Assembly: GCA_963827965.1 (NCBI GenBank)
Contig: CAWHCW010000018.1
Location: 188,198 to 252,197 of the forward strand
DNA from: an uncultured Chloroflexia bacterium
GTDB lineage: Bacteria; Chloroflexota; Limnocylindria; Limnocylindrales; CSP1-4
Direction of reading: 5' to 3'
Length of the DNA stretch: 64,000 nt
This document shows positions 1-64,000 of the stretch, in pieces; the stretch's first letter is position 1, and each line of letters begins with the position of its first letter. Below the pieces are notes generated by a model. It ran no database searches and had not been told where the DNA came from. It was given only the letters and a program-made list of their open reading frames with translations. The translations under genes and the position numbers were made by a program.

Positions 1-1346
1 GCCGCCTTCCCGGCCTGGCGGGACATGCCCCTCATCGCCCGCAGCCAGGTCTTCTTCGCCTTCCGCGAGCTGATGTGGCAGCACCGCCGGGAGCTGGCCG
101 AGCTCATCACCCGCGACCACGGCAAGACCTTCCCCGACGCCTTCGCCGAGGTGACCCGGGGGATCGAGACGGTCGAGTTCGCCTGCGGCCTGCCCGTCCA
201 CCTGGCCGGCATGATGACCCCCAACGTGGCCACCAGGCGTCGACGCCTTCACCCTCCGCGCGGCCGCTCGGGGTGACGGCCGCCATCACCCCCTTCAACT
301 TCCCGGCCATGGTCCCCCTCTGGATCTACCCGATCGCGATGGCCTGCGGCAACACGATGGTCCTGAAGCCGTCGTCCCACACCCCCGGGGCGACCCAGCT
401 GCAGGCCGAGCTGTGGAAGGAGGCCGGCCTCCCCGACGGCGTCTTCAACGTCGTCTACGGCGGCCGGGAGGCGGTGACCGCCATCGTCGAGCACCCCGAC
501 ATCCGGGCCATCCAGTTCGTCGGCTCGACCGCGGTCGGGCGCTACGTCTACGAGACCGGCACCCGGCTCGGCAAGCGGGTCGGCGCCTACACCAGCGCCA
601 AGAACGCCATGGTCGTCCTGCCCGACGCCGACATGGAGCTGACCGCCGACGCCGCGGTCGCCGCGGGCTTCGGCTCCGCCGGCGAGCGCTGCATGGCCCA
701 GACCCTCCTGATCGCGGTCGGCGACACGGCCGAGCGCCTGCGGCCCCTCATCCTCGAGCGGATCGCGAAGCTCAAGGTCGGCCCCGGCATGGAGCCCGGC
801 GTGGACATGGGCCCGATCTACACCAAGGAGCACCGCGCGTCGGTCATCGGCTGGATCGACCGGGGCTGCGCCGAGGGGGCCGAGCTCGTCGTCGACGGCC
901 GGCCCTTCGTCCACCCCACCAACCCCGACGGCTTCTTCCTCGGCGTCAGCCTCTTCGACCACGTGACCCCCGAGATGGACATCTACAAGGAGGAGATCTT
1001 CGGGCCGGTCCTCGGCATCGTCCACGCCGCGACCTACGACGAGGCCCTCGGCCTCGTCAACGGCCACAAGTACGCCAACGGGACGGCCATCTTCACGACC
1101 GACGGCGGCGCCGCCCGGCGCTTCAAGCTCGAGGTCGAGGTGCCGATGATCGGGGTCAACGTCCCGATCCCGGTCCCCGCCGGCTACCTCTCCTTCGGGG
1201 GAGCCAAGGAGTCGGCCCTCGGCGACCTGGCCATGCGCGGCGAGGACGGGATCCGCTTCTTCACCCAGCAGAAGATGGTCACCGAGCGCTGGCCGGAGCC
1301 CGGCCGCCGCGGCGCCCTGTCCCTGGTCTTCCCGGGCAACAGCTGA
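1..1346 (+). CDS. mmsA: methylmalonate-semialdehyde dehydrogenase (CoA-acylating); 5' end outside the window; frame broken twice near 235 and 260
   Basis: ALDH-family translation with ITPFNFPAMVPLW, FVGSTAVGRYVY, EEIFGPVLG and VNVPIPVPAGYLSFGGAKES. The N-terminal part is in frame 1 (ORF 25..276), GVDAFTLR is in frame 2, and the rest is in frame 3 (ORF 75..1346). Confidence 0.85.
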   Translation, partial: RLPGLAGHAPHRPQPGLLRLPRADVAAPPGAGRAHHPRPRQDLPRRLRRGDPGDRDGRVRLRPARPPGRHDDPQRGHQASTPSPSARPLGVTAAITPFNFPAMVPLWIYPIAMACGNTMVLKPSSHTPGATQLQAELWKEAGLPDGVFNVVYGGREAVTAIVEHPDIRAIQFVGSTAVGRYVYETGTRLGKRVGAYTSAKNAMVVLPDADMELTADAAVAAGFGSAGERCMAQTLLIAVGDTAERLRPLILERIAKLKVGPGMEPGVDMGPIYTKEHRASVIGWIDRGCAEGAELVVDGRPFVHPTNPDGFFLGVSLFDHVTPEMDIYKEEIFGPVLGIVHAATYDEALGLVNGHKYANGTAIFTTDGGAARRFKLEVEVPMIGVNVPIPVPAGYLSFGGAKESALGDLAMRGEDGIRFFTQQKMVTERWPEPGRRGALSLVFPGNS

Positions 1347-1365
1347 GCACGCCTCCCCCCAGGAG

Positions 1366-1401
1366 CCCCGCCGCCCGCCCACGCCCGGGCTGGCGGCGGG
1401 G
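1366..1401 (+). terminator. GC-rich hairpin after mmsA
   Basis: Perfect 10-bp inverted repeat CCCCGCCGCC / GGCGGCGGGG with a 16-nt loop, 20 nt after the mmsA stop. No clear U-tract. Confidence 0.35.
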
Positions 1402-1424
1402 ACTCTCTCCCACGAGAGGTTGCC

Positions 1425-2339
1425 GTGGTCACGACGCGCGCCCTTCCGGTCGCCCTGGGGCCGGTCGGGATCTGGGCGAGCCTCGACGCCATCCCGGTGG
1501 ACGAGGTCCTGCGCTTCGCCGCGTCGGTCGAGGACCTCGGCTTCCCGACCCTCTGGATCAACGAGTCGGCCGGGCGGGAGCCGTTCGCGGTCCTGGGCGC
1601 CCTGGCCCGCGCCACGGCGCGCCTGACCCTGGGACTCGGAATCGCCTCGATCTACGCTCGCGACGCGGCGGCTGCGCACGCCGGTGCCCGAACGATCGCG
1701 GACCTCTCCGGCGGTCGCTTCGTCATGGGCCTCGGCGTCTCGCACCGCTCGTCGGTCGGCGCCCGCGGGCACGAGTACGGCCCGCCGGTGGCGGCCATGA
1801 GCGCCTACCTCGACGCCTACGAAACCGCGGCCTGGACGGGCCCCGTGGTCGGAGACCCGCCGCTCGTCCTGGCGGCCCTTGGTCCGCGCATGATCGCCCT
1901 CGCCGCCGCCCGCACCGGCGGAGCATTCCCCTTCCTCGTCACGCCCGCCCACGTCCGCGAAGCGCGTCGCGCGCTCGACGCCGCAGCCGATGCCGCGGGG
2001 CGGCCCGAACGCCCGCTGCTCGTGGTGTCGCTGCCCGCCATCCTCGGGAGCGGCCTCGAGGTCGAGGCGGCCGCCCGCGCCTCGATCGCCCGCTATCTCG
2101 GCCAGCCGAACTACCGCGCCAACCTCCTCCGCGGCGGGATCACCGCCGAGGAGATGGACGCGCTCCCCGATTCGCTCGTCCACGCTCTCGTGGCGACCGG
2201 CGACGCGGCCGACCTCCGCGCCCGGATCGCCGGGATGCAGGCGGCTGGAGCCGACCACGTGGCGGTGATCCCCCTCTCGCCTGCCGGGCGCCAGGCGGAC
2301 GTCGCAACGGCCCGCGCCATTGCCCCCGGCGGGGCTTGA
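1425..2339 (+). CDS. LLM-class (luciferase-like) F420-dependent oxidoreductase
   Basis: Intact 304-aa ORF with a GTG start preceded by GAGAGG. The TIM-barrel LLM-like translation includes WINESAGREPF and GRFVMGLGVSH. Confidence 0.75.
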   Translation: MVTTRALPVALGPVGIWASLDAIPVDEVLRFAASVEDLGFPTLWINESAGREPFAVLGALARATARLTLGLGIASIYARDAAAAHAGARTIADLSGGRFVMGLGVSHRSSVGARGHEYGPPVAAMSAYLDAYETAAWTGPVVGDPPLVLAALGPRMIALAAARTGGAFPFLVTPAHVREARRALDAAADAAGRPERPLLVVSLPAILGSGLEVEAAARASIARYLGQPNYRANLLRGGITAEEMDALPDSLVHALVATGDAADLRARIAGMQAAGADHVAVIPLSPAGRQADVATARAIAPGGA

Positions 2340-2375
2340 CGCCGTATTGCAGCCTCCATATCATCGATAATCGAT
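2336..2375 (+). promoter_or_regulatory. sigma-A-like promoter with adjacent repeated ATCGAT hexamers, upstream of the cupin/transketolase genes
   Basis: TTGACG (2336-2341), 17-nt spacer, TATCAT (2359-2364). ATCGATAATCGAT (2363-2375) overlaps the -10 element. This is a locally AT-richer patch in a GC-rich context. Confidence 0.3.
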
Positions 2376-2437
2376 TGCCACTCCGCCGGATCGGCGTCCA
2401 GCGTGGCCGGCGGCCGCGAACTCAGGTGAGGTGCCCG

Positions 2438-2806
2438 ATGATCAAGCGAGTGGCGCGAGCCGAGGCGGAGCTGTATCCGCTGCCCGGCCGCGACTGGTTC
2501 ACCTACATCGGGCCCCAGAACACGCCGACCGAGCGGGTCTCCATGGGCGTCTCGGTCTTCCCGCCCGGCAGCAAGCCGGCCGGGCATGTCCACGACACGC
2601 AGGAGGAGACCATCTACTGCGCCGGGGGACGCGGCCGCATCGTGACCCCCGAGGCGACTGCCGAGGTCGAGGCCGGCGTGACCGTCTGGGTCCCGGTCGG
2701 CACCGTCCACGCGACGGAGTCCGACGGCCCCGAGCCGCTGGAGCTCGTCTGCTTCTTCTCCCCGCCGGTGGTGCCCGGCTCGTACGAGAAGAAGGGCCAG
2801 TCGTGA
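2438..2806 (+). CDS. cupin domain protein
   Basis: ATG preceded by AGGTGAGG. The 122-aa translation has cupin motifs GHVHDTQEETIY and VWVPVGTVHA. Confidence 0.75.
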   Translation: MIKRVARAEAELYPLPGRDWFTYIGPQNTPTERVSMGVSVFPPGSKPAGHVHDTQEETIYCAGGRGRIVTPEATAEVEAGVTVWVPVGTVHATESDGPEPLELVCFFSPPVVPGSYEKKGQS

Positions 2807-2854
2807 GCCGAGCCGCTCGTCGCCGGCGCCGACGCCGCCGAGGTCGCCCGCCTC

Positions 2855-3702
2855 GTGGAGATCGCCCGGCAGATCCGGGTCGAGGTCATCAAGTCCGTCT
2901 ACCACGCGCGGGCCGGCCACCTCGGCGGTCCGCTCTCGGCCGCCGACCTGCTGGCGGCGCTCTACTTCCACGTCATGCGCATCCGGCCGGATGAGCCGGC
3001 GTGGCCCGACCGCGACCGCTTCATCCTCTCCAAGGGCCATTCGTCGATCGGCCTCTACGCCGCGATGGCCCTCCGCGGCTACTTCCCGGTGGAGGAGCTG
3101 CGCGACCTTCGACGCGGCGCACTCGCGCCTCCAGGGCCACCCGGACATGACCCGCCTGCCCGGCCTCGACATGTCGACCGGCTCGCTCGGCATGGGCATC
3201 TCGGCCGGGATGGGCATGGCCCTCGGCGCGCGCCTGACGGGACGCCCCAGCCGGGCCTACGTCATGCTCGGCGACGGCGAGTGCCAGGAGGGCGAGGTCT
3301 GGGAGGCGGCCATGTCGGCGGCCCGCTACGGCCTCGACAACCTCGTCGCGATCGTCGACCACAACAAGCTCCAGCAGTACGGCTGGCCCGGCGACGGACC
3401 GGACGGCCGGACGCCGCCCGAGGCTCCCGGCGAGCTCGTCGCCAAGTGGACCGCCTTCGGCTGGCGGGTGCTCGAGGTCGACGGCCACGACATCGCCGAC
3501 ATCCTGCGCGTGCTCGACGAGGCCAGCCGCGGCGACGGCCGGCCGGTCGCGATCATCGCCCACACGGTCAAGGGCAAGGGCGTCTCCTACATGGAGGGCC
3601 ACTACTACTGGCATACCCGCGCCATCAAGCCGGAGGAGTTCGAGACGGCGATGGCCGACCTGGGCGAGCCTCTCCCGGCCAGCCGAAGGAGAGCCGCGAT
3701 GA
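2855..3702 (+). CDS. transketolase, N-terminal (TPP-binding) subunit; frame break near 3105; 3' end uncertain
   Basis: Translation includes AGHLGGPLSAADLLAALYF, SKGHSSIGLYA, GHPDM..DMSTGSLGMG and GDGECQEGEVWEA. It switches from the frame of ORF 2855.. to that of ORF 2991.. . As assembled there is no stop before the next gene; a TGA at 3700-3702 exists in the +1 frame. Confidence 0.8.
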
Positions 3703-4644
3703 CGCTGCCGATGGGACGGGCCATGCGGGAGATCTTCGGCGAGACCGTCGCGGAGCTGGCGAACGACGACCCGCGGATCGTCATGCTCGACGGCGACGTC
3801 GGCAGCTCGACGCGGGCCGACATCTTCGAGAAGGCCCACCCGGACCGCTACCTCCAGATGGGAATCGCCGAGCAGAACATGCTCGGCGTGGCCGCCGGGC
3901 TGGCGACGATGGGCCTGATCCCGTTCATCAGCACCTTCGTCTCCTTCGCCGTCGTCCGGCCCCTCGACCAGATCCGGGTCCTCATCGCCCAGACGGGGCT
4001 CAACGTGAAGATCACCCCGGGCTACGCCGGGCTCTTCACCGGCCAGACGGGGATGAGCCACATCATCGTCGACGACATGTCGATCATGCGGGCGATGCCG
4101 GGCATGGTCACGGTCGTCCCCCGCCGACGACGTCGAGGCCCGCGAGGTCCTGCGCTGGGCCGCGGCCTACGACGGCCCGTGCTACGTCCGCCTCGTGCGC
4201 GATGCGACACAGCGCTTCTTCGGCGACGACTACCGCTTCGTGTTCGGCAAGGCGGTCACGGTCCGCGAGGGTCGCGACGTGACGCTCTTCAGCACGGGGA
4301 CGCAGATGCCCCGGGTCGTCGACGCGGCCGACCTCCTGGCGGCGGACGGCATCGACGCCCACGTCGTCCACGTCCCGACGATCAAGCCGCTCGACGTCGA
4401 GGCGATCGTCGTCGCCGCCGAGCGGACCGGGCGGGTGATCACCGTCGAGGAGCATTCCGTCATCGGCGGTCTGGGCGGCGCGGTGGCCGAGGCGCTCTCG
4501 GAGCACCGCCCGACGCGGGTCAACCGGATCGGGCTCCAGGACCTCTATCCGCAGTCCGGGCCCAATGACGCCCTGCTCGAGATCTACGGCCTCTCCGCGG
4601 CACGCGTGGCGGACCAGGTGCGCGCCATCCTGCGCTCCGCCTGA
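3699..4644 (+). CDS. transketolase, C-terminal (pyrimidine-binding) subunit; frame break near 4118
   Basis: ATG 3699 preceded by GAAGGAGAG. Translation includes MGIAEQNMLGVAAGLA, PGYAGLFTGQTGMSH and EEHSVIGGLGGAV. An extra C in the CCCCC run (4116-4120) moves the frame to that of ORF 4195..4644. Confidence 0.8.
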
Positions 4645-4692
4645 CGTCCGGGGGGCCGACCGCGGCCGGGCACGTCGCGAGCGGCGCGGTCG

Positions 4693-5400
4693 TCAGCCCG
4701 GTCGGCCGCGGTCCCCCGCGTCGCGCCGGGCGGCGCCGGCTGCGTCGTCCTCCCAGCCGCCCGCCAGGTGGGCGCCGGCCTCCTCGAAATGGCGGCGCAG
4801 GGCCGCCGCAACCTGGTCGGGGTCGCGGGTGCGCAGGGCGCGCAGGATCGACGGATGCAGGTCCGCCGTCCAGTGCGCGTCGGCCCCGGGCGCGACGAGG
4901 GTGATGTAGGTCCGCGAGAACGGCTCGAGCGACCGCCAGACCCGCTGCAGGGTCCTGTTGCCGGCGAGCGCGAGCAGCCGGGCGTGGAAGCTCGCGTCGG
5001 CCACCGCCACCTCGTGGCGGTCGCCCGTCGCGGCGGCCCGCTGCATCTCCGCGCCGAGCGCCTCGAGGTCGGCCAGGTCGGCGTCGGTCATCCGGGGAAC
5101 GCCGAGGCGCGCCCCGAGCGCCTCCAGCTCCGAGCGGACGGCATACGCCTCCAGCAGCTCCGGCGTCGTCGGCCGGCGCACGCGCGCACCCCGGAACGGC
5201 AGGATCTCCACCACGCCGAGCGCCTCGAGGCCGCGGAGCGCCTCGCGCACCGGGGCCTGGCTCGTGCCGAGCTCCCGCGCTACCCGTGTCTCGACGATCC
5301 GCGAATCGGGTGGGTACCGGCCGGCGAGGATGTCCTGGAGGAGGCGGTCCTTGACCTGGTCCGCCAGGACGCTGCGCGAGACGGCGCTGTCGTCGGACAT
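4693..5400 (-). CDS. GntR-family (FadR/FCD subfamily) transcriptional regulator
   Basis: Intact 235-aa ORF. N-terminal winged HTH (RIVETRVARELGTSQAPVREALRGLE) followed by a helical FCD-like domain. GAGGAG SD. Confidence 0.85.
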   Translation of the reverse strand: MSDDSAVSRSVLADQVKDRLLQDILAGRYPPDSRIVETRVARELGTSQAPVREALRGLEALGVVEILPFRGARVRRPTTPELLEAYAVRSELEALGARLGVPRMTDADLADLEALGAEMQRAAATGDRHEVAVADASFHARLLALAGNRTLQRVWRSLEPFSRTYITLVAPGADAHWTADLHPSILRALRTRDPDQVAAALRRHFEEAGAHLAGGWEDDAAGAARRDAGDRGRPG

Positions 5401-5451
5401 CTGGGCTCCTCTGTCGTCGGGGCGCTGGTAAGTCTAGCGCGCGGCGCCGGG

Positions 5452-5985
5452 TCAGCCGTCGGCGGTCTCGAGAGCCCGCACGGCCATCGCCCAGGCGGCC
5501 TCGTCGGCGAGCGGGGCCATGCGGCTCACCGCGAACTCGATCTGGCGCATGCACCGCTCCCGCCAGATGCCGCCGGCGATGAAGGCCTCGTGCTGGCCCG
5601 GAGCCCGCAGGTCGTACCCGATGAGATCGCGGCAGTCGATGGCACCGTGTTCCGCACCGAACGCGTCCATCAGGCCGGCCACCAGCAGGCGCGCGACCCG
5701 CTTCGCGGCACGATGGTCGTCGATGCGTCGGTCGGCCAGCATCCCCACGGCCAGCGCCGCCCCGGAGATCGCACCGCAGGCGCCGCCGCTGTAGGCCACG
5801 CCGCCGTTGAGCGCCATGGCCGCAGACGCGTCCATCGGGTTCTCGAAGCCGTAGGCGCCCTTCAGGACGATGAAGGTCGTCTCGGCGCACCCGAACTGGT
5901 TGCGATCGTCCAGGAAGTACGCCCGGGCAAGGGCGGCCGCGGCGCTCGCGGACGAGCGGTTCGCGGAGGAGTCGGCGTCGACCAT
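5452..5985 (-). CDS. C_GCAxxG_C_C family protein
   Basis: FGCAETT plus later GGACG and CR..CM cysteine motifs. I prefer the internal ATG at 5985 over the ORF-track start at 6051. Confidence 0.65.
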   Translation of the reverse strand: MVDADSSANRSSASAAAALARAYFLDDRNQFGCAETTFIVLKGAYGFENPMDASAAMALNGGVAYSGGACGAISGAALAVGMLADRRIDDHRAAKRVARLLVAGLMDAFGAEHGAIDCRDLIGYDLRAPGQHEAFIAGGIWRERCMRQIEFAVSRMAPLADEAAWAMAVRALETADG

Positions 5986-6069
5986 GGGTGCAATCCTACC
6001 GCCGAGGCTGCCCTCTTCGCGGCGCTTGCGGCGCCCTGCGCGACTGAGCACAGTCCTGCAAGATCATGC

Positions 6070-6075
6070 TAGAAT
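6070..6075 (+). promoter_or_regulatory. extended -10 element (TGcTAGAAT) just upstream of the DeoR gene
   Basis: TAGAAT at 6070-6075 with TG at 6067-6068, 9 nt before ATG 6085. Implies a leaderless or very short leader mRNA. Confidence 0.3.
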
Positions 6076-6084
6076 TTGCGCGAG

Positions 6085-6888
6085 ATGGGGAACGTCCTGC
6101 CCGCTGACCACGCCCAGTCCCCGGCCCACGACCTCGCGGCGCGCCGCCGCCAGCGGCTCGGCCTGATCGTGGACTCGCGACGCGCCGTCCGCCTCGAGGA
6201 GCTGAGCGCGGCCCTCGGCGTGTCGCAGGCGACCGTGCGCCGCGACCTCGACGCGCTGGCCGCCACCGGTCGCCTGCGACGGGTGCACGGGGGCGCCGTC
6301 GCCGTGGACGAGCGCCTCGACGAGCCACCGTTCGACGCGAAGGCCGGGGCGGCGGCCGCGGAGAAGCTCCGGATCGCCGCGCGGGCGGTCGAGCTGCTCG
6401 AGCAGGACGACACGGTCTACCTCGACAGCGGGAGCACCGTCCTCGCCGCCGCCCGCCTCCTCCACGGCTGGTCGCGCCTGACCGTCGTGACGAACAGCCT
6501 GCCGGCCGCGGCCGAGCTCGCCGGGCGTGGACCGCGCCTCATCGTGATCGGCGGCGAGCTGCGGACGACCAGCCGGGCCCTGGTCGGGCCGCTGACCCGC
6601 CTGGTGCTCGAGGACCTCCACGTGGACCGGGCCCTGATGGGAACGTTCGCCCTCTCGCTCGAGGACGGGCTGACCACGACCGACCCGTCCGAGGGGTACA
6701 CCAAGCAGCTGGTCCTGGGACGGGCCCGCGAGGTGATCCTCCTGGCCGACAGCAGCAAGCTGGGCAAGCGCTCGTTCGCCGCCGCCGGACGCCTCGACGA
6801 GGTCGACGTCCTGGTCACGGACACGGGCATCGACGACCGCACCGCGCGGACCCTCAAGCGACGCGGCATCCGCGTCATCACCGCATGA
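6085..6888 (+). CDS. DeoR-family transcriptional regulator
   Basis: HTH ([22 protein letters not shown]) plus a DeoR C-terminal sugar-phosphate sensor domain. Intact. Alternative TTG start at 6076. Confidence 0.85.
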
Positions 6889-6931
6889 AGACCCGCCCGG
6901 CGCAACGGGCATGAGCACCCGGAGGAGCACC

Positions 6932-9242
6932 ATGGCCGCCGAGCCGACCTACCGCAGCGACGCCCGACCTGACTTCGCACCGTTCGAGGAGTCCTGCGGG
7001 ACCATCACCGGGTTCGCCTATGCCGGCGATCTGGCGATCGGAGCTTGCGGCCGGTGGAATCGACGGCGCCGGGGCCCTCGACCTCCTCGACGACATGCTC
7101 GCGATCCGCGAGCTCGAGGAGATGATCGTCCGGCTGCGCTCGGGCGGCTACGACCCGCTGCCCGGCTACGACTACCGCGGTCCGACCCACGTGTCGATCG
7201 GCCAGGAGGGCACCGCCGTCGGCGCCACCTCCGCACTGCGGCCCGACGACAACGTCACGAGCTCCCACCGCGGCCACGGCGACGCGATCGCCAAGGGCTT
7301 TGCGGCGATCCGCCGGATGACCGAGCGAGGAGCTGCGGGCGCGCGTTCCGGGCATCGACCGCCGAGACCCGGGAGGAGCTCCTCGAGGCGGCTCTCGAGG
7401 AGCACGTCTACCGGGTCATCGCCGAGCTCTTCGGCAAGGAGGAGGGCTACAGCCGCGGGCGAGGCGGCGGGATGCACATCGGCGACTTCTCGACGGGCAA
7501 CCTGGGGGCCAACGCGATCGTCGGCGGCAGCGTGCCGATCGCGACCGGCGCGGCGATGGCGATCCGCTACGGGCAGTCCGATCGGGTCGTCTGCTGCTTC
7601 GCCGGCGACGGAGCGTACGCCAACGGGGTCGTCCTCGAGTCGCTCAACTGGGCGGCCCAGGACCAGTGGACCAACCACCTCGCCGGTGACCGGGCCCACG
7701 GGCTGCCGATCATCTTCCTCATCCAGAACAACCACTACGGGATGACCCACCGGACCGACGAGGAGGTCATGGGCGTGCGCCACCTCGCCCGCCGGGCGGC
7801 CGGCTTCGCCGGGGACAACATGCACGCCGAGGTCGTCAACGGGATGGACGTCCTCGCCGTGCGCGACGCCGTCGGGCGGGCGGCAGCCCTCTGCCGGGCC
7901 GGCCAGGGACCCGTCCTCGTCGAGGCCAGCACCTACCGCTACTACGGCCACTCCCTCTCCGACCCGCGGAACGAGTACCGGACCCGCGATGAGGAGGCCG
8001 CCTGGCGCGCCGTCGACCCGATCGAGCTCCTCAAGCGGCAGCTCGTGGAGGCCGGGGCGGCCGACGAGGCGGGCCTTGCCGCGGTCGAGTCCCGCGTCCG
8101 CGAGCGGAACGCCCGGGCCGCCGTCCGGGCGGCGACGGCCACGGATCCCGACCCGGCGGATGTCCTGCGCTACCTCTACACCGACACGGCCGCCGACGTC
8201 GTGCCGGCGGAGAGCCAGGTGGTCGCCACCTACGCCGAACCCCCGGTCGCGAAGCGCGACGCGAGCGGGGCCATCAGCTACAAGGACGCCCTCCGCGAGG
8301 CGCTCGTCGAGGAGATGGCCCGCGACGGCCGGGTCATCGTCTACGGCGAGGACGTGGCCGACTACGGCGGCGCGTTCAAGCTCACGAAGGGGCTCCTCGA
8401 GGCGTTCGGGCGACGAGCGCGTCTTCAACACGCCGATCTCCGAGGCCTGCATCTGCGGCACCGCGGTCGGCGCGGCGATCGTCGGCCTCCGGCCGGTGGT
8501 CGAGCTGATGTACATGGACTTCGCGCTGATGGCCTCCGACCAGATCGCCAACCAGGCCGCCAAGTGGCACTACATGAGCGGGGCCCAGGTCGAGGTGCCG
8601 CTCGTCATCCGGGCCTCGGTCGGCGCGGGCAAGGGCTACGGCGGCCAGCACTCCCAGTCGCTCGAGAGCGTCTTCACGCACATCCCCGGCCTGTACGTCG
8701 TCTACCCCGCCACGGCGACCGACGCGAAGGGGCTGCTCAAGTCCGCGATCCGGACCAACAACCCGGTCCTGTTCGTCGAGAGCCAGGGCCTCTACCCCGT
8801 GAAGGGCGTCGTGCCCGAGGAGGAGTACCTGGTCCCGATCGGCCAGGCCCGCGTCGCCCGCGAGGGCGCCGACGTGACGCTCGTCGGCTGGGGCCCGGCG
8901 GTGCCCGACTCGCTCGCCGCGGCCGAGACCGCTCGCGGCGGAGCACGGCGTCGCGGCCGAGGTGATCGACCTGCGCAGCCTCGTCCCGCTCGACATGGAG
9001 ACGGTCCTCGCCTCGGTCCGCAAGACCGGGCGCTGCGTCGTCGCCAGCCAGGCCGTCCTGGTCGGGCAGCTTCGTCAACGAGATCGTGGCCCGGATCCAG
9101 GTCGAGGCGTTCGACTACCTCGACGGCCCGGTCGGCCGGATCGGGGCGGCGAACGGCATCTCCCCGCAGGCCGAGAGCCTGGAGCGGGCGTTCCTGCCGA
9201 ACGCCGGCGACGTCGTCCGCGGCCGTCCTGGCCCTCCTGTAG
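6932..9242 (+). CDS. 2-oxoacid (pyruvate/acetoin/BCKA-type) dehydrogenase E1 with alpha and beta subunits fused; at least 6 frame breaks
   Basis: Alpha motifs: [31 protein letters not shown] and [11 protein letters not shown]. Without an intervening stop or Met, beta motifs follow: [36 protein letters not shown] and GGQHSQS. Frame changes near 7040, 7325, 7362, 8405, 8940, 9070 and 9215. GGAGGAG SD before ATG 6932. Confidence 0.8.
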
Positions 9243-9257
9243 CCGAGGCGCCCCGCC

Positions 9258-10589
9258 ATGGCCCACGCGATCCTGATGCCCAAGCCCGGCCAGATGACCG
9301 AGGAATGCACCATCATCGCCTGGCACAAGCGCGAGGGCGACCCGGTCGCCAGGGGTGACATCCTGTTCGAGATCGAGACCGACAAGTCGACCATGGAGGT
9401 CGAGTCGTTCGACGACGGCGTCCTCCTCCGGCGGCTGGTCGCCGAGGGCGACACGGTCCCGGTCAACACGATCTGCGCCTACGTGGGCAGACGTCGGCGA
9501 AGCGATCCCCGCGGAGGCGCCGGCCGCCGTCCCCTCCCCTGCCCCGCCAGCCCCGGCTCCCGATCCGGCGGTCGCGCCGGTCCCCGCCACACCGCCAGCC
9601 ATCTCGGTCGCTTCGGCGTTCGCCGCCCCGTCCTCCTCCGGGGCGGCGAACCCGGGCGAATCCCGCGTCCGCATCAGCCCGCGAGCCAGCCGGGCGGCAG
9701 CCGAGGCCGGCATCGACCCCCGCAGCATCGCCGGCACCGGTCCCGAGGGACGGATCACCGAGCGCGACGTGCGAGCGGCCATCGAGGCGCCGCCCGGCCC
9801 GTGCCGGTCGTCGCGGCGGATGCCGCGGCAGCCCCCCCGGTCCCTCGGGTCGCGCCCGCACCCGCCGCCGCTCCCTCGCCCGCGATCCCCGCCGACGGCG
9901 AGGAGGCGCCGCGACCGCTGAGCCGCATGCGCCGCGTCATCGCCGACCGGCTGACCCACAGCTGGACGTCCACCCCGCACTTCACGGTCACCGTGGCCGT
10001 CGACGTGACCGCCCTCCTCGCGCTCCGGGCGGAGCTCAAGGCCGGGGGCACGAACCTGACCGTCACGGACTTCGTCCTGGCCGCCACGGCCCAGACCCTG
10101 GCCGAGTTCCCGGACGTGAACTCGCGCACCGACGGGGTCTCGGTCTGGCCGCGCCGCCGGGTCCACCTCGGCCTGGCGGTCTCGCTCCCCGGCGGGCTCG
10201 TGGTGCCGGTCATCCGGGACGCCGACCGGCTGCCGATCGCCGAGCTCCACGACCGGGCCGCCGCCCTGGCCGCGAAGGCCCGCGAGGGCGCGCTCGCGGT
10301 CGACGACATGACCGGCAGCACCTTCACGGTCTCGAACCTCGGCATGTTCGGCGTCGAGGAGTTCAGCGCGATCATCAATCCCGGCGAGGCGGCGATCCTC
10401 GCGGTCGCCAGCGCCATCCCGACCGCGGTCGCCATCGGGGACGGCCTGGCGGTGCGCTCGATCATGAAGCTGACCCTCTCCGCGGACCATCGGCTGGTCG
10501 ATGGCGAGCTCGGGGCCCGGTTCCTGGGTGCGATCCGGCGCCGCCTCGAGGATTCCCTGGCCTTTCGCCAGGAGGCCCTCAACGCCTGA
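9258..10589 (+). CDS. dihydrolipoamide acyltransferase (E2) component; frame breaks near 9488 and 9795
   Basis: Lipoyl domain (EIETDKSTMEVES), E3/E1-binding domain (RISPRASRAAAEAGIDP..GTGPEGRITERDV) and catalytic domain (SADHRLVDG). Confidence 0.85.
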   Translation: MAHAILMPKPGQMTEECTIIAWHKREGDPVARGDILFEIETDKSTMEVESFDDGVLLRRLVAEGDTVPVNTICAYVGRRRRSDPRGGAGRRPLPCPASPGSRSGGRAGPRHTASHLGRFGVRRPVLLRGGEPGRIPRPHQPASQPGGSRGRHRPPQHRRHRSRGTDHRARRASGHRGAARPVPVVAADAAAAPPVPRVAPAPAAAPSPAIPADGEEAPRPLSRMRRVIADRLTHSWTSTPHFTVTVAVDVTALLALRAELKAGGTNLTVTDFVLAATAQTLAEFPDVNSRTDGVSVWPRRRVHLGLAVSLPGGLVVPVIRDADRLPIAELHDRAAALAAKAREGALAVDDMTGSTFTVSNLGMFGVEEFSAIINPGEAAILAVASAIPTAVAIGDGLAVRSIMKLTLSADHRLVDGELGARFLGAIRRRLEDSLAFRQEALNA

Positions 10590-10702
10590 CCCCGCTCCGG
10601 GACGACCTGGACGAGGCCGCGGGTTCGCAGACCGCGCGTGACACGCGGGGAGGCGCGCGCGAGGTGGAGGCGCTCACTCCCGGGAGACAGGTGGCACGGG
10701 AC

Positions 10703-10732
10703 ATGGTAGCGTCACCATTGCTAACGTTACCA
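10703..10732 (+). promoter_or_regulatory. two abutting LacI-family operator-like palindromes
   Basis: aTGGTAGCGTCACCAt (10703-10718) and TGCTAACGTTACCA (10719-10732). Both are near-palindromes centred on CG, about 55 nt upstream of the LacI start. Confidence 0.4.
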
Positions 10733-10787
10733 CCCCGTGGTTCGGGGCCGAAGGCGGTAGCCATCTGATGGGATGAGGGCCGTGTCG

Positions 10788-11818
10788 ATGCCGACGATCG
10801 TCGAAGTGGCCGGTCGCGCCGGCGTCTCGGCCATCACCGTGTCGCGCGTCGTGAACAACTCGGGACCCGTGAGCAGCAAGGTCCGGGCGCGGGTCGAGCA
10901 GGCGATCGCCGACATCGGCTACGTGCCCAACGCCGTTGCCCGGAGCCTGCGCTCGTCGCGGACGGACACGATCGCCCTGGTCGTGACCGACATGACGAAC
11001 CCCTTCTTCACCACCATCGCGCATGGCGTGGAGGCCGCCGTCAGCGACTCCGGGATGATGCTCATCATCTGCAGCACGGACGAGCGCGGTGCGGAGGAGG
11101 AGCGTTACGTCCGGATGCTCCTCCAGCGCCGGGTGGACGGGATCCTGCTCGTCCCGGCCGGAGACGGCGCCGCCGCGATCAGGCAGTGTCGGGAGCAGGG
11201 AACGCCGCTCGTCGTGGTGGACCGGCGGCTCCGCGGACGCGGCGCCGACGTCGTGCGCGCCGATTCGAAGGCGGGCGCCTTCGAGCTGGGCCGCCTGCTC
11301 GTGTCGCTGGGGCATCGAACGATGGCGGTCTTGAGCGGGCCCCGGGCCGTGTCGACGGCCGACGATCGCGTCGCCGGTTTCCGCAAGGCACTCGCCCAGG
11401 CGGAGAACGTTCGACCCCCACGCGTCTACCGCGGCGCCTTCACCATCGAAGGCGGACGGGAGATGGCGAAGCTGGCGGTGTCAGCGACGCCTCGGCCGAC
11501 GGCGCTCTTCGCCGCGAACAACTTCATCGCCATCGGCGTCCTGCACGCCCTCGAGGAGATGGAGCTCCGCGTGCCCGAGGACGTCGCCGTGGTCGGCTTC
11601 GACGACCTGCCGCCGGCGATGGTGACGTTCCCCTTCCTCACCGTGGCAGCCCAGCCGGCCTACGAGATGGGCCAGCGGAGTGTCGCCGTGCTGCTCGATC
11701 GCCTGTCCGGCGGCCGCGGCCCCGGCCAGCGCCGCCGGGAGGTCGTCCTTCCCGACGCAACTGGTCGTGCGGCGCTCCAGCGGCGATCCGCTGGGCGCCC
11801 CGGCACCCCTGGTCCTGA
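10788..11818 (+). CDS. LacI-family transcriptional regulator; frame break near 11750; 3' end uncertain
   Basis: N-terminal HTH (MPTIVEVAGRAGVSAITVSRVVN) and periplasmic-binding-fold core (IALVVTDMTNPFF, VVGFDD). The expected tail TQLVVRRSSG is in the next frame. As assembled there is no stop before the next gene unless the TGA at 11816-11818 (third frame) is used. Confidence 0.75.
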
Positions 11819-11838
11819 ACACGAAAGGCGAGGCGGCG

Positions 11839-12903
11839 ATGACCATCGAGCTCAAGAGCACGGTGCCCGGCACGGACGTCGAGCGGGGACTTGGCAGGGA
11901 CGACCTGATCGTCATCACCGGGGCCGGCGGGTTCATCGCCGGCTCCCTGGTGCGGTACTTCCACGACCTGGGCTACACCCGGATCCGGGCGATCGATCGG
12001 AAGCCGCTGCCCGAGTGGTACCAGCGCGTGCCCGGCGTGGAGTGCCTGTCGATGGACCTGAGCCAGGAGGCAGAACGCCATCCGGGCCGTCGAGGGCGCG
12101 GTCGAGGTGTACAACCTCGCGGCCGACATGGGCGGGATGGGCTTCATCGAGCGCTTCCGCGTCGAGTGCCTGCGCAGCATCCTCATCAACACGCAACCTG
12201 ATCGAGGCGGCCTACCGGGCCGGCGTGAAGCGCTACTTCTTCTCGTCCTCGGCCTGCGCCTACAACACCGACCTCCAGAAGACCCCGGACGCGCTGGCGC
12301 TCAAGGAGTCGGACGCCTACCCGGCGATGGCCGAGCGGGGCTACGGCTGGGAGAAGCTGATCTCGGAGATGTTCTGCCAGGAGTACTGGGCGGAACGTGG
12401 CCTCGAGACGCACATCGCCCGCTTCCACAACATCTACGGGCCCAACGGGACGTGGTTCGGCGGTCGCGAGAAGGCGCCCGCGGCGATGTGCCGCAAGGTC
12501 GATCGAGGCCCGGGACAGCGGCGACCTGCGCATCGAGATCTGGGGAGACGGGACGCAGACGCGCAGCTTCTGCTTCATCGACGACTGCCTGGTCGGGATC
12601 GACCGGATCATGCACAGCGACGCGCTCATCGCGACGCCGATCAACCTCGGCTCCAGCGAGCTCGTCTCGATCAACGAGCTGGTCTCGATCGTCGAGGAGA
12701 TCGCCGGCGTCAGGCTGGCGCGCTCGTACGACCTCGGCGCACCGAAGGGCGTCGCGGGCCGCAACAGCGACAACACCCTCATCCGGAGCATCCTGGGCTG
12801 GGAACCCGGGACGCCCCTGCGGGATGGCATGGCGGCGACGTACGCCTGGATCGCCGACCAGTACGCGGCGCGGAAGGCCGGCAAGGCCGTGGTGGAGGGC
12901 TGA
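11839..12903 (+). CDS. NAD-dependent epimerase of the GDP-mannose 3,5-epimerase (GME) type; frame breaks near 12075, 12190 and 12500
   Basis: ITGAGGFIAGSL Rossmann motif. NIYGPNGTWFGGREKAPAAMCRK, IWGDGTQTRSFCFIDDC and GRNSDNTLI closely parallel plant GME sequences as I remember them. AGGCGAGG SD. Confidence 0.75.
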
Positions 12904-12908
12904 TCCGC

Positions 12909-13705
12909 ATGCCGGGTTCGCCCGCGCTCGGGGACACCATCGGCCGGCTGCCGTATCGCCTCGCCCTGGCGGGCGGATGGATCGATCAGCCCTTCGTGTC
13001 CGCCGCCAATCCCGAGCCTCCGGGATCGATGGTGGTCGTATCCCTGCAGCCGTCGGTCCGCTACATGGACCGGAGTGGCATGGCGACGGGGACCCGCGCC
13101 GTCGCGGCCTCGCTCTGGGGCGACGCAGCTGCCGGCCAGCCGCGGCCCCCTCGAGCTCGTCCGCGAGCTGTACGCGGCCGAGAACGCGGGGATGGCGGAG
13201 CCATCCGGGTCGCAGGACATGTGCGGCCTCATCGTCCCCGGCGTGAGCCGCCTGGACTACGACGCGTCGATCGAAGGCGGCTGCTTCCCCGCTCACATCG
13301 AGTCCACCTGCGACCCGGGCATCGCCGGGTGGCTGGAGCGCGTCCTGCACCTGATCCCCGTGTCGCCTCGGCCGGTGGGGTATGGCCCCCTCGGCGTGAA
13401 GCGACTGGAGCGGGCGTGGATCCGGCGGCTGGGCCAGAGCGGCAGGGACTGCTACGCCGCGATCGTCCGCCAGGACCTCGCGGCGCTGGGCGCCTCACTG
13501 AACGAGTGCTCCAGGTGCTGGGACGCGATTCTGCCGCACACGCTCGAACACCCGACGATCGCGATCGACCTCAAGGGGCTCCTGGCCGTCGTACGGAGCC
13601 CGGTACGACGGGGCCATGTACTCGGGATGCGGCGGCGGCTACCTGGTCGTGGCGTCGGAGGAGGACGTTCCTGGATCGTCCCGCGTCTCCGTCCGAACGG
13701 CCTAG
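12909..13705 (+). CDS. GHMP-family sugar kinase, L-fucokinase/HddA-like; frame breaks near 13130 and 13595
   Basis: RLALAGGWIDQPF (compare the RIDLAGGW-DTPP motif of fucokinase GHMP domains), SGMATGT (GHMP motif II-like), GSQDMCGL, and C-terminal GAMYSGCGGGYLVV. Start is 6 nt after the epimerase stop. Confidence 0.6.
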
Positions 13706-13716
13706 GGGACGATCGG

Positions 13717-14574
13717 GTGAACGACGCACGGCCGTCTGCGGCGGAGCGCGCTGGCAGCCCATCCACGGTCGTCGTGTCGGCGAGCCTCGACAACCTGCGC
13801 TCCTCCGATGTCCGCTTCCTCCAGGAGGCCGCCCGGCTGGGAGCGGTCCACGTGCGACTCCCCTCCGACGGGCTGATCGAGTCCCGGACCGGGCGCCCAC
13901 CGCGCTTTCCGCAGGCGGAGCGGCGATACCTGGCGACCGCATTGCGCCCCGTGAACAGCGCCGGCGTGGTTCGGCGGCCGGCGGCGGCCGCGCTCCGGGA
14001 CGTCGCCGCCCGGTATACCACCCTCGTCGTGCCGCCAGGCGAGGACGATCGCGACCTTCGCGCCGAGTGCCGTGCCCGCGGCATCGGCTACCACCCGCTT
14101 CGACCAGGAGACCTCGCCGGATTCCCGCCGTTCGAGGACGAACGATCGACAGCCCCGCCCGGCGCCCGGCGGGTGATCGTCACCGGGTGCTTCGACCGGC
14201 TCCACTCGGGCCACATCCGGTTCTTCATGGATGCTGCCGCCCTTGGCGAGCTGTACGTCGTCGTCGGGAGCGACGCGAACGTCGGGCTGCTCAAGGGACC
14301 CGGCCATCCGCTGCACGGGCAGGACGAACGGCGGTACATGGTGCAGGCGGTGCGCAGCGTGCATCGCGGCCTCGTCTCCAGCGGGAAGGGCTGGATGGAC
14401 GCCGAGCCGGAGATCGAGGAGATCCAGCCGCACGTGTACGTCGTGAACGAGGACGGCGACCAACCGGAGAAGCGCGAGTTCTGTCGCGCCCACGGCCTCG
14501 AGTACGTCGTGCTCCAGCGCAAGCCCCATCGCGGTCTCCCGGCGCGGACGAGCACGGACCTGCGGGGCTTCTGA
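13717..14574 (+). CDS. tandem cytidylyltransferase-fold (HIGH-motif) nucleotidyltransferase; N-terminal copy degenerate
   Basis: The C-terminal half has VIVTGCFDRLHSGHIRF..VVVGSD..ERRYMVQAVRSV, as in TagD / RfaE domain II. The N-terminal half aligns to it (VVVSASLDNLRSSDVRF..ERRYLATALRPV) but lacks HxGH. GTG start with AGGGGA SD. Intact. Confidence 0.6.
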   Translation: MNDARPSAAERAGSPSTVVVSASLDNLRSSDVRFLQEAARLGAVHVRLPSDGLIESRTGRPPRFPQAERRYLATALRPVNSAGVVRRPAAAALRDVAARYTTLVVPPGEDDRDLRAECRARGIGYHPLRPGDLAGFPPFEDERSTAPPGARRVIVTGCFDRLHSGHIRFFMDAAALGELYVVVGSDANVGLLKGPGHPLHGQDERRYMVQAVRSVHRGLVSSGKGWMDAEPEIEEIQPHVYVVNEDGDQPEKREFCRAHGLEYVVLQRKPHRGLPARTSTDLRGF

Positions 14575-14704
14575 CGCGCTGCGAGTCCCGGCCAACCGCA
14601 CGTTGCGAAGGCGAACGTCGAGCATGGCACGGTGAGCAGATCGCCGGGGCCCGCAGCAGTGTCCCGCTGGGCTGCGAAGTGTTGTGATCATGGTCTGACT
14701 CGAC

Positions 14705-14734
14705 TTGACATTCGGCATCTGTTCGATGCAATAT
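14705..14734 (+). promoter_or_regulatory. sigma-A-like promoter for the DeoR/ABC transporter operon
   Basis: TTGACA (14705-14710), 18-nt spacer with TG at 14726-14727, CAATAT (14729-14734). Lies in an AT-richer intergenic patch about 55 nt upstream of GTG 14789. Confidence 0.4.
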
Positions 14735-14788
14735 GCGCGCAATCGCAACCAACTGGAAGTTCGTGGCGTTCAGCCGGAGTGAGATGCC

Positions 14789-15667
14789 GTGACCGCGAAG
14801 GCCGCCGACCTGCCCGAGGGCGTCTTTGCGCGCGAGCGCCAGCAGCAGATCGCGCAGCTCGTGGCGGAGAACGGGCGGGCCAGGGTCACCGACCTCGCCC
14901 GGCGTTTCGGCGTCTCCCCGGTCACGATCCGGAAGGACCTCGTCATCCTCGACAGCGAGCGCCGCGTCATCCGCACGCACGGAGGCGCGATCGCTCCGGG
15001 CGGCAGTCGCCCCGAGCCTGCCTTCGAGATTCGCGAGCGCCTCCAGCGCGTGGAGAAGTCCCGGATGGGAGCCGCCGCGGCGGCCAGCGTCGCCGACGGC
15101 GAAAGCATCGTGCTCGACGCCAGCACGTCGGCCCTGTACGTCGCCCGGCACCTCAAGGGACGCGGGGCCTGGCAGGGGCTGACCGTGGTCACGAACAGCA
15201 TCCGGATCGCCTCCGAGCTGGCGGGCCACCCGGGCATCACCGTCCTGCTGATGGGCGGCCGGGTCCGCTGGGAGGCCCTGTCGGTTGTCGGCCCGCTGGG
15301 CGACGGCGTCTTCCGCCGGGTGAACGTGCAGAAGGCGTTCCTGGGCGCGGCCGGGTTCACGATCGAGGTGGGCCTCTCGGACGCCATGGAGGAGGAGGCC
15401 CAGATCAAGCGGTCGATGGTGGCGGCCGCGCGGGAGGTCTACGCCGTCGTCGACCGCACCAAGTGGGGCCGCGTCGCGTCGGCCACCTTCTGCCGGACGG
15501 ACCGGCTCACGGGGGTGTTCACGGGCGGCGATGCGCCCGCGGACATGGTCGCCGCCCTCCACGACGCGGGCATCGCGGTCGTGGAGGTCGGGCCGGGCGA
15601 TGACGCCGAGCGGGCCGACGCCGGCGGGCGGACCAGGGCCGCCCCGGGGCCCGAGGTCCTCTCGTGA
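14789..15667 (+). CDS. DeoR-family transcriptional regulator (sugar operon)
   Basis: HTH (VTDLARRFGVSPVTIRKDL) plus a DeoR C-terminal domain. Intact. The stop overlaps the next start by 4 nt. Confidence 0.85.
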   Translation: MTAKAADLPEGVFARERQQQIAQLVAENGRARVTDLARRFGVSPVTIRKDLVILDSERRVIRTHGGAIAPGGSRPEPAFEIRERLQRVEKSRMGAAAAASVADGESIVLDASTSALYVARHLKGRGAWQGLTVVTNSIRIASELAGHPGITVLLMGGRVRWEALSVVGPLGDGVFRRVNVQKAFLGAAGFTIEVGLSDAMEEEAQIKRSMVAAAREVYAVVDRTKWGRVASATFCRTDRLTGVFTGGDAPADMVAALHDAGIAVVEVGPGDDAERADAGGRTRAAPGPEVLS

Positions 15668-17193
15668 CGGTCTCGGCGATGAGCGAAACCGACGACCACG
15701 GGACGAGGACGACGACGCCGCTGCTCGAGGTCGCCGACCTCACCCGCCGTTTCCATGGCGTCGTCGCCGTCGATCACGTCGACTTCGACGTGCGGCCCGG
15801 GGAGATCCACGCGCTCGTGGGCGAGAACGGGGCTGGCAAGTCGACCGTGATCAACATCATCGGCGGGGTCCTCCAGCCGACCGCCGGCTCAATCCGGATC
15901 GACGGTCTGGGTCGCCACTTCCCGACGCCGGCCAGTGCCCAGGCAGCGGGCATCAGCGTCATCTTCCAGGAATTCAACCTGCTGCCGCACCTGAGTGTCG
16001 CCGAGAACATCTACATCAACCGCGAGCCGACCAGGGGGCCGGTCATCGACTGGTCGGCAATGGAGCGCGGCAGCACGGAGGTGCTGCAGCGCCTGGGCTT
16101 GAACGTGGATCCACAGATCGCGGTGGATCAGCTCTCCGTCGCCCAGCAGCAGCTCGTCGAGATTGCCCGGGCGCTCTCATTCAAGTCACGAGTCATCGTG
16201 ATGGACGAACCCACGGCGTCCTTGAGCGACCGCGAGGCAGACCGCCTGCTGGAGATCGTGCGCGACCTCGCTGCGGAGGGCACGGCGATCATCTATGTCT
16301 CCCATCGCCTGGCGGAGGTGCTCGCCATCGCCGACCGCGTCACGGTCCTCCGCGACGGGCGGCGCGTGTTCACCAGGCCCCGTGAGGGACTGGACGAGTC
16401 GCAGCTCGTGGCGGCGATGGTCGGCCGCGAGCTCGTCCACGCGACGTCGCCGCACAGGGTCCCGGGGGAGCTGCGACTGCGCGTTCGTGACCTCGCGGTC
16501 GATCGCGTCGAAGGGGTCTCGTTCGACCTGCATGCCGGCGAAGTGGTGGGCCTCGCGGGGCTGATGGGGTGTGGTGCCACCGAGGTCGTCGAAGGCCTGT
16601 TCGGGCTGCGACCGTTCACGGCCGAAGAAGTCACGATCGTCGGGCAGGCCATCGCGATCCGCGGCCCGGGTGAGGCGCTCCGGGCCGGCTTTGGATACGT
16701 CCCCGACGATCGCAAGCGGAAGGGGATCATCCCGGACCTGCCGATCAAGCACAACATCAGCCTCGGCGTCCTGGGCAGGATGCGCCGCTTTCTCTTCATC
16801 GACGGGCGACGCGACCGCTCGATGGCCGAGGGATTCAAGCGGCGTCTCAACATCCGCTGCAACGACATCGAGCAGGAGGTTGCCGGGCTGAGCGGCGGCA
16901 ATCAGCAGAAGGTGGTCCTGGCGCGTGCCCTGGCGAGCGAAAGCCGGGTCCTGATGCTTGCCGAACCGACCCGTGGCGTGGACGTCGGCGCGAAGGAGGA
17001 GATCTATTCACTCATCGATGCCCTTGTCGCCGATGGGATGGCCGTTCTCCTCCAGACCTCGGAGCTGCCCGAGCTGATCCGGCTGGCCAATCGATGTGTC
17101 GTCATGGCAAACGGCATCCCGCAAGGGGAGCTGGCGGGTTCCGAATTGACACAGGAGTCGGTCATGACCCTGGCCACCAGGTTCGACGTATGA
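15664..17193 (+). CDS. sugar ABC transporter ATP-binding protein (two fused ABC domains, CUT2/ribose type)
   Basis: Walker A GENGAGKST, signature LSVAQQQ / LSGGNQQK, and a duplicated ABC cassette. Intact 509 aa. Confidence 0.9.
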   Translation: MTVSAMSETDDHGTRTTTPLLEVADLTRRFHGVVAVDHVDFDVRPGEIHALVGENGAGKSTVINIIGGVLQPTAGSIRIDGLGRHFPTPASAQAAGISVIFQEFNLLPHLSVAENIYINREPTRGPVIDWSAMERGSTEVLQRLGLNVDPQIAVDQLSVAQQQLVEIARALSFKSRVIVMDEPTASLSDREADRLLEIVRDLAAEGTAIIYVSHRLAEVLAIADRVTVLRDGRRVFTRPREGLDESQLVAAMVGRELVHATSPHRVPGELRLRVRDLAVDRVEGVSFDLHAGEVVGLAGLMGCGATEVVEGLFGLRPFTAEEVTIVGQAIAIRGPGEALRAGFGYVPDDRKRKGIIPDLPIKHNISLGVLGRMRRFLFIDGRRDRSMAEGFKRRLNIRCNDIEQEVAGLSGGNQQKVVLARALASESRVLMLAEPTRGVDVGAKEEIYSLIDALVADGMAVLLQTSELPELIRLANRCVVMANGIPQGELAGSELTQESVMTLATRFDV

Positions 17194-18173
17194 CCTCGCC
17201 CGTGGACGGCGTTCGGCGCACTGCGCTGGCCGTGTGGCGCACGTACCGGGTCGGCCTGTTCGTCGTCGGGGTGGGGCTGGCTCTCACGCTGCTCACCCCG
17301 CGGTTCCTCGTCGAGGGGAACCTGGTCAACGTCCTCACCAACGCCGCGGTCGTCGCGATCGTCGGCCTGGGCATGACCCTGGTCATCGCCAGCGGCAACT
17401 TCGATCTCTCCGTCGGAGCCATCGCGGCATTCGCGGGCGCCATATCGCTCAGCGTCGTGCCCACCCTCGGGGTCGGGCCGGGCATCGCGGCCGGTCTCAT
17501 CGCGGGAGCGGGCGTCGGGTTTGTCAACGGCCTGATCGTGGCCGAGCTGCGCGTTCCGGCCTTCATCGCGACCCTCGGAACGTTGACGATCCTCCGGGGG
17601 CTGACCCTGATCTACACCGGCGGCAGGGACATCTACCTCGTCGGGGAGACCGGCTACAAGATCCTGTCAGCCGGGGCAATGCCCGTGGTGCTCGCGCTCG
17701 TGGTCGCCGCCATCCTGGCCCAGGTGGTGGCCCACACGCGGCTCGGTCGCCACGTGCTCGCCGTGGGCAGCAACCAGGCGGCGGCCACGCGAGCCGGCGT
17801 GCGGTCGAACCGGATCCTGTGGGCCGTCTTCGCGGTCGTGGGCGCCACGGCAGCACTCACGGGGATGATCATCAGCGCCCAGGTGCTGACGGCGAACGGC
17901 AGGCTGGCCACCGGCCTCGAGCTGTCCGCGATCGCGGTGGTCGTCATCGGCGGTACGCCCCTGACTGGTGGCCGAGCGACCATGATCGGCACGCTGCTCG
18001 GCGCCTTGCTGATCTCGGAGATCAACAACGGCCTGAACCTGCTCAACGTCCCCGTCTTCTACCAGAGCCTCACCACGGGGGTGCTGCTCCTCGCCGCGGT
18101 CGGGATCAGCACGGCCGGTCGCCAGTTCGTGAAGCGCGCCATCCTGCCGCCGATCCAAAGGATGAGCGAATGA
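17190..18173 (+). CDS. sugar ABC transporter permease (CUT2 type)
   Basis: ATGA overlap with the ATPase stop. Multi-pass hydrophobic translation typical of RbsC-like permeases. Intact. Confidence 0.9.
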   Translation: MTSPVDGVRRTALAVWRTYRVGLFVVGVGLALTLLTPRFLVEGNLVNVLTNAAVVAIVGLGMTLVIASGNFDLSVGAIAAFAGAISLSVVPTLGVGPGIAAGLIAGAGVGFVNGLIVAELRVPAFIATLGTLTILRGLTLIYTGGRDIYLVGETGYKILSAGAMPVVLALVVAAILAQVVAHTRLGRHVLAVGSNQAAATRAGVRSNRILWAVFAVVGATAALTGMIISAQVLTANGRLATGLELSAIAVVVIGGTPLTGGRATMIGTLLGALLISEINNGLNLLNVPVFYQSLTTGVLLLAAVGISTAGRQFVKRAILPPIQRMSE

Positions 18174-19150
18174 CGACGACGACCGTATCTCGGACGAGGT
18201 TCGACATGGGCGGGCTCTGGACACGATTCGGGATCGTCTTCGTCCTGGCCGCCCTCTGGGCGGTTGGCGTTGCGCTCGTCCCGAACTTCTCCAGCCCCGA
18301 CAACCTCACCAGCATCCTGCGCCAGAGCTCCTTCGTCGGGATCGCCTCGATCGGGATGACGATGGCGATCGTCGCCGGACTGTTCGACCTGTCCGTCGGC
18401 TCGACCCTGGCGCTTGCTGCATGGGCGTCCGTGCTCACGGCATCGGCGACCGGGAGCCCCCTCGCGGCGCTCCTGGCCGCGGTGGCCATCGGCATGATCG
18501 TCGGATCGATCAACGGGATCTTCGTCACCGTCGTCCGGATCCCGGCGTTCATCACGACCCTCGGGATGCTGTTCGTCGTGGCGGGCGTGACGCTGATCCT
18601 GACGAACGGAGAAGCAGCCCGTTACAACGGGCCTGAGTTCATCTGGTGGGGCAACGCCGCGCTGGGCTTTGTCCCGGTTCCGTTCGCGGTCTTCATCGTG
18701 TGCGCGCTCGTCGGGTCCGCCCTGCTTCGGTTCACGTCGCTTGGCAGGCATCTGTTCGCCATCGGATCGAACGCTCCGGCTGCCCATGTGGCAGGCGTTC
18801 CGATCAACACCGCCACCTTCCTCGTCTTCGTCGTGGTGGGCATCTTCGTCGGCATCAGCGCGATGCTGCTCGGATCGCGCCTGTACTCGGCTGGACCGGG
18901 CCTGGAGGCCGGGTTCGAGCTGAACGTGATTGCGTGCGTGGTTCTCGGCGGCACCCGCCTCACGGGGGGCCGCGGCACGGTCGTGGGCACGGTGGCCGCA
19001 GCGATCCTGTTCACGACGCTGGGCAACCTCCTCAACCTGCTTCACACCGACCCGTTCGTGCAGCGGGTGGCGACCGGTCTCGTGCTGGTGACAGCCCTCT
19101 CCATCGAGGGGGTACGACAGCGACTCGCCGAGCGGACCGGATCCGAATAG
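18170..19150 (+). CDS. sugar ABC transporter permease (CUT2 type), second copy
   Basis: ATGA overlap with the previous permease. RbsC-like membrane protein. Intact. Confidence 0.9.
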   Translation: MTTTTVSRTRFDMGGLWTRFGIVFVLAALWAVGVALVPNFSSPDNLTSILRQSSFVGIASIGMTMAIVAGLFDLSVGSTLALAAWASVLTASATGSPLAALLAAVAIGMIVGSINGIFVTVVRIPAFITTLGMLFVVAGVTLILTNGEAARYNGPEFIWWGNAALGFVPVPFAVFIVCALVGSALLRFTSLGRHLFAIGSNAPAAHVAGVPINTATFLVFVVVGIFVGISAMLLGSRLYSAGPGLEAGFELNVIACVVLGGTRLTGGRGTVVGTVAAAILFTTLGNLLNLLHTDPFVQRVATGLVLVTALSIEGVRQRLAERTGSE

Positions 19151-19270
19151 GCGGTCCATACCTGTGGCCATGACATCAAGGAGGAGACGCCAACGGGGTG
19201 GAACTTGACCGATCGATCACATCGTTCTGAGCGACCAGCCCTCGTGAGAGACATGCAAGGAGATACGCGA

Positions 19271-20305
19271 ATGCAACTGTCCCGGCACCCTGTCCGCATG
19301 GCGTCGCTGGCTGCCGTGGCCACGCTGCTGGTGGCTGCGTGCTCGTCGGGAGGCTCGCCGACGCCCTCGACAGGCACGGCGACGGCCAGCCCGGCCCCGG
19401 CCACTGCCAGCCCGGCGCCGTCCGCAACGGCATGCAAGATCGGCTTCTCGGTCTACGACATGCAGTACGGGTTCTTCCAGCAGATGGAGAAGGGCACCAA
19501 GGAGGCGGCCACCGCCGCCGGGTGCGAGTACGTCCTGGTCGACCAGAAGAGCAGCGAGTCCACCATGGTCTCGGCGACCCAGGACCTCCTGAACCAGGGC
19601 ATCACGTCCCTGATCATCTCCCCGATCAAGCCTGACGCCATGGGCCCCATCGTCGATGCCGCGCATGCGAAGGGGATCCCGGTCGTCGTGGATGACATCG
19701 GCGGTGGCGGCACGAACTACGACGCCATCGTGATCTCGGACAACATGAAGGGTGGCGTCCTGGCCGCCGAGACCATGGACAAGCTCATCGCGGCCAAGGC
19801 CGGGGCGAGCAAGAACGTCGCTTCCATCACCTGCGAGCCCAGCGCGGTCTATGCCGCGCGGCGCAACCAGGGCTTCGAGGCCCGGATCAAGGAGCTTGGC
19901 TACACCGTGGTCGCCTCCCTGTCCGGGAACAGCAAGCAGGAAGAGGGCTACAAGGTCATGAAGGATGTCCTCTCTGCCAACCCCGACGTGGCGGGCGTCT
20001 TCTCGTGCAACGACCCGATGGCGGTTGGCGCGGCCCAGGCCGTCGCGGACGCCGGCAAGAGCGGCTCCAAGGACATCTTCGTGATCGGCTTCAACGCTGA
20101 TGACATCGCCCTGCAGGCGATCAAGGCCGGCCAGATGTCGGCCACGGTTCAGCAGGTTCCCTTCGAGATGGGCAAGAAGACCGTCGACCTGGCGCTCCAG
20201 CTGGAAGCCGGCAAGACGTTGACCTACGACAACCCCGACGTGCGCGAGATCCTCGTTCCCGTCAACCTCATCGACGCGAGCAACGTCGACACTCTGCTCA
20301 AGTAG
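19271..20305 (+). CDS. sugar ABC transporter substrate-binding lipoprotein
   Basis: AAGGAGA SD. Lipobox LLVAAC followed by an S/T/P/A-rich linker, then a periplasmic-binding-protein type I fold (GFSVYDMQYGFFQ, VGFNAD). Confidence 0.85.
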   Translation: MQLSRHPVRMASLAAVATLLVAACSSGGSPTPSTGTATASPAPATASPAPSATACKIGFSVYDMQYGFFQQMEKGTKEAATAAGCEYVLVDQKSSESTMVSATQDLLNQGITSLIISPIKPDAMGPIVDAAHAKGIPVVVDDIGGGGTNYDAIVISDNMKGGVLAAETMDKLIAAKAGASKNVASITCEPSAVYAARRNQGFEARIKELGYTVVASLSGNSKQEEGYKVMKDVLSANPDVAGVFSCNDPMAVGAAQAVADAGKSGSKDIFVIGFNADDIALQAIKAGQMSATVQQVPFEMGKKTVDLALQLEAGKTLTYDNPDVREILVPVNLIDASNVDTLLK

Positions 20306-20322
20306 CTCGCGCCAGCCCAGGG

Positions 20323-20353
20323 ATCGGCGGGCCCCTCCCCGGGGTCCGCCGAT
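20323..20353 (+). terminator. stem-loop after the binding-protein gene
   Basis: 13-bp stem ATCGGCGGGCCCC / GGGGTCCGCCGAT (one G-U pair) with a 5-nt loop, 18 nt after the stop. No U-tract. Confidence 0.45.
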
Positions 20354-20509
20354 GGATCATCCAGGGGAGCGCAGTCTGTACGCCGCGGTTCGGGTGCGGG
20401 GCTCCACCGAGATGGTCGGGTGCGCCCCTGCGGACCACGCGGCGATCGCGCCACACATTCGCGTGATGACGCGCCAGCCAATCCGTCAACCCGATCCGAG
20501 GAATGCCCC

Positions 20510-21802
20510 ATGACCACGAGCGATCCCTCACTGCCGGTGGACGACCGCCGCGTCATCCGAGACCTGGCGGCGCGGTGGGCGGAGCTCGCCGCCCAGCCGG
20601 TCATGGCAGAACGAAGGCGCCAGTGGCGTGCGCTCCACGATCTGCGGCCGGAACGGCCGATGATCCTGTTCGAGACCTCGTCGATCGACGGCTATGTCGC
20701 GCCCGACGAGCTCCGCTGCGTCAACCCGGCCCTGCGGGCCGTCGAGAAGACCATGCGGGACAACATCCGACACGCCGAGGAGGTCGGGGACGACATCGTC
20801 CTCGAGCCCTACTTCCGAATCGGTTGGGACATCGAGAGCAACGGTTTCGGCGTCGAGGTGGTGACGACCGAGGCGGTCGTGCCCGCGGACGAGGTCCCGC
20901 TCGGGTACACCTTCAACTTCCCGATCCGCGAGCCCGGCGACACCAGGCTGCTGCACCGACGGGAGTTCAGCGCCAACCGGGCCAGGACTCTCGCCCGCAG
21001 CAGGTTCCTCGAGGATGCCTTCGGAGACCTGCTGCCGGTCCGCGTCGGGAACTACGATCAGTTCCTGACCGAGCCGCCCGGCGAGAGCTGGGCGGGCAAC
21101 TACTTCATCGGCCTGACGTGGCAGATCTACCGCTTCATCGGCAACGACGGGCTGCTGTACTGGCTCTACGATGCTCCCGAGACGATCCACTGGCTCATGG
21201 AGTACATGACCCAGGATCGGGAGAGCATGTTCTTGTACCTCGAGCACGAAGGCCTGATCGTGCCCAACACGGACAACCAGATGGCTGGGCCGCGCGCCTA
21301 CGGCTACGTGTCTGAGCTGCCCGGGCCGGACAGTGCACCGCCCACCGGACTCAGTGACGTGTGGTGCTGGGCCGATTTGCAGGAGACGACGACGATCTCG
21401 CCCGCGATGTACAAGGAGTTCGTCCTGCCGTACATCGCCCGCCTGACGGCCCGGTTCGGCCTTGTCTACTACGGCTGCTGCGAGCCGGTGCACGACCGCC
21501 TCGACCTGATCATGGAGGCGATCCCCAATCTCCGTTCGGTCTCCGTCTCGGCGTGGGCCAACTTCGGCGCGGTCGCCGACATGCTGGGGCGGCGGTACGT
21601 CTACTCGCGCAAGCCGAATCCTGCCTTCATGACCGGCACGAGCCCCGACTGGGACCTCGTGGAGCGGGACCTGCGCACGACGTACGCGGCCGCCCGGGAC
21701 TGCAACGTCGAGCTGCTCTTTCGGGACCTCTACTCGATCAGGGGCGATCGGGCGCGGCTCGCCAGGTGGGTGCGACAGGCTCGGTCGATCTTCGAGGCCT
21801 GA
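20510..21802 (+). CDS. uncharacterised 430-aa protein; weak resemblance to URO-D/MtaA-like TIM barrels
   Basis: Intact ORF with coding-like third-position bias. The C-terminal pattern YYGCCEPVHDRLDLI..NLRSVSVS..SRKPNP is reminiscent of URO-D-like enzymes. No confident family assignment from reading alone. Confidence 0.55.
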   Translation: MTTSDPSLPVDDRRVIRDLAARWAELAAQPVMAERRRQWRALHDLRPERPMILFETSSIDGYVAPDELRCVNPALRAVEKTMRDNIRHAEEVGDDIVLEPYFRIGWDIESNGFGVEVVTTEAVVPADEVPLGYTFNFPIREPGDTRLLHRREFSANRARTLARSRFLEDAFGDLLPVRVGNYDQFLTEPPGESWAGNYFIGLTWQIYRFIGNDGLLYWLYDAPETIHWLMEYMTQDRESMFLYLEHEGLIVPNTDNQMAGPRAYGYVSELPGPDSAPPTGLSDVWCWADLQETTTISPAMYKEFVLPYIARLTARFGLVYYGCCEPVHDRLDLIMEAIPNLRSVSVSAWANFGAVADMLGRRYVYSRKPNPAFMTGTSPDWDLVERDLRTTYAAARDCNVELLFRDLYSIRGDRARLARWVRQARSIFEA

Positions 21803-21805
21803 GTC

Positions 21806-21925
21806 ATGGACGCATCCCCCATCGTTGCCAGCTGGCGGGCCGAGAAGTCCGCCCTCATCGACCCATGCACCGACCCGACGACCAGGTTCCATCACCGCCT
21901 CGAGGAGGTCTTCCACCTTGACTGA
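21806..21925 (+). CDS. possible 39-codon small ORF (MDASPIVASWRAEKSALIDPCTDPTTRFHHRLEEVFHLD)
   Basis: ATG 4 nt after the previous stop. 34 of 39 third positions are G/C. The end overlaps the rhaB TTG start by 8 nt. No recognisable family. Confidence 0.2.
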   Translation: MDASPIVASWRAEKSALIDPCTDPTTRFHHRLEEVFHLD

Positions 21926-23415
21926 CACCGCGCTCCGGATGGTCGCCATCGACCTCGGCGCGGAGAGCGGGCGCGCCGTCGTCGGCACCTTCGATGGCGG
22001 GCGCCTGGCCCTGGAGGACGTGCACCGCTTCCCCAACGTCCCGGTCACCCTGGCGGGCACCCTCCACTGGGATTTCCTGCGCCTCTTCGGCGAGGTGACC
22101 GCGGGCCTCCGGCGGGCCGCCGCCAGCGGGCCGGTGGCGTCCGTCGGCGCGGACACGTGGGGCGTCGACTTCGGGTTGCTCGACGCCCGCGGCCGGCTGC
22201 TGGCAAACCCGGTGCATTACCGCGACCGGCGCACGGAAGGGATGCCCGACCACGCCTTCGCGATCGTGCCGCGCGACGAGATCTATGCCGCGACGGGCAT
22301 CCAGTTCATGCCCATCAACACGCTCTACCAGCTCTTCTCGATGGTCCGCGCGGACGACCCGTTGCTGGGCCAGGCCGACCGGCTGCTGATGATGGCCGAC
22401 CTCTTCCACCACTTCCTGGCCGGGAGCGCAGTCGCCGAGTACACGAACGCGAGCACCAGCCAGTGCCTGGATCCGGTCGCCCGCGACTGGGCGCGGCCCC
22501 TCCTCGCTCGCTTCGGCATCCCGACCGGGATCCTGCCGCCGATCGTGGCGCCGGGGACGGTCCTGGGTCCCGTGCGCCCGGACGTGGCGGCGGACACGGG
22601 CCTGCGCAACACGCGCGTCGTGGCGCCGGGCTCGCACGACACCGCGTCCGCCGTGGTCGGGGCGCCGCTCGCGGGCCCGACGACCGCCTTCCTGAGCTCC
22701 GGGACGTGGTCGCTGATCGGCCTCGAGGTGCCCGCCCCGGTGATCACCGAGGTGACCCTCGCGGCGAACCTGACCAACGAGGGCGGCGTCGCGGGCACCG
22801 TGCGCCTCCTGCGCAACGTGGCGGGCCTCTGGCTGGTCCAGGAGAGCCGCCGGGCGCTCTGGCCGGCCGGCGATGCCCCCTCGTACGAGGAGCTGGCGGC
22901 GCTCGCCGAGGCGGCGCCCGCGTTCACGGCGTTCATCGACCCCGACGACGAGCGCTTCCTGCGTCCGGGCGACCTGCCCGCGCGCGTGCGCGCGTCCTGC
23001 GCCGAGACCGGGCAGCCGGTCCCCCACGATGCCGGGACGCTCGTCCGGGTGCTCCTCGAGAGCCTCGCGCTCCGCTACGCCGTCGCGGTCGACGAGCTCG
23101 ACGGCGTCATCCGGTCATCCCATCGAGGCGATCCACGTGGTGGGCGGCGGGTCGAACAACCGGCTGCTGTGCCGCCTCACCGCCGGCGCGACGCACCTGC
23201 CGGTCCGGGCTGGACCCGTGGAGGCGACGGCGATCGGCAATCTCGCCGTCCAGGCCATCGCCGCCGGTGAGCTGGCGGACGTGGCCGAGGCCCGGGCGCT
23301 CATCGCCAGCTCGTTCCCCGTGACCACCTACGAGCCCGAGGGTGACTGGGCCGAGGCGCGCGCGCGCTTCGCCACGGTCGTCGCTCGACCCGCGCCGGCA
23401 TCCACCACGCCCTGA
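21918..23415 (+). CDS. rhaB: rhamnulokinase (FGGY family); frame break near 23108
   Basis: AIDLGAESGR, DTWGVDFGLLD, PGSHDTASA and HVVGGGSNNRLL. TTG 21918 has a GAGGAGG SD 9 nt upstream (alternative ATG 21939). The tail is in the frame of ORF 22873..23415. Confidence 0.85.
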
Positions 23416-23429
23416 CGAAGGAGACCACC

Positions 23430-24651
23430 GTGGCCCTGACCGCGTCCATCGCCCGCCCCGCCACCGCCCCCGCGCTCGAGCGGATCGAGTGGGCCGTGAG
23501 CGGCCTCGCCATCGAGCTGCCGTCGTGGGGCTTCGTCAACACCGGCACGCGCTTCCGGGTCTTCCCGCAGCCGGGCGTCCCCCGCAACGCCTTCGAGAAG
23601 GTCGACGACGCGGCCACGGTCAACCGGTACACGGGAATCGCGGGCTCGGTCGCCCTCCACATCCCCTGGGACCGGGTGGACGACTGGCCGGCCTTCACGG
23701 CCTACGCGGCCGAGCGCGGCCTGCGCATCGGCGGCATCAACAGCAACACCTTCCAGGACGAGGATTACAGGCTCGGCTCGGTGTGCCATCCCTCGGCCGC
23801 CGTACGGGCCAAGGCCGTCCGGGCCATCGTCGAGTGCTGCGAGATCGCCGCCGCCACCGACTCCAAGGTCGTCAAGGTCTGGCTGGGCGACGGGACCAAC
23901 TACCCCGGCCAGGACGACATGCGCTGGCGGCGCCACCGGCTCGTCGAGGGCCTGCGCCGAGATCCACCCGCACCTCCCGGCGGGCGTGCGCATGCTGCTG
24001 GAGTACAAGCTGTACGAGCCGGCCCTCTACTCCACCGACGTCCAGGACTGGGGCCAGGCCCTCGCGGTGTGCCGCGAGGTCGGCGAGCAGGCCGCAGTCT
24101 GCGTGGACACGGGCCACCACGCGATGGGCGTCAACATCGAGCAGATCGTGGCGATCCTCCTGGCGGAGGGGCGCCTCGGCGGCTTCGACCTCAACGACAA
24201 GAAGTACGGCGACGATGACCTCATGGTCGGCTCCATCGACCCCTACCAGCTGTTCCGCATCGCGCACGAGCTGGTCAACGCCATGCGCGACGACGGCGAC
24301 CCGGTCGCCCAGGGCTGCGCCAGCGAGGTCGTCTACATGCTCGACCAGTGCCACAACATCGAGCCGAAGATCCCGGCCATGATCCGCTCGGTCATGACCC
24401 TCCAGGAGACGGTGGCCAAGGCGCTCCTCGTCGATCGCGAGGCGCTCCTCGCGGCGCAGGCGGCGGGCGACGTCCTGGAGGCGAACCGCCTGCTCGCCGA
24501 TGCGTTCGCGACGGACGTCCGGCCGCTCCTCGCGGGGCTGCGCACCGCGCGCGGCCTGCCGGCCGATCCGTTCCGGGCCTATCTCGACAGCGGCGAGGCC
24601 GAGGCGCGGGCCGCCACCCGGGCAGGTGGCACCGCGGCCGGCTGGGGCTGA
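23430..24651 (+). CDS. rhaI: L-rhamnose isomerase, xylose-isomerase-like TIM-barrel (actinobacterial / P. stutzeri) type; frame break near 23955
   Basis: GAAGGAGA SD. Translation includes LPSWGFVNTGTRF, KVWLGDGTNYPGQDD, LLEYKLYEP and DTGHHA. Joined from ORFs 23430.. and 23986..24651. Confidence 0.8.
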
Positions 24652-24696
24652 CGCGTGCCCGCCGGGACTGACACCTGCCCGCCGGAGGAGGCGAAC

Positions 24697-25521
24697 ATGG
24701 CGATCAAGGAACCCTTCCCGGAGCTCGACGAGCTCCTCGCGTCCATCGGTGAAGGCGGGCAGCGCATCGCGACCATCGATGCCGCCGAAGGCGCCGCCGG
24801 CAACATCTCGGTCTGCATCGGCTGGCCCGTCGAGATCCGGCGGCGCTTCCCCGTCGTGGAGGAGATCCGGCTGCCCCAGCCGGCCCCCCACCTCGCCGGC
24901 CGGGTCGTGATCGTCACCGGATCGGGCCGCCGCCTGCGCGACATCGCTGCGGATCCGGCGGCGAACCTCGGCGTCGTCCGGGTCAGCGACGACGGCGCGA
25001 GCGGCACGCTCCACACCTCGCCGCGGCGCCTCTTCGAGCGCCTGACGAGCGAGTGGAACTCGCACCTCGCGGTCCACGACGATACCGTGCAGCGAAGCGG
25101 GACCAACTTCCACGCCGTGGTCCACGCCCAGCCGCCGCACCTGACGTACCTCAGCCACGTCCCGGCCTACCGCGACGAGGAGCAGTTCAGCCGGCGCCTG
25201 CTGCGCTGGGAGCCCGAGACCATCATCAACCTGCCGGCCGGAATCGGCGTCCTGCCCTTCATGCCCCCGGGCTCCCGGATGCTGATGGACGCGAACGTCG
25301 AGAGCCTCCGCAAGCACCGGCTCGTCCTGTGGTCGAAGCACGGCGTGATGTCCCGCTCCGACGTCTCGGTCACGCGCGCCGTGGACCGGATCGAGTACGC
25401 GGAGGCGGCGGCCCGCTACGAGTACATGGATCTCGTATGCGGCGAGCGGGCGGAGGGCCTCACCCCAGACGAGATGCGCGCCGTCGTGCAGATCTTCGAC
25501 GTCAAGACCACGGTCGTCTGA
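24697..25521 (+). CDS. rhaD: rhamnulose-1-phosphate aldolase (class II aldolase)
   Basis: 274 aa, the same length as E. coli RhaD, with matching stretches (VIVTGSGRRLRDIAADPAANLGVVRVSDDG, LVLWSKHGV). GGAGGAGG SD. Intact. Confidence 0.8.
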   Translation: MAIKEPFPELDELLASIGEGGQRIATIDAAEGAAGNISVCIGWPVEIRRRFPVVEEIRLPQPAPHLAGRVVIVTGSGRRLRDIAADPAANLGVVRVSDDGASGTLHTSPRRLFERLTSEWNSHLAVHDDTVQRSGTNFHAVVHAQPPHLTYLSHVPAYRDEEQFSRRLLRWEPETIINLPAGIGVLPFMPPGSRMLMDANVESLRKHRLVLWSKHGVMSRSDVSVTRAVDRIEYAEAAARYEYMDLVCGERAEGLTPDEMRAVVQIFDVKTTVV

Positions 25522-25523
25522 AC

Positions 25524-26721
25524 ATGCCCCGACCCACCCTGAACACGCACATTCACCTGCCGCCCAACTTCTCGGCCTTCGCGACCGCCGAGGACGCCGT
25601 CGAGACCGCTGCGGCGGAGGGCATCCGGGTTCTCGGCGCGTCGAACTTCCACGACCATCGGATCTACGGTCGCTTCGCCGACGCGGCCGTGGCGGCCGGC
25701 ATCGTCCCGCTCTTCGGCCTCGAGCTCATCAGCGTCGTCGATTCCCTGCGCCAGGCGGGCACGAAGGTCAACGACCCGGGCAACCCCGGGCGCATGTACC
25801 TCTGCGGCAAGGGGGTCAACCCGTTCGCGGCGCCGACGGCGACCGCGGCGCGCCTCATGGCGCAGGCCCGCGCTGCGGATACCGAGCGGATGCGGGCCAT
25901 CGTGCCGCTGCTCCGCACCCGTTTCGCGGAAGCCGGGCTGGCGACGGCGCTGACCGCTGAGAACATCGTCGACGAGGTCGCGGAGGCGGCCGGCGTCCCG
26001 CGCGCGTGGGTGGTGCTGCAGGAGCGCCACGTTGCGATGGCCTTCCAGGAGGCGCTCTTCCTGGCGGTTGCGCCCGAGGGTCGGCGCGCGCTCCTCGCGC
26101 CGGCTGTTCGGGAGACCCGCCGACGCAGCGGTGGACGATCCGATCGCCGTCCAGGGGGAGATCCGTTCGCGGCTCATGAAGGCGGGCCGGCCGGCGTTCG
26201 TGCCGGAGTCGCCGGTCTCGTTCGACGACGCCTACCGGCTGATCCTGGAGATGGACGGCATTCCCTGCTATCCCACCCTTGCCGACGGCGCCTCACCGGT
26301 CTGCCCCTGGGAGGCGCCGCCCGACGCGCTCGCGCAGCGCGTGCTCGAGCGGGGCATCCATGTTGCCGAGCTGATCCCGAACCGGAACCGGCCGGCCGCC
26401 GTCGACGCGTATGTCGCCGCATTCCGCGGTGCCGGCATCGTCGTCCTGGCCGGCACGGAGCACAACACGCCGGAGCGGATCCCGCTGGAGCCCCGCTGCG
26501 TCGACGGGTCGCTGCCGTCGCCCGGCGCGCGCGCGGCGTTCTGGGAGGCGACCTGCGTCGTGGCTGCCCATCAGCACCTCCGGGCGTCCGGTCGGCCGGG
26601 CTACGTGGACGGCCACGGCCGGCTCAACCCGGGCTTCCCGGACGGCGAGGCGCGCATCCGCTGGTTCGCCGAGCAGGGGGCGGAGCTGATCGGCGCGGCG
26701 TCCCTGGCAGGGGCCCGATGA
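25524..26721 (+). CDS. uncharacterised ~399-aa protein with PHP/amidohydrolase-like metal motifs; frame break near 26100
   Basis: N-terminal LNTHIHLPPNFSAF, and later GTEHNT and AAHQH. The start is 3 nt after the rhaD stop and the stop overlaps the next start (ATGA). Confidence 0.55.
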
Positions 26722-28848
26722 GCGGCCGGCAGATCGGCCGACGGGAGCTGCCTCCGACGCCGGTCGCGGCGCTCGAAGAGCTGATCGAGGTCGCCCGGCG
26801 CTTCGGCCGTGACCCCGAGTTCAGCCGGGGGGGCGGCGGCAACGCCTCGGCCAAGGTCGACGGCGTCCTGTACATCAAGCCGAGTGGCGTGGCTCTCGCA
26901 ACGCTCGCCGCGGACGATCTCGTGCCGCTCGACATGGAGCCGTTGCTGGCGCTCCTCCACTCCGGCGCCGCGACGGCCGACGACACGGCGGCCGACGATG
27001 CGGCGGCCGACGACAGCGCGGCCGACCAGGGTGCCGACAGCGGGCGGGACCCGGTCATGCGCACGGCCATGGCGGCCCGCCTGGCCGACGCCGGCGGGCG
27101 CCGGCCCTCCGTGGAGCTGCTGTTCCACGCCTTCCTGCCCGAGCGCTTCGTGGTCCACACGCACCCCGTCGACATCAACGCGGTCACCTGCAGCAGCGAC
27201 GGCGGCGCCCTCGCCGAGCGGCTGTTCGGAGATCGCGCGGTGTGGGTGCCCTACACCGACCCCGGCCTTCCGCTCGCCCGGGCCATCGTCGAAGCTCGGC
27301 GGGCGCACGCCGAGCGGACCGGCCTGCCGGCGCCGCCGATCACCGTCATGCAGAACCACGGGATCATCGTCGGGGGGGACGCGGCGGCCGAGATCGACGA
27401 GCGATCCGCGTGGCTCGTCGAGGCCGTGCGATCGGCGCTGGACCGCGCCGCGACGGCGTCCGCTGCCCCACCGGCGGCAGATGCCGCTCCGGCCGCCATC
27501 GACGCGTCTCGAGCGCGGACGCTGGTCGACGTGATCGCGCCCTCGCTCCGCGGCCTCCTGGCAACCGGCGACGCGCTCCGCGTGATCACGTTCGACGACG
27601 GGCCGCTCGCGGCGGCATTCACGGCCACGCCGGCCGGCCGGGGCTTCGTGCTGGGCGGGCCGCTGACCCCCGACCAGATCGTCTACACCGGGTCGTGGCC
27701 GCTGCTCCTGGATGTCCCCGGGAGCGTCGACCCGGACGCACGTCCCGCCCCTCCTGCGCGCACGCCTGGCGGAGCACGTCGCCGCCCACGGCACGAGGCC
27801 CATCGTGGTGGTCGTGCCGGGTCTCGGCCTCTTCGCGGCGGGCGACACCTGGGAGCAGGCCGACACGGCGCGCCACGTCTACCTGGATGCCCTGCGCGTC
27901 GGCCAGGGCGCGCACCTGCTCGGCGGCGTGCGCGCGCTGGCCGACGCCGAGCGGACCTTCATCGAGGCGTGGGAGGCGGAGGCCTACCGGCGCGACGTGG
28001 CCGCCGGCGCCGCTGGCAGCGGGCGCTTCGCGGGCAGGGTGGCGCTCGTCACCGGGGCCGCCCAGGGCTTCGGGCTGGCGATCGCCGCCGACCTCGTCGC
28101 CGAGGGCGGCCACGTCGTGCTCGCCGACCTGAACGCGGCGCTCGCCGAGGTCAACGCCCGCGACCTGGAGGCCCGCCACGGCCCGGGGCGGGCGTGCGGC
28201 CGCCGCCGTGGACGTCATGGACGAGCAGTCCGTGGCCGACGGCCTCCACGCCACGGTCGTGCGCTACGGCGGCCTCGACCTGCTCGTCTCGAACGCGGGG
28301 GTGCTGCGCGCCGGCGGCGTGACGAGCCAGCCGCTGGCCGAGTTCGACCTCGTCACCAGGGTCAACTACCGGGGCTACTTCCTGGGCGTGCGGGCGGCCG
28401 CCCCGATCATGGCCCGCCAGCACCGCGCGAAGCCCGACCACCGGAGCGACATCATCGAGATCAACTCCAAGTCCGGGCTCGTCGGCTCCAGCCGCAACAG
28501 CGCCTACGCGGGCGTCGAAGTTCGGCGGCATCGGCCTCACCCAGTCGTTCGCCCTGGAGCTGGTCGGCGACGGCGTCAAGGTCAACGCGATCTGCCCGGG
28601 CAACTTCTTCGACGGGCCGCTGTGGGCCGACCCGGAGAACGGCCTCTTCGTGCAGTACCTCCGCGAGGGCAAGGTGCCCGGGGCGACCATCGATCGCCGA
28701 CGTCCGCCGCTTCTACGAGGCCAAGGTCCCCATGGGCCGAGGCTGCACGCCGGCGGACGTGCTCGAGGCGCTCTACTACCTGGTTGCCCAGCAGTACGAG
28801 ACCGGCCAGGCCCTGCCCGTCACGGGCGGCCAGGTGATGCTGAGCTGA
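26718..28848 (+). CDS. bifunctional class II aldolase / short-chain dehydrogenase (RhaEW-like rhamnulose-1-P aldolase / lactaldehyde dehydrogenase); at least 4 frame breaks
   Basis: Aldolase half: GGGGNASAK, FVVHTHP, VMQNHGII. SDR half: ALVTGAAQGFG, NSAYAGSKFGG, PVTGGQVM. Frame changes near 27735, 28195, 28515 and 28695. Confidence 0.8.
26972..27041 (+). repeat. imperfect 15-nt-period tandem repeat (GCGGCCGACGA core) inside the aldolase domain
   Basis: Four to five units at 26972, 26988, 27003, 27018 and 27031, encoding TADDTAADDAAADDSAADQGADS. Confidence 0.6.
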
Positions 28849-28917
28849 ACCGCCACCCGGCAGGTGCGGCCGCCCCGCCCGCGGCCGCCCCGCCCTGCCG
28901 CCACGAGGAGTCGCCCG

Positions 28918-30668
28918 GTGAACGAACCGCCCCCGCCAGCCCCGGCGCTGCCGGCGACCCAGCACGCGATCCAGTTCGTCGGCCCCGGGCAGCTGGTCCA
29001 CAACCGGGCCAAGCCCGTGCCCCGGCCCGGCCCGACCCAGCTCCTGCTCAAGGTCGAGGCGGTCGGGATCTGCTTCTCCGACACCAAGCTCCTCAAGGCG
29101 TTCTCGACCCACCTCCGGAAGGCCGAGGTGCTCGATGGCATCGACGAGGCGGCGCTGGCGGAGATCCCGAGCTACGTGCCGGGCGAGCTGCCGACGGTTC
29201 CCGGCCACGAGGTCGCCGGGCAGGATCGTGGCCGTCGGGGCGGCCGTCGCCCGGCACGCCGTCGGGGAGCGGGTCCTCGTCCAGACCGACTACCGGCACC
29301 TCCCGACCCCCGGCACGAACGCGGCCTTCGGCTACAACTTCGAGGGCGGGCTCCAGGAGTACGTCCTCCTCGACGAGCGGATGATCATCGAGCCCGGGAC
29401 CGGCGAGCGATTCCTCATCCCCGTCGACGAGGCGCCGAGCGGCTCTGCGGTCGCCCTCCTGGAGCCGTGGGCCTGCGTCGAGGCGTCGTACGCGTCGCGC
29501 GAGCGCGCCTCGCTGGCGCCCGGCGGTCGCCTGCTCGTCGTGGCCGACGCGGGGCATGCGATCGAGGGGCTGGCGTCGCTGCTGGCGGCCGGGACGCCCG
29601 CCGCGCTGACGGCGGTCGTCGCGGAGGATGCCCAGCGTCTGCTCTCGAAGCCGTGGTGGATCCTGCCGCGCCGGGGATCGCCTTCGTCGCCGACGCGATC
29701 GCTCTGCCCGTCGAATCCTTCGACGACATCGTCTACTTCGGGGCCGATGCCGATCACATCGAGCAGCTCCAGGGCCTCCTCGCCCCGCGTGGCGTGATCG
29801 ACATCGTCCTGGGTGGGAGGCGGATCGGGCGGGCCGTCGCGGTGGACGTCGGCCGGATCCACTACGACCTCACCCGGTGGGTCGGCACGCCCGGCGCCGC
29901 GGCGGCCGCGGGCTACGCCATCGCGCCGGCGGACGGCGAGCTGCGGGCCGGCGACCAGGTCGCCGTGATCGGCGCCGCCGGTCCGATGGGCCTCATGCAC
30001 GTCATCCGGACCGTCACCTCGGCGCTGCCCGGACTGACGCTGACCGCGGTCGACATCGACGACGCCCGCCTGGCCCATCTCGCCGCCATCGCCGGCCCGC
30101 TGGCCGCGGCGCGGCGGATCCCGGCGGTCTTCCTCAACGGCCGCGACCACCCCGACCGCAGCCCGGGTTCAGCTACGTCGCGGTCATGGTGCCGGCGCCG
30201 CCGCTCGTCGCCCAGGCCGTGGACCTGGCGGGGACGCGGCGCCCGGATCAACATCTTCGCCGGGTTCGCGGCGGGCACGCGGGCGGCGCTCGACCTCGAC
30301 GCCGTGCTCGCGCAAGGGCGCCTACCTCTTCGGCACCAGCGGCTCCGAGATCGCCGGACATGAAGACGGTCCTCGGGAAGCTCGAGCGCGGCGAGCTGGA
30401 CACGAACATCTCGGTCGACGCCGTCACCGGCATGGAGGGCGTCAGGGAGGCGCTCGCCGCGGTCGAGGCGCGCACGTCGGGCGGCAAGATCGTCGTCTAC
30501 CCGACCCTCCACGAGCTGGGCATGGTCCGGCTCTCGGAGCTGGCCGCACGCTTCCCGACGGCCGCGGCGGGCCTCCGGGACGGACGCTGGACCCGCGCGG
30601 CGGAGGAAGCGCTGCTGGCCGCCGGCGCGGAGGAAGCGTCGCGGCCGAGCGGACGACGGCGGGCATGA
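28918..30668 (+). CDS. atypically long (~580 aa) MDR/zinc-type alcohol dehydrogenase family protein; at least 5 frame breaks
   Basis: GroES-like N-terminus ([21 protein letters not shown]), a first nucleotide-binding-like segment, then [15 protein letters not shown], and an MDR C-terminus (GGKIVVYP). Frame changes near 29218, 29650, 30160, 30235 and 30325. GAGGAG SD before GTG 28918. Confidence 0.55.
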
Positions 30669-31702
30669 AGGCGCTCCGCCTCCACGGCGTCGGCGACCTC
30701 CGCCTGGCGGACGAGCCGGCCCCGGCCCCGGGCCGGACGAGGCACTGGTCCGGGTGACGGCCGTCGGCATCTGCGGCTCCGACCTGCACTGGTACGAGGA
30801 GTCGGGCATCGGCGACGCCGTGCTGACGCGGCCGCTGTGCTGGGCCACGAGGCGGCCGGCGTGATCGTCGGCGGAGCCGCGGGCGGGCAGCGCGTCGCCA
30901 TCGACCCGCGATCCCGTGCGGCGGCCTGCGAGACTGCGCCGCTGGCCGCGGCCACCTCTGCCCGCAGCGTGCGGTTCCTCGGCCACTCGGCGACCGACGG
31001 CGCGCTGCGCGAGCTGCTGGCCTGGCCGCTCGCGAACCTCGTGCCCCTGCCCGGACTCGATCGACGACGCCGCCGGCGCGATGCTCGAGCCGCTGGGCGT
31101 GGCGATCCACGCGCTCCGCCTGGCCCGCGTCCGGCCGGGCGACTCGGTCGGCGTCTTCGGCTGCGGGCCGATCGGGCTGCTGGTCATCCAGCTGGCGCGC
31201 GCCGCGGGCGCCACGACCGTCGTGGCCACGGATCGCCTGCCTCACCGCGTCGACGCAGCCCGCCGCCTTGGCGCGGTCGCGGCCCTCGTGGACGGAGGCG
31301 ACCGAGCGCGCGGTCCTGCTGCGAGGCGACCGGTGGACGCGGAGTCGACGCCGGCGATCGAGGTCGCCGGCGACGACGACGCGATCGATACCGCGACTCG
31401 CCCTGGCGCGGCCGGCGGCCACGGTCGTCGTGGCCGGGATCCCGGCCGGCGACCACTCGACGATCACGGCCTCGATCGCCCGCCGCAAGGGCCTCGACCT
31501 GCGCTTCTCGCGGCGCATGAACCGGGCCTATCCCCGGGCGATCGCCCTCGTCGAGGCCGGCGTCGTCGAGGTCTCGTCGCTGGTGACCCAGCGGTTCCCC
31601 CTCGCCGACTTCGAGGCGGCGTTCCGCAGCGCGGTTCGTCGAGATGGCCTCAAGATCATCGTGAATCCGTCCGCCCCGGCGCGGGCCGGAGGCACGCCAT
31701 GA
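30665..31702 (+). CDS. zinc-dependent alcohol/polyol dehydrogenase (sorbitol/threonine dehydrogenase-like MDR); at least 7 frame breaks
   Basis: [51 protein letters not shown] and [11 protein letters not shown] are spread over all three frames. ATGA overlap with the previous gene. Confidence 0.6.
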
Positions 31703-31789
31703 GCACGCGGCCGCCGGCGCGAGGCCCGCGCCGGCTGACCCGGGGATCCCCTGGTCGGGCAGGCGGGCGAGACCCCCCACGGAGACACC

Positions 31790-32880
31790 ATGAACCCCAC
31801 TGCGCAGCTCAACCGGGCCGGCCAGAGCCTCTGGCTCGACAACATCACCCGCGACCTGCTGACGAGCGGCAGGCTGCAGCGCTACATCGACGACCTGGCC
31901 GTCACCGGCCTCACCTCGAACCCGACGATCTACGACAAGGCGATCGGCGGCACGGCCGCCTACGACGATGCCGTCCGGTCGGCCGCCGCGGGCGGCGCGG
32001 GCGGCGAGGGGATCTTCTTCGACCTCGCGCTCGACGACCTCACCCGGGCCGCCGACCTCTTCCGCCCGATCCACGACCGGACGGGCGGCGTCGACGGCTT
32101 CGTCTCGCTGGAGGTCTCGCCGCTCCTCGCCTACGACGCGGAGGCGACGACCCGCGAGGCCGCCCGGCTCCACGGCCTGGCCGGGCGCGCCGAACCTGTT
32201 CATCAAGATCCCCGGCACCGCCGAGGGCCTCCGGGCGATCGAGGACACGATCTTCGCCGGCGTGCCGGTGAACGTGACCCTCCTCTTCTCGCCGGCGCAC
32301 TACCTCGCCCAGGCCGACGCCTACACGCGCGGGATCGAGCGCCGCGTCGAGGCTGGCCTGCCGGCCCTACGTCGCCTCGGTCGCCTCGGTCTTCATCAGC
32401 CGCTGGGATTCGGCGGTCGCCGCCACGATCCCGGCCGACCTGAAGAACCGGCTGGGCGTCGCGGTCGGCCGGCGCGCCTACGCCGACTACCGCCGCTTCG
32501 TCGCGTCGGACCGCTGGCAGCGGCTGCTCAACGCCGGCGCCCGTCCGCAGCGACTCCTCTTCGCCAGCACCGGGACGAAGGATCCCGCGGCGTCCGACGT
32601 CCTGTACGTGGCGGGCCTGGCGGCGCCGCACACGGTGAACACGATGCCGGAGGAGACGCTCCTCGCCTTCGCCGACCACGGGTCGGTCGGCGACCTGCTG
32701 CCGGCCGATCCGGCGGCCGCCGACGCCCTCCTGGCGCGGTTCGCCGCTGCCGGCGTCGACGTCGAGGCGGTCGGTCGCGATCTCCAGGAGAAGGGCGCGG
32801 CGGCGTTCGTGACGTCCTGGACCTCGCTGCTGGAGCGGATCGCGGCCAAGGTCGCCGAGGTCGCCGGGGCGCCCCGTTGA
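31790..32880 (+). CDS. tal: transaldolase (long actinobacterial type); frame breaks near 32185 and 32368
   Basis: GQSLWLDNITRDLL, TSNPTIY, FVSLEVSP, NLFIKIPGT, SVFISRWD and FASTGTKDP. Confidence 0.85.
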
Positions 32881-32927
32881 GCTCGCTCGGTTCCGCGGAC
32901 GAGGTCTCTGCCGGACGGGCCGCCCGG

Positions 32928-33727
32928 ATGGCTCCCCGACGCGACCCGCTGATCCCCGCCCTGCCGAACCTGCGCGACGTCGGGCGGCCACCCGACGCGC
33001 GACGGCGGGCGCGTCCGCAGGGGCCTGCTCTACCGGTCCACCGACCTCAGCAGGGTCGACGGGACCGCGGCGGCGGCGCTCGGGCGGCTGGGCATCCGGA
33101 CGGTCTACGACCTGCGCACGGCGGGCGAGCGGGCGGGGCAGCCCGACCGGCTTCCGCCGGGCAGCGCCTACGTCGTGGCCGACATCCTGGGAGACGCGCC
33201 GGGGATGACTCCGGCCGAGTTCGCGACGCTCTTCGAGGCCCCGGCGGCAGCGACGAAGGCGCTCAGCGGCGGCCGGTCCGCCATGTTCTTCGTGACCGCG
33301 TATCGCGAGTTCGTGCGCCTGGACAGCGCGCGGGCGGGCTATCGGCGGCCGTTCTCCGACCTGGCTGGCGGCGCCAGCACGCCCGCCCTGTTCCACTGCA
33401 CCACGGGCAAGGACCGGACCGGCTGGGCAGCCGCCGCCCTGCTGATGCTCCTCGGCGTTCCCGACGACGCGGTCATGGAGGATTACCTGCTCAGCGGCCC
33501 GCGGCTGCTCCCCCTGGTCCGACCCATGGTTGACGCGTTCGCGGCGCGGGGCGGCGACGCCGAGCTGCTGTGGCCCCTCGTCGGCGTCCGACCGGCCTAC
33601 CTCGAGGCGGCCCTCGACGAGGTGCACCGGCCGGTACGGCTCGATCGACGGCTACTTCGCCGAGGGCCTGGGGATCGACGCCCGGGACCAGGAGGCACTC
33701 CGCGCGATGCTCGTCGAGCGCGGCTGA
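32928..33727 (+). CDS. tyrosine-protein phosphatase (Y_phosphatase3-like); frame breaks near 32985 and 33632
   Basis: NLRDVGG, LYRSTDL and the CX5R loop HCTTGKDRTG. Confidence 0.7.
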
Positions 33728-33860
33728 GCGCCCGCTCGCGCCCGTGCGGGCCGGGGGTGCGGCGGTCGCCGTCGTGCTCCCTTCCCCGACGCCGCCTCGA
33801 CGTTGCAGCCGCGCGCGCGATGCCCGTGGCCGCGCTGCCGAGCTCGGTGATCCGCCCCCG

Positions 33861-34436
33861 TCAGCCCGGGGCGCCGCGCAGGCGTTCCAGGGCGACCCGC
33901 TGGATCCCCATGATCGCGATCGCGTCGGTGATCCGGCCGTCGAGGGTCATGGCCAGCGCCTCCTCGAAGGGGACCCAGCGGACCGCGAGATCCTCGGTGG
34001 CCTCGGGTGCTGCCGTACCGCCGGCGAGGTCGCTGGCGACGTACAGGACGCCGGCTTCGTCGGTCACCGAGTTCGAGAGGTGGAAGCGGCCAAGCTCGCG
34101 CCAGCCGGCCGCGACGACGCCTGTCTCTTCGCGGAGCTCGCGGCGGGCGCCTTCGAGGGGGTCCTCGCCCGCCGGGACGCCGCCCTCGGGGATCTCCCAC
34201 GAGTAGGCATCGATGGGATAGCGGTGCTGGCCCACGAGCAGGACCCGGTCGTCGTGGTCGAGGGCGACGATCCCCGCGGCCAGCGACGCGAAATGGACGA
34301 CGCCGTAGATGCCGGGGCCGCCGTCGGGCCGAACCACGTCGTCGTGCCAGACCGTGACCCAGGGGTTCTGGTAGGCGACGCGGCGGGCGCGACGCCGCCA
34401 GGGGCCGATCACGGTGGGCGCGGGCTCACTGCTCAT
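33861..34436 (-). CDS. NUDIX hydrolase (ADP-ribose pyrophosphatase-like)
   Basis: Nudix box GGVPAGEDPLEGARRELREETG. Intact 191 aa. Confidence 0.85.
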   Translation of the reverse strand: MSSEPAPTVIGPWRRRARRVAYQNPWVTVWHDDVVRPDGGPGIYGVVHFASLAAGIVALDHDDRVLLVGQHRYPIDAYSWEIPEGGVPAGEDPLEGARRELREETGVVAAGWRELGRFHLSNSVTDEAGVLYVASDLAGGTAAPEATEDLAVRWVPFEEALAMTLDGRITDAIAIMGIQRVALERLRGAPG

Positions 34437-34534
34437 TCCCGCATCGTAGCGGGGCGGGGGACGGGACGACCGCGCTGCGTTCGTTCGCCCAGCTCGACCT
34501 CGTGGTCAGCCCGGCCTCGGTGACCTCCCCGGCA

Positions 34535-35026
34535 TCAGGCCTGCTTGAGCGCAGTCGCGATCTCGGCGGCCCAGGCGCGGATCTCGTCCCACGGCCGGAA
34601 GTCGCCCTCGGGAGCCCGGACCGCGGTGAGGAGGACCTTCTCGCCGAGACCGAGCCGGCTTCGGTCGACCTGCCCGGCGAAGACCCGGTGCTCGCGGGCG
34701 CCCGTCGCCGCGATGAGGTCGCCGACGTCGACCGGCTCGTCGTCGGGCTTCGGCTCGTGGCCGACCGGCCCGCTGGAGAAGAACCAGACCGGCCGGGTCG
34801 CGATCTCCTTCGAGTAGCGCTCGACGAAGTTGACCGCGGAATCCATCCAGTGGCCCACGTAGACGCTGCTGCCCAGGATGATGGCGTCGTATCCGTCGAG
34901 GCTCGTCACCGCGTCCGGCGGCAGGACGGCGGTCTCGAACCCGGCGGCCACGAGCGTCGCGCTGATCTCCTCGGCGATCTCGAAGCTGGCGCCGTGCCGG
35001 GAAGCGACGCTGACAAGGACCTTCAT
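34535..35026 (-). CDS. flavodoxin-domain protein (HemG/flavodoxin_5-like)
   Basis: MKVLVSVASRHGASFEIAE... and ILGSSVYVGHW. I prefer the internal ATG 35026 over the ORF-track start at 35245. Confidence 0.7.
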   Translation of the reverse strand: MKVLVSVASRHGASFEIAEEISATLVAAGFETAVLPPDAVTSLDGYDAIILGSSVYVGHWMDSAVNFVERYSKEIATRPVWFFSSGPVGHEPKPDDEPVDVGDLIAATGAREHRVFAGQVDRSRLGLGEKVLLTAVRAPEGDFRPWDEIRAWAAEIATALKQA

Positions 35027-35288
35027 GGGGCGCGTCCTCTGGGGCGGGATCCGGGGGAACCGGGCGGACCCCTGTCGTCCCCAGACCGTACCGGCGGGGC
35101 CTTCCACGGCGCAGGGCCGAAGCGCCCGGAAACGCGCGCCGATCGTCGCTCCGACCCGGGCGCCCCGCGGACGGCTGCGCGCCGTCGGTTCTCGGACCGC
35201 TGCGATTTCGTGACCTCGGCCCCTACCGCGCCGACCGCCCAGCACCCATCGTTCGGGGACGAGCAGCCCGGTTGCCTGGAGGTGAAGG

Positions 35289-35493
35289 ATGACCGCGCGG
35301 GTTGGAGATCGGATCGTCGTCGAGTCGCGAGAAGGTGGGCCAGGCGGCGCGCGAAGGCGCGATCCTCGAGGTCATCGAAGCGTCGTACGGGATCCGCTAC
35401 CGGGTCCGTTGGGACGACGGCCACGAGAGCACGATCCGGCCATCGGCCGGGAGCGCCCGGACCATCGACGGGCCGGCATCGAAGCCGACCTGA
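35289..35493 (+). CDS. DUF1918-like small protein; frame break near 35328
   Basis: MTARVGDRIVVES (frame of ORF 35289..) continues as ...GAILEVIE..YRVRWDDGHESTIRPS (ORF 35302..35493). Confidence 0.65.
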
Positions 35494-35538
35494 TCGAGCG
35501 GTCGCCGGCCGAGGCCGGCGACCTGCGGGAAGGCGATC

Positions 35539-37060
35539 TCAGGCCCGGGATCGCGCCTCCGCGGCGGCCCGTCCGTCGGGCGCGAACCGCTCGCCCGGCA
35601 GGGCCGCGAACCGCTCGCCCGGCAGGGCCGCGAACCGCGGGCGCACCTCGTGTCGGAGAGCCGGGTCGTGGCGCCGGTCGCCCGGGCGCGGAGCGTGCTG
35701 GGGGCGCGGTGCCGGGTGCTGCGGACGCGGCACGGCGCGCCCGGGGGCCTCGTGCCGACCCCGTGGTCGGCCCGACCGCCCGGGATCTGGCCCGCCGACC
35801 GAGCCGGTCGGAGGTGTCGCGTGCCGGCGTCCCCGCCGCGGGGCCGGGCCGCCATCCCCCGGTGCTCGGCGGAGCGAAGGCGGATCGGCTCGGGGGCGAT
35901 GGAGCGGTCGGGCTCGAAGCCCGGGACGACTTCGACGGCGATCACGCGACGGAGGAGCCGCTCGATGTCGTGCAGGAGCGGCGCCTCGTCGACGCAGACG
36001 AGCGAGATCGCCATCGCCGTCCGCGCCGGCCCGCCCGGTCCGGCCGATCCGGTGGACGTAGTCCTCGGGGACCATCGGCAGCTCGTAGTTGACGACGTGC
36101 GGCAGGGCGTCGATGTCGAGCCCGCGGGCCGCGATGTCGGTCGCGACGAGGACGGCGACCCGGCCCGCCTTGAAGTCGGCCAGGGCGCGAACGCGCTGCG
36201 CCTGGCTCTTGTTGCCGTGGATGGCGGCGGTCGCGATCCCGTCGCGGGCGAGCTGCTCGGCGAGCCGGTTGGCGCCGTGCTTGGTCCGGGTGAAGACGAG
36301 CGCCTGGTCGATGCGACCGCCGCGCACGAGCGAGCTCAGGAGCTCGCGCTTGCGCTCGCGGTCGACCGGGTGGACGACCTGGCGGACCAGCTCGGTCGCG
36401 GTGTTGCGGGGGGCGACGTCGACTTCGGCAGGTCGTCCAGGAACCGGTTGGCCAGCTCGCCGGATCTCGTCCGAGAAGGTCGCCGAGAAGAGGAGGTTCT
36501 GGCGGCGCTGCGGCAGGAGGGCGAGGATCTTGCGGATGTCGCGGATGAAGCCCATGTCGAGCATCCGGTCCGCCTCGTCGAGGACGAGGATCTCGACCTG
36601 CGAGAGGTCGATCGTGCGCTGGCCGACGTGGTCGAGGAGGCGGCCGGGCGTCGCGACGACGATCTGGGCTCCGGCGCGCAGGGCGCTCGACCTGGGGGTC
36701 GAAGCCGACGCCGCCGTAGATCGTGATCGAGCGGATGGGCCGGCGGGCGCCGTAGGTCCGGACGCTCTCCTCGACCTGGAGGGCGAGCTCGCGGGTCGGG
36801 ACGAGGATGAGGGCGCGGACGTGGCGTCGCGGCGCCGCGCGGCGATCGTCGTGGCGGGCCGCCTCGCCGTGGAGGCGCTGGAGCATCGGCAGGACGAAGG
36901 CGGCCGTCTTGCCGGTGCCGGTCTGGGCGCCGGCGAGCAGGTCGCGGCCGGCGAGGACGAGCGGGATGGACGCGGCCTGGACGGGGGTGGGCTCGGTGTA
37001 GCCCTGGTCCGCGACCGCGCGGAGGAGCTCGGGCGTCAGCCCGAGATGATCGAAGGACAC
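35539..37060 (-). CDS. DEAD-box ATP-dependent RNA helicase (RhlE-like) with a basic C-terminal tail; at least 5 frame breaks; 3' end uncertain
   Basis: [38 protein letters not shown] and [13 protein letters not shown] 37060 has an AGGAG SD. Frame changes near 36690, 36565, 36470/36430, 36010 and about 35880. Confidence 0.8.
35581..35638. repeat. 24-bp direct tandem repeat (2.4 copies) in the helicase tail region
   Basis: CGCGAACCGCTCGCCCGGCAGGGC at 35581-35604 and 35605-35628, then 10 further matching nt. Read as RFAALPGE x2 on the minus strand. Confidence 0.85.
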
Positions 37061-37243
37061 GAAGTGCTCCTGACGGGGCCCTCCCGCACGGTGCGGGGCC
37101 CGGTCAGGGCGCTGGGGTGGATCGAGATCGGCGGCATGGGAACCGGGGCGCTGACCGGAGCGCCCATCGAGCACGAGAGGACAGCAGTCTACGCGAGATC
37201 CCCGGGTGACGCCCGCGACGCGACCGCGATGGTTGGCCTCGTG

Positions 37244-37555
37244 TCAGCCCTCGGCGGTGACCGGCTCGAGGTCGATGGTGCGGACCTGTCGGCTGCGCCC
37301 TGCCTCCGTGCGCACCGTGGCCGCCGGGACGACCGACCCGCCGAGCTTCTCGATGACCGCCAGCTCGCCGGCGTAGAGGCCGGTTCCGAGGATCCGGACG
37401 CGCTGCCCGACGGCGAGGCCGGCCCGGCCACGGCGGGCGGTCAGGTCGATGGCGACCACGCTGGTCCGGACGATCGGTGCCTCGCCCGGCGGGAAGGCCG
37501 GCGCCTTCGGGGGCGTGCGCTTGACCGGATAGACCACCTTGCGCTTGCGGGCCAC
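37244..37555 (-). CDS. hypothetical small basic protein (103 aa)
   Basis: Intact ORF whose start directly abuts the stop of the upstream small ORF. Basic N-terminus MARKRKVVYPVKR followed by a beta-rich-looking core. Confidence 0.45.
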   Translation of the reverse strand: MARKRKVVYPVKRTPPKAPAFPPGEAPIVRTSVVAIDLTARRGRAGLAVGQRVRILGTGLYAGELAVIEKLGGSVVPAATVRTEAGRSRQVRTIDLEPVTAEG

Positions 37556-37813
37556 CTAGCGCGGTCTCCGCGTGCGGGTGACATCCTTCGGCGGCTTCGG
37601 CTCGTGGCCGGGGCGCGGCGGATTCGGGCTCGTGCCGGGAGCCATGTCCGGCCGCGGCGGAAGGGGCCCGCGAGCCCGCGCCGACTGGACCGCGTGCTCG
37701 AACTCCCGGGCCACGTTGGCGGGAGTGCTGGCCGCCCAGGCCGCCTGGATCTGGCGAACCCGGTCGGTCTCCGCAGCGCGCTGGGCGCGCTCGTGCCTCG
37801 ATCGCTTGGTCAT
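37556..37813 (-). CDS. hypothetical small basic, proline-rich protein (85 aa)
   Basis: ATG 37813 with a GAGG SD. High third-position GC. No recognisable family. Confidence 0.4.
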
Positions 37814-38024
37814 CCGTACCTCGCGTTGCCGCGCCTGCGGCGCGGGTCTGCACGGAGTGTACCGCGTGATCGCGCGGGAGCCCATGCGGGTCCCCCCGTT
37901 GCGCCGCGACCCGCTCCGGACGGGGACGCGGTCCATACAATCGCGGGGACCACACCCTCGGAGCGCGCCAATCTCGTTCCGCGTGCTGCCCAGCCCACGC
38001 CCTTCGGACAGGAGTCGGACGACG

Positions 38025-39228
38025 ATGAAGGCACACTCGATCACGATGCTCGGCAGCGGGCTGATCGGCGACTTCTACACCATGACCCTCCACGGCCAGC
38101 GCGGCCGCGATCGCGTCCGTGTCGTCTACTCGCGGAGCGAGGACCGCGGGGCGGCCTTCCGCGAGCGCTGGGGCATCCCCGAGTCGACGACCGACATGGC
38201 CGCCGCGATCAACCACCCGGACACCGACGTCGTGATCGTCGCCCTCCCGAACCATCTCCACGAGGAGGCCGTCACCGCGGTCGCCCGGGCCGGCAAGGCC
38301 GTCCTGTGCACGAAGCCACTGGGCCGCAACGCCGCCGAGGCCCGCCGGATGCTCGAGGCGGTCGAGAAGGCCGGCGTCTTCGCGGGCTACCTCGAGGACC
38401 TCTGCTACACGCCGAAGACGCTCAAGGCGATCGCGTCGGTCGCAGGCGGGCGCCATCGGCGACGTGACGTGGGTGCGCTCGCGGGAGACGCACCCCGGAC
38501 CCCACTCCGCCTGGTTCTGGGACGGCCGGCTGACCGGCGGCGGCGCCATCATCGACCTCGGCTGCCACTGCATCGAGATCGCCCGCAACTTCGTCGGCAA
38601 GGGGAACCGCCCGCTCGAGGTGATGTGCCACACCGACACCCTGGTCCACCCGATCGCCGACGAGGACAATGCGATCGCGCTCATCCGCTTCGAGTCGGGC
38701 GCCATCGGCCAGTTCGAGGTGAGCTGGACGTTCCGCGGCGGGATGGACCTCCGCGACGAGGTGGCCGGGACCGGCGGCACGATCTGGATCAACCACTTCC
38801 TCCGCACCGGCTTCGAGATGTTCACGGCCGGCGGGGGGAGCGGCTACGTGGCGGAGAAGGCCGAGACGTCGGCGGGCTGGCTCTTCCCGGTGGGCGACGA
38901 GGTCTCGGAGCTCGGCTACGTGGACATGTTCACCGACATGTTCGACGCGCTCGAGGGCGGGCGCTCGCCCCAGGAGACCTTCTACGACGGGTACGTCGTC
39001 AACGCGATCATGGACGCGGCCTACGCATCGGCGAAGAGCGGTCGCTGGGAGCCCGTCGACCTGTTCGAGTGGCGCGGTGGCTCGACACCCCGCATCGGCT
39101 CGACGCCCGAGCTGTACGAGGGCCACGTCGTGATCAAGCGGGAGATCCTCCCCGACGGGCGCCACAAGCTCATCCTCAAGGATCCCGCGTCGGGCAGCTT
39201 CGTCGACCGCGTGGTCGCCGGCGGATGA
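38025..39228 (+). CDS. Gfo/Idh/MocA-family NAD(P)-dependent oxidoreductase; frame break near 38450
   Basis: [34 protein letters not shown] and [23 protein letters not shown]. Confidence 0.8.
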
Positions 39229-39345
39229 CCTTCCGACTCGACGTGCTGCCGGCCAGCCGGCCGCGCCGCCACCCTGCCCTGCGGGCCGGCGGGGACGCGC
39301 CCGCGGCCGTCGGCCCTGCGCCGGCGCGCCTGAGCGGCGGGGCCG

Positions 39346-39351
39346 TATTCT
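39346..39351 (+). promoter_or_regulatory. -10-like hexamer TATTCT 7 nt upstream of GTG 39359 (leaderless candidate)
   Basis: TANNNT hexamer with the spacing expected for a transcription start at or next to the start codon. No SD is present. Confidence 0.3.
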
Positions 39352-39358
39352 TGGCGCC

Positions 39359-40207
39359 GTGAGCCTCTTCGAGCTGGGCAAGCATCCAGACCTCGTCGCA
39401 CCCGTCCTGGTGGCCTCGTTCGACGGCTGGGTCGACGCGGGCGCTGCCGCCACGACCGCGGCGGCCCGCCTGGCGGAGGGCGCCGAGACGATCGCGACGT
39501 TCGACGCCGACCGCCTCTACGACTACCGGGCCCGGCGACCGACCCTCGAGATCGTGGACGGCAAGCCGGATCGACTGACCTGGCCGGAGCTGACGCTCCG
39601 CTGGGTGCGGTTCGGGGAAGGCGACCTGCTGATCCTCTCCGGGCCGGAGCCGGACTTCCGCTGGCACGAGCTCGAGCAGGCCGCGGTGGACCTCGTCCGG
39701 CGCCTGGAGGTTGCCGCCTGGATCAGCCTGGGCGCAATCCCGGCCGCCGTCCCCCACACGCGACCGGTGCCGATCCTGGGCACCGAGTCACGCCCGGGTC
39801 TCCTCCGCGGGGGCGTGACGGCCGGGCCCGACGGCGTCCTGCGGGTCCCGTCCGCCGCGATCTCGGTGCTGGACCTCGCGGTGAGCGGGGCCGGCGTGCC
39901 GACGGTCGGCTACTACGCCCAGATCCCCCACTACGTGACCGGCGACTACCCGCCGGCCTCGGTGGAGCTCCTCCGCCTCGTCGGCCAGCACCTCGGGGGC
40001 GACGTCGCGATGGGCGAGCTGCGCGACGAGGCACGGCGGGTCCTCGCCCGTCTCGCCACCGCGACCGCAGCGGACGATGCCACGCGGGCCTACGTCGAGC
40101 GCCTGGAGGCGATGGTCGACGAGGCGCGCCGGCCGGCCGGCGACGACCTGATCAGCGAGATCGAGCGCTTCCTGCGCGACCAGGGCGGCTCCGGCGAGCG
40201 CGCCTGA
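39359..40207 (+). CDS. PAC2 (proteasome assembly chaperone 2-like) family protein
   Basis: [24 protein letters not shown] and PHYV. Intact 282 aa. Confidence 0.75.
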
Positions 40208-40226
40208 TGCCGTCGCGGGCCGCCGC

Positions 40227-41481
40227 TCAGCCCGAGAGCAGCGGCGCGATCCCCCGCCGGTAGACGGCCTCCCACGAGTACTCCGTCCGGACCCGGCGGG
40301 CGAACGTTGCGAGCGCGTCACGGTCAAGCCGGGCCAGCACCAGGGCGGCGACGCGAGCGGGATCGGCATCGGGGTCGACGTACAGCGCGGCCTCGCCGGC
40401 CAATTCACGGAGCGCCGGCAGGTCGGAGCAGATGATCGGCAGCCGGTGGACGGCCGCCTCGAGGATGGGGATGCCGAACCCCTCGTCGCGACTGGGAAGG
40501 AGCAGGAGGTCAGCGAGCCGATAGAGATCGTGGACCAGGGCCTCGCTGGCCGGCTCGGGCAGCAGCTCCGCGAGGAAGGCGGCGGCCTCGTCGAGGCCCA
40601 GCTCTCGCCGCAGGCCGACGAGGGTGGCGAAATAGGCGCTGGCCGCGGCATCGTGGGGATCGACCGGGCCGGTGACCACGAGCCCGGCGCTCGGCCGCCC
40701 GTTCGCGCGCATGGCCGCGACGACGCGCAGCGCCAGCTCGATGTTCTTGCGCGGCGTGACTCGGGCCGGCAGCAGGATGAGCGGATCGAAGGTGAGGAGG
40801 TCGGCGGCGCGGATCAGGCCGATCGTGGCGTCGGCCAGCCCGAGGAGCGCCGCGACGTCGACCCCGTCGGGCACGACTCGGACTGTCGCCGATGGGCACA
40901 CCCTGGAGCACGGCGAGGTCCGCGCGACGGGCCTCGGAGATGGCGACCAGGGTGGCGCCGGGCCACGCCCTGCGCAGGAGGTCCCATGGGTGGCCCCCGT
41001 GGAGCGTCGACCGGTAGGCTGGCAGCGTCCAGGCCAGGTCGTGATGCCAGAGGATCAGGCGCGGGGCACCCGCCTGCGTCGCGTGCGCGTGCAGGGCGGC
41101 GGTGAGCGCCAGGTTCAGGTTCAGCGAGGCCACGTTGTGAGCGATGACGACCTCGACGTCGCCGAGCGCGGCCGCGAGGTCGTCGGCGAGGGCGGCCACG
41201 GCCGCGTCGAACGAGGCCGGGATCCGACCGGCGTCGAGGTCGGCCTGGAGCGCGACGACGTCGGGGTGCCGAGTGTCGGCGAGGGGGATGCCGACGAAGG
41301 CGACGCGGGGATCCGGGGAGGCGCCGCGGCCCGCCACGATCCGAACCCGGTGGCCGGCGTCGGCCAGGAGGCGGGCATGCTCGCCGAGCACGCGCTCGAC
41401 GCCGCCGATGACCGGTGGCGATGTGTAATGGATGATGGCGATCGTCCGCGGCTGCGCGCTCACGCTCGGCGCGAGGTCCAT
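40227..41481 (-). CDS. GT4-family glycosyltransferase; frame break near 40895
   Basis: [19 protein letters not shown] at the N-terminus and [15 protein letters not shown] (GT4 EX7E region) at the C-terminus. Joined from ORFs 40510..41526 and 40227..40901. Confidence 0.75.
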
Positions 41482-41488
41482 GACACCA

Positions 41489-42830
41489 TCAGGCTCCCTC
41501 GCCGAAGCACTCGTGGAGCAGCGCATCCAGGCGCCGCTGGAGCACGGCGTACGAGAAGTGGCGGCGGGCGAGGTCGTAGTTCACCTCCGCCCAGGCCGCG
41601 GCGAGGTCCGGGTTCTCGATGAGGCGCCAGGCATCGTCGACCGTGGCAGCCCGGATGTAGCCGTCGAACTCGACCACGCGGAAGCCGTGAGGCTTGATGT
41701 CGAGCTCGTAGATCGAGTAGCGATTGACGACGAGCGGGCGCCGGAAGTAGACCGCCTCGAGGAACGCGTTGCCGAACCCCTCGATGCTGGACCCGTACGT
41801 GACGAGGTCCGCGTGGGGATAGATGTCGGCCAGGACGTACCGGCGGCGCCCGTCGGGCGTCGTCCCGCGCGTTGCGTTCACCTGGTGGGCCTCGAACCGC
41901 ACGTGGACGCCGAGGAGGCGCGCGTACTCCCGCACCCGCTGCTCGTACTCGTCGCCCTCGTCGCCGCTCGCGTGTGAGATGACGAGCGTGGCCGGGATGC
42001 CCAGGCGGCGCGTCAGCTCGATCGCGTGTTCGATCCCCTTGCGCTGGACGATCCGGGTCGGCTGCAGGATGAGGGCTTCCCCCGCTCCGACGCCCAGGTC
42101 GGCCCGCGCACCGCGGGCCCAGTCGTCGAGAGGCGGCGGCGGCGTCTCGAAGTCCATGACGTTGGGGATCACCCGTGCCACGAGGCCGGTCCGCGAGGCC
42201 AGCTGCTTGGCCTGGACGGAGTTGATGACCACGTGGCGGATGGACGGAAGCGGCGGCGGGAAGGCCGCGGCGATCAGATCGGCGACGCTGTTGGCGGCGA
42301 AGCGCTGGCGCTCCCAGGCGAAGTCGTGGTGGTGGGCGAGGACGGGGATCCCGGTCTCCGCCACGACCTCGGCGAGGGCAAGGCCGAGCGGCAGGTTGAG
42401 GGGGATGGCGAGCGCGTTCTCGACGACGAGCAGGTCGAGGTCGAAGTCGCGCAGGAAGTCGTAGAGGGCCCGCTTGAGCTCCACCTTCAGCTCGTCGATC
42501 CGGCGCGTCACGTGGGGCGGCCGGACGTACGGCGAGAAGAAGTCGCGGCGACGGACGAGCGGGTGCTCCGCGTCGGCGGCGGCGGTCACCTCGCGGCTCG
42601 CGGCGTACACCTCGTCGTTGATCGCGTCGATCTCGGGGTGGCGGTAGAACGCCTCCGGCACCACGCGGCTGCGCTCGCGGCGGCCGATCGAGCTCGCCGG
42701 CGAACCAGAAGCAGGTATGGCCGAGGCGCTCGAGCACCGTCTCCCACTTCGCGGCCTCGAGCGACACGCCATCGGTGCCGGCCAGGCGGGTGGAGACGAA
42801 GCCGATCCGGCGGGGCTGCTGCGGTGCCAT
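41489..42830 (-). CDS. glycosyltransferase (GT-B, GT4-like), unknown specificity; frame break near 42690
   Basis: [22 protein letters not shown] (ORF 41460..42869 frame), then ...[35 protein letters not shown] (ORF 41489..42907 frame). Confidence 0.65.
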
Positions 42831-42901
42831 GGCCCCACGGTACGCCGGGGCTCGGCGGCTGTCGACCACACGCTCGGGATCCGCGGGCGGCGGCGAGCGG
42901 C

Positions 42902-42907
42902 TACCAT
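42902..42907 (+). promoter_or_regulatory. -10-like hexamer TACCAT 8 nt upstream of GTG 42916 (leaderless candidate)
   Basis: TANNNT hexamer with no SD before the MFS start, in the divergent intergenic region shared with the GT gene. Confidence 0.25.
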
Positions 42908-42915
42908 CGGCCGTC

Positions 42916-44157
42916 GTGACCGAGACCGCGGGAGACCGCTCCTACCGCGCGCTCCTGCGTGTCCCCACGCTGGGGCGGGTCATCCTCTCGATGCAGATCG
43001 CGCGCACGGCGCAGTCGATGCTGGGCGTGGCGATCGTCCTCTTCACCCTCGCCGCCTACGACTCGCCCGGGCTGGCCGGGATCGTCACCTTCGCCTCGAT
43101 CTTCCCGGGACTCCTGGTCAGCCCGATCGCGGGCGCCCTCCTGGACCGCCACGGACGGGTTCGGCTGATCGTCGTCGACTACGCCGTCGCGCTCGCGTCG
43201 CTGACCCTCATCGGCGGGCTCGCCCTGGCCGGGCTCCTGCCGGCGTGGCTCCTCGTCGTGATCGCGCTGGTCTCGTCGGTGACCGGCATCTTCAGCCACA
43301 CGGGCCTGCGGAGCCTCTTCCCGATCCTCGTGCCGCGCCACCTCTGGGAGCGCGTGAACGCGCTCGATTCGAACGGCTACGTCGTCGCCACGATCCTGGG
43401 GCCGCCGCTGGCCGCCGGGCTGGTCGCCACCATCGGCGGTCCCGTCACGATCCTCGCCATCGCGGTCGCCTTCGGCGCGGCCGGTGCCGTGATGGTCCGC
43501 GTCCCCGAGCCCCACGTCGAGACGGTCACGACCGGGCGGCTCCTCGCCGACGCCTGGCAGGGGCTCATCTACTGGTGGCGCAACCGGACGCTCCGCGGGC
43601 TCGGCTTCTCCCTGTCGATCGTCAACCTCGCGAGCGGCATGACGACGATCGTGATCCCCCTCGCCGTGGTGAACGTCCTGGGTGCGGGCGAGGCGGTCGT
43701 CGGCCTCGTCTTCGCGATCGCCGGGGTGGCCGGGATGGTCTCCGTGCTCGTCTTCGGGCGCCTCGACACCCGCGGTCGCGAGTGGCCGATGATCGTGGTC
43801 CCGATCTTCCTCAGCGCCGGCGCCGTGGCCCTCATCCTGCCGGCCGTGGGCGCCGGCGGCGTCGAGGTCGGGCTGGGGGCCGGGCTCGTCTTCCTCGCCG
43901 CCCACTCGCTCGCGATCGGACTCCTCCAGGGGCCGCTGGACATCGCCCTCTTCACCGTCCGCCAGCGGCGCACCGATCCGGCCTGGATGGGGCGCGCCTT
44001 CGCGGTCTCCATGGCGGTCAACTTCATGGGGTTCCCCATCGGCGCGGCCGCGGCCGGGCTGATCGCGACGGTCTCGCTGCCCGCGGCGGTGGGGCTGGGG
44101 GTCGTCGCCTGCCTGGTCGGGGGCGTCCTCGCCGCGGTCATGATCCCCCGCCGCTGA
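42916..44157 (+). CDS. MFS transporter
   Basis: About 12 predicted hydrophobic segments and an LLDRHGR loop motif. Intact. Confidence 0.85.
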
Positions 44158-44213
44158 TCCCGTTGGGCCCAGACCGCGCCGGCCGCTGCCGGACGACGAC
44201 GCCCGTCGTCGCG

Positions 44214-44219
44214 TACGCT
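44214..44219 (+). promoter_or_regulatory. -10-like hexamer TACGCT 6 nt upstream of ATG 44226 (leaderless candidate)
   Basis: TANNNT hexamer with no SD. Confidence 0.25.
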
Positions 44220-44225
44220 CTCGCC

Positions 44226-45092
44226 ATGCATGACGATCTGGGCGAGATCCTCTGCCCGACCTGCGCGAGCTACGGTCATCCGTTCCTCGAAGCCTGCCCC
44301 GTCTGCGGCGCGCAGCGCGAATCCCGCTACGCGGCCGCGATGACGGCGCCCGACCAGGGGTTCGCCGCCCTGCCGCTCGACCCGCGCGTCGCGCGGGAAG
44401 TGACCGAGGTCGTCCTGCGCTACACCCTCACGCGCGGCGCGGGGTCGCCGACCGCGGACTTCCACGAGGGGCTCGCCACCGTGGCCGGCGCCCTCGCCTA
44501 CCGCCTCCGCGTCGCCGGGGACCCCGCGGCGGGCTCCGATCGCGGCCTCCTGGAGATCGGCGAGATGGACCTCGTCGTCAGGGAGCGCCCGGCCCGCGAG
44601 CGGGTCCGCGTCCCGCTGGACGCCATCCTGGCAGTGAGCCCGGCGGCCCGCGGCCGACGGGCGGACGCGTGGTCGGGCCTCGCCTTCGAGGACCGCCGCG
44701 AGCAGACGTCGCCGCCCCGGCTCGATGGCGACCTGGTCATCGCCCACGCGACTCCGACCGGGCTCGTCCGGATCGCGCTGGCCAACCCACCGGGAATCCT
44801 GGCCGCGCGGGCGAGGCCGGATCACTACGCGATCCTGGCCCGCTGGATCGGGATCGCCGCCGCGGCCGCGGCGGAGCGCCGATGGACGGCGGTCGGGCCG
44901 CGGCGCCATGCGCACGAGCTCGGGCTCGCGAGCGCGCCGCCCGGCGGCTGGCCGGCCCCGGCGGCGGATGCGGCTGCGGATCCGCCATCGGTTGCGGATG
45001 CGCTGCGGCTGCTCGAGGAGCTTCGCGCGGCCGGACTCGTGTCGGACGGCGAGTACGCCGCCAAGCGTCGCGAGATCCTCGACCGAATCTGA
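44226..45092 (+). CDS. hypothetical protein with N-terminal CxxC..CxxC zinc ribbon and C-terminal SHOCT-like motif
   Basis: CPTCASYGHPFLEACPVCG at the N-terminus and LLEELRAAGLVSDGEYAAKRREIL at the C-terminus. Intact 288 aa. Confidence 0.55.
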   Translation: MHDDLGEILCPTCASYGHPFLEACPVCGAQRESRYAAAMTAPDQGFAALPLDPRVAREVTEVVLRYTLTRGAGSPTADFHEGLATVAGALAYRLRVAGDPAAGSDRGLLEIGEMDLVVRERPARERVRVPLDAILAVSPAARGRRADAWSGLAFEDRREQTSPPRLDGDLVIAHATPTGLVRIALANPPGILAARARPDHYAILARWIGIAAAAAAERRWTAVGPRRHAHELGLASAPPGGWPAPAADAAADPPSVADALRLLEELRAAGLVSDGEYAAKRREILDRI

Positions 45093-45120
45093 GACCGGCG
45101 CGCCGCCGGAGGGGGGACGG

Positions 45121-46479
45121 ATGGACAGCTTCGACTTCATGATCATCGGCGCGGGGGCGGCCGGCGAGGCTGCCGCGTTCGGCGCCCTCGCCAGGGGAGC
45201 GAGCGTCGCGATCGTCGACCGGGACCTCTTCGGCGGTTCCTGCCCGTTCTGGGCCTGCCTGCCGTCGAAGACGCTCCTCCACGCAGCGGGGATTCACGCG
45301 CTCGGCGGAGACTATCCGTGGGCCCGGGCCGCCGCGCGGCGCGACTGGATGATCAACCGCGAGGGGATCCCCTACCCCGACGATGCCGGCCACGTCGCCC
45401 GGCTGGCCGAGGCAGGCGCCGAGGTGGTCCGCGGCGACGCGCGCGTGGTCGGGCGCGGCGCGCTCCGGGTGCGGCTCGCCGGGGGCGGCGAGCGCGAGCT
45501 GCGCGGGCGCTTCCTCGTGGTGGCCGTCGGGACGCGCGGCGCGGTCCCGGACCTCCCGGGCCTGGACGCCGTGACGGCGTGGTCGAACCGCGAGGCGACG
45601 GGCGCGCGCGACCTGCCGCGCAGCCTCGTGGTCCTGGGGTCCGGCCCGAGCGGCCTCGAGCTCGCCCAGGTCTACGCCCGCTACGGCGTGCCGACGGCGA
45701 TCGTCGCCCGTCGCCGCCTCAACGCGAAGGATCATCCGCGCAACAGCGCAGCTCTCGCGGCAGGACTGGCGAAGGACGGCGTCGACGTCCGGCTGGGGGT
45801 CGAGCCGGTGGCCGTGGAGGCTGGCGCGGGACCCGCGGGCGCCCATCGCGTCCGGCTCTCCGACGGCAGCCACGTGGCGGGTGCCGAGATCCTCCTGGCC
45901 GTCGGCCGGGTCGCCCCGCTCGACGGCCTCGGGCTCGAGACGATCGGCGTGACGCTCCGCGAGGGACGGGCGCGGCCGGACGACCGGCTCCGCATCGCGG
46001 AGGACGTCTTCGTCGCGGGTGACGCGGCGGGCCCCGAGATGCACACCCACCTGGCCCATTACCAGGGCGAGATGGCGGTCAGGATGGCGCTCGGCGACGA
46101 TGTCCGGCCCGACTTCCGGGCGATCCCCCGGGCGACCTACACCGACCCGGAGACCGCCGGCGTGGGGCTGACCGGCGATGAGGCACGGCGGGCCGGCCTC
46201 GACGCGTTCGAGGAGACGACCGACCTCGCGACCAGTGCCAAGGGCTACGTCACGGATGCCGCCGGCCACTGCACGGTCGTCGTCGACCGCGGGTCGCGGA
46301 CCGTCGTGGGCGCGTTCATCGCCGGGCCCGGCGCGTCGGAGGCCATCCACCTCGCGGTCCTGGCCGTCAAGACGCGCACCCCGCTCGCCGTGCTGGCCGA
46401 CACGATCACGGCGTTCCCGACCACCAGCCGAGTCCTGGGGACCACGTTCACGGCCGCGCTCGCCACCCTGGGGGAGTGA
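45121..46479 (+). CDS. class I pyridine nucleotide-disulfide oxidoreductase (Lpd/MerA-like flavoprotein)
   Basis: IIGAGAAGEAAA, redox CxxxxC (GGSCPFWACLPSK), VLGSGPSGLELA, and a dimerisation domain with AFPTTS in place of the Lpd HPT..E motif. Intact. Confidence 0.75.
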   Translation: MDSFDFMIIGAGAAGEAAAFGALARGASVAIVDRDLFGGSCPFWACLPSKTLLHAAGIHALGGDYPWARAAARRDWMINREGIPYPDDAGHVARLAEAGAEVVRGDARVVGRGALRVRLAGGGERELRGRFLVVAVGTRGAVPDLPGLDAVTAWSNREATGARDLPRSLVVLGSGPSGLELAQVYARYGVPTAIVARRRLNAKDHPRNSAALAAGLAKDGVDVRLGVEPVAVEAGAGPAGAHRVRLSDGSHVAGAEILLAVGRVAPLDGLGLETIGVTLREGRARPDDRLRIAEDVFVAGDAAGPEMHTHLAHYQGEMAVRMALGDDVRPDFRAIPRATYTDPETAGVGLTGDEARRAGLDAFEETTDLATSAKGYVTDAAGHCTVVVDRGSRTVVGAFIAGPGASEAIHLAVLAVKTRTPLAVLADTITAFPTTSRVLGTTFTAALATLGE

Positions 46480-46548
46480 CCGGGAACGGGAAGGCGCCAA
46501 CGCCGGCCCCAAGCGCCCGCGCCAGCGCCCCGGCGCCGGCGCGACACC

Positions 46549-47607
46549 TCACGCGGCGGCGTCGTCCTCGGGGCGGCGGGGGCGCCCGGCGACGGCCGCG
46601 CCGGCGAGGAGGATCACCAGGACCGCGACGGTGAAGGCGGCGACGGTGGCCGGCGTCCCTTCCCGGCGGGCCCAGGCGGCGTCCCGCGCCGGAGGCGATG
46701 GGTCCGCGCTCGGGGCGGGCCGGGCGGGTGGCGGCGCATCGCCCCCCTCGAGCGGCGCGACGGCATGGCCGCCCGCCGTCACCACCGCGACGGGCCCACC
46801 GGTCGGCGGGTGGCCGCCGTCCTTGCCCCCGCGATCGACGGACCGGGATGGCGCGGAGGGGTCGGCCGGGGGTGGGGTGCCGACGCGCGGCACGCCCAGC
46901 ATCTCGGGCAGGGTCACGAACCGGAACCCGCGGGCCCGGTAGCGGGCGATGATCGCCGGCAGCGCCCGCGGTGTCACCCGCGGTCCCGCGTGGAGCAGGA
47001 CGATGGAGCCCGGCCGCCCGGCGGTGGCGTTCCGGACCACGCCGCCAACCGTCTGGCGCGCCACCGTGTCGGCGGCCGTCGTGTCCCACAGGACGACATA
47101 GGGGAAGCCCGCGGCGGCCGCCAGCCGATCCGTGGCCGCGTTCCGCGCCCCGTACGGCGGCCGGTAGTAGGGGAGCATCGCCCGCCCCGTCGCCCCTTCC
47201 ACGATCTCGCGGGTCCGGGCGAGGTCCCTGGCCACCGCGCCCGGCGCGAGGTCGCGGGTGTCGCGGTGGAGGTACGAGTGGTTGGCCAGCGGGAAGCCGG
47301 CGGCCGCGATCTGGCGCCACAGCGCCGGCGCTCGCTGGACGTAGATGGCCGTGACGAAGAAGGTCGCCGGCACGCGCTCGCGGACGAGGATCCGGTAGAT
47401 CTGGCGCAGGGTGGCGGGGCTCCAGCCATCGTCGAACGTGAGGGCCACGACGCGGGCCGTGCGCGGACCGTGGCGGATCACCGTCGGCGCCGGGACGGTC
47501 GCGGCCGGGTCGGCGGCGCGCGCGGGCGTCGCCCAGCCCGCGGCCCCCGCGAGCGGCGCCGTCGCCGGGACGACCAGCGGCCGCCAGGACGGCCGCCAGG
47601 ACCGCAT
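46549..47607 (-). CDS. polysaccharide deacetylase (NodB homology) with Pro/Ala-rich linker and C-terminal membrane anchor
   Basis: ALTFDDGW, NHSYLH and LLHAG, with a C-terminal TVAAFTVAVLVILLAGAAV segment. A better signal peptide (MIARPSLRHAVLAAVLAA) starts at 47632 in another frame, so there may be a frame break near 47575. Confidence 0.75.
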   Translation of the reverse strand: MRSWRPSWRPLVVPATAPLAGAAGWATPARAADPAATVPAPTVIRHGPRTARVVALTFDDGWSPATLRQIYRILVRERVPATFFVTAIYVQRAPALWRQIAAAGFPLANHSYLHRDTRDLAPGAVARDLARTREIVEGATGRAMLPYYRPPYGARNAATDRLAAAAGFPYVVLWDTTAADTVARQTVGGVVRNATAGRPGSIVLLHAGPRVTPRALPAIIARYRARGFRFVTLPEMLGVPRVGTPPPADPSAPSRSVDRGGKDGGHPPTGGPVAVVTAGGHAVAPLEGGDAPPPARPAPSADPSPPARDAAWARREGTPATVAAFTVAVLVILLAGAAVAGRPRRPEDDAAA

Positions 47608-47628
47608 GCCGCAGGGACGGGCGGGCGA

Positions 47629-48364
47629 TCATCGCGGCGCCCCCGGCGGGTCGTCGAGGATCCGCCAGCCGCGCGCGATCGCCAGGGGCCGGAGATCTCG
47701 ATCGGGCGCCACCGCGACCGCCTCGACGGCGAGGTCGAGCAGCGGGGCGTCCGCCAGGGAGTCGCCGTACGCCGCCAGGAGCGGGGCGCCGGCCGCCAGC
47801 GCCGCCACGCGGTCCGCCTTGAGCGACCCGGTGCCGACCCGTCCGGCGAGGCGACCCGTCGTGCGCCCGTCGGCCATCTCGAGCGGCGTCCCGAGGCCCA
47901 CCACCGGGCCGGCCGGTCCGGCCGCCAGGCGCGCCACGAACGCGGCGAGGACGGGCTCGTACGTGCCCGACGCGATCACCACCCGGGCCCCGCTCGCGGC
48001 GGTCGCCTCCAGCGCGTCGAGAACCAGCGGGCGACGCCTGGGCCAGAGCTCGTCGTCCACGACCCGGGCTGCCATGGCCTCGAGCTCATCCGGCGGTGAG
48101 CCCGTCGAGCAGGCGGGCAAGGTCGCGGATCCAGCGATCGCGGAACGCCTGGCGCGAGACCACCCCCAGGCGCACGAGGGGGAGGGCCGCCAGGCGGGGA
48201 GCCAGGAAGCGACGGTAGCGGCCGCGTCGTCCATGGTCGACCAGCCAGCGCCCGACCCCTCGCCAGGTCTCGCCGCTGGTGCAGGTCCCCTCGAGGTCCG
48301 CGGCGACGAGCGGCGCCGCGAGCGGCGCAGGAGCGGACGGGTCGCCGGGGATCCGGGGTGCCAC
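47629..48364 (-). CDS. HAD-IB-like hydrolase; frame break near 48090
   Basis: VAADLEGT (HAD motif I-like), IASGTYEP and YGDSLADAPLL. The stop overlaps the 47632 ATG (ATGA). Confidence 0.5.
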
Positions 48365-48494
48365 ACCGGAAGGATACGGCGGCGCCCGGCAGCCGGCGAG
48401 GCGGCAAGTGGCCGGGCCCGGGCCAGGGCGCCGCCGCGATCGGCGAGGAGGCCCCGATGGGCGCCGGCCGGGCGAACCGGTGGCGCGAAGGAAA

Positions 48495-48532
48495 GACGCG
48501 AGGGGGCTCCGTCGCCGGAGCCCCCTCGCGTC
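48495..48532 (-). terminator. intrinsic terminator of ppdK
   Basis: Perfect 16-bp stem GACGCGAGGGGGCTCC / GGAGCCCCCTCGCGTC with a 6-nt loop, 40 nt downstream of the ppdK stop, followed on the minus strand by TTTCCTT. Confidence 0.65.
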
Positions 48533-48571
48533 ACTGGGGCGTGGTGAGGGCGCCCGCCGGGCGCCGGGGTG

Positions 48572-51347
48572 CTACTTGTCGCGGAAGGCGCCGTCGGACA
48601 TCGCTGCCTGGGCCGCCGCGAGCCGCGCCACCGGGACGCGGAACGGCGAGCAGGAGACGTAGTTGAGGCCGATCTTCTCGCAGTGGTGGATCGACGCGGG
48701 GTCGCCGCCGTGCTCGCCGCAGATGCCGATCTTGAGGTTCGGGCGCGCGGAGCGGCCCTTGTCGACCGCCATCCGCATCTCGTCGACGATCACGTCGTCG
48801 AGGGTCTGGAACGGGTTCTCCGGGAGGATGCCGTCCTCGACGTACTTGAGGAGGAAGCCGCCCTCGGCGTCGTCGCGGCTGTAGCCGAAGGTCATCTGGG
48901 TGAGGTCGTTGGTGCCGAAGCTGAAGAACTCGGCGTGCTCGGCGATCTGGTCCGCGACCCACACGGCCCGCGGGATCTCGATCATGGTCCCGAACTTGAA
49001 GTCGATCGCCTCGCCGGCCTTGGCGACGACGGCCTCCGCCTCGGCGTCGAGGAGGGCCCGCGTCGCGATCAGCTCGTTCACGTGGCCGACGAGCGGGATC
49101 ATGATCTCCGGGCGCGGATCCTTGCCGGCACGCTTCACCGCCACCGCGGCGTTGAGGATCGCCCGGGTCTGGATCTTCACGAAGTCCGGGATCATCAGCC
49201 CGAGGCGGCAGCCGCGGAGGCCCAGCATCGGGTTCTGCTCGTGCATCGACTTGATGGTCGCCAGGAGCTCCTTGTCCTCGTCGGTCGCGGCGTCGCCGGC
49301 CCTGGTGACCTTGACGAGCTGGTCCTCCAGGTTCGGGAGGAACTCGTGGAGCGGCGGGTCGATGAGGCGGATGACGACGGGCAGGCCGCTCATCGCGGCG
49401 AGGATCCCCTCGAAGTCGCCCTGCTGGAGCACCTCGAGCTTGCCCATCGCCGCGTCGAACTGGGCCACCGCGGCCCGCTCGTCGGCGCTGAGCTCCTCCT
49501 GCGCGGCGACCTTCGCCTTGGCCCTGGTCGCCGCGTTGGCGACCAGGATCGCGCCGCGGACGATCTCGAGGCGCTCGCCCTCGCGGAACATGTGCTCGGT
49601 GCGGCAGAGGCCGATCCCCTGGGCGCCGTAGCTGCGAGCCTGGGCGGCCTCCTCCGGCTTGTCGGCGTTGGTCCAGATCTGGAGCCGCCGCACCTCGTCG
49701 GCCCAGCCCAGGATCGTCTGGAGCTCGGGCTGGTCCTCGAAGCGGGCGGAGACGGTGGGAAGGGCCCCCAGGAAGACCTCGCCGGTCGCGCCGTCGAGGC
49801 TGATCCAGTCGCCCTCGGCGAACCCGATGTCGGAGACGGTGGACTTCGCCGTCTTCGTGCCGTAGTCGACGACCAGCTCGGCGCAGCCGGCGACGCAGGG
49901 CTTGCCGATCTGGCGCGCGACGACGGCAGCGTGGCTGGTGGCGCCACCGCGGGCCGTCAGGATGCCCTGCGCGACGGCCATGCCGTGGAAGTCGTCGGGG
50001 GAGGTCTCGACCCGGACCAGGACGACCGTCTCGCCACGGGCGACCCATTCGACGGCCACGTCGGCGTTGAAGACGGCCCGCCCGACGGCCGCGCCGGGGG
50101 ACGCGTTGAGGCCGGCGGCGATCCTGCGGGCCGCCCTGCGGGCCGCCGGCTCGAACTGGTCGCGCAGGAGCTGGTCGACCTGGGCCGGCTCGATCCGCCC
50201 GATGGCCTCGCGCTTGTCGATGAGGCCCTCCTCGACCATGTCGACGGCGATCTTCACGGCGGCCGCGGCGGTGCGCTTCGCCGAGCGCGTCTGGAGCATG
50301 TAGAGCTTGCCGCGCTCGATCGTGAACTCGAGGTCCTGGACGTCCTGTAGTGGCGCTCCAGCTGGCTGGCCGATCGCCTGGAACTCCGCGTACGACGGCG
50401 GGCATCTCCTCGGCGAGGTGGCTGATCTTGGCGGGAGTCCGGATGCCGGCGACGACGTCCTCGCCCTGGGCGTTGACGAGGTACTCGCCGTAGAGGACGC
50501 TCTCGCCGGTGTTCGGGTCGCGGGTGAACGCGACGCCGGTGCCGGAGTCGTCGCCCATGTTGCCGTAGACCATCGTCACGACGTTGACGGCGGTGCCGAG
50601 GTCGTGGGCGATCTTCTGGCTGTTGCGGTAGTCGTTGGCGCGCTTGCCGAACCACGAGGCGAAGACCGCCTTGATGGCCAGGTCGAGCTGCTCGGTCGGC
50701 TCGGTCGGGAAGTCGCGGCCGGCGTCCTCGCGGACGACCGCCTTGAACTCGGCGACCAGCGCCTTGAGGTCGTCGACCGTCAGGTCGGTGTCCTTCGCGC
50801 CGTGGCCGTGGGCCTCCTTGGCGGCCTCGAGCGGCTCGTCGAAGCGCTCGGCGCGCACGCCGAGGACGATCCGCCCGAACATCGCGACGAAGCGGCGGTA
50901 GGCATCCCAGCCGAAGCGCTCGTTGCCGGTGAGGGCGATCAGCCCCGCCAGCGTCTCCTCGTTGAGGCCGAGGTTGAGGACGGTGTCCATCATCCCCGGC
51001 ATCGAGAACTTGGCGCCGGAGCGGACCGAGACCAGGAGCGGGTTGGCGGCGTCACCGAAGCCCTTGCCGGTCTGCTGCTCGACGTCCTTCACGGCCGCGA
51101 GGACGTCCTCCCAGAGGCCCGCCGGGAGCGTCTTGCCGGCCTCGAAGTAGTCGTTGCAGGCCTCGGTGGTGATGGTGAAGCCCGGCGGCGTCGGGAGCCC
51201 GGCGTTCGTCATCTCGGCGAGGCCGGCGCCCTTGCCGCCGAGGAGGTCCTTCATGGACCCGTTGCCTTCCGCCCGGCCGTCTCCCCAGGCGTAGATGTAG
51301 CGCTTGGCAGCCGCGTGGGCGCGCGTGGTCGGAACGGCGTCGGGCAT
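48572..51347 (-). CDS. ppdK: pyruvate, phosphate dikinase; three frame changes clustered at about 50330-50400
   Basis: LLGGKGAGLAEM, GMMDTVLNLG, TRDPNTGE, YMLQTRSAKR, TARGGATSHAAVVAR, GLCRTEHMF and ICGEHGGDP. AGGAGA SD before ATG 51347. Confidence 0.9.
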
Positions 51348-51579
51348 GAGCTGGGTTCTCCTGTGTGCTTGGCGGCGGGGCATGTCGTCGCCCCGCGATC
51401 GGTCCGCTTGCGTCGGGAGGAATTGTACCGGCCGAGCGCGGCGGCGGGCCGGGACCGGTCGGCCCGCTCTCGGGGGCCGGAGCGCCCGCCCGCCCTGCCG
51501 CGCGGACGGCGACGCGGGGCTACACTCGGGACGGCAGCGCGCCCGCGCGGGCGGCCGCAGGCAGGAGATCCCATCCCCC

Positions 51580-52403
51580 ATGACCCATCACGTCGAGGAC
51601 ACCCGCGTCATCGCCGTTGACGCCCCCCAGTACAACGCCACCCTGGTGAAGCGGGTCGACCACACGGAGGACCTGGCCTCCGTCTGGGTCAGGTTCGACG
51701 ACGAGCCGGTCGCCTTCGAGCCGGGGCAGTACATGACGATCGGGGTCTTCGCCGACGAGAAGCTCTGGCAGCGGCCGTATTCGGTGGCGTCGGCGCCGTC
51801 CGTCGCGGGCACCGAGGGCTACGAGTTCTACGTCCGCCTGGTCCCCGTCATCCGCTTCACGACGCTGCTCTGGCGCCTCCAGCCGGGGGCCCGGATGCGG
51901 ATGATCGGCCCGAAGGGCAAGTTCATGCTCGAGCCGGACGACCGGCGCACCCACCTGTACGTCTCGACCGGGACCGGCCTCGCGCCGTTCATGGCGATGA
52001 TCCGGCAGACGCGGGCCGAGGGACGGCCGCGCCGGACCGTCGTGCTCCACGGCGTCTCCCGCGCCTCGGATCTCGGCTACCGCGACGAGCTCGAGGCCCT
52101 GGAGCGCGAGGGGTCCTATCCCGTCCGCTACGTCCCCACGATCTCGCGGCCCGACGACCCGCGCAACGCCGGCTGGACGGGCCGCACCGGCCGCGTGGAG
52201 CAGGTCGTCGCGCGACGTCTGCCACGACCTCGGCCTCCGGGCCGGACCGGACCGTCGTCTACATCTGCGGCAACCCGGAGATGATCCTCAACGTGGAGCG
52301 GGTCCTCATGAGCCGCAACTTCCCCGAGTTCCACGTCAAGAAGGAGCTCTACTGGCCAAAGGGGAAGAGCCCGGCCGCCGCGGCGGCGGCCACGGGCGGC
52401 TGA
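51580..52403 (+). CDS. ferredoxin--NADP(+) reductase (FNR/Fpr type); frame breaks near 52210 and 52245
   Basis: RPYSVAS (FAD-binding RxYS), YVSTGTGLAPF, and the C-terminal YICGNPEM...HVKKELYW recovered in the other frames. CAGGAGA SD. Confidence 0.7.
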
Positions 52404-52534
52404 CCCGGGGCCAGCGAGCGCCTGTCGCCCGGAAAGGTGCCATTCGGCCCATCGAACATATGCGCGCTGGCGCATGGGTTGCGCACGCGCGTCGCGCACG
52501 ATCTACCCTGACCGCACCGCGTCCTGGAGTTGCC

Positions 52535-55018
52535 ATGCACACCGTCGTCGACAAGGCCCAGCTCTCGCCCAACGTGACCCGCCTGGTCATCGAAGCCCCC
52601 CGGATCGCCGAGATCCGCGCAGCCGGGCCAGTTCGTCATCGTCCACCGCGGACCCGGCGCCGAGCGGATCCCGCTCACGATCGCCGACGCGGACCGGGAG
52701 CGGGGCACGATCACGCTGGTGATCCAGGCCGTCGGCAAGAGCACCGAGGACCTCGTCGCGCTCGAGGTCGGCGACGCGATCCAGGACGTCGCCGGCCCGC
52801 TGGGCCGGGCGACCGAGCTCATCGAGTCCGGGCACGCCGTCTGCGTCGGCGGCGGCGTGGGGACCGCGGTCGTCTATCCCATCGCCCTCGGCCTCGCCGA
52901 GTCCGGGGTGAAGGTGACGAGCGTCATCGGCGGCCGCTCCAGGGAGTGGGTCATCTTCGAGGACGAGCTGCGCCGGGCGGGCGAGGTGATCACCTGCACC
53001 GACGACGGCAGCTACGGGCGGCACGGCTTCGTGACCGAGGCGCTCAAGGACGTCATCGAGGCCGGCGGCGTCGACGCCGTCTACGCCGTGGGGCCGGTCC
53101 CCATGATGCGGGCCGTCGCCGAGGTGACCCGGCCCTACGGCGTGCCGACCTTCGCCTCGCTCAACGCGATCATGCTCGACGGCACCGGGATGTGCGGCGG
53201 CTGCCGCGTCCAGGTCGGCGGGAAGACCGTCTACGCCTGCGTCGACGGCCCGGAGTTCGACGCCCACGCGGTCGACTTCCGGGAGCTGGCCGACCGGCTG
53301 GGGACCTACCGCGAGTTCGAGGCGCACGCCCTGGAGGTCGCCCATCGCCTGGCGGCCGAGAAGGAGGAGGCGCCGATCCATGCGCCGGACGGGAGCTGCC
53401 TGATCCCGGCGCTCGCGACGGCGGCCGAGCAGCAGGAGGCGGCCTCGGCCGCAGGGGAGTCCAAGCGCGTGACCGACAAGCCGAACCCCGCCCCCGACAC
53501 GGGGGCCCCGGGCGCGTCCCACGGCGACTCGGAGTTCGAGCCCGCCTTCGACCATCCGCTCACCCCGCGGGAGCGGATGACGATCGAGCGGACCCACATG
53601 CCGGAGCAGGACGCCCTCGCGCGCTCGGCGAACTTCCACGAGGTCAACCTCGGGTACTCCGTGCCGCTGGCGGTCCTGGAGGCGGAGCGCTGCCTGCAGT
53701 GCAAGAACCCCGTCTGCATCGCCGGCTGCCCGGTCCGGGTGAACATCCCCCGCTTCATCGATCTCCTCCGGATCGGCGACATGGCCGGGGCCGCGGCGTC
53801 GCTCCTCGGCGACAACGCCCTTCCCTGCGTCACCGGGCGCGTCTGCCCCCAGGAGATCCAGTGCGAGGGCGTCTGCGTCCGGGCGAAGAAGGGGTCGCCG
53901 GTCGCGATCGGCGCCCTGGAGCGCTTCGTCGCCGACTGGGCGATGGAGCACCCGGAGGCGATCCCGGCCGCCTCCCCGCGGGCGACCGGCAAGTCGGTCG
54001 CGGTCGTCGGCTCCGGGCCGTCGGGCCTGACGGCCGCCGGCGAGCTGGTGAAGCTCGGCCACGACGTCACCATCTTCGAGGCCTTCCACGCCGCGGGCGG
54101 CGTGCTCATCTACGGGATCCCCGAGTTCCGGCTTCCCAAGGACATCGTCCAGGGCGAGGTCGACCGCCTGGTGGCGTCGGGCGTGAAGATCGAGGCCAAC
54201 GCCATCATCGGGCGGACCTACACCCTCCGCGAGCTGCGCGAGCAGTTCGACGCCGTCTTCATCGCGGTCGGCGCCGGCCTCCCGGTCTTCATGAACGTCC
54301 CCGGCGAGAACCTCAAGGGCGTCTACTCGGCGAACGAGTACCTGACCCGGGTCAACCTGATGGGGGCCTGGAACCCCGAGTCCGACACCCCGATCCTGCA
54401 GGGCCACCGGGTGGTCGTCGTCGGCGGCGGGAACGTGGCCATGGACGCCGTCCGCACCGCCAAGCGCCTCGGCGCCGACGAGGCGACGATCGTCTACCGC
54501 CGCGGCAAGGAGGAGCTCCCCGCCCGCGCGGAGGAGGTCCACCACGCCGAGCAGGAGGGGATCCGCTTCGACCTCCAGGTCGCGCCCGTCGAGGTCCTCG
54601 GCGACGAGAACCGCTGGGTGAGCGGCATCCGCTGCATCCGGATGGAACTGGCGAGCCCGACGCGTCCGGGCGGCGCCGGCCGGTACCGATCGAGGGCTCC
54701 GAGTTCGTCATCGGGTGCGACATGGTCGTCGTCGCCATCGGGACGCGGTCGAACCCGCTCCTCACCGCCTCGGAGCCGGATCTCGAGCTCAACCCGCGGG
54801 GCTACATCGTCACCGACGAGCACGGCATGACGTCCATCCCCGGCGTCTTCGCCGGCGGCGACATCGTCCGCGGCGCGGCGACCGTGATCCTGGCCATGGG
54901 CGACGGCAAGCGGGCCGCCCACGCGATCGACGCCTGCCTGCGCGGCGAGTACCCGCCGACGGACGAGGCGGATTTCGGGCGAGCCGGTCGGGGCCGTCGC
55001 GGTGGAGTAGCGGCATGA
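52535..55018 (+). CDS. fused NfnA/SudB-like (FAD/NAD, 2Fe-2S) and NfnB/GltD-like (glutamate synthase small chain-type) oxidoreductase; frame breaks near 52625 and 54660
   Basis: N-terminal part: [28 protein letters not shown]. After a ~60-aa linker with no stop or Met: [51 protein letters not shown]. Confidence 0.7.
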
Positions 55019-55166
55019 CGGTCTGACCGGTCAGCCGAGGCCGAGGATGCGAAGCGCCTCGCCGAACTCGGCCGGGCTGATCTCGCCGTTGGCCAGCCGC
55101 CGTTCGAGCCGCACCTGGCTGACCACGTCCCCGGGCTGGCTGGACCTGCCGGCTGCGTAACGGCGC

Positions 55167-56548
55167 CTACGCCCCGTACGGTCGCGCCGCGTCCAGCTTG
55201 TCGAGGATGTAGCGCGTCACCTGGTCGGCGCTGATCCGCTCCTGGGTCATCGCGTCGCGGTCGCGGACCGTGACCTTGCCGTCCTCGAGCGAGTCGACGT
55301 CGACGGTGACGCACCACGGCGTGCCGATCTCGTCCTGGCGCCGGTAGAGCTTGCCGATCGCGGCCGTGTCGTCGTAGACGGCCATCGTGTGGCGCTTGAG
55401 GTCGTCCTTGATCCGGTGGCACATCTCGACGATCTCGGGGCGCTTCTTGAGGAGCGGCAGGACGGCGACCTTGTACGGGGCGAGGTCGGGGTGGAGCCCC
55501 AGGACGACCCGCTTCTCGCCGCGGACCTCCTCCTCGCGGTAGGCGTCGATGAGGAAGGTGAACGCGGCGCGGTCGCCGCCGGCCGACGTCTCGACGATCC
55601 AGGGGATGAAGTGCTCGTCGGTCGCCTGGTCGAAGTACTCGAGGTTCTCGCCCGACTCCTTCGGCGTGGCGGCCGAGGTCCCAGTCGCCCCGGTTGTGGA
55701 TCCCCTCGAGCTCCTTCCAGCCGAACGGGAAGCGGTACTCGACGTCGACGGCCTTCTTGGCGTAGTGGGCGAGCTCGTCGGGCCGGTGCTCGCGGAAGCG
55801 GAGGCGCTCGGGCGTCGACGCCGTAGCGCCTCGTACCAGGCCTTGCGGCGCGGCAGCCAGTCCTCGAAGTGCTGCGGCGGCCGTCTCGGGGCGGACGAAG
55901 TACTGCATCTCCATCTGCTCGAACTCGCGCATCCGGAAGACGAAGTTGCCGGGGCTGATCTCGTTGCGGAACGCCTTGCCGATCTGGGCGATCCCGAAGG
56001 GGATCTTCTTGCGCGCCGTGTCGCGGACGTTCCGGAAGTTGACGTAGATGCCCTGGGCCGTCTCCGGGCGCAGGTAGACGACGGCGGCCTCGTCCTCGAC
56101 CGGGCCCAGGAAGGTCTTGAGCATCAGGTTGAAGCGGCGCGGCGCGCCGAGCGGCCCGCCGTCGTTCGGGCAGACGAGGCCCGAGGCGCTCGACGATCCC
56201 CGGGTCGAGCGAGCTCCGTCGGGCCGAGGTCCTCGGCGCCCGGGAACTCGTCGACCCGGTAGCGGCGCTTGCAGGTGCGCGCACTCGACCATCGGGTCGT
56301 TGAACTCGGCCGACGTGGCCCGACGTCACCCAGATCTGGGGGTGCATCAGGATCCCGGAGTCGAGCCCCACGATGTCGTCGCGGGCCTGGACCATCGCCC
56401 GCCACCAGGCGCGCTTGACGTTGTTCTTGAGCTCGACGCCGAGCGGCCCGTAGTCCCAGACGGCGTTGATGCCGCCGTAGATCTCGGACGAGGGGAAGAC
56501 GAAGCCGCGGCGCTTGCTGAGGCTGACGATCGTCTCGAGGTCGCGCAC
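55167..56548 (-). CDS. glyQS: glycine--tRNA ligase (dimeric GlyQS type); at least 7 frame breaks
   Basis: [82 protein letters not shown] and GTPWCVTVD are spread over three frames. Breaks near 56313, 56283, about 56205, 55877, 55825, 55811 and 55685. GTG 56548 is the preferred start (alternative 56589). Confidence 0.85.
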
Positions 56549-56687
56549 GACGGCGCGACGTCGCTCGGGTCGGGGGCGGGCTCGGTCACGGGGTCGACTC
56601 CACGGTTGGCCCGAGCGTGGCATGCCCGGGCGGGAGGGGGTTCGCGGCGGATCGTAGCAGGCCGGGGCGAAGGTCCGGCGGGGCCCG

Positions 56688-57108
56688 CTACCAGGCGCGG
56701 ATGCGGGTGGGCCGGACGCGGATCTCGACCGGGATAGTCGACGAGCATGCTCTCCATCGTCCAGCCGTGGGCCGCCAGCTTCGCCGCGTACTTCTCGACG
56801 TAGGCGGGCGGGACATCGGCCAGCGCCGCCCGCTCGTGCATCACGCGGGCCTCGCCCTCGATCGAGACGACGTCGCCGCCGTCGCCGTCGCCGTCGAGGT
56901 TGGCCGCGACCCGCGGGTTGGCCCGGACGTTGGCCGGGCGCGGCGTGTCGGCCCGGCTGAAGAGCAGGATCTCGCCGTCGATCCAGAGAAACCAGACGGG
57001 CGAGGTCTGGGGCTGGCCGCCGGGCGTCACGGTGGTCAGCCAGAGGATGAGCTCGTGCTCGAGGCGCTCGGCGGCGCGCGCGCCGGCCTTCGTGGCGGGG
57101 TCGATCAT
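56688..57108 (-). CDS. pyridoxamine 5'-phosphate oxidase family (F420-binding type) protein; frame break near 56725
   Basis: [21 protein letters not shown] and [21 protein letters not shown]. The expected C-terminus [13 protein letters not shown] plus stop is in the adjacent frame. Confidence 0.65.
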
Positions 57109-57950
57109 CGGGATCCTCCAGCGGGCCCTGCCGACGGTGGGCCGGTCCGGGACTCGGCGGTCGGCGGCGGCTCTCGCTGGCCGCCGTCGTAGCCCGCCTT
57201 GACCTCCTCGAGGAAGCGCCGCGAGCGGGTGTCGCGCTCCATCACGTGGCGGACGAACTCGCCCAGCACCCGCTCCACCTCCGCCTCCACGCCCCCCGGG
57301 AGCCGCAGCCCGGCCAGCGCCTCCACGTCCATCCGCTGGTACGCCTTCAGCACCTTCAGCGCCTCCGTCGAGAGCCCGGCTCCCGCCATCGACGGCCCGC
57401 CATGGCGGCCGCACAGGACGCCGCCCAGGCGCGGGATCCAGCGGACCTCGTCGCCCGCCTCGAGCAGCCGGTCGCACTCGACGCAGCGATCGACCTCGGG
57501 TCGGACGCCCATCTCGTCGCAGAGGCGCATCTCGAACCAGCGGGCGACGCGGCCCGGGGCCATCTCGGCGTCGAGCAGCTCGTATGCCCGGCGCAGGAGC
57601 AGGTAGAGCGGCTCGGCGGCGTGGCGCTCCTCCAGGGAGCGCTCCAGCAGCTCCCCGCAGTACCAGGCGGTGGCGGTCACCTCCAGGCGGTCGTGGAGGC
57701 CCAGCCATGCGTGCAGCATGGTGACCTGGGTGACGACGTCGAAGGTGCGCCCCTTCGCCAGCTGGAGGCGCAGCTCGGCGAGGGGCTCGAGCGATCCCCC
57801 GATCCGGCTCGTTGGCCGGCGGATCCCCTTCGCGATCGCCTTGATCTTGCCCAGCCCCGGCGTCAGGAGCGTGAGGATCCGGTCCGCCTCGCCGTAGTCG
57901 AAGCGGGAGAGGACGATGGCGTCCGTCACGTAGAGGCGTCGATCGGGCAC
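57105..57950 (-). CDS. recO: DNA repair protein RecO
   Basis: [20 protein letters not shown] and the zinc motif CVECD...CGRH. Intact. ATGA overlap with the downstream gene. Confidence 0.85.
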
Positions 57951-58011
57951 ACCCGCACCGTATCACCCGGGCCCCGGCCCGGCAGACATCCGCCGCGACG
58001 CCCGGGCGGGC

Positions 58012-58017
58012 TATCAT
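58012..58017 (+). promoter_or_regulatory. -10-like hexamer TATCAT 7 nt upstream of GTG 58025 (leaderless candidate)
   Basis: TANNNT hexamer. The ORF-track start GTG 58019 would lie only 1 nt after it, so 58025 is the more plausible start. Confidence 0.25.
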
Positions 58018-58024
58018 CGTGCCC

Positions 58025-59044
58025 GTGCCCGCCCCCCTCGACCTTGACCTTCCCACCCTGATCGCCGACGTCGAGGCGGAGATCCTCCGCCTCGCGGTCG
58101 ACCGCGACCCGACGACCCACGGGATGTACGACATGGTCCGCTACCACCTGGGCCTCGACGGCTCCGGCTCGTCGGGCAAGCGGATGCGGCCGCTCCTCGG
58201 CCTCCTCGCCTACGCCTCGATCACGGGGGAGTACGCCCCGGCCCTGCCGGGCGCCGCCGCCGTGGAGCTGGGGCACAACTTCAGCCTCATCCACGACGAC
58301 ATCGAGGACGGCGACCGCGAGCGGCGCCACCGGCCGACGCTCTGGACGCTCCACGGCATCCCCCAGGCGATCAACACCGGCGACGCCGTCTTCGTCCTCT
58401 CGCGCGTGGCGCTCCACCGGCTCACCGAGCTCGGCTTCAGCGACGCGAAGGTCCTCCGCCTGATGCGCCTCTACGACGAGACCTGCCTGGCCCTCTGCGA
58501 GGGCCAGTACATCGACATCTGGACCGGCGAGCACGACATCACGATGACCGTGGACCTCTACTTCGACATGATCGGGCGCAAGACCGCCGCCCTGATCTCG
58601 GCGAGCATCGAGGCCGGCGCGCTCCTCGCCACCGACGACGAGGAGGTCATCACCAGCTACCGGAAGTTCGGCTGGGCCCTGGGCCTTGCCTTCCAGCTCA
58701 ACGACGACGTGCTGGGCATCTGGGGCCGGGAGCAGGCGACCGGCAAGGAGCCCACGGACCTCGCCAAGCACAAGAAGACGCTCCCCGTCATCTACGCCCT
58801 GGAGCAGGCGGCACCGGCCGACCGGGCGCGCCTCGAGGCCGTCTACGCCCACCCGGAGCCGGGCGCCGCCGAGATCGCCGAGGCGATGGCGATCCTCGAG
58901 CGGACCGGCGCCCAGGACTACACCCGGGCGGAGGCCCGGCGCTGGCGGGACGAGGCGATCGCCCAGCTCGACGCCGCCGGCGTCGTCCAGCCCGAGGCGC
59001 GGGCGAAGCTCGAGCAGATCATGCGGAGCGTCATCTCCGCCTAG
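58025..59044 (+). CDS. polyprenyl diphosphate synthase (GGPP/long-chain type)
   Basis: First DDxxD (IHDDIEDGD) and second aspartate-rich motif (FQLNDDVLG). Intact. Confidence 0.85.
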   Translation: MPAPLDLDLPTLIADVEAEILRLAVDRDPTTHGMYDMVRYHLGLDGSGSSGKRMRPLLGLLAYASITGEYAPALPGAAAVELGHNFSLIHDDIEDGDRERRHRPTLWTLHGIPQAINTGDAVFVLSRVALHRLTELGFSDAKVLRLMRLYDETCLALCEGQYIDIWTGEHDITMTVDLYFDMIGRKTAALISASIEAGALLATDDEEVITSYRKFGWALGLAFQLNDDVLGIWGREQATGKEPTDLAKHKKTLPVIYALEQAAPADRARLEAVYAHPEPGAAEIAEAMAILERTGAQDYTRAEARRWRDEAIAQLDAAGVVQPEARAKLEQIMRSVISA

Positions 59045-59101
59045 CGCTGCGGGCTGGAGCGGGGGCAGCGGGCCGGAGAGTGTCAGCGGTCCGGAGCGGG
59101 G

Positions 59102-60441
59102 TCAGCGGTCGGCGTCGTCGCCCTCGTCGCCGGCGGCGCGGTCTCGGGTCGCCAGGACCTTGGCCACCCGGCGCCCGTCGGTCGACTCGACCGTGATCGT
59201 GACGCCCTTGAGCTCCACGACGTCGCCCGGCCGCGGCACGCCGCCGATCCGGTGGAAGACGAGACCGCCGATCGTGTCGTACTCGTCGCGGTCCTCCAGG
59301 AGCTCCGCGAGGTCGAGCTCCTCCCAGGCGTCCCCGATCTCGTCGACCGAGGCCCGCCCGTCGAAGCGGATCCGGTCGTCGTCGAGGCGGACGACCATCT
59401 CCTCCTCCTCGTCGTACTCGTCCTGGATCTCGCCGACGATCTCCTCGAGGAGATCCTCGATCGTGACCAGGCCGGCCGTGCCGCCGTACTCGTCGAGGAC
59501 GATCGCGAGGTGGACCTTCCGGCGCTGGAACTCGTGGAGGAGGTCGTCGATCGACATCGACTCGGGCACGAAGACCGGCGGCCGCAGGAGCGCCCGGACC
59601 GAGGGACGCTCGCCCGAGGCCGCCTTGAGGAAGGGCAGGAGATCCTTGGCGTAGAGGATGCCGAGGACGTGGTCGACCGAGCCCTCCCAGACCGGGAGAC
59701 GGCTGTGGCCCCCCTCGATGATCCGGTCGACCGCGGACTCGAGGTCGTCGTCGGCATCGAGGCCGACGATGTCGATGCGGGGGACCATCACCTCGTGGAC
59801 GCGGCGGTCGCCGAGCTCGATGACCGCGTGGATCATCTGCTCCTCCTCGGCCTCGAGGATCCCCTCCTCGCCGCCGCGCTCGACGATGAGCTTCAGCTCC
59901 TCGGCCGTGATCTGGGCCTCCTTCGTCACGTCGGCGCCGAAGGGCCGCACGATCAGCCGGGTCAGCCAGGTCAGGACGGCGACCACGGGGGCCAGGATGC
60001 GGCCGAGCAGGTCGACCGGCCCGGCCAGCAGGAGCGCAGTCCGGTCCGGGAAGGCGAGCGCGAGCGCCTTGGGGACGAGCTCGCCGACGACGATCGAGAA
60101 GAGCGAGACGAGGACGGTCACGATCACCAGCGCGATCGCCTCGGCGCTGCCCTTCAGCGGCGCGATGCTGCCGAGGAAGTCGGCCAGCCCTTCGTCAGGG
60201 TGACCGCGGCGACGGCCGACGACAGGAAGCCGATGAACGTGATCGCGATCTGGATGACCGCCAGGAATCGCGCCGGGTCGTCGATCAGGCGGCGGACGCG
60301 GGCCGCGCCCCGGCGGTTCTCGTCGACGAGCTGGTCGACGCGGCTGCGGCGCAGCGAGACGAGGGCGATCTCGGCGGCCACGAAGATGCCCGCCAGCATC
60401 GTCAGCCCGATGACGATCAGGACCTCGGTGAGGGAGCCCAT
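59102..60441 (-). CDS. CNNM/HlyC-CorC family membrane protein (DUF21 + CBS pair + CorC_HlyC); frame break near 60195
   Basis: N-terminal AEIALVSLRRSRV, CBS region RVHEVMVPRIDIV and LAIVLDEYGGTAGLVTIEDLLEEIVGEI, and a C-terminal CorC domain. Confidence 0.8.
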
Positions 60442-61881
60442 CAGGAGGCTCCCTCGCGAGCGAGGTGACGGATCGGCGGCCGGCTCGGCGGCAGCGGCGT
60501 CGTCCGGGGCCGGAGGCGTCGGCGGTGCCGCCGGCCGCGGGTCGCGCAGGCGGGCGGGAACGCCGACCGCCAGCTTGCCGGGCGGGACGTCCCGGGTGAC
60601 CACGGCGCCGGCGCCGGTCTTCGAGCCGTCGCCGAGCGTGATCGGGGCGCGGAGCATCGTGTCGACGCCCAGGAAGACGCCCTTTCCGATCTCGGTGTGG
60701 TGCTTGTGGACGCCGTCGTAGTTGGCGGTGATCGTGCCCGCCCCGACGTTCGTCCCCTCGCCGACGTGCGCGTCGCCGAGGTAGCTCACGTGGTGCTGCT
60801 TCACCCCGGCCTCGAGGCGGCTGTTCTTCACCTCGGCGAAGTTGCCGAGCTCGACGCCGGGCCCGATGGAGCTGCCCGGCCGAAGGTGGCTGAAGGGGCC
60901 GATCGTGGTCCCCTCCTCCACCTCGGCGCGCTCGAGGACGCTGGCCCAGACCCGGCAGCGCGGGCCCACGGTCGAGTCGAGGAGCTGGCTCCCGGCGCCG
61001 ATGCGGGTCCCCTCCCCGACCCGGGTCCGCCCGCGCAGGATCACGTTCGGCTCCAGGGTGACGTCGGGGGCCAGCTCCACCTCGGCGTCGACGTAGGCGG
61101 TGGCCGGGTCGAGCATCGTGACCCCGGCCCGCATCCAGGCGACGTTGATCCGCTCGCGCAGCATCGCCGTGGCCTCGGCCAGCTGGACGCGGTCGTTGAT
61201 CCCGTCGAGCGTCCCGTCGTCGGCCGCCTCGAAGGCGACGACAGCGCGGCCGTCCGCGTTGGCCAGGTCGACGAGCTGGGTCAGGTAGAGCTCGCCGGTC
61301 GCGGGCGAGGGCGTGAGGCGGGCGATCGCGCCGCGCAGCCATGCCGCGTCGAAGGCGTAGAGCCCGGCGTTGACCTCGCTGACGCTGAGCTCGTCGGACG
61401 TCGCGTCCTTCGCCTCGACGACGCGCGTCACCTGCTCGCCGTCGGCGGCCCGCACGACCCGCCCCAGGCGGCCCGGCTCCCAGGCATCGAAGGAGACGAG
61501 GGCGAGGGCCGCGCCGGCCCGCCGTCGCGCCTCCCGGACGCCGATCACGACCTCCGCCTCGATGAGCGGAACGTCGCCGTTGAGGACGACGACCTCGTCG
61601 GCCGCGGCCGGGACGGCGGCCAGGCCGCCCGCAGGGCGTCGCCGGTGCCGTCGGGGCGTTCCTGCAGGGCGAAGGCGACGCCCTCCGGGAACGCCTCCCG
61701 CACCGCGGCGGTGGCCGGCGAGACCACGACGACCGGGTCCGCGCCGGTCGCCGCGCGCGCGGCGTCGAGGACGTAGGCGAGCATCGGGCGCCCGCACAGG
61801 GGATGGAGGAGCTTGGGCGACGCCCGACTTCATGCGGGTGCCGAGCCCGCCGGCGAGCACGACGGCGACAGGATGGGTCAT
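60441..61881 (-). CDS. glmU: bifunctional UDP-N-acetylglucosamine pyrophosphorylase / glucosamine-1-phosphate N-acetyltransferase; frame breaks near 61810 and 61625; 3' end uncertain
   Basis: VVLAGGLGTRMKS, LNGDVPL, NAGLYAF, and left-handed beta-helix hexapeptide repeats (GVELGNFAEVKNS..., NVGAGTITANYDG). As assembled the ORF runs on into the CNNM gene. A TGA overlapping its ATG (TGATG) exists in another frame. Confidence 0.85.
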
Positions 61882-61981
61882 CGTGAAGCGGGGCGGGCGG
61901 CGCGACCCGGGAGCGCGGCGGTATCCGGGTCCGGACAACTTCCGGCCGGCGTGGCTGGATCGGGTGTCATGTGGTCCCGGG

Positions 61982-62011
61982 ATCGTAGGGGTGCGCCCGC
62001 CGGTTCGTCAA
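61982..62011 (-). promoter_or_regulatory. sigma-A-like promoter upstream of glmU
   Basis: On the minus strand: TTGACG (62011-62006), 18-nt spacer, TACGAT (61987-61982), about 100 nt upstream of ATG 61881. Confidence 0.3.
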
Positions 62012-62027
62012 CCGACGAGCCCGTTCC

Positions 62028-62414
62028 CTAGGCCCGCAGGCGGGCGATCGCCTCGATCTCGACCCGGCCGCCCTTCGGGAGCGCCGCCACCTGGACCGTG
62101 GAGCGCGCCGGCGGCGGGTCGCTCACGAAGCGCCCGTAGACCGCGTTCACGGCCGCGAAGTCGGCCATCTCGGCAAGGAAGATCGTCGTCTTCACGACGT
62201 CCTCGAAGGTGCAGCCGACGGCGTCGAGGACGTTGCGCAGGTTGGTCATCGCCCGCTCCGCCTGGGCCTCGACGCCGGGGCCGGCGAAGTCGCCGCTTGC
62301 CGGGTCCAGGCCCAGCTGGCCCGAGCAGAACACGAAGCCCCCGGCGCTGATCGCCTGGCTGTAGGGGCCGATCGCGCCGGGCGCGTTGGTGGTGGCGACG
62401 GGGGTGCGGGGCAT
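62028..62414 (-). CDS. ridA: RidA/YjgF-family reactive intermediate deaminase
   Basis: APGAIGPYSQA, VFCSGQLG and PARSTVQVAALPKG. AAGGAG SD. Intact. Confidence 0.8.
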   Translation of the reverse strand: MPRTPVATTNAPGAIGPYSQAISAGGFVFCSGQLGLDPASGDFAGPGVEAQAERAMTNLRNVLDAVGCTFEDVVKTTIFLAEMADFAAVNAVYGRFVSDPPPARSTVQVAALPKGGRVEIEAIARLRA

Positions 62415-62434
62415 GGCAGTCTCCTTCGGGGCGC

Positions 62435-63449
62435 TCAGGATGGCATGGTCGCGGGCTTGCCGACGAGGGCGGCCGCAGCGACGAACGGGGACCCCTCCCC
62501 CGGCAGGGCGAGCAGCCCGTCGGCCAGCGCGGCGCGGACGATCGCGGCGTCGCCCAGCGCGTCGGCCTTCGATGGGGAGAGGGCCCACAGCGTGGGACCG
62601 GATCCCGACTGGCCCACCGGCCGCTCGAGCAGCCGGGAGAGGGCCCGGCGGGCCGCGACCAGGCCCGGGAACGAGGTCCGCGGTCGCGGTCGCCAGGTCG
62701 TTGGCGACGGCGAGGAGGCCGGCGCGCTCCAGGAGGCGGGCGGTCGAGAGCCCGGCCTGCAGCTCCCCGGCGAGATGCGTGGAGGACGCCAGCGCAGCGC
62801 CACCCGGCTGCCGGATGCCGGCGGCGTAGCGCTCGAAGACCGCCGTCGTCGGGACGGCGAGCGACGGGGTGACGAGCACGACGCCGGCGGCCTCGCCGCG
62901 CGGCGGCGGCAGCGGTCGGACCCGCTCCCCGCGCCCCTCGACCGCCGCCCAGCCGCCGGCCAGGAAGAACGGGCAGTCGGAGCCGAGCGAGCGGGCGACG
63001 GCAGCGCGCGCCTGCGGGTCGAGGAGGTCCCCGACGCCCCACGCCTCCAGCGCCCCGTCGAGGGCGGCAACCGCGTCGGACGAGCCGCCCGCCAGGCCCG
63101 CGGCCGTCGGGATCCGCTTCTCGAGGCGGACGGCCAGGGCCGGGAGGGGCCGGTCGTCGCCGGCGGCCCGGATCGCCCGGCGGGCGGCCTCGATCGCCCG
63201 CCGGACGAGGTTCTCCCGCTCCGGCCCGACATCCGGCGCGGGGCCGGCGCCGTCGCCCACCACGTGGAGGCGGTCCTCGGGACCGAAGGCCGGGCCCAGG
63301 GCGAGCCGGTCGGCCAGGTCCAGGGTGACCATCACCGAGTGGATGGCGTGGAATCCATCGGGGCGGCGACCCACCACGGCCAGCGTCAGGTTCAGCTTCG
63401 CGGGAGCGACGCGCACGACGGGCGTGACGCGCCCGAGCGGGGCGGTCAC
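62435..63449 (-). CDS. ispE: 4-diphosphocytidyl-2-C-methyl-D-erythritol kinase; frame break near 62670
   Basis: APAKLNLTLAVVGRRPDGFH, KRIPTAAGLAGGSSDA and GSGPTLWAL. The GTG overlaps the rsmA stop (GTGA). Confidence 0.85.
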
Positions 63450-64000
63450 GACTGGCCGTCCGCCCGGCGGCCGCGGCGATCCGCCGGGATGGGGCCGAGC
63501 GCTCCCAGGAGGGCGATCCACTCCGCCACCCGGAGCGTCTGCGGCCGCCGGTCGCTGGCGATGCCCACCTCCGCCAGCGCCGCGGCGATCGTCGCCGGCT
63601 CGATCGGCAGCTGGCGGGGCAGGACGTTGTGGAGCATCTTGCGTCGCTCGCGGAAGCCGGCCTGGACCAGGCGCCAGAGGCTCGTCCTCCATCGCGGCAG
63701 GCAGCCGTCCGGGACCGTCGGGGGCGCGGACGTCGAGGGCCAGGATCGCCGACTCGACCTCCGGCGCCGGCTCGAACGCCTCGCGCGGGACCCGCCGCAC
63801 GATGGACGCGGCGGCGTGGTACTGGACGAAGACCGAGAGGTAGCTCATCGACCCGGGCGGCGCCGCGATTCGCTCCGCGACCTCGCGCTGGACCATGAGG
63901 ACGCAGCGCTCCGGGCGCGGGCCGGCCTCGCCGCCGAGGAGACGGTGGAGGACCGGGCTGGTGACGTGGTACGGGAGGTTGGCCACGACGTCGTAGGGGG
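63446..64000 (-). CDS. rsmA: 16S rRNA (adenine1518/1519-N6)-dimethyltransferase; 5' end outside the window; frame break near 63690
   Basis: VANLPYHVTSPVL, MVQREVAERI, FEPAPEVESA and FRERRKML. Confidence 0.85.

Follow-up and report, generated by a model that had tools for sequence, protein, structure and literature searches.

A three-gene module in a 64,000-nucleotide stretch of DNA (the window), together with an adjoining LacI-family repressor gene and its operator, may form a substrate-inducible operon for a Leloir-like nucleotide-sugar route from L-galactose or L-fucose to GDP-mannose. This reading is given a probability of about one half. Somewhat less probable is the broader proposal of an unrecognised Leloir-like pathway of L-galactose catabolism, widespread in Chloroflexota, Planctomycetota, Verrucomicrobiota and Acidobacteriota. 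In this pathway, a GDP-mannose 3,5-epimerase (GME) would run "backwards" alongside a miniaturised fucokinase-like GHMP family and a sugar-1-phosphate nucleotidyltransferase of tandem HIGH fold whose first domain is pseudo-catalytic. L-galactose accompanies L-fucose in plant, algal and microbial glycans, and such a pathway, if real, would explain how polysaccharide degraders dispose of it. It would also give bacterial GMEs a catabolic role, opposite to the textbook biosynthetic one, and assign a function to a large "hypothetical" family that all curated models have missed and whose carriers belong to abundant, mostly uncultured soil and freshwater phyla. In addition, it would add two enzyme types new to description (the mini fucokinase-like GHMP protein and the tandem HIGH-fold transferase) and a fourth way to pair a sugar kinase with a nucleotidyltransferase, namely a GHMP kinase with a HIGH-fold transferase, and its enzymes could be useful for making GDP-L-sugars. 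A search of the full-text literature found neither the trio nor an L-galactokinase described, and no GME reported from an operon that also encodes a kinase and a transferase.

Gene order, reading frames and control

The module occupies positions 11839-14574 of the forward strand and consists, in order, of genes for an epimerase (gene 1), a kinase-like protein (gene 2) and a transferase (gene 3). A 5-nt spacer (12904-12908) separates the epimerase from the kinase-like gene, and an 11-nt spacer (13706-13716) separates the latter from the transferase. The coordinates thus agree with the earlier sequence-only reading, which had described three closely spaced same-strand genes downstream of a LacI gene. 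That reading had also noted frame breaks, and these are real. Two of the three genes, with five breaks between them, are unreadable as single open reading frames in the window, a point against the preferred reading; gene 3 is intact. Every break in the epimerase, kinase and LacI genes is a +1 insertion of a single base. In the epimerase, the extra bases at 12073, 12194 and 12501 were placed by tblastn against intact orthologues, using pieces compared with those of loci L001 and L005. The first kinase break, at 13125, was also placed by tblastn against intact orthologues, and the second (about 13591) and the LacI break (about 11757) were located by reading three frames.

Candidate breaks of the same kind, roughly 25-40 in number, occur throughout the window. 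The dehydrogenase E1 genes and rhaD are among the genes affected, and rhaI falls into two fragments, one matching model positions 2-161 and the other 160-370. The same type of truncation is seen in the epimerases of L003 and L006, on related long-read MAG contigs. Since single-base insertions occur all along the window and close relatives have unbroken genes, the breaks look technical, and the five in the epimerase and kinase genes plus the one in LacI are most likely assembly errors. The sequence-only reading had named confirmed inactivating mutations as grounds for abandoning its proposal. A decaying pseudogene cluster with five real mutations is the least probable of the alternatives weighed here. 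In its favour, the five breaks fall within 1.9 kb of two genes, and a second assembly of the same organism for comparison was not found. Exact look-ups of gene 3, a 499-aa run-on frame and the ABC ATPase returned no record. Against it stand the uniform single-base nature of the insertions, the lack of in-frame stops, a third-position GC of at least 0.9 in every piece, and the recurrence of similar breaks elsewhere in the window and in related contigs. Moreover, an intact homologue, P0001, shares 95% identity with the stitched kinase from end to end.

The LacI-family repressor gene lies at 10773..11818 on the forward strand. Its stop codon is uncertain: the C-terminal frame contains no stop before 11839, and the TGA at 11816-11818 sits in another frame. 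It shares 73-81% identity with the LacI genes that adjoin the trio in L003, L005 and L006, and its orthologues carry the Pfam LacI and Peripla_BP domains. About 40 nt before the LacI start lies a palindrome, TGCTAACGTTACCA (10719-10732), whose TAACGTTA core occurs only once in the window. The sequence-only reading had spoken of operator-like palindromes. One such palindrome was found, which within the window alone is statistically unremarkable, but the same 14-bp palindrome (TGGTAACGTTACCA, or one to two bases off) precedes the operon by 60-130 bp in 11 related loci of Chloroflexota (L005, L010, L015, L018, L020, L021, L043, L051, L055, L063 and L079), and the site is therefore conserved. It was found by pattern search and locus comparison; the inverted-repeat finder missed it. 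A repressor with a helix-turn-helix and a periplasmic-binding fold thus adjoins a conserved palindrome with a central CG, and this palindrome is probably the LacI operator. A promoter and terminator scan gave nothing useful.

Families and catalytic residues of the three proteins

The epimerase gene runs from an ATG at 11839 to a TGA at 12901-12903 on the forward strand and encodes 353 aa after removal of the three insertions. The protein matches Pfam Epimerase (7.7e-34) and aligns over its full length with the plant GME structures 8sg0 (E 6e-82) and 2c59 (E 2e-81). The GME signature stretches GGREKAPAAMCRK, WGDGTQTRSFCFIDDC and GRNSDNTLI are all present, as the sequence-only reading had reported. 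The GxxGxxG NAD-binding motif is found in GAGGFIAG (aa 28-35 after stitching), which corresponds to GAGGFIAS in 8sg0, and SSAC, YGWEK, GGREKAPAA and GRNSDN match the plant enzyme column for column. The catalytic Cys, Tyr, two Lys and Arg are all aligned, including the Tyr-x3-Lys motif and the Cys/Lys pair. The roles of these residues in GME have been described (AtGME C145 and K217; Tyr-x3-Lys; Arg of GRNSDN) (PMC8787198, PMC6678494). Among PDB entries, GMEs score 277-279 bits, and the next families (MoeE5, GDP-L-fucose synthase) reach at most 90-92 bits. In the NCBIfam library, no GME model matched the epimerase, and the GDP-fucose synthase model gave 110 bits vs a cut-off of 500. Gene 1 can thus be assigned, by its sequence, as a true GME relative, and the earlier assignment to the GME fold holds.

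The second gene, from an ATG at 12909 to a TAG at 13703-13705 on the forward strand, encodes a putative L-fucokinase-like anomeric sugar kinase of the GHMP fold with 264 aa after removal of two insertions. The stitched protein has no Pfam or NCBIfam match, even at E 0.01, and does not pass the thresholds of GHMP_kinases_N or GHMP_kinases_C. The latter model is reached only by distant relatives (P0233 with 29.1 bits vs 21; P0182 and P0195 below threshold). The family comprises more than 7000 homologues, all unnamed ("hypothetical"), and is found at at least 554 places in species-representative genomes. The best PDB match of the family profile is the fucokinase FKP (9iip, 6.8e-16), followed by heptose kinases (4e-10); a profile built from close homologues alone reached FKP with only E 0.9. 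An AF2 model from a 40-sequence alignment that included distant relatives has a pLDDT of 96.1 and a pTM of 0.92. It replaced an earlier, poor run with 20 close sequences (pLDDT 61.5, Foldseek TM about 0.3). Foldseek searches with the new model returned 130 PDB matches at E <= 0.001, and all 50 of those listed belong to the GHMP superfamily, the best being WcbL (5e-9) and FKP (9iip, TMq 0.68). Profile and model both place gene 2 in the GHMP fold, nearest to the L-fucokinase domain of FKP, as the sequence-only reading had proposed from the motifs GGWIDQP, SGSQD and SGCGGGY, all of which are present.

In FKP, residues R592, W599, D601, Q761, D762 and E751 have been shown to bind fucose or to take part in catalysis. 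D762 is the catalytic Asp, W599, D601 and Q761 contact fucose, and W599 stacks on fucose C4-C5-C6; the enzyme accepts L-fucose, L-galactose and D-arabinose (PMC11982464). The equivalent gene 2 residues, in the same order, are R17, W24, D26, Q102, D103 and E91, and they are invariant or nearly so in the family, whose invariant positions include R17, D26, G57, G100 and D103. R17, W24 and D26 align directly with the R, W and D of FKP in RIDMAGGWTDTP; for E91, Q102 and D103, the FKP numbering was derived through a homologous kinase, 3k85, whose ER...GKQDQ motif they match in the alignment. The GSQD stretch is predicted to be the catalytic-base motif rather than the phosphate loop. Motif III is clear (SGCGGGY, GAGGGGY in relatives) and aligns with FKP and HddA. 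Motif II, RSGMATGTR, aligns with GSGLGTSS of 3k85, and only G57, T62 and R63 are strongly conserved. Two features count against the preferred reading: with SGMATGTR in place of the GHMP consensus GSGLGSSA, the phosphate loop is atypical, and the FKP kinase domain is longer than this protein by about 80 residues. The conserved binding residues point to an L-fuco- or L-galacto-configured sugar and not to L-rhamnose.

Gene 3 (GTG 13717 to TGA 14572-14574, forward strand, 285 aa) encodes a two-domain nucleotidyltransferase of the HIGH superfamily (cytidylyltransferase-like). It matches Pfam CTP_transf_like (PF01467) at aa 154-245 with 36.5 bits vs a gathering threshold of 21, and TIGR00125 with 50.1 vs 27.7; its PDB matches include ECT, the HldC-like 5x9q and TagD. 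The motif TGCFDRLHSGHIRF, from which a TagD-like HIGH fold had been deduced, is present, and the fold assignment holds. The protein is a tandem duplication of the HIGH domain, with N and C halves that align with each other in hhalign (probability 99.9%, E 8e-34). HxGH is kept only in the C-terminal copy (TGCFDRLHSGH), which is predicted to be the catalytic one; the N-terminal family consensus is SGSFDDLRS. The scores for the HldE domain II/HldC equivalog TIGR02199 (59.9 bits, cut-off 181.5), PRK11316 (43.7 vs 521) and the TagD equivalog TIGR01518 (36.6 bits, cut-off 165.4) all fall well short, and the genes that would go with these pathways are missing. The heptose and CDP-glycerol pathways, which the sequence-only reading had listed as possible outcomes of profile searches, were thus rejected, and neither the kinase nor the transferase is assigned by any profile to a pathway already characterised.

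Improbable, and only marginally less so than pseudogene decay, is a further alternative in which gene 2 is a non-kinase GHMP-fold protein with a role in binding, regulation or other chemistry, and gene 3, like TagD and ECT, acts on a phosphate that is not a sugar phosphate. The failure of curated GHMP models to recognise gene 2, its atypical phosphate loop and the best single-sequence PDB match of gene 3, an ethanolamine-phosphate cytidylyltransferase, speak for it. However, gene 2 conserves the general base, the Arg and Glu, motif III and the Trp, Asp and Gln that contact the sugar, its distant relative P0233 passes a GHMP threshold, and a fucose pyrophosphorylase stands in for gene 3 in Acidobacteria.

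Conserved neighbourhoods and the proposed route

The trio was compared across 83 loci from Chloroflexota, Planctomycetota, Verrucomicrobiota, Acidobacteriota and Latescibacteria. Neighbour counts were based on a conservation-weighted choice of open reading frames; greedy longest-frame calling failed and was dropped, because high-GC DNA gives long spurious frames. In one cluster the kinase is lumped together with part of the transferases and of the LacI genes, and their counts are therefore taken from tblastn. Of the 83 loci, 75 have the epimerase immediately upstream of the kinase and 67 have the HIGH transferase immediately downstream of it, so the neighbourhood that the sequence-only reading had asked to see repeated is conserved in at least four phyla. 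The same gene order in most of 83 independent loci is more than chance. Natural fusions in distant relatives (P0130, P0133, P0137, P0161, P0166 and P0167), in which a CTP_transf_like domain precedes a gene 2-type kinase domain, strengthen the case for the unusual combination of GHMP kinase and HIGH transferase; in a further fusion, P0182, an extra rhaM mutarotase domain stands in front. In Bryobacterales and other Acidobacteria, loci without the HIGH transferase have the order GME, kinase, FucU and PF07959 fucose pyrophosphorylase, and the HIGH transferase is thus replaced by an FKP-type enzyme. In L025, L032 and L058, a LacI-like gene follows the pyrophosphorylase, with a GH29 fucosidase beyond it in L025. 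Three Thermoguttaceae loci (L024, L034 and L050) have kinase and transferase without a nearby GME, which counts against the preferred reading.

Other genes near the trio include FucU (about 21 loci), a ManC-type guanylyltransferase (17), Rbs-type ABC transport (about 10), GH29 (8), phosphomannose isomerase (PMI; 3), FucI in some loci, and LacI or AraC regulators. In the window, an L-rhamnose-type uptake and catabolism locus lies downstream of the trio (14789 to about 28850). The sequence-only reading had seen deoxyhexose genes there and tied them to the module. The locus is real, but it is not a conserved neighbour in the 83 loci, and the link was rejected. Its proposal of an undescribed L-sugar salvage route is supported, with refinements: the sugar is narrowed to the L-fuco/L-galacto type, L-rhamnose falls away, and the likely direction is towards GDP-mannose.

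We infer the enzymatic activities, sugar, nucleotide, direction of flux and repressor ligand as follows. Gene 2 would use ATP to phosphorylate the anomeric hydroxyl of an L-fuco- or L-galacto-configured sugar, most likely L-galactose and possibly L-fucose, to a beta-L-sugar 1-phosphate, which gene 3 would join with an NTP, probably GTP, to form an NDP-L-sugar. The C-terminal HIGH domain would catalyse this step, and the degenerate N-terminal copy may be structural or regulatory. To our knowledge, no HIGH-superfamily enzyme combines GTP with a sugar 1-phosphate, which makes the choice of nucleotide uncertain, and the tandem protein might be the first guanylyltransferase of this fold. Gene 1 would then epimerise C3 and C5 to convert GDP-L-galactose to GDP-D-mannose, the thermodynamically favoured and likely direction of flux; the GME equilibrium is unfavourable to GDP-L-galactose (PMC8787198). 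GDP-mannose could be used directly, or via ManC, phosphomannomutase and phosphomannose isomerase reach fructose 6-phosphate. LacI would bind the TGGTAACGTTACCA-type operator and let go when the sugar or an intermediate is present. The presence of ManC and PMI near the trio in only a minority of loci counts against this route.

Biosynthetic salvage, in which kinase and transferase recycle free L-fucose or L-galactose for glycans, as FKP does, and GME independently makes GDP-L-galactose or GDP-L-gulose from GDP-mannose for the same glycans, is unlikely, though it ranks first among the alternatives. FKP, the nearest relative with a solved structure, serves salvage for fucosylation (PMC11982464), bacterial GMEs have so far been tied to LPS and antibiotic sugars, and some distant kinase relatives are fused to GT2 or GT1-like domains (P0195, P0151). 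However, no glycosyltransferase, flippase or polymerase is among the recurrent neighbours in the 83 loci, which are instead glycosidases, mutarotase, ABC uptake, ManC, PMI and LacI/AraC regulators, and plain salvage does not need the tight coupling of kinase and epimerase.

Slightly less probable again is L-fucose as the substrate, with the GME-like enzyme turning GDP-L-fucose into GDP-6-deoxy-D-mannose (GDP-D-rhamnose) or a related 6-deoxyhexose. GH29 alpha-L-fucosidase, FucU, FucI and the PF07959 pyrophosphorylase are fucose-specific neighbours, and the equivalent of FKP W599 is conserved; as FucI, FucU and GH29 fit L-fucose equally with L-galactose, they count against the preferred L-galactose route. 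On the other side, the epimerase closely resembles enzymes that are specific for GDP-mannose and GDP-L-galactose, ManC and PMI suit a mannose product, and loci with FucI already have the ordinary fucose pathway. GDP-6-deoxy-D-mannose would have no obvious catabolic fate, and we know of no route from GDP-D-rhamnose into central metabolism.

Comparison with known systems

FKP also combines a GHMP-fold anomeric kinase with a nucleotidyltransferase acting on a beta-L-sugar 1-phosphate, as predicted here. It gives gene 2 its best PDB match, both in the profile search and in TM-score, shares its catalytic and fucose-binding residues, and lends its type of pyrophosphorylase domain to the acidobacterial operons. 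Unlike FKP, gene 2 is a separate protein of about 265 aa, shorter by about 80 residues, whose phosphate loop is altered and which neither Pfam nor NCBIfam recognises; the transferase is mostly a tandem HIGH-fold protein instead of the FKP N-terminal fold, and both are locked to a GME epimerase and catabolic-type regulators.

In the heptose systems, HldE, HldA + HldC (ADP-heptose) and HddA + HddC (GDP-heptose), a sugar kinase is likewise paired with a nucleotidyltransferase. HldE domain II and HldC have the HIGH fold of gene 3 and act on a beta-sugar 1-phosphate, and HddA and WcbL belong to the same GHMP branch as gene 2. However, these systems combine PfkB with HIGH or GHMP with RmlA-like domains, whereas GHMP and HIGH are combined here and fused in relatives; gene 3 is far below the rfaE domain II cut-off, and GmhA and GmhB are not nearby.

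Gene 1 aligns full-length, with intact catalytic residues, with plant GME and with MfGM35E of Methylacidiphilum fumariolicum. The GMEs known so far are described as enzymes of biosynthesis (ascorbate, cell wall, LPS, antibiotics), whereas the context here suggests that the reaction runs the other way, in catabolism. The only bacterial GME to have been characterised, MfGM35E, adjoins glycosyltransferase, methyltransferase and lipid genes and not the trio, and is therefore not a characterised member of this operon.

The proposed route resembles the Leloir pathway (GalM, GalK, GalT, GalE) in its logic and, in part, in its folds, as a mutarotase (FucU here), a GHMP anomeric kinase, a nucleotidyl transfer and an SDR epimerase would lead to a mainstream NDP-sugar, and control by a LacI/GalR-type repressor, predicted here, would be common to both. 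It would differ in its L-series sugar, in the nucleotide (probably GDP vs UDP), in a pyrophosphorylase-type transferase vs the HIT-family exchange enzyme GalT, and in a predicted double epimerisation at C3 and C5 vs C4.

Gene layout and reading-frame breaks

Three genes with plus-strand orientation occupy positions 11839-14574 of the window, which has a base composition of about 72% G+C. According to the reading frames, gene 1 (a GDP-mannose 3,5-epimerase (GME)-type epimerase) runs from an ATG at 11839 to a stop at 12901-12903, gene 2 (kinase-like) from an ATG at 12909 to a TAG stop at 13703-13705, and gene 3 (a HIGH-fold transferase), an intact ORF, from a GTG at 13717 to a stop at 14572-14574. 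The coordinates confirm the same-strand arrangement with spacers of 5 nt (genes 1 and 2) and 11 nt (genes 2 and 3) that the sequence-only reading had described, and all the motifs that it quoted were found in the window sequence.

Upstream of the trio, a 2-oxoacid dehydrogenase complex with E1 alpha, E1 beta and a lipoyl-bearing E2 was recognized from translations only (6911-10589, plus strand). An L-rhamnose-type uptake and catabolism locus is present at 14789-28850 (plus strand), encoding a DeoR-family regulator, an Rbs-like ABC ATPase, two permeases, a binding protein, rhamnulokinase, a frame-split L-rhamnose isomerase of the Gram-positive type, rhamnulose-1-phosphate aldolase and fragments of a bifunctional RhaD aldolase/dehydrogenase. 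Within this locus, two coding stretches of about 400 aa each were observed (20495-21799 and 25506-26715, both plus strand); the pieces of them that were tested had no match in Pfam, nor did one piece (20495-21334) in NCBIfam.

Neither gene 1 nor gene 2 can be read as one ORF in the window, and the frame breaks flagged earlier are indeed present. Third-position GC, which follows the coding frame, shows three frame jumps within the epimerase and two within gene 2. Comparison with intact orthologues using tblastn placed four breaks as single extra bases at 12073, 12194, 12501 and 13125; the other break in the kinase gene, at about 13591, was located by reading the three frames. A defect of this type also interrupts the upstream LacI gene near 11757, and the stop of LacI could not be placed, the sole nearby TGA (11816-11818) being in a different frame. 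All six breaks are +1 insertions with no other damage, and third-position GC is at least about 0.9 throughout every fragment of the broken genes.

The sequence-only reading had named confirmed inactivating mutations as grounds against a functional module. The breaks point to error instead, since single-base insertions occur across the window and the stitched gene 2 protein (the translation after removal of the insertions) aligns from end to end, at 95% identity, with the intact 264-aa homologue P0001. When the whole window was scanned for coding segments that abut in differing frames, 40 candidates emerged, and about 25-35 remained once a handful of genuine gene boundaries had been set aside. 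The L-rhamnose isomerase, for example, is split by one break into pieces that match a single NCBIfam model at positions 2-161 and 160-370, and further breaks are found in the 2-oxoacid dehydrogenase E1 genes and the RhaD-type aldolase/dehydrogenase. Example sites, mostly +1, are 7328, 8403-8425, 8908-8936, 23095-23132, 23926-23972, 26089-26117, 27724-28712 and 29204-29680. A lower-GC stretch at 14.8-21 kb was free of single-base frame breaks. The contigs that are most closely related belong to long-read MAGs, and in one of the related loci (L003, on the same contig as L006) the epimerase is similarly truncated. The window-wide pattern looks like indel error of a long-read assembly, and the breaks in the trio and LacI are most likely technical rather than biological. 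No second assembly of the same organism was found by look-up of the window proteins, so real pseudogenisation of the module in this genome keeps a small probability.

Predicted functions of the three proteins

The stitched gene 1 protein (353 aa) matches Pfam Epimerase at 7.7e-34 and solved plant GMEs at E 6e-82 (8sg0) and 2e-81 (2c59), with the next SDR families at about 1e-25. The alignment matches the NAD motif and YGxEK as well as the cysteine of SSAC, the lysine of GGREKAPA and the arginine of GRNSDN. By all sequence criteria available, gene 1 is a GME orthologue, as had been proposed.

Gene 2 was not recognized by Pfam or NCBIfam, even at E 0.01. It belongs to a strongly conserved family of more than 7000 proteins at E <= 0.001, and an exhaustive search using 50%-identity representatives gave 654 clusters of relatives. 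The top 120 homologues (69-95% identity) are all unnamed or "hypothetical" and have no precomputed Pfam domain. A profile made from close members alone barely reached the Bacteroides fucokinase/GDP-fucose pyrophosphorylase (FKP), at E 0.9. After broadening with relatives at 30-47% identity (alignment A2), the top PDB match was the L-fucokinase domain of FKP (9iip, 6.8e-16), followed by heptose anomeric kinases (3k85 at 4e-10, 4n3o and WcbL 4usk) and then mevalonate kinases. The AlphaFold model obtained from A2 (pLDDT 96.1, pTM 0.92) matched GHMP-superfamily enzymes throughout the Foldseek matches listed (WcbL at E 5e-9), among which the FKP fucokinase domain had the top TM-score, 0.68. The profile and the modelled fold thus bear out the claim of a fucokinase-like GHMP kinase.

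In FKP, D762 is the general base, R592 stabilizes the transition state and E751 is essential, while W599 stacks on C4-C6 of fucose and D601, T602 and Q761 hold O3 and O4 (PMC11982464). In the broad gene 2 family, R17, G22, D26, G57, G100, D103 and P209 are invariant, and W24, P28, T62, R63, Q102 and the motif III GGGG are nearly so. HMM alignments place R17, W24 and D26 directly on R592, W599 and D601 of FKP; in the homologous kinase 3k85, it is the ER...GKQDQ motif with which E91 and G100-S-Q102-D103 align. "GSQD" is therefore the probable catalytic-base motif. The phosphate loop is an unusual RSGMATGTR, and the protein (~265 aa) is roughly 80 residues smaller than the FKP kinase domain. Gene 2 is best described as a putative compact GHMP anomeric kinase that retains the fucokinase active site. 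Since FKP accepts L-fucose, L-galactose and D-arabinose (PMC11982464), the conserved contacts would specify the L-fuco/L-galacto configuration at C2-C4, and appear compatible with substrates with or without a C6 hydroxyl.

The TagD/RfaE-type HIGH fold claimed for gene 3 holds at the level of the fold: Pfam recognizes one CTP_transf_like domain, at aa 154-245 of the C-terminal half (36.5 bits, threshold 21), and the generic NCBIfam adenylyl/cytidylyltransferase domain also passes its cut-off, whereas the specific models fail widely (rfaE domain II 59.9 against 181.5, TagD 36.6 against 165.4). PDB neighbours are ethanolamine-phosphate cytidylyltransferase, the HldC-like 5x9q and TagD. Profiles of the two halves, built from 57 family members of related loci, match each other with 99.9% probability (E 8e-34), and gene 3 is therefore an internal duplication. 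Of the two copies, the second retains TGC(F/Y)DxLHSGH together with a C-terminal RxSTxLRGF. In the first, the corresponding sequence is SGSFDDLRS, from which both histidines are missing, so this domain is probably pseudo-catalytic.

Conservation, domain fusions and a candidate operator

Species-representative genomes were scanned for gene 2 relatives, which are encoded in at least 554 places. The best 80 of these were fetched, all from MAGs of Chloroflexota, Planctomycetota, Verrucomicrobiota, Acidobacteriota and Latescibacteria. Together with three loci from the protein look-up, this gave 83 loci, in which a GME gene lies directly 5' of gene 2 on the same strand in 75 and a two-domain transferase directly 3' in 67. 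The trio is thus conserved as neighbours, where an absence of such synteny had been named as counting against the proposal. Six loci (L024, L034, L050 (Thermoguttaceae), L031, L048 and L071) have the kinase and transferase with no GME within 4 kb; coupling of the epimerase to the other two is not universal.

Many distant gene 2 relatives are fusion proteins, with one or two CTP_transf_like domains preceding the kinase domain (P0130, P0133, P0137, P0161, P0166 and P0167). P0182 combines an L-rhamnose mutarotase (rhaM), a HIGH transferase and the kinase domain, and P0233 a PNP_UDP_1 phosphorylase, a HIGH transferase and a kinase that passes the GHMP_kinases_C threshold. The kinase domain is also fused to a GT2 glycosyltransferase in P0195 and to a GT1-like domain in P0151. 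Unusual fusions such as those of P0182, P0233, P0195 and P0151 suggest that sugar-activation enzymes made of one protein form a wider family.

Acidobacteria/Bryobacterales loci without the HIGH transferase (L025, L029, L032, L042, L058 and L065) carry GME, kinase, FucU and a PF07959 fucose pyrophosphorylase in order, with FucU between the kinase and PF07959 genes in L029, L032, L058 and L065. In three of the loci (L025, L032 and L058) the next gene is LacI-like, and a GH29 alpha-L-fucosidase lies farther on in L025. That an FKP-type GDP-fucose pyrophosphorylase is swapped in argues that the transferase nucleotidylates a fucose-like 1-phosphate, with GTP the probable nucleotide.

In 11 related Chloroflexota loci, TGGTAACGTTACCA, or a site differing by 1-2 bases, lies 60-130 bp 5' of the first operon gene, whether the operon starts or ends with LacI; this conserved palindrome is a phylogenetic footprint of the predicted LacI operator. 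In the window there is one core only, TAACGTTA, inside TGCTAACGTTACCA at 10719-10732, about 40 nt 5' of the LacI start, and this site taken alone is not significant. In L041 (an Anaerolineales MAG), the LacI-type palindromes TGGTAACGTTACCC, TGATAACGTTATCA and TGGTAACGTTACCA were observed at 1191-1218 and 2302, several kb from the trio, and the repressor may have additional target genes there.

Proposed pathway and comparison with known systems

In the proposed pathway, gene 2 would convert an L-sugar to the beta-L-sugar 1-phosphate, gene 3 would convert this to an NDP-L-sugar, and GME would epimerise the product. Starting from L-galactose, this would give GDP-D-mannose, the side favoured by the GME equilibrium (PMC8787198). 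GDP-D-mannose could then reach fructose 6-phosphate through the ManC and phosphomannose isomerase (PMI) neighbours. Across the 83 loci (the best 80 of at least 554 plus three), recurrent neighbours are ManC-type mannose-1-phosphate guanylyltransferase (17), FucU mutarotase (~21, two clusters), Rbs-type ABC transporters (~10), AraC regulators (10, in PVC phyla), GH29 fucosidase (8), L-fucose isomerase (6), PfkB kinase (4), PMI (3) and GH43 (3). With L-fucose, the epimerase product would be GDP-6-deoxy-D-mannose, for which we know of no evident catabolic use, and loci with FucI already possess the standard fucose route. Because of the GDP-mannose direction and the ManC/PMI path, set against the lack of use for the L-fucose product, our preferred inference is that the physiological substrate is L-galactose and that the pathway serves catabolism or assimilation. 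A 6-deoxy variant of the pathway is a live rival, as is plain salvage of the L-sugar for glycan synthesis; no recurrent glycosyltransferase was found near the trio in the neighbour clusters of the 83 loci (the best 80 of at least 554 plus three). The earlier interpretation, an undescribed route from an imported L-sugar to an epimerised NDP-sugar, is supported and sharpened by this comparative evidence.

To our knowledge, a GHMP kinase paired with a HIGH-fold transferase is not among the characterised sugar-activation pairs. In a full-text search of the literature outside subscription journals, the trio, an L-galactokinase and a GME coupled to a kinase and transferase were not described. Experiments on an intact orthologue of the trio would be worthwhile. 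The closest known systems are FKP, the Leloir enzymes, HldE, HddA/HddC and the characterised GMEs. MfGM35E, the one characterised bacterial GME, differs in adjoining a glycosyltransferase, with methyltransferase and lipid genes nearby. Each part has a one-to-one counterpart in the Leloir pathway: FucU corresponds to the mutarotase, gene 2 to the GHMP anomeric kinase and GME to the SDR epimerase, nucleotidyl transfer would fall to gene 3 or the FKP-type enzyme, and the repressor is likewise of the LacI/GalR type. Judged from its predicted enzymes, the system is a nucleotide-sugar salvage of Leloir type in which an enzyme family that lacks annotation supplies part of the machinery.
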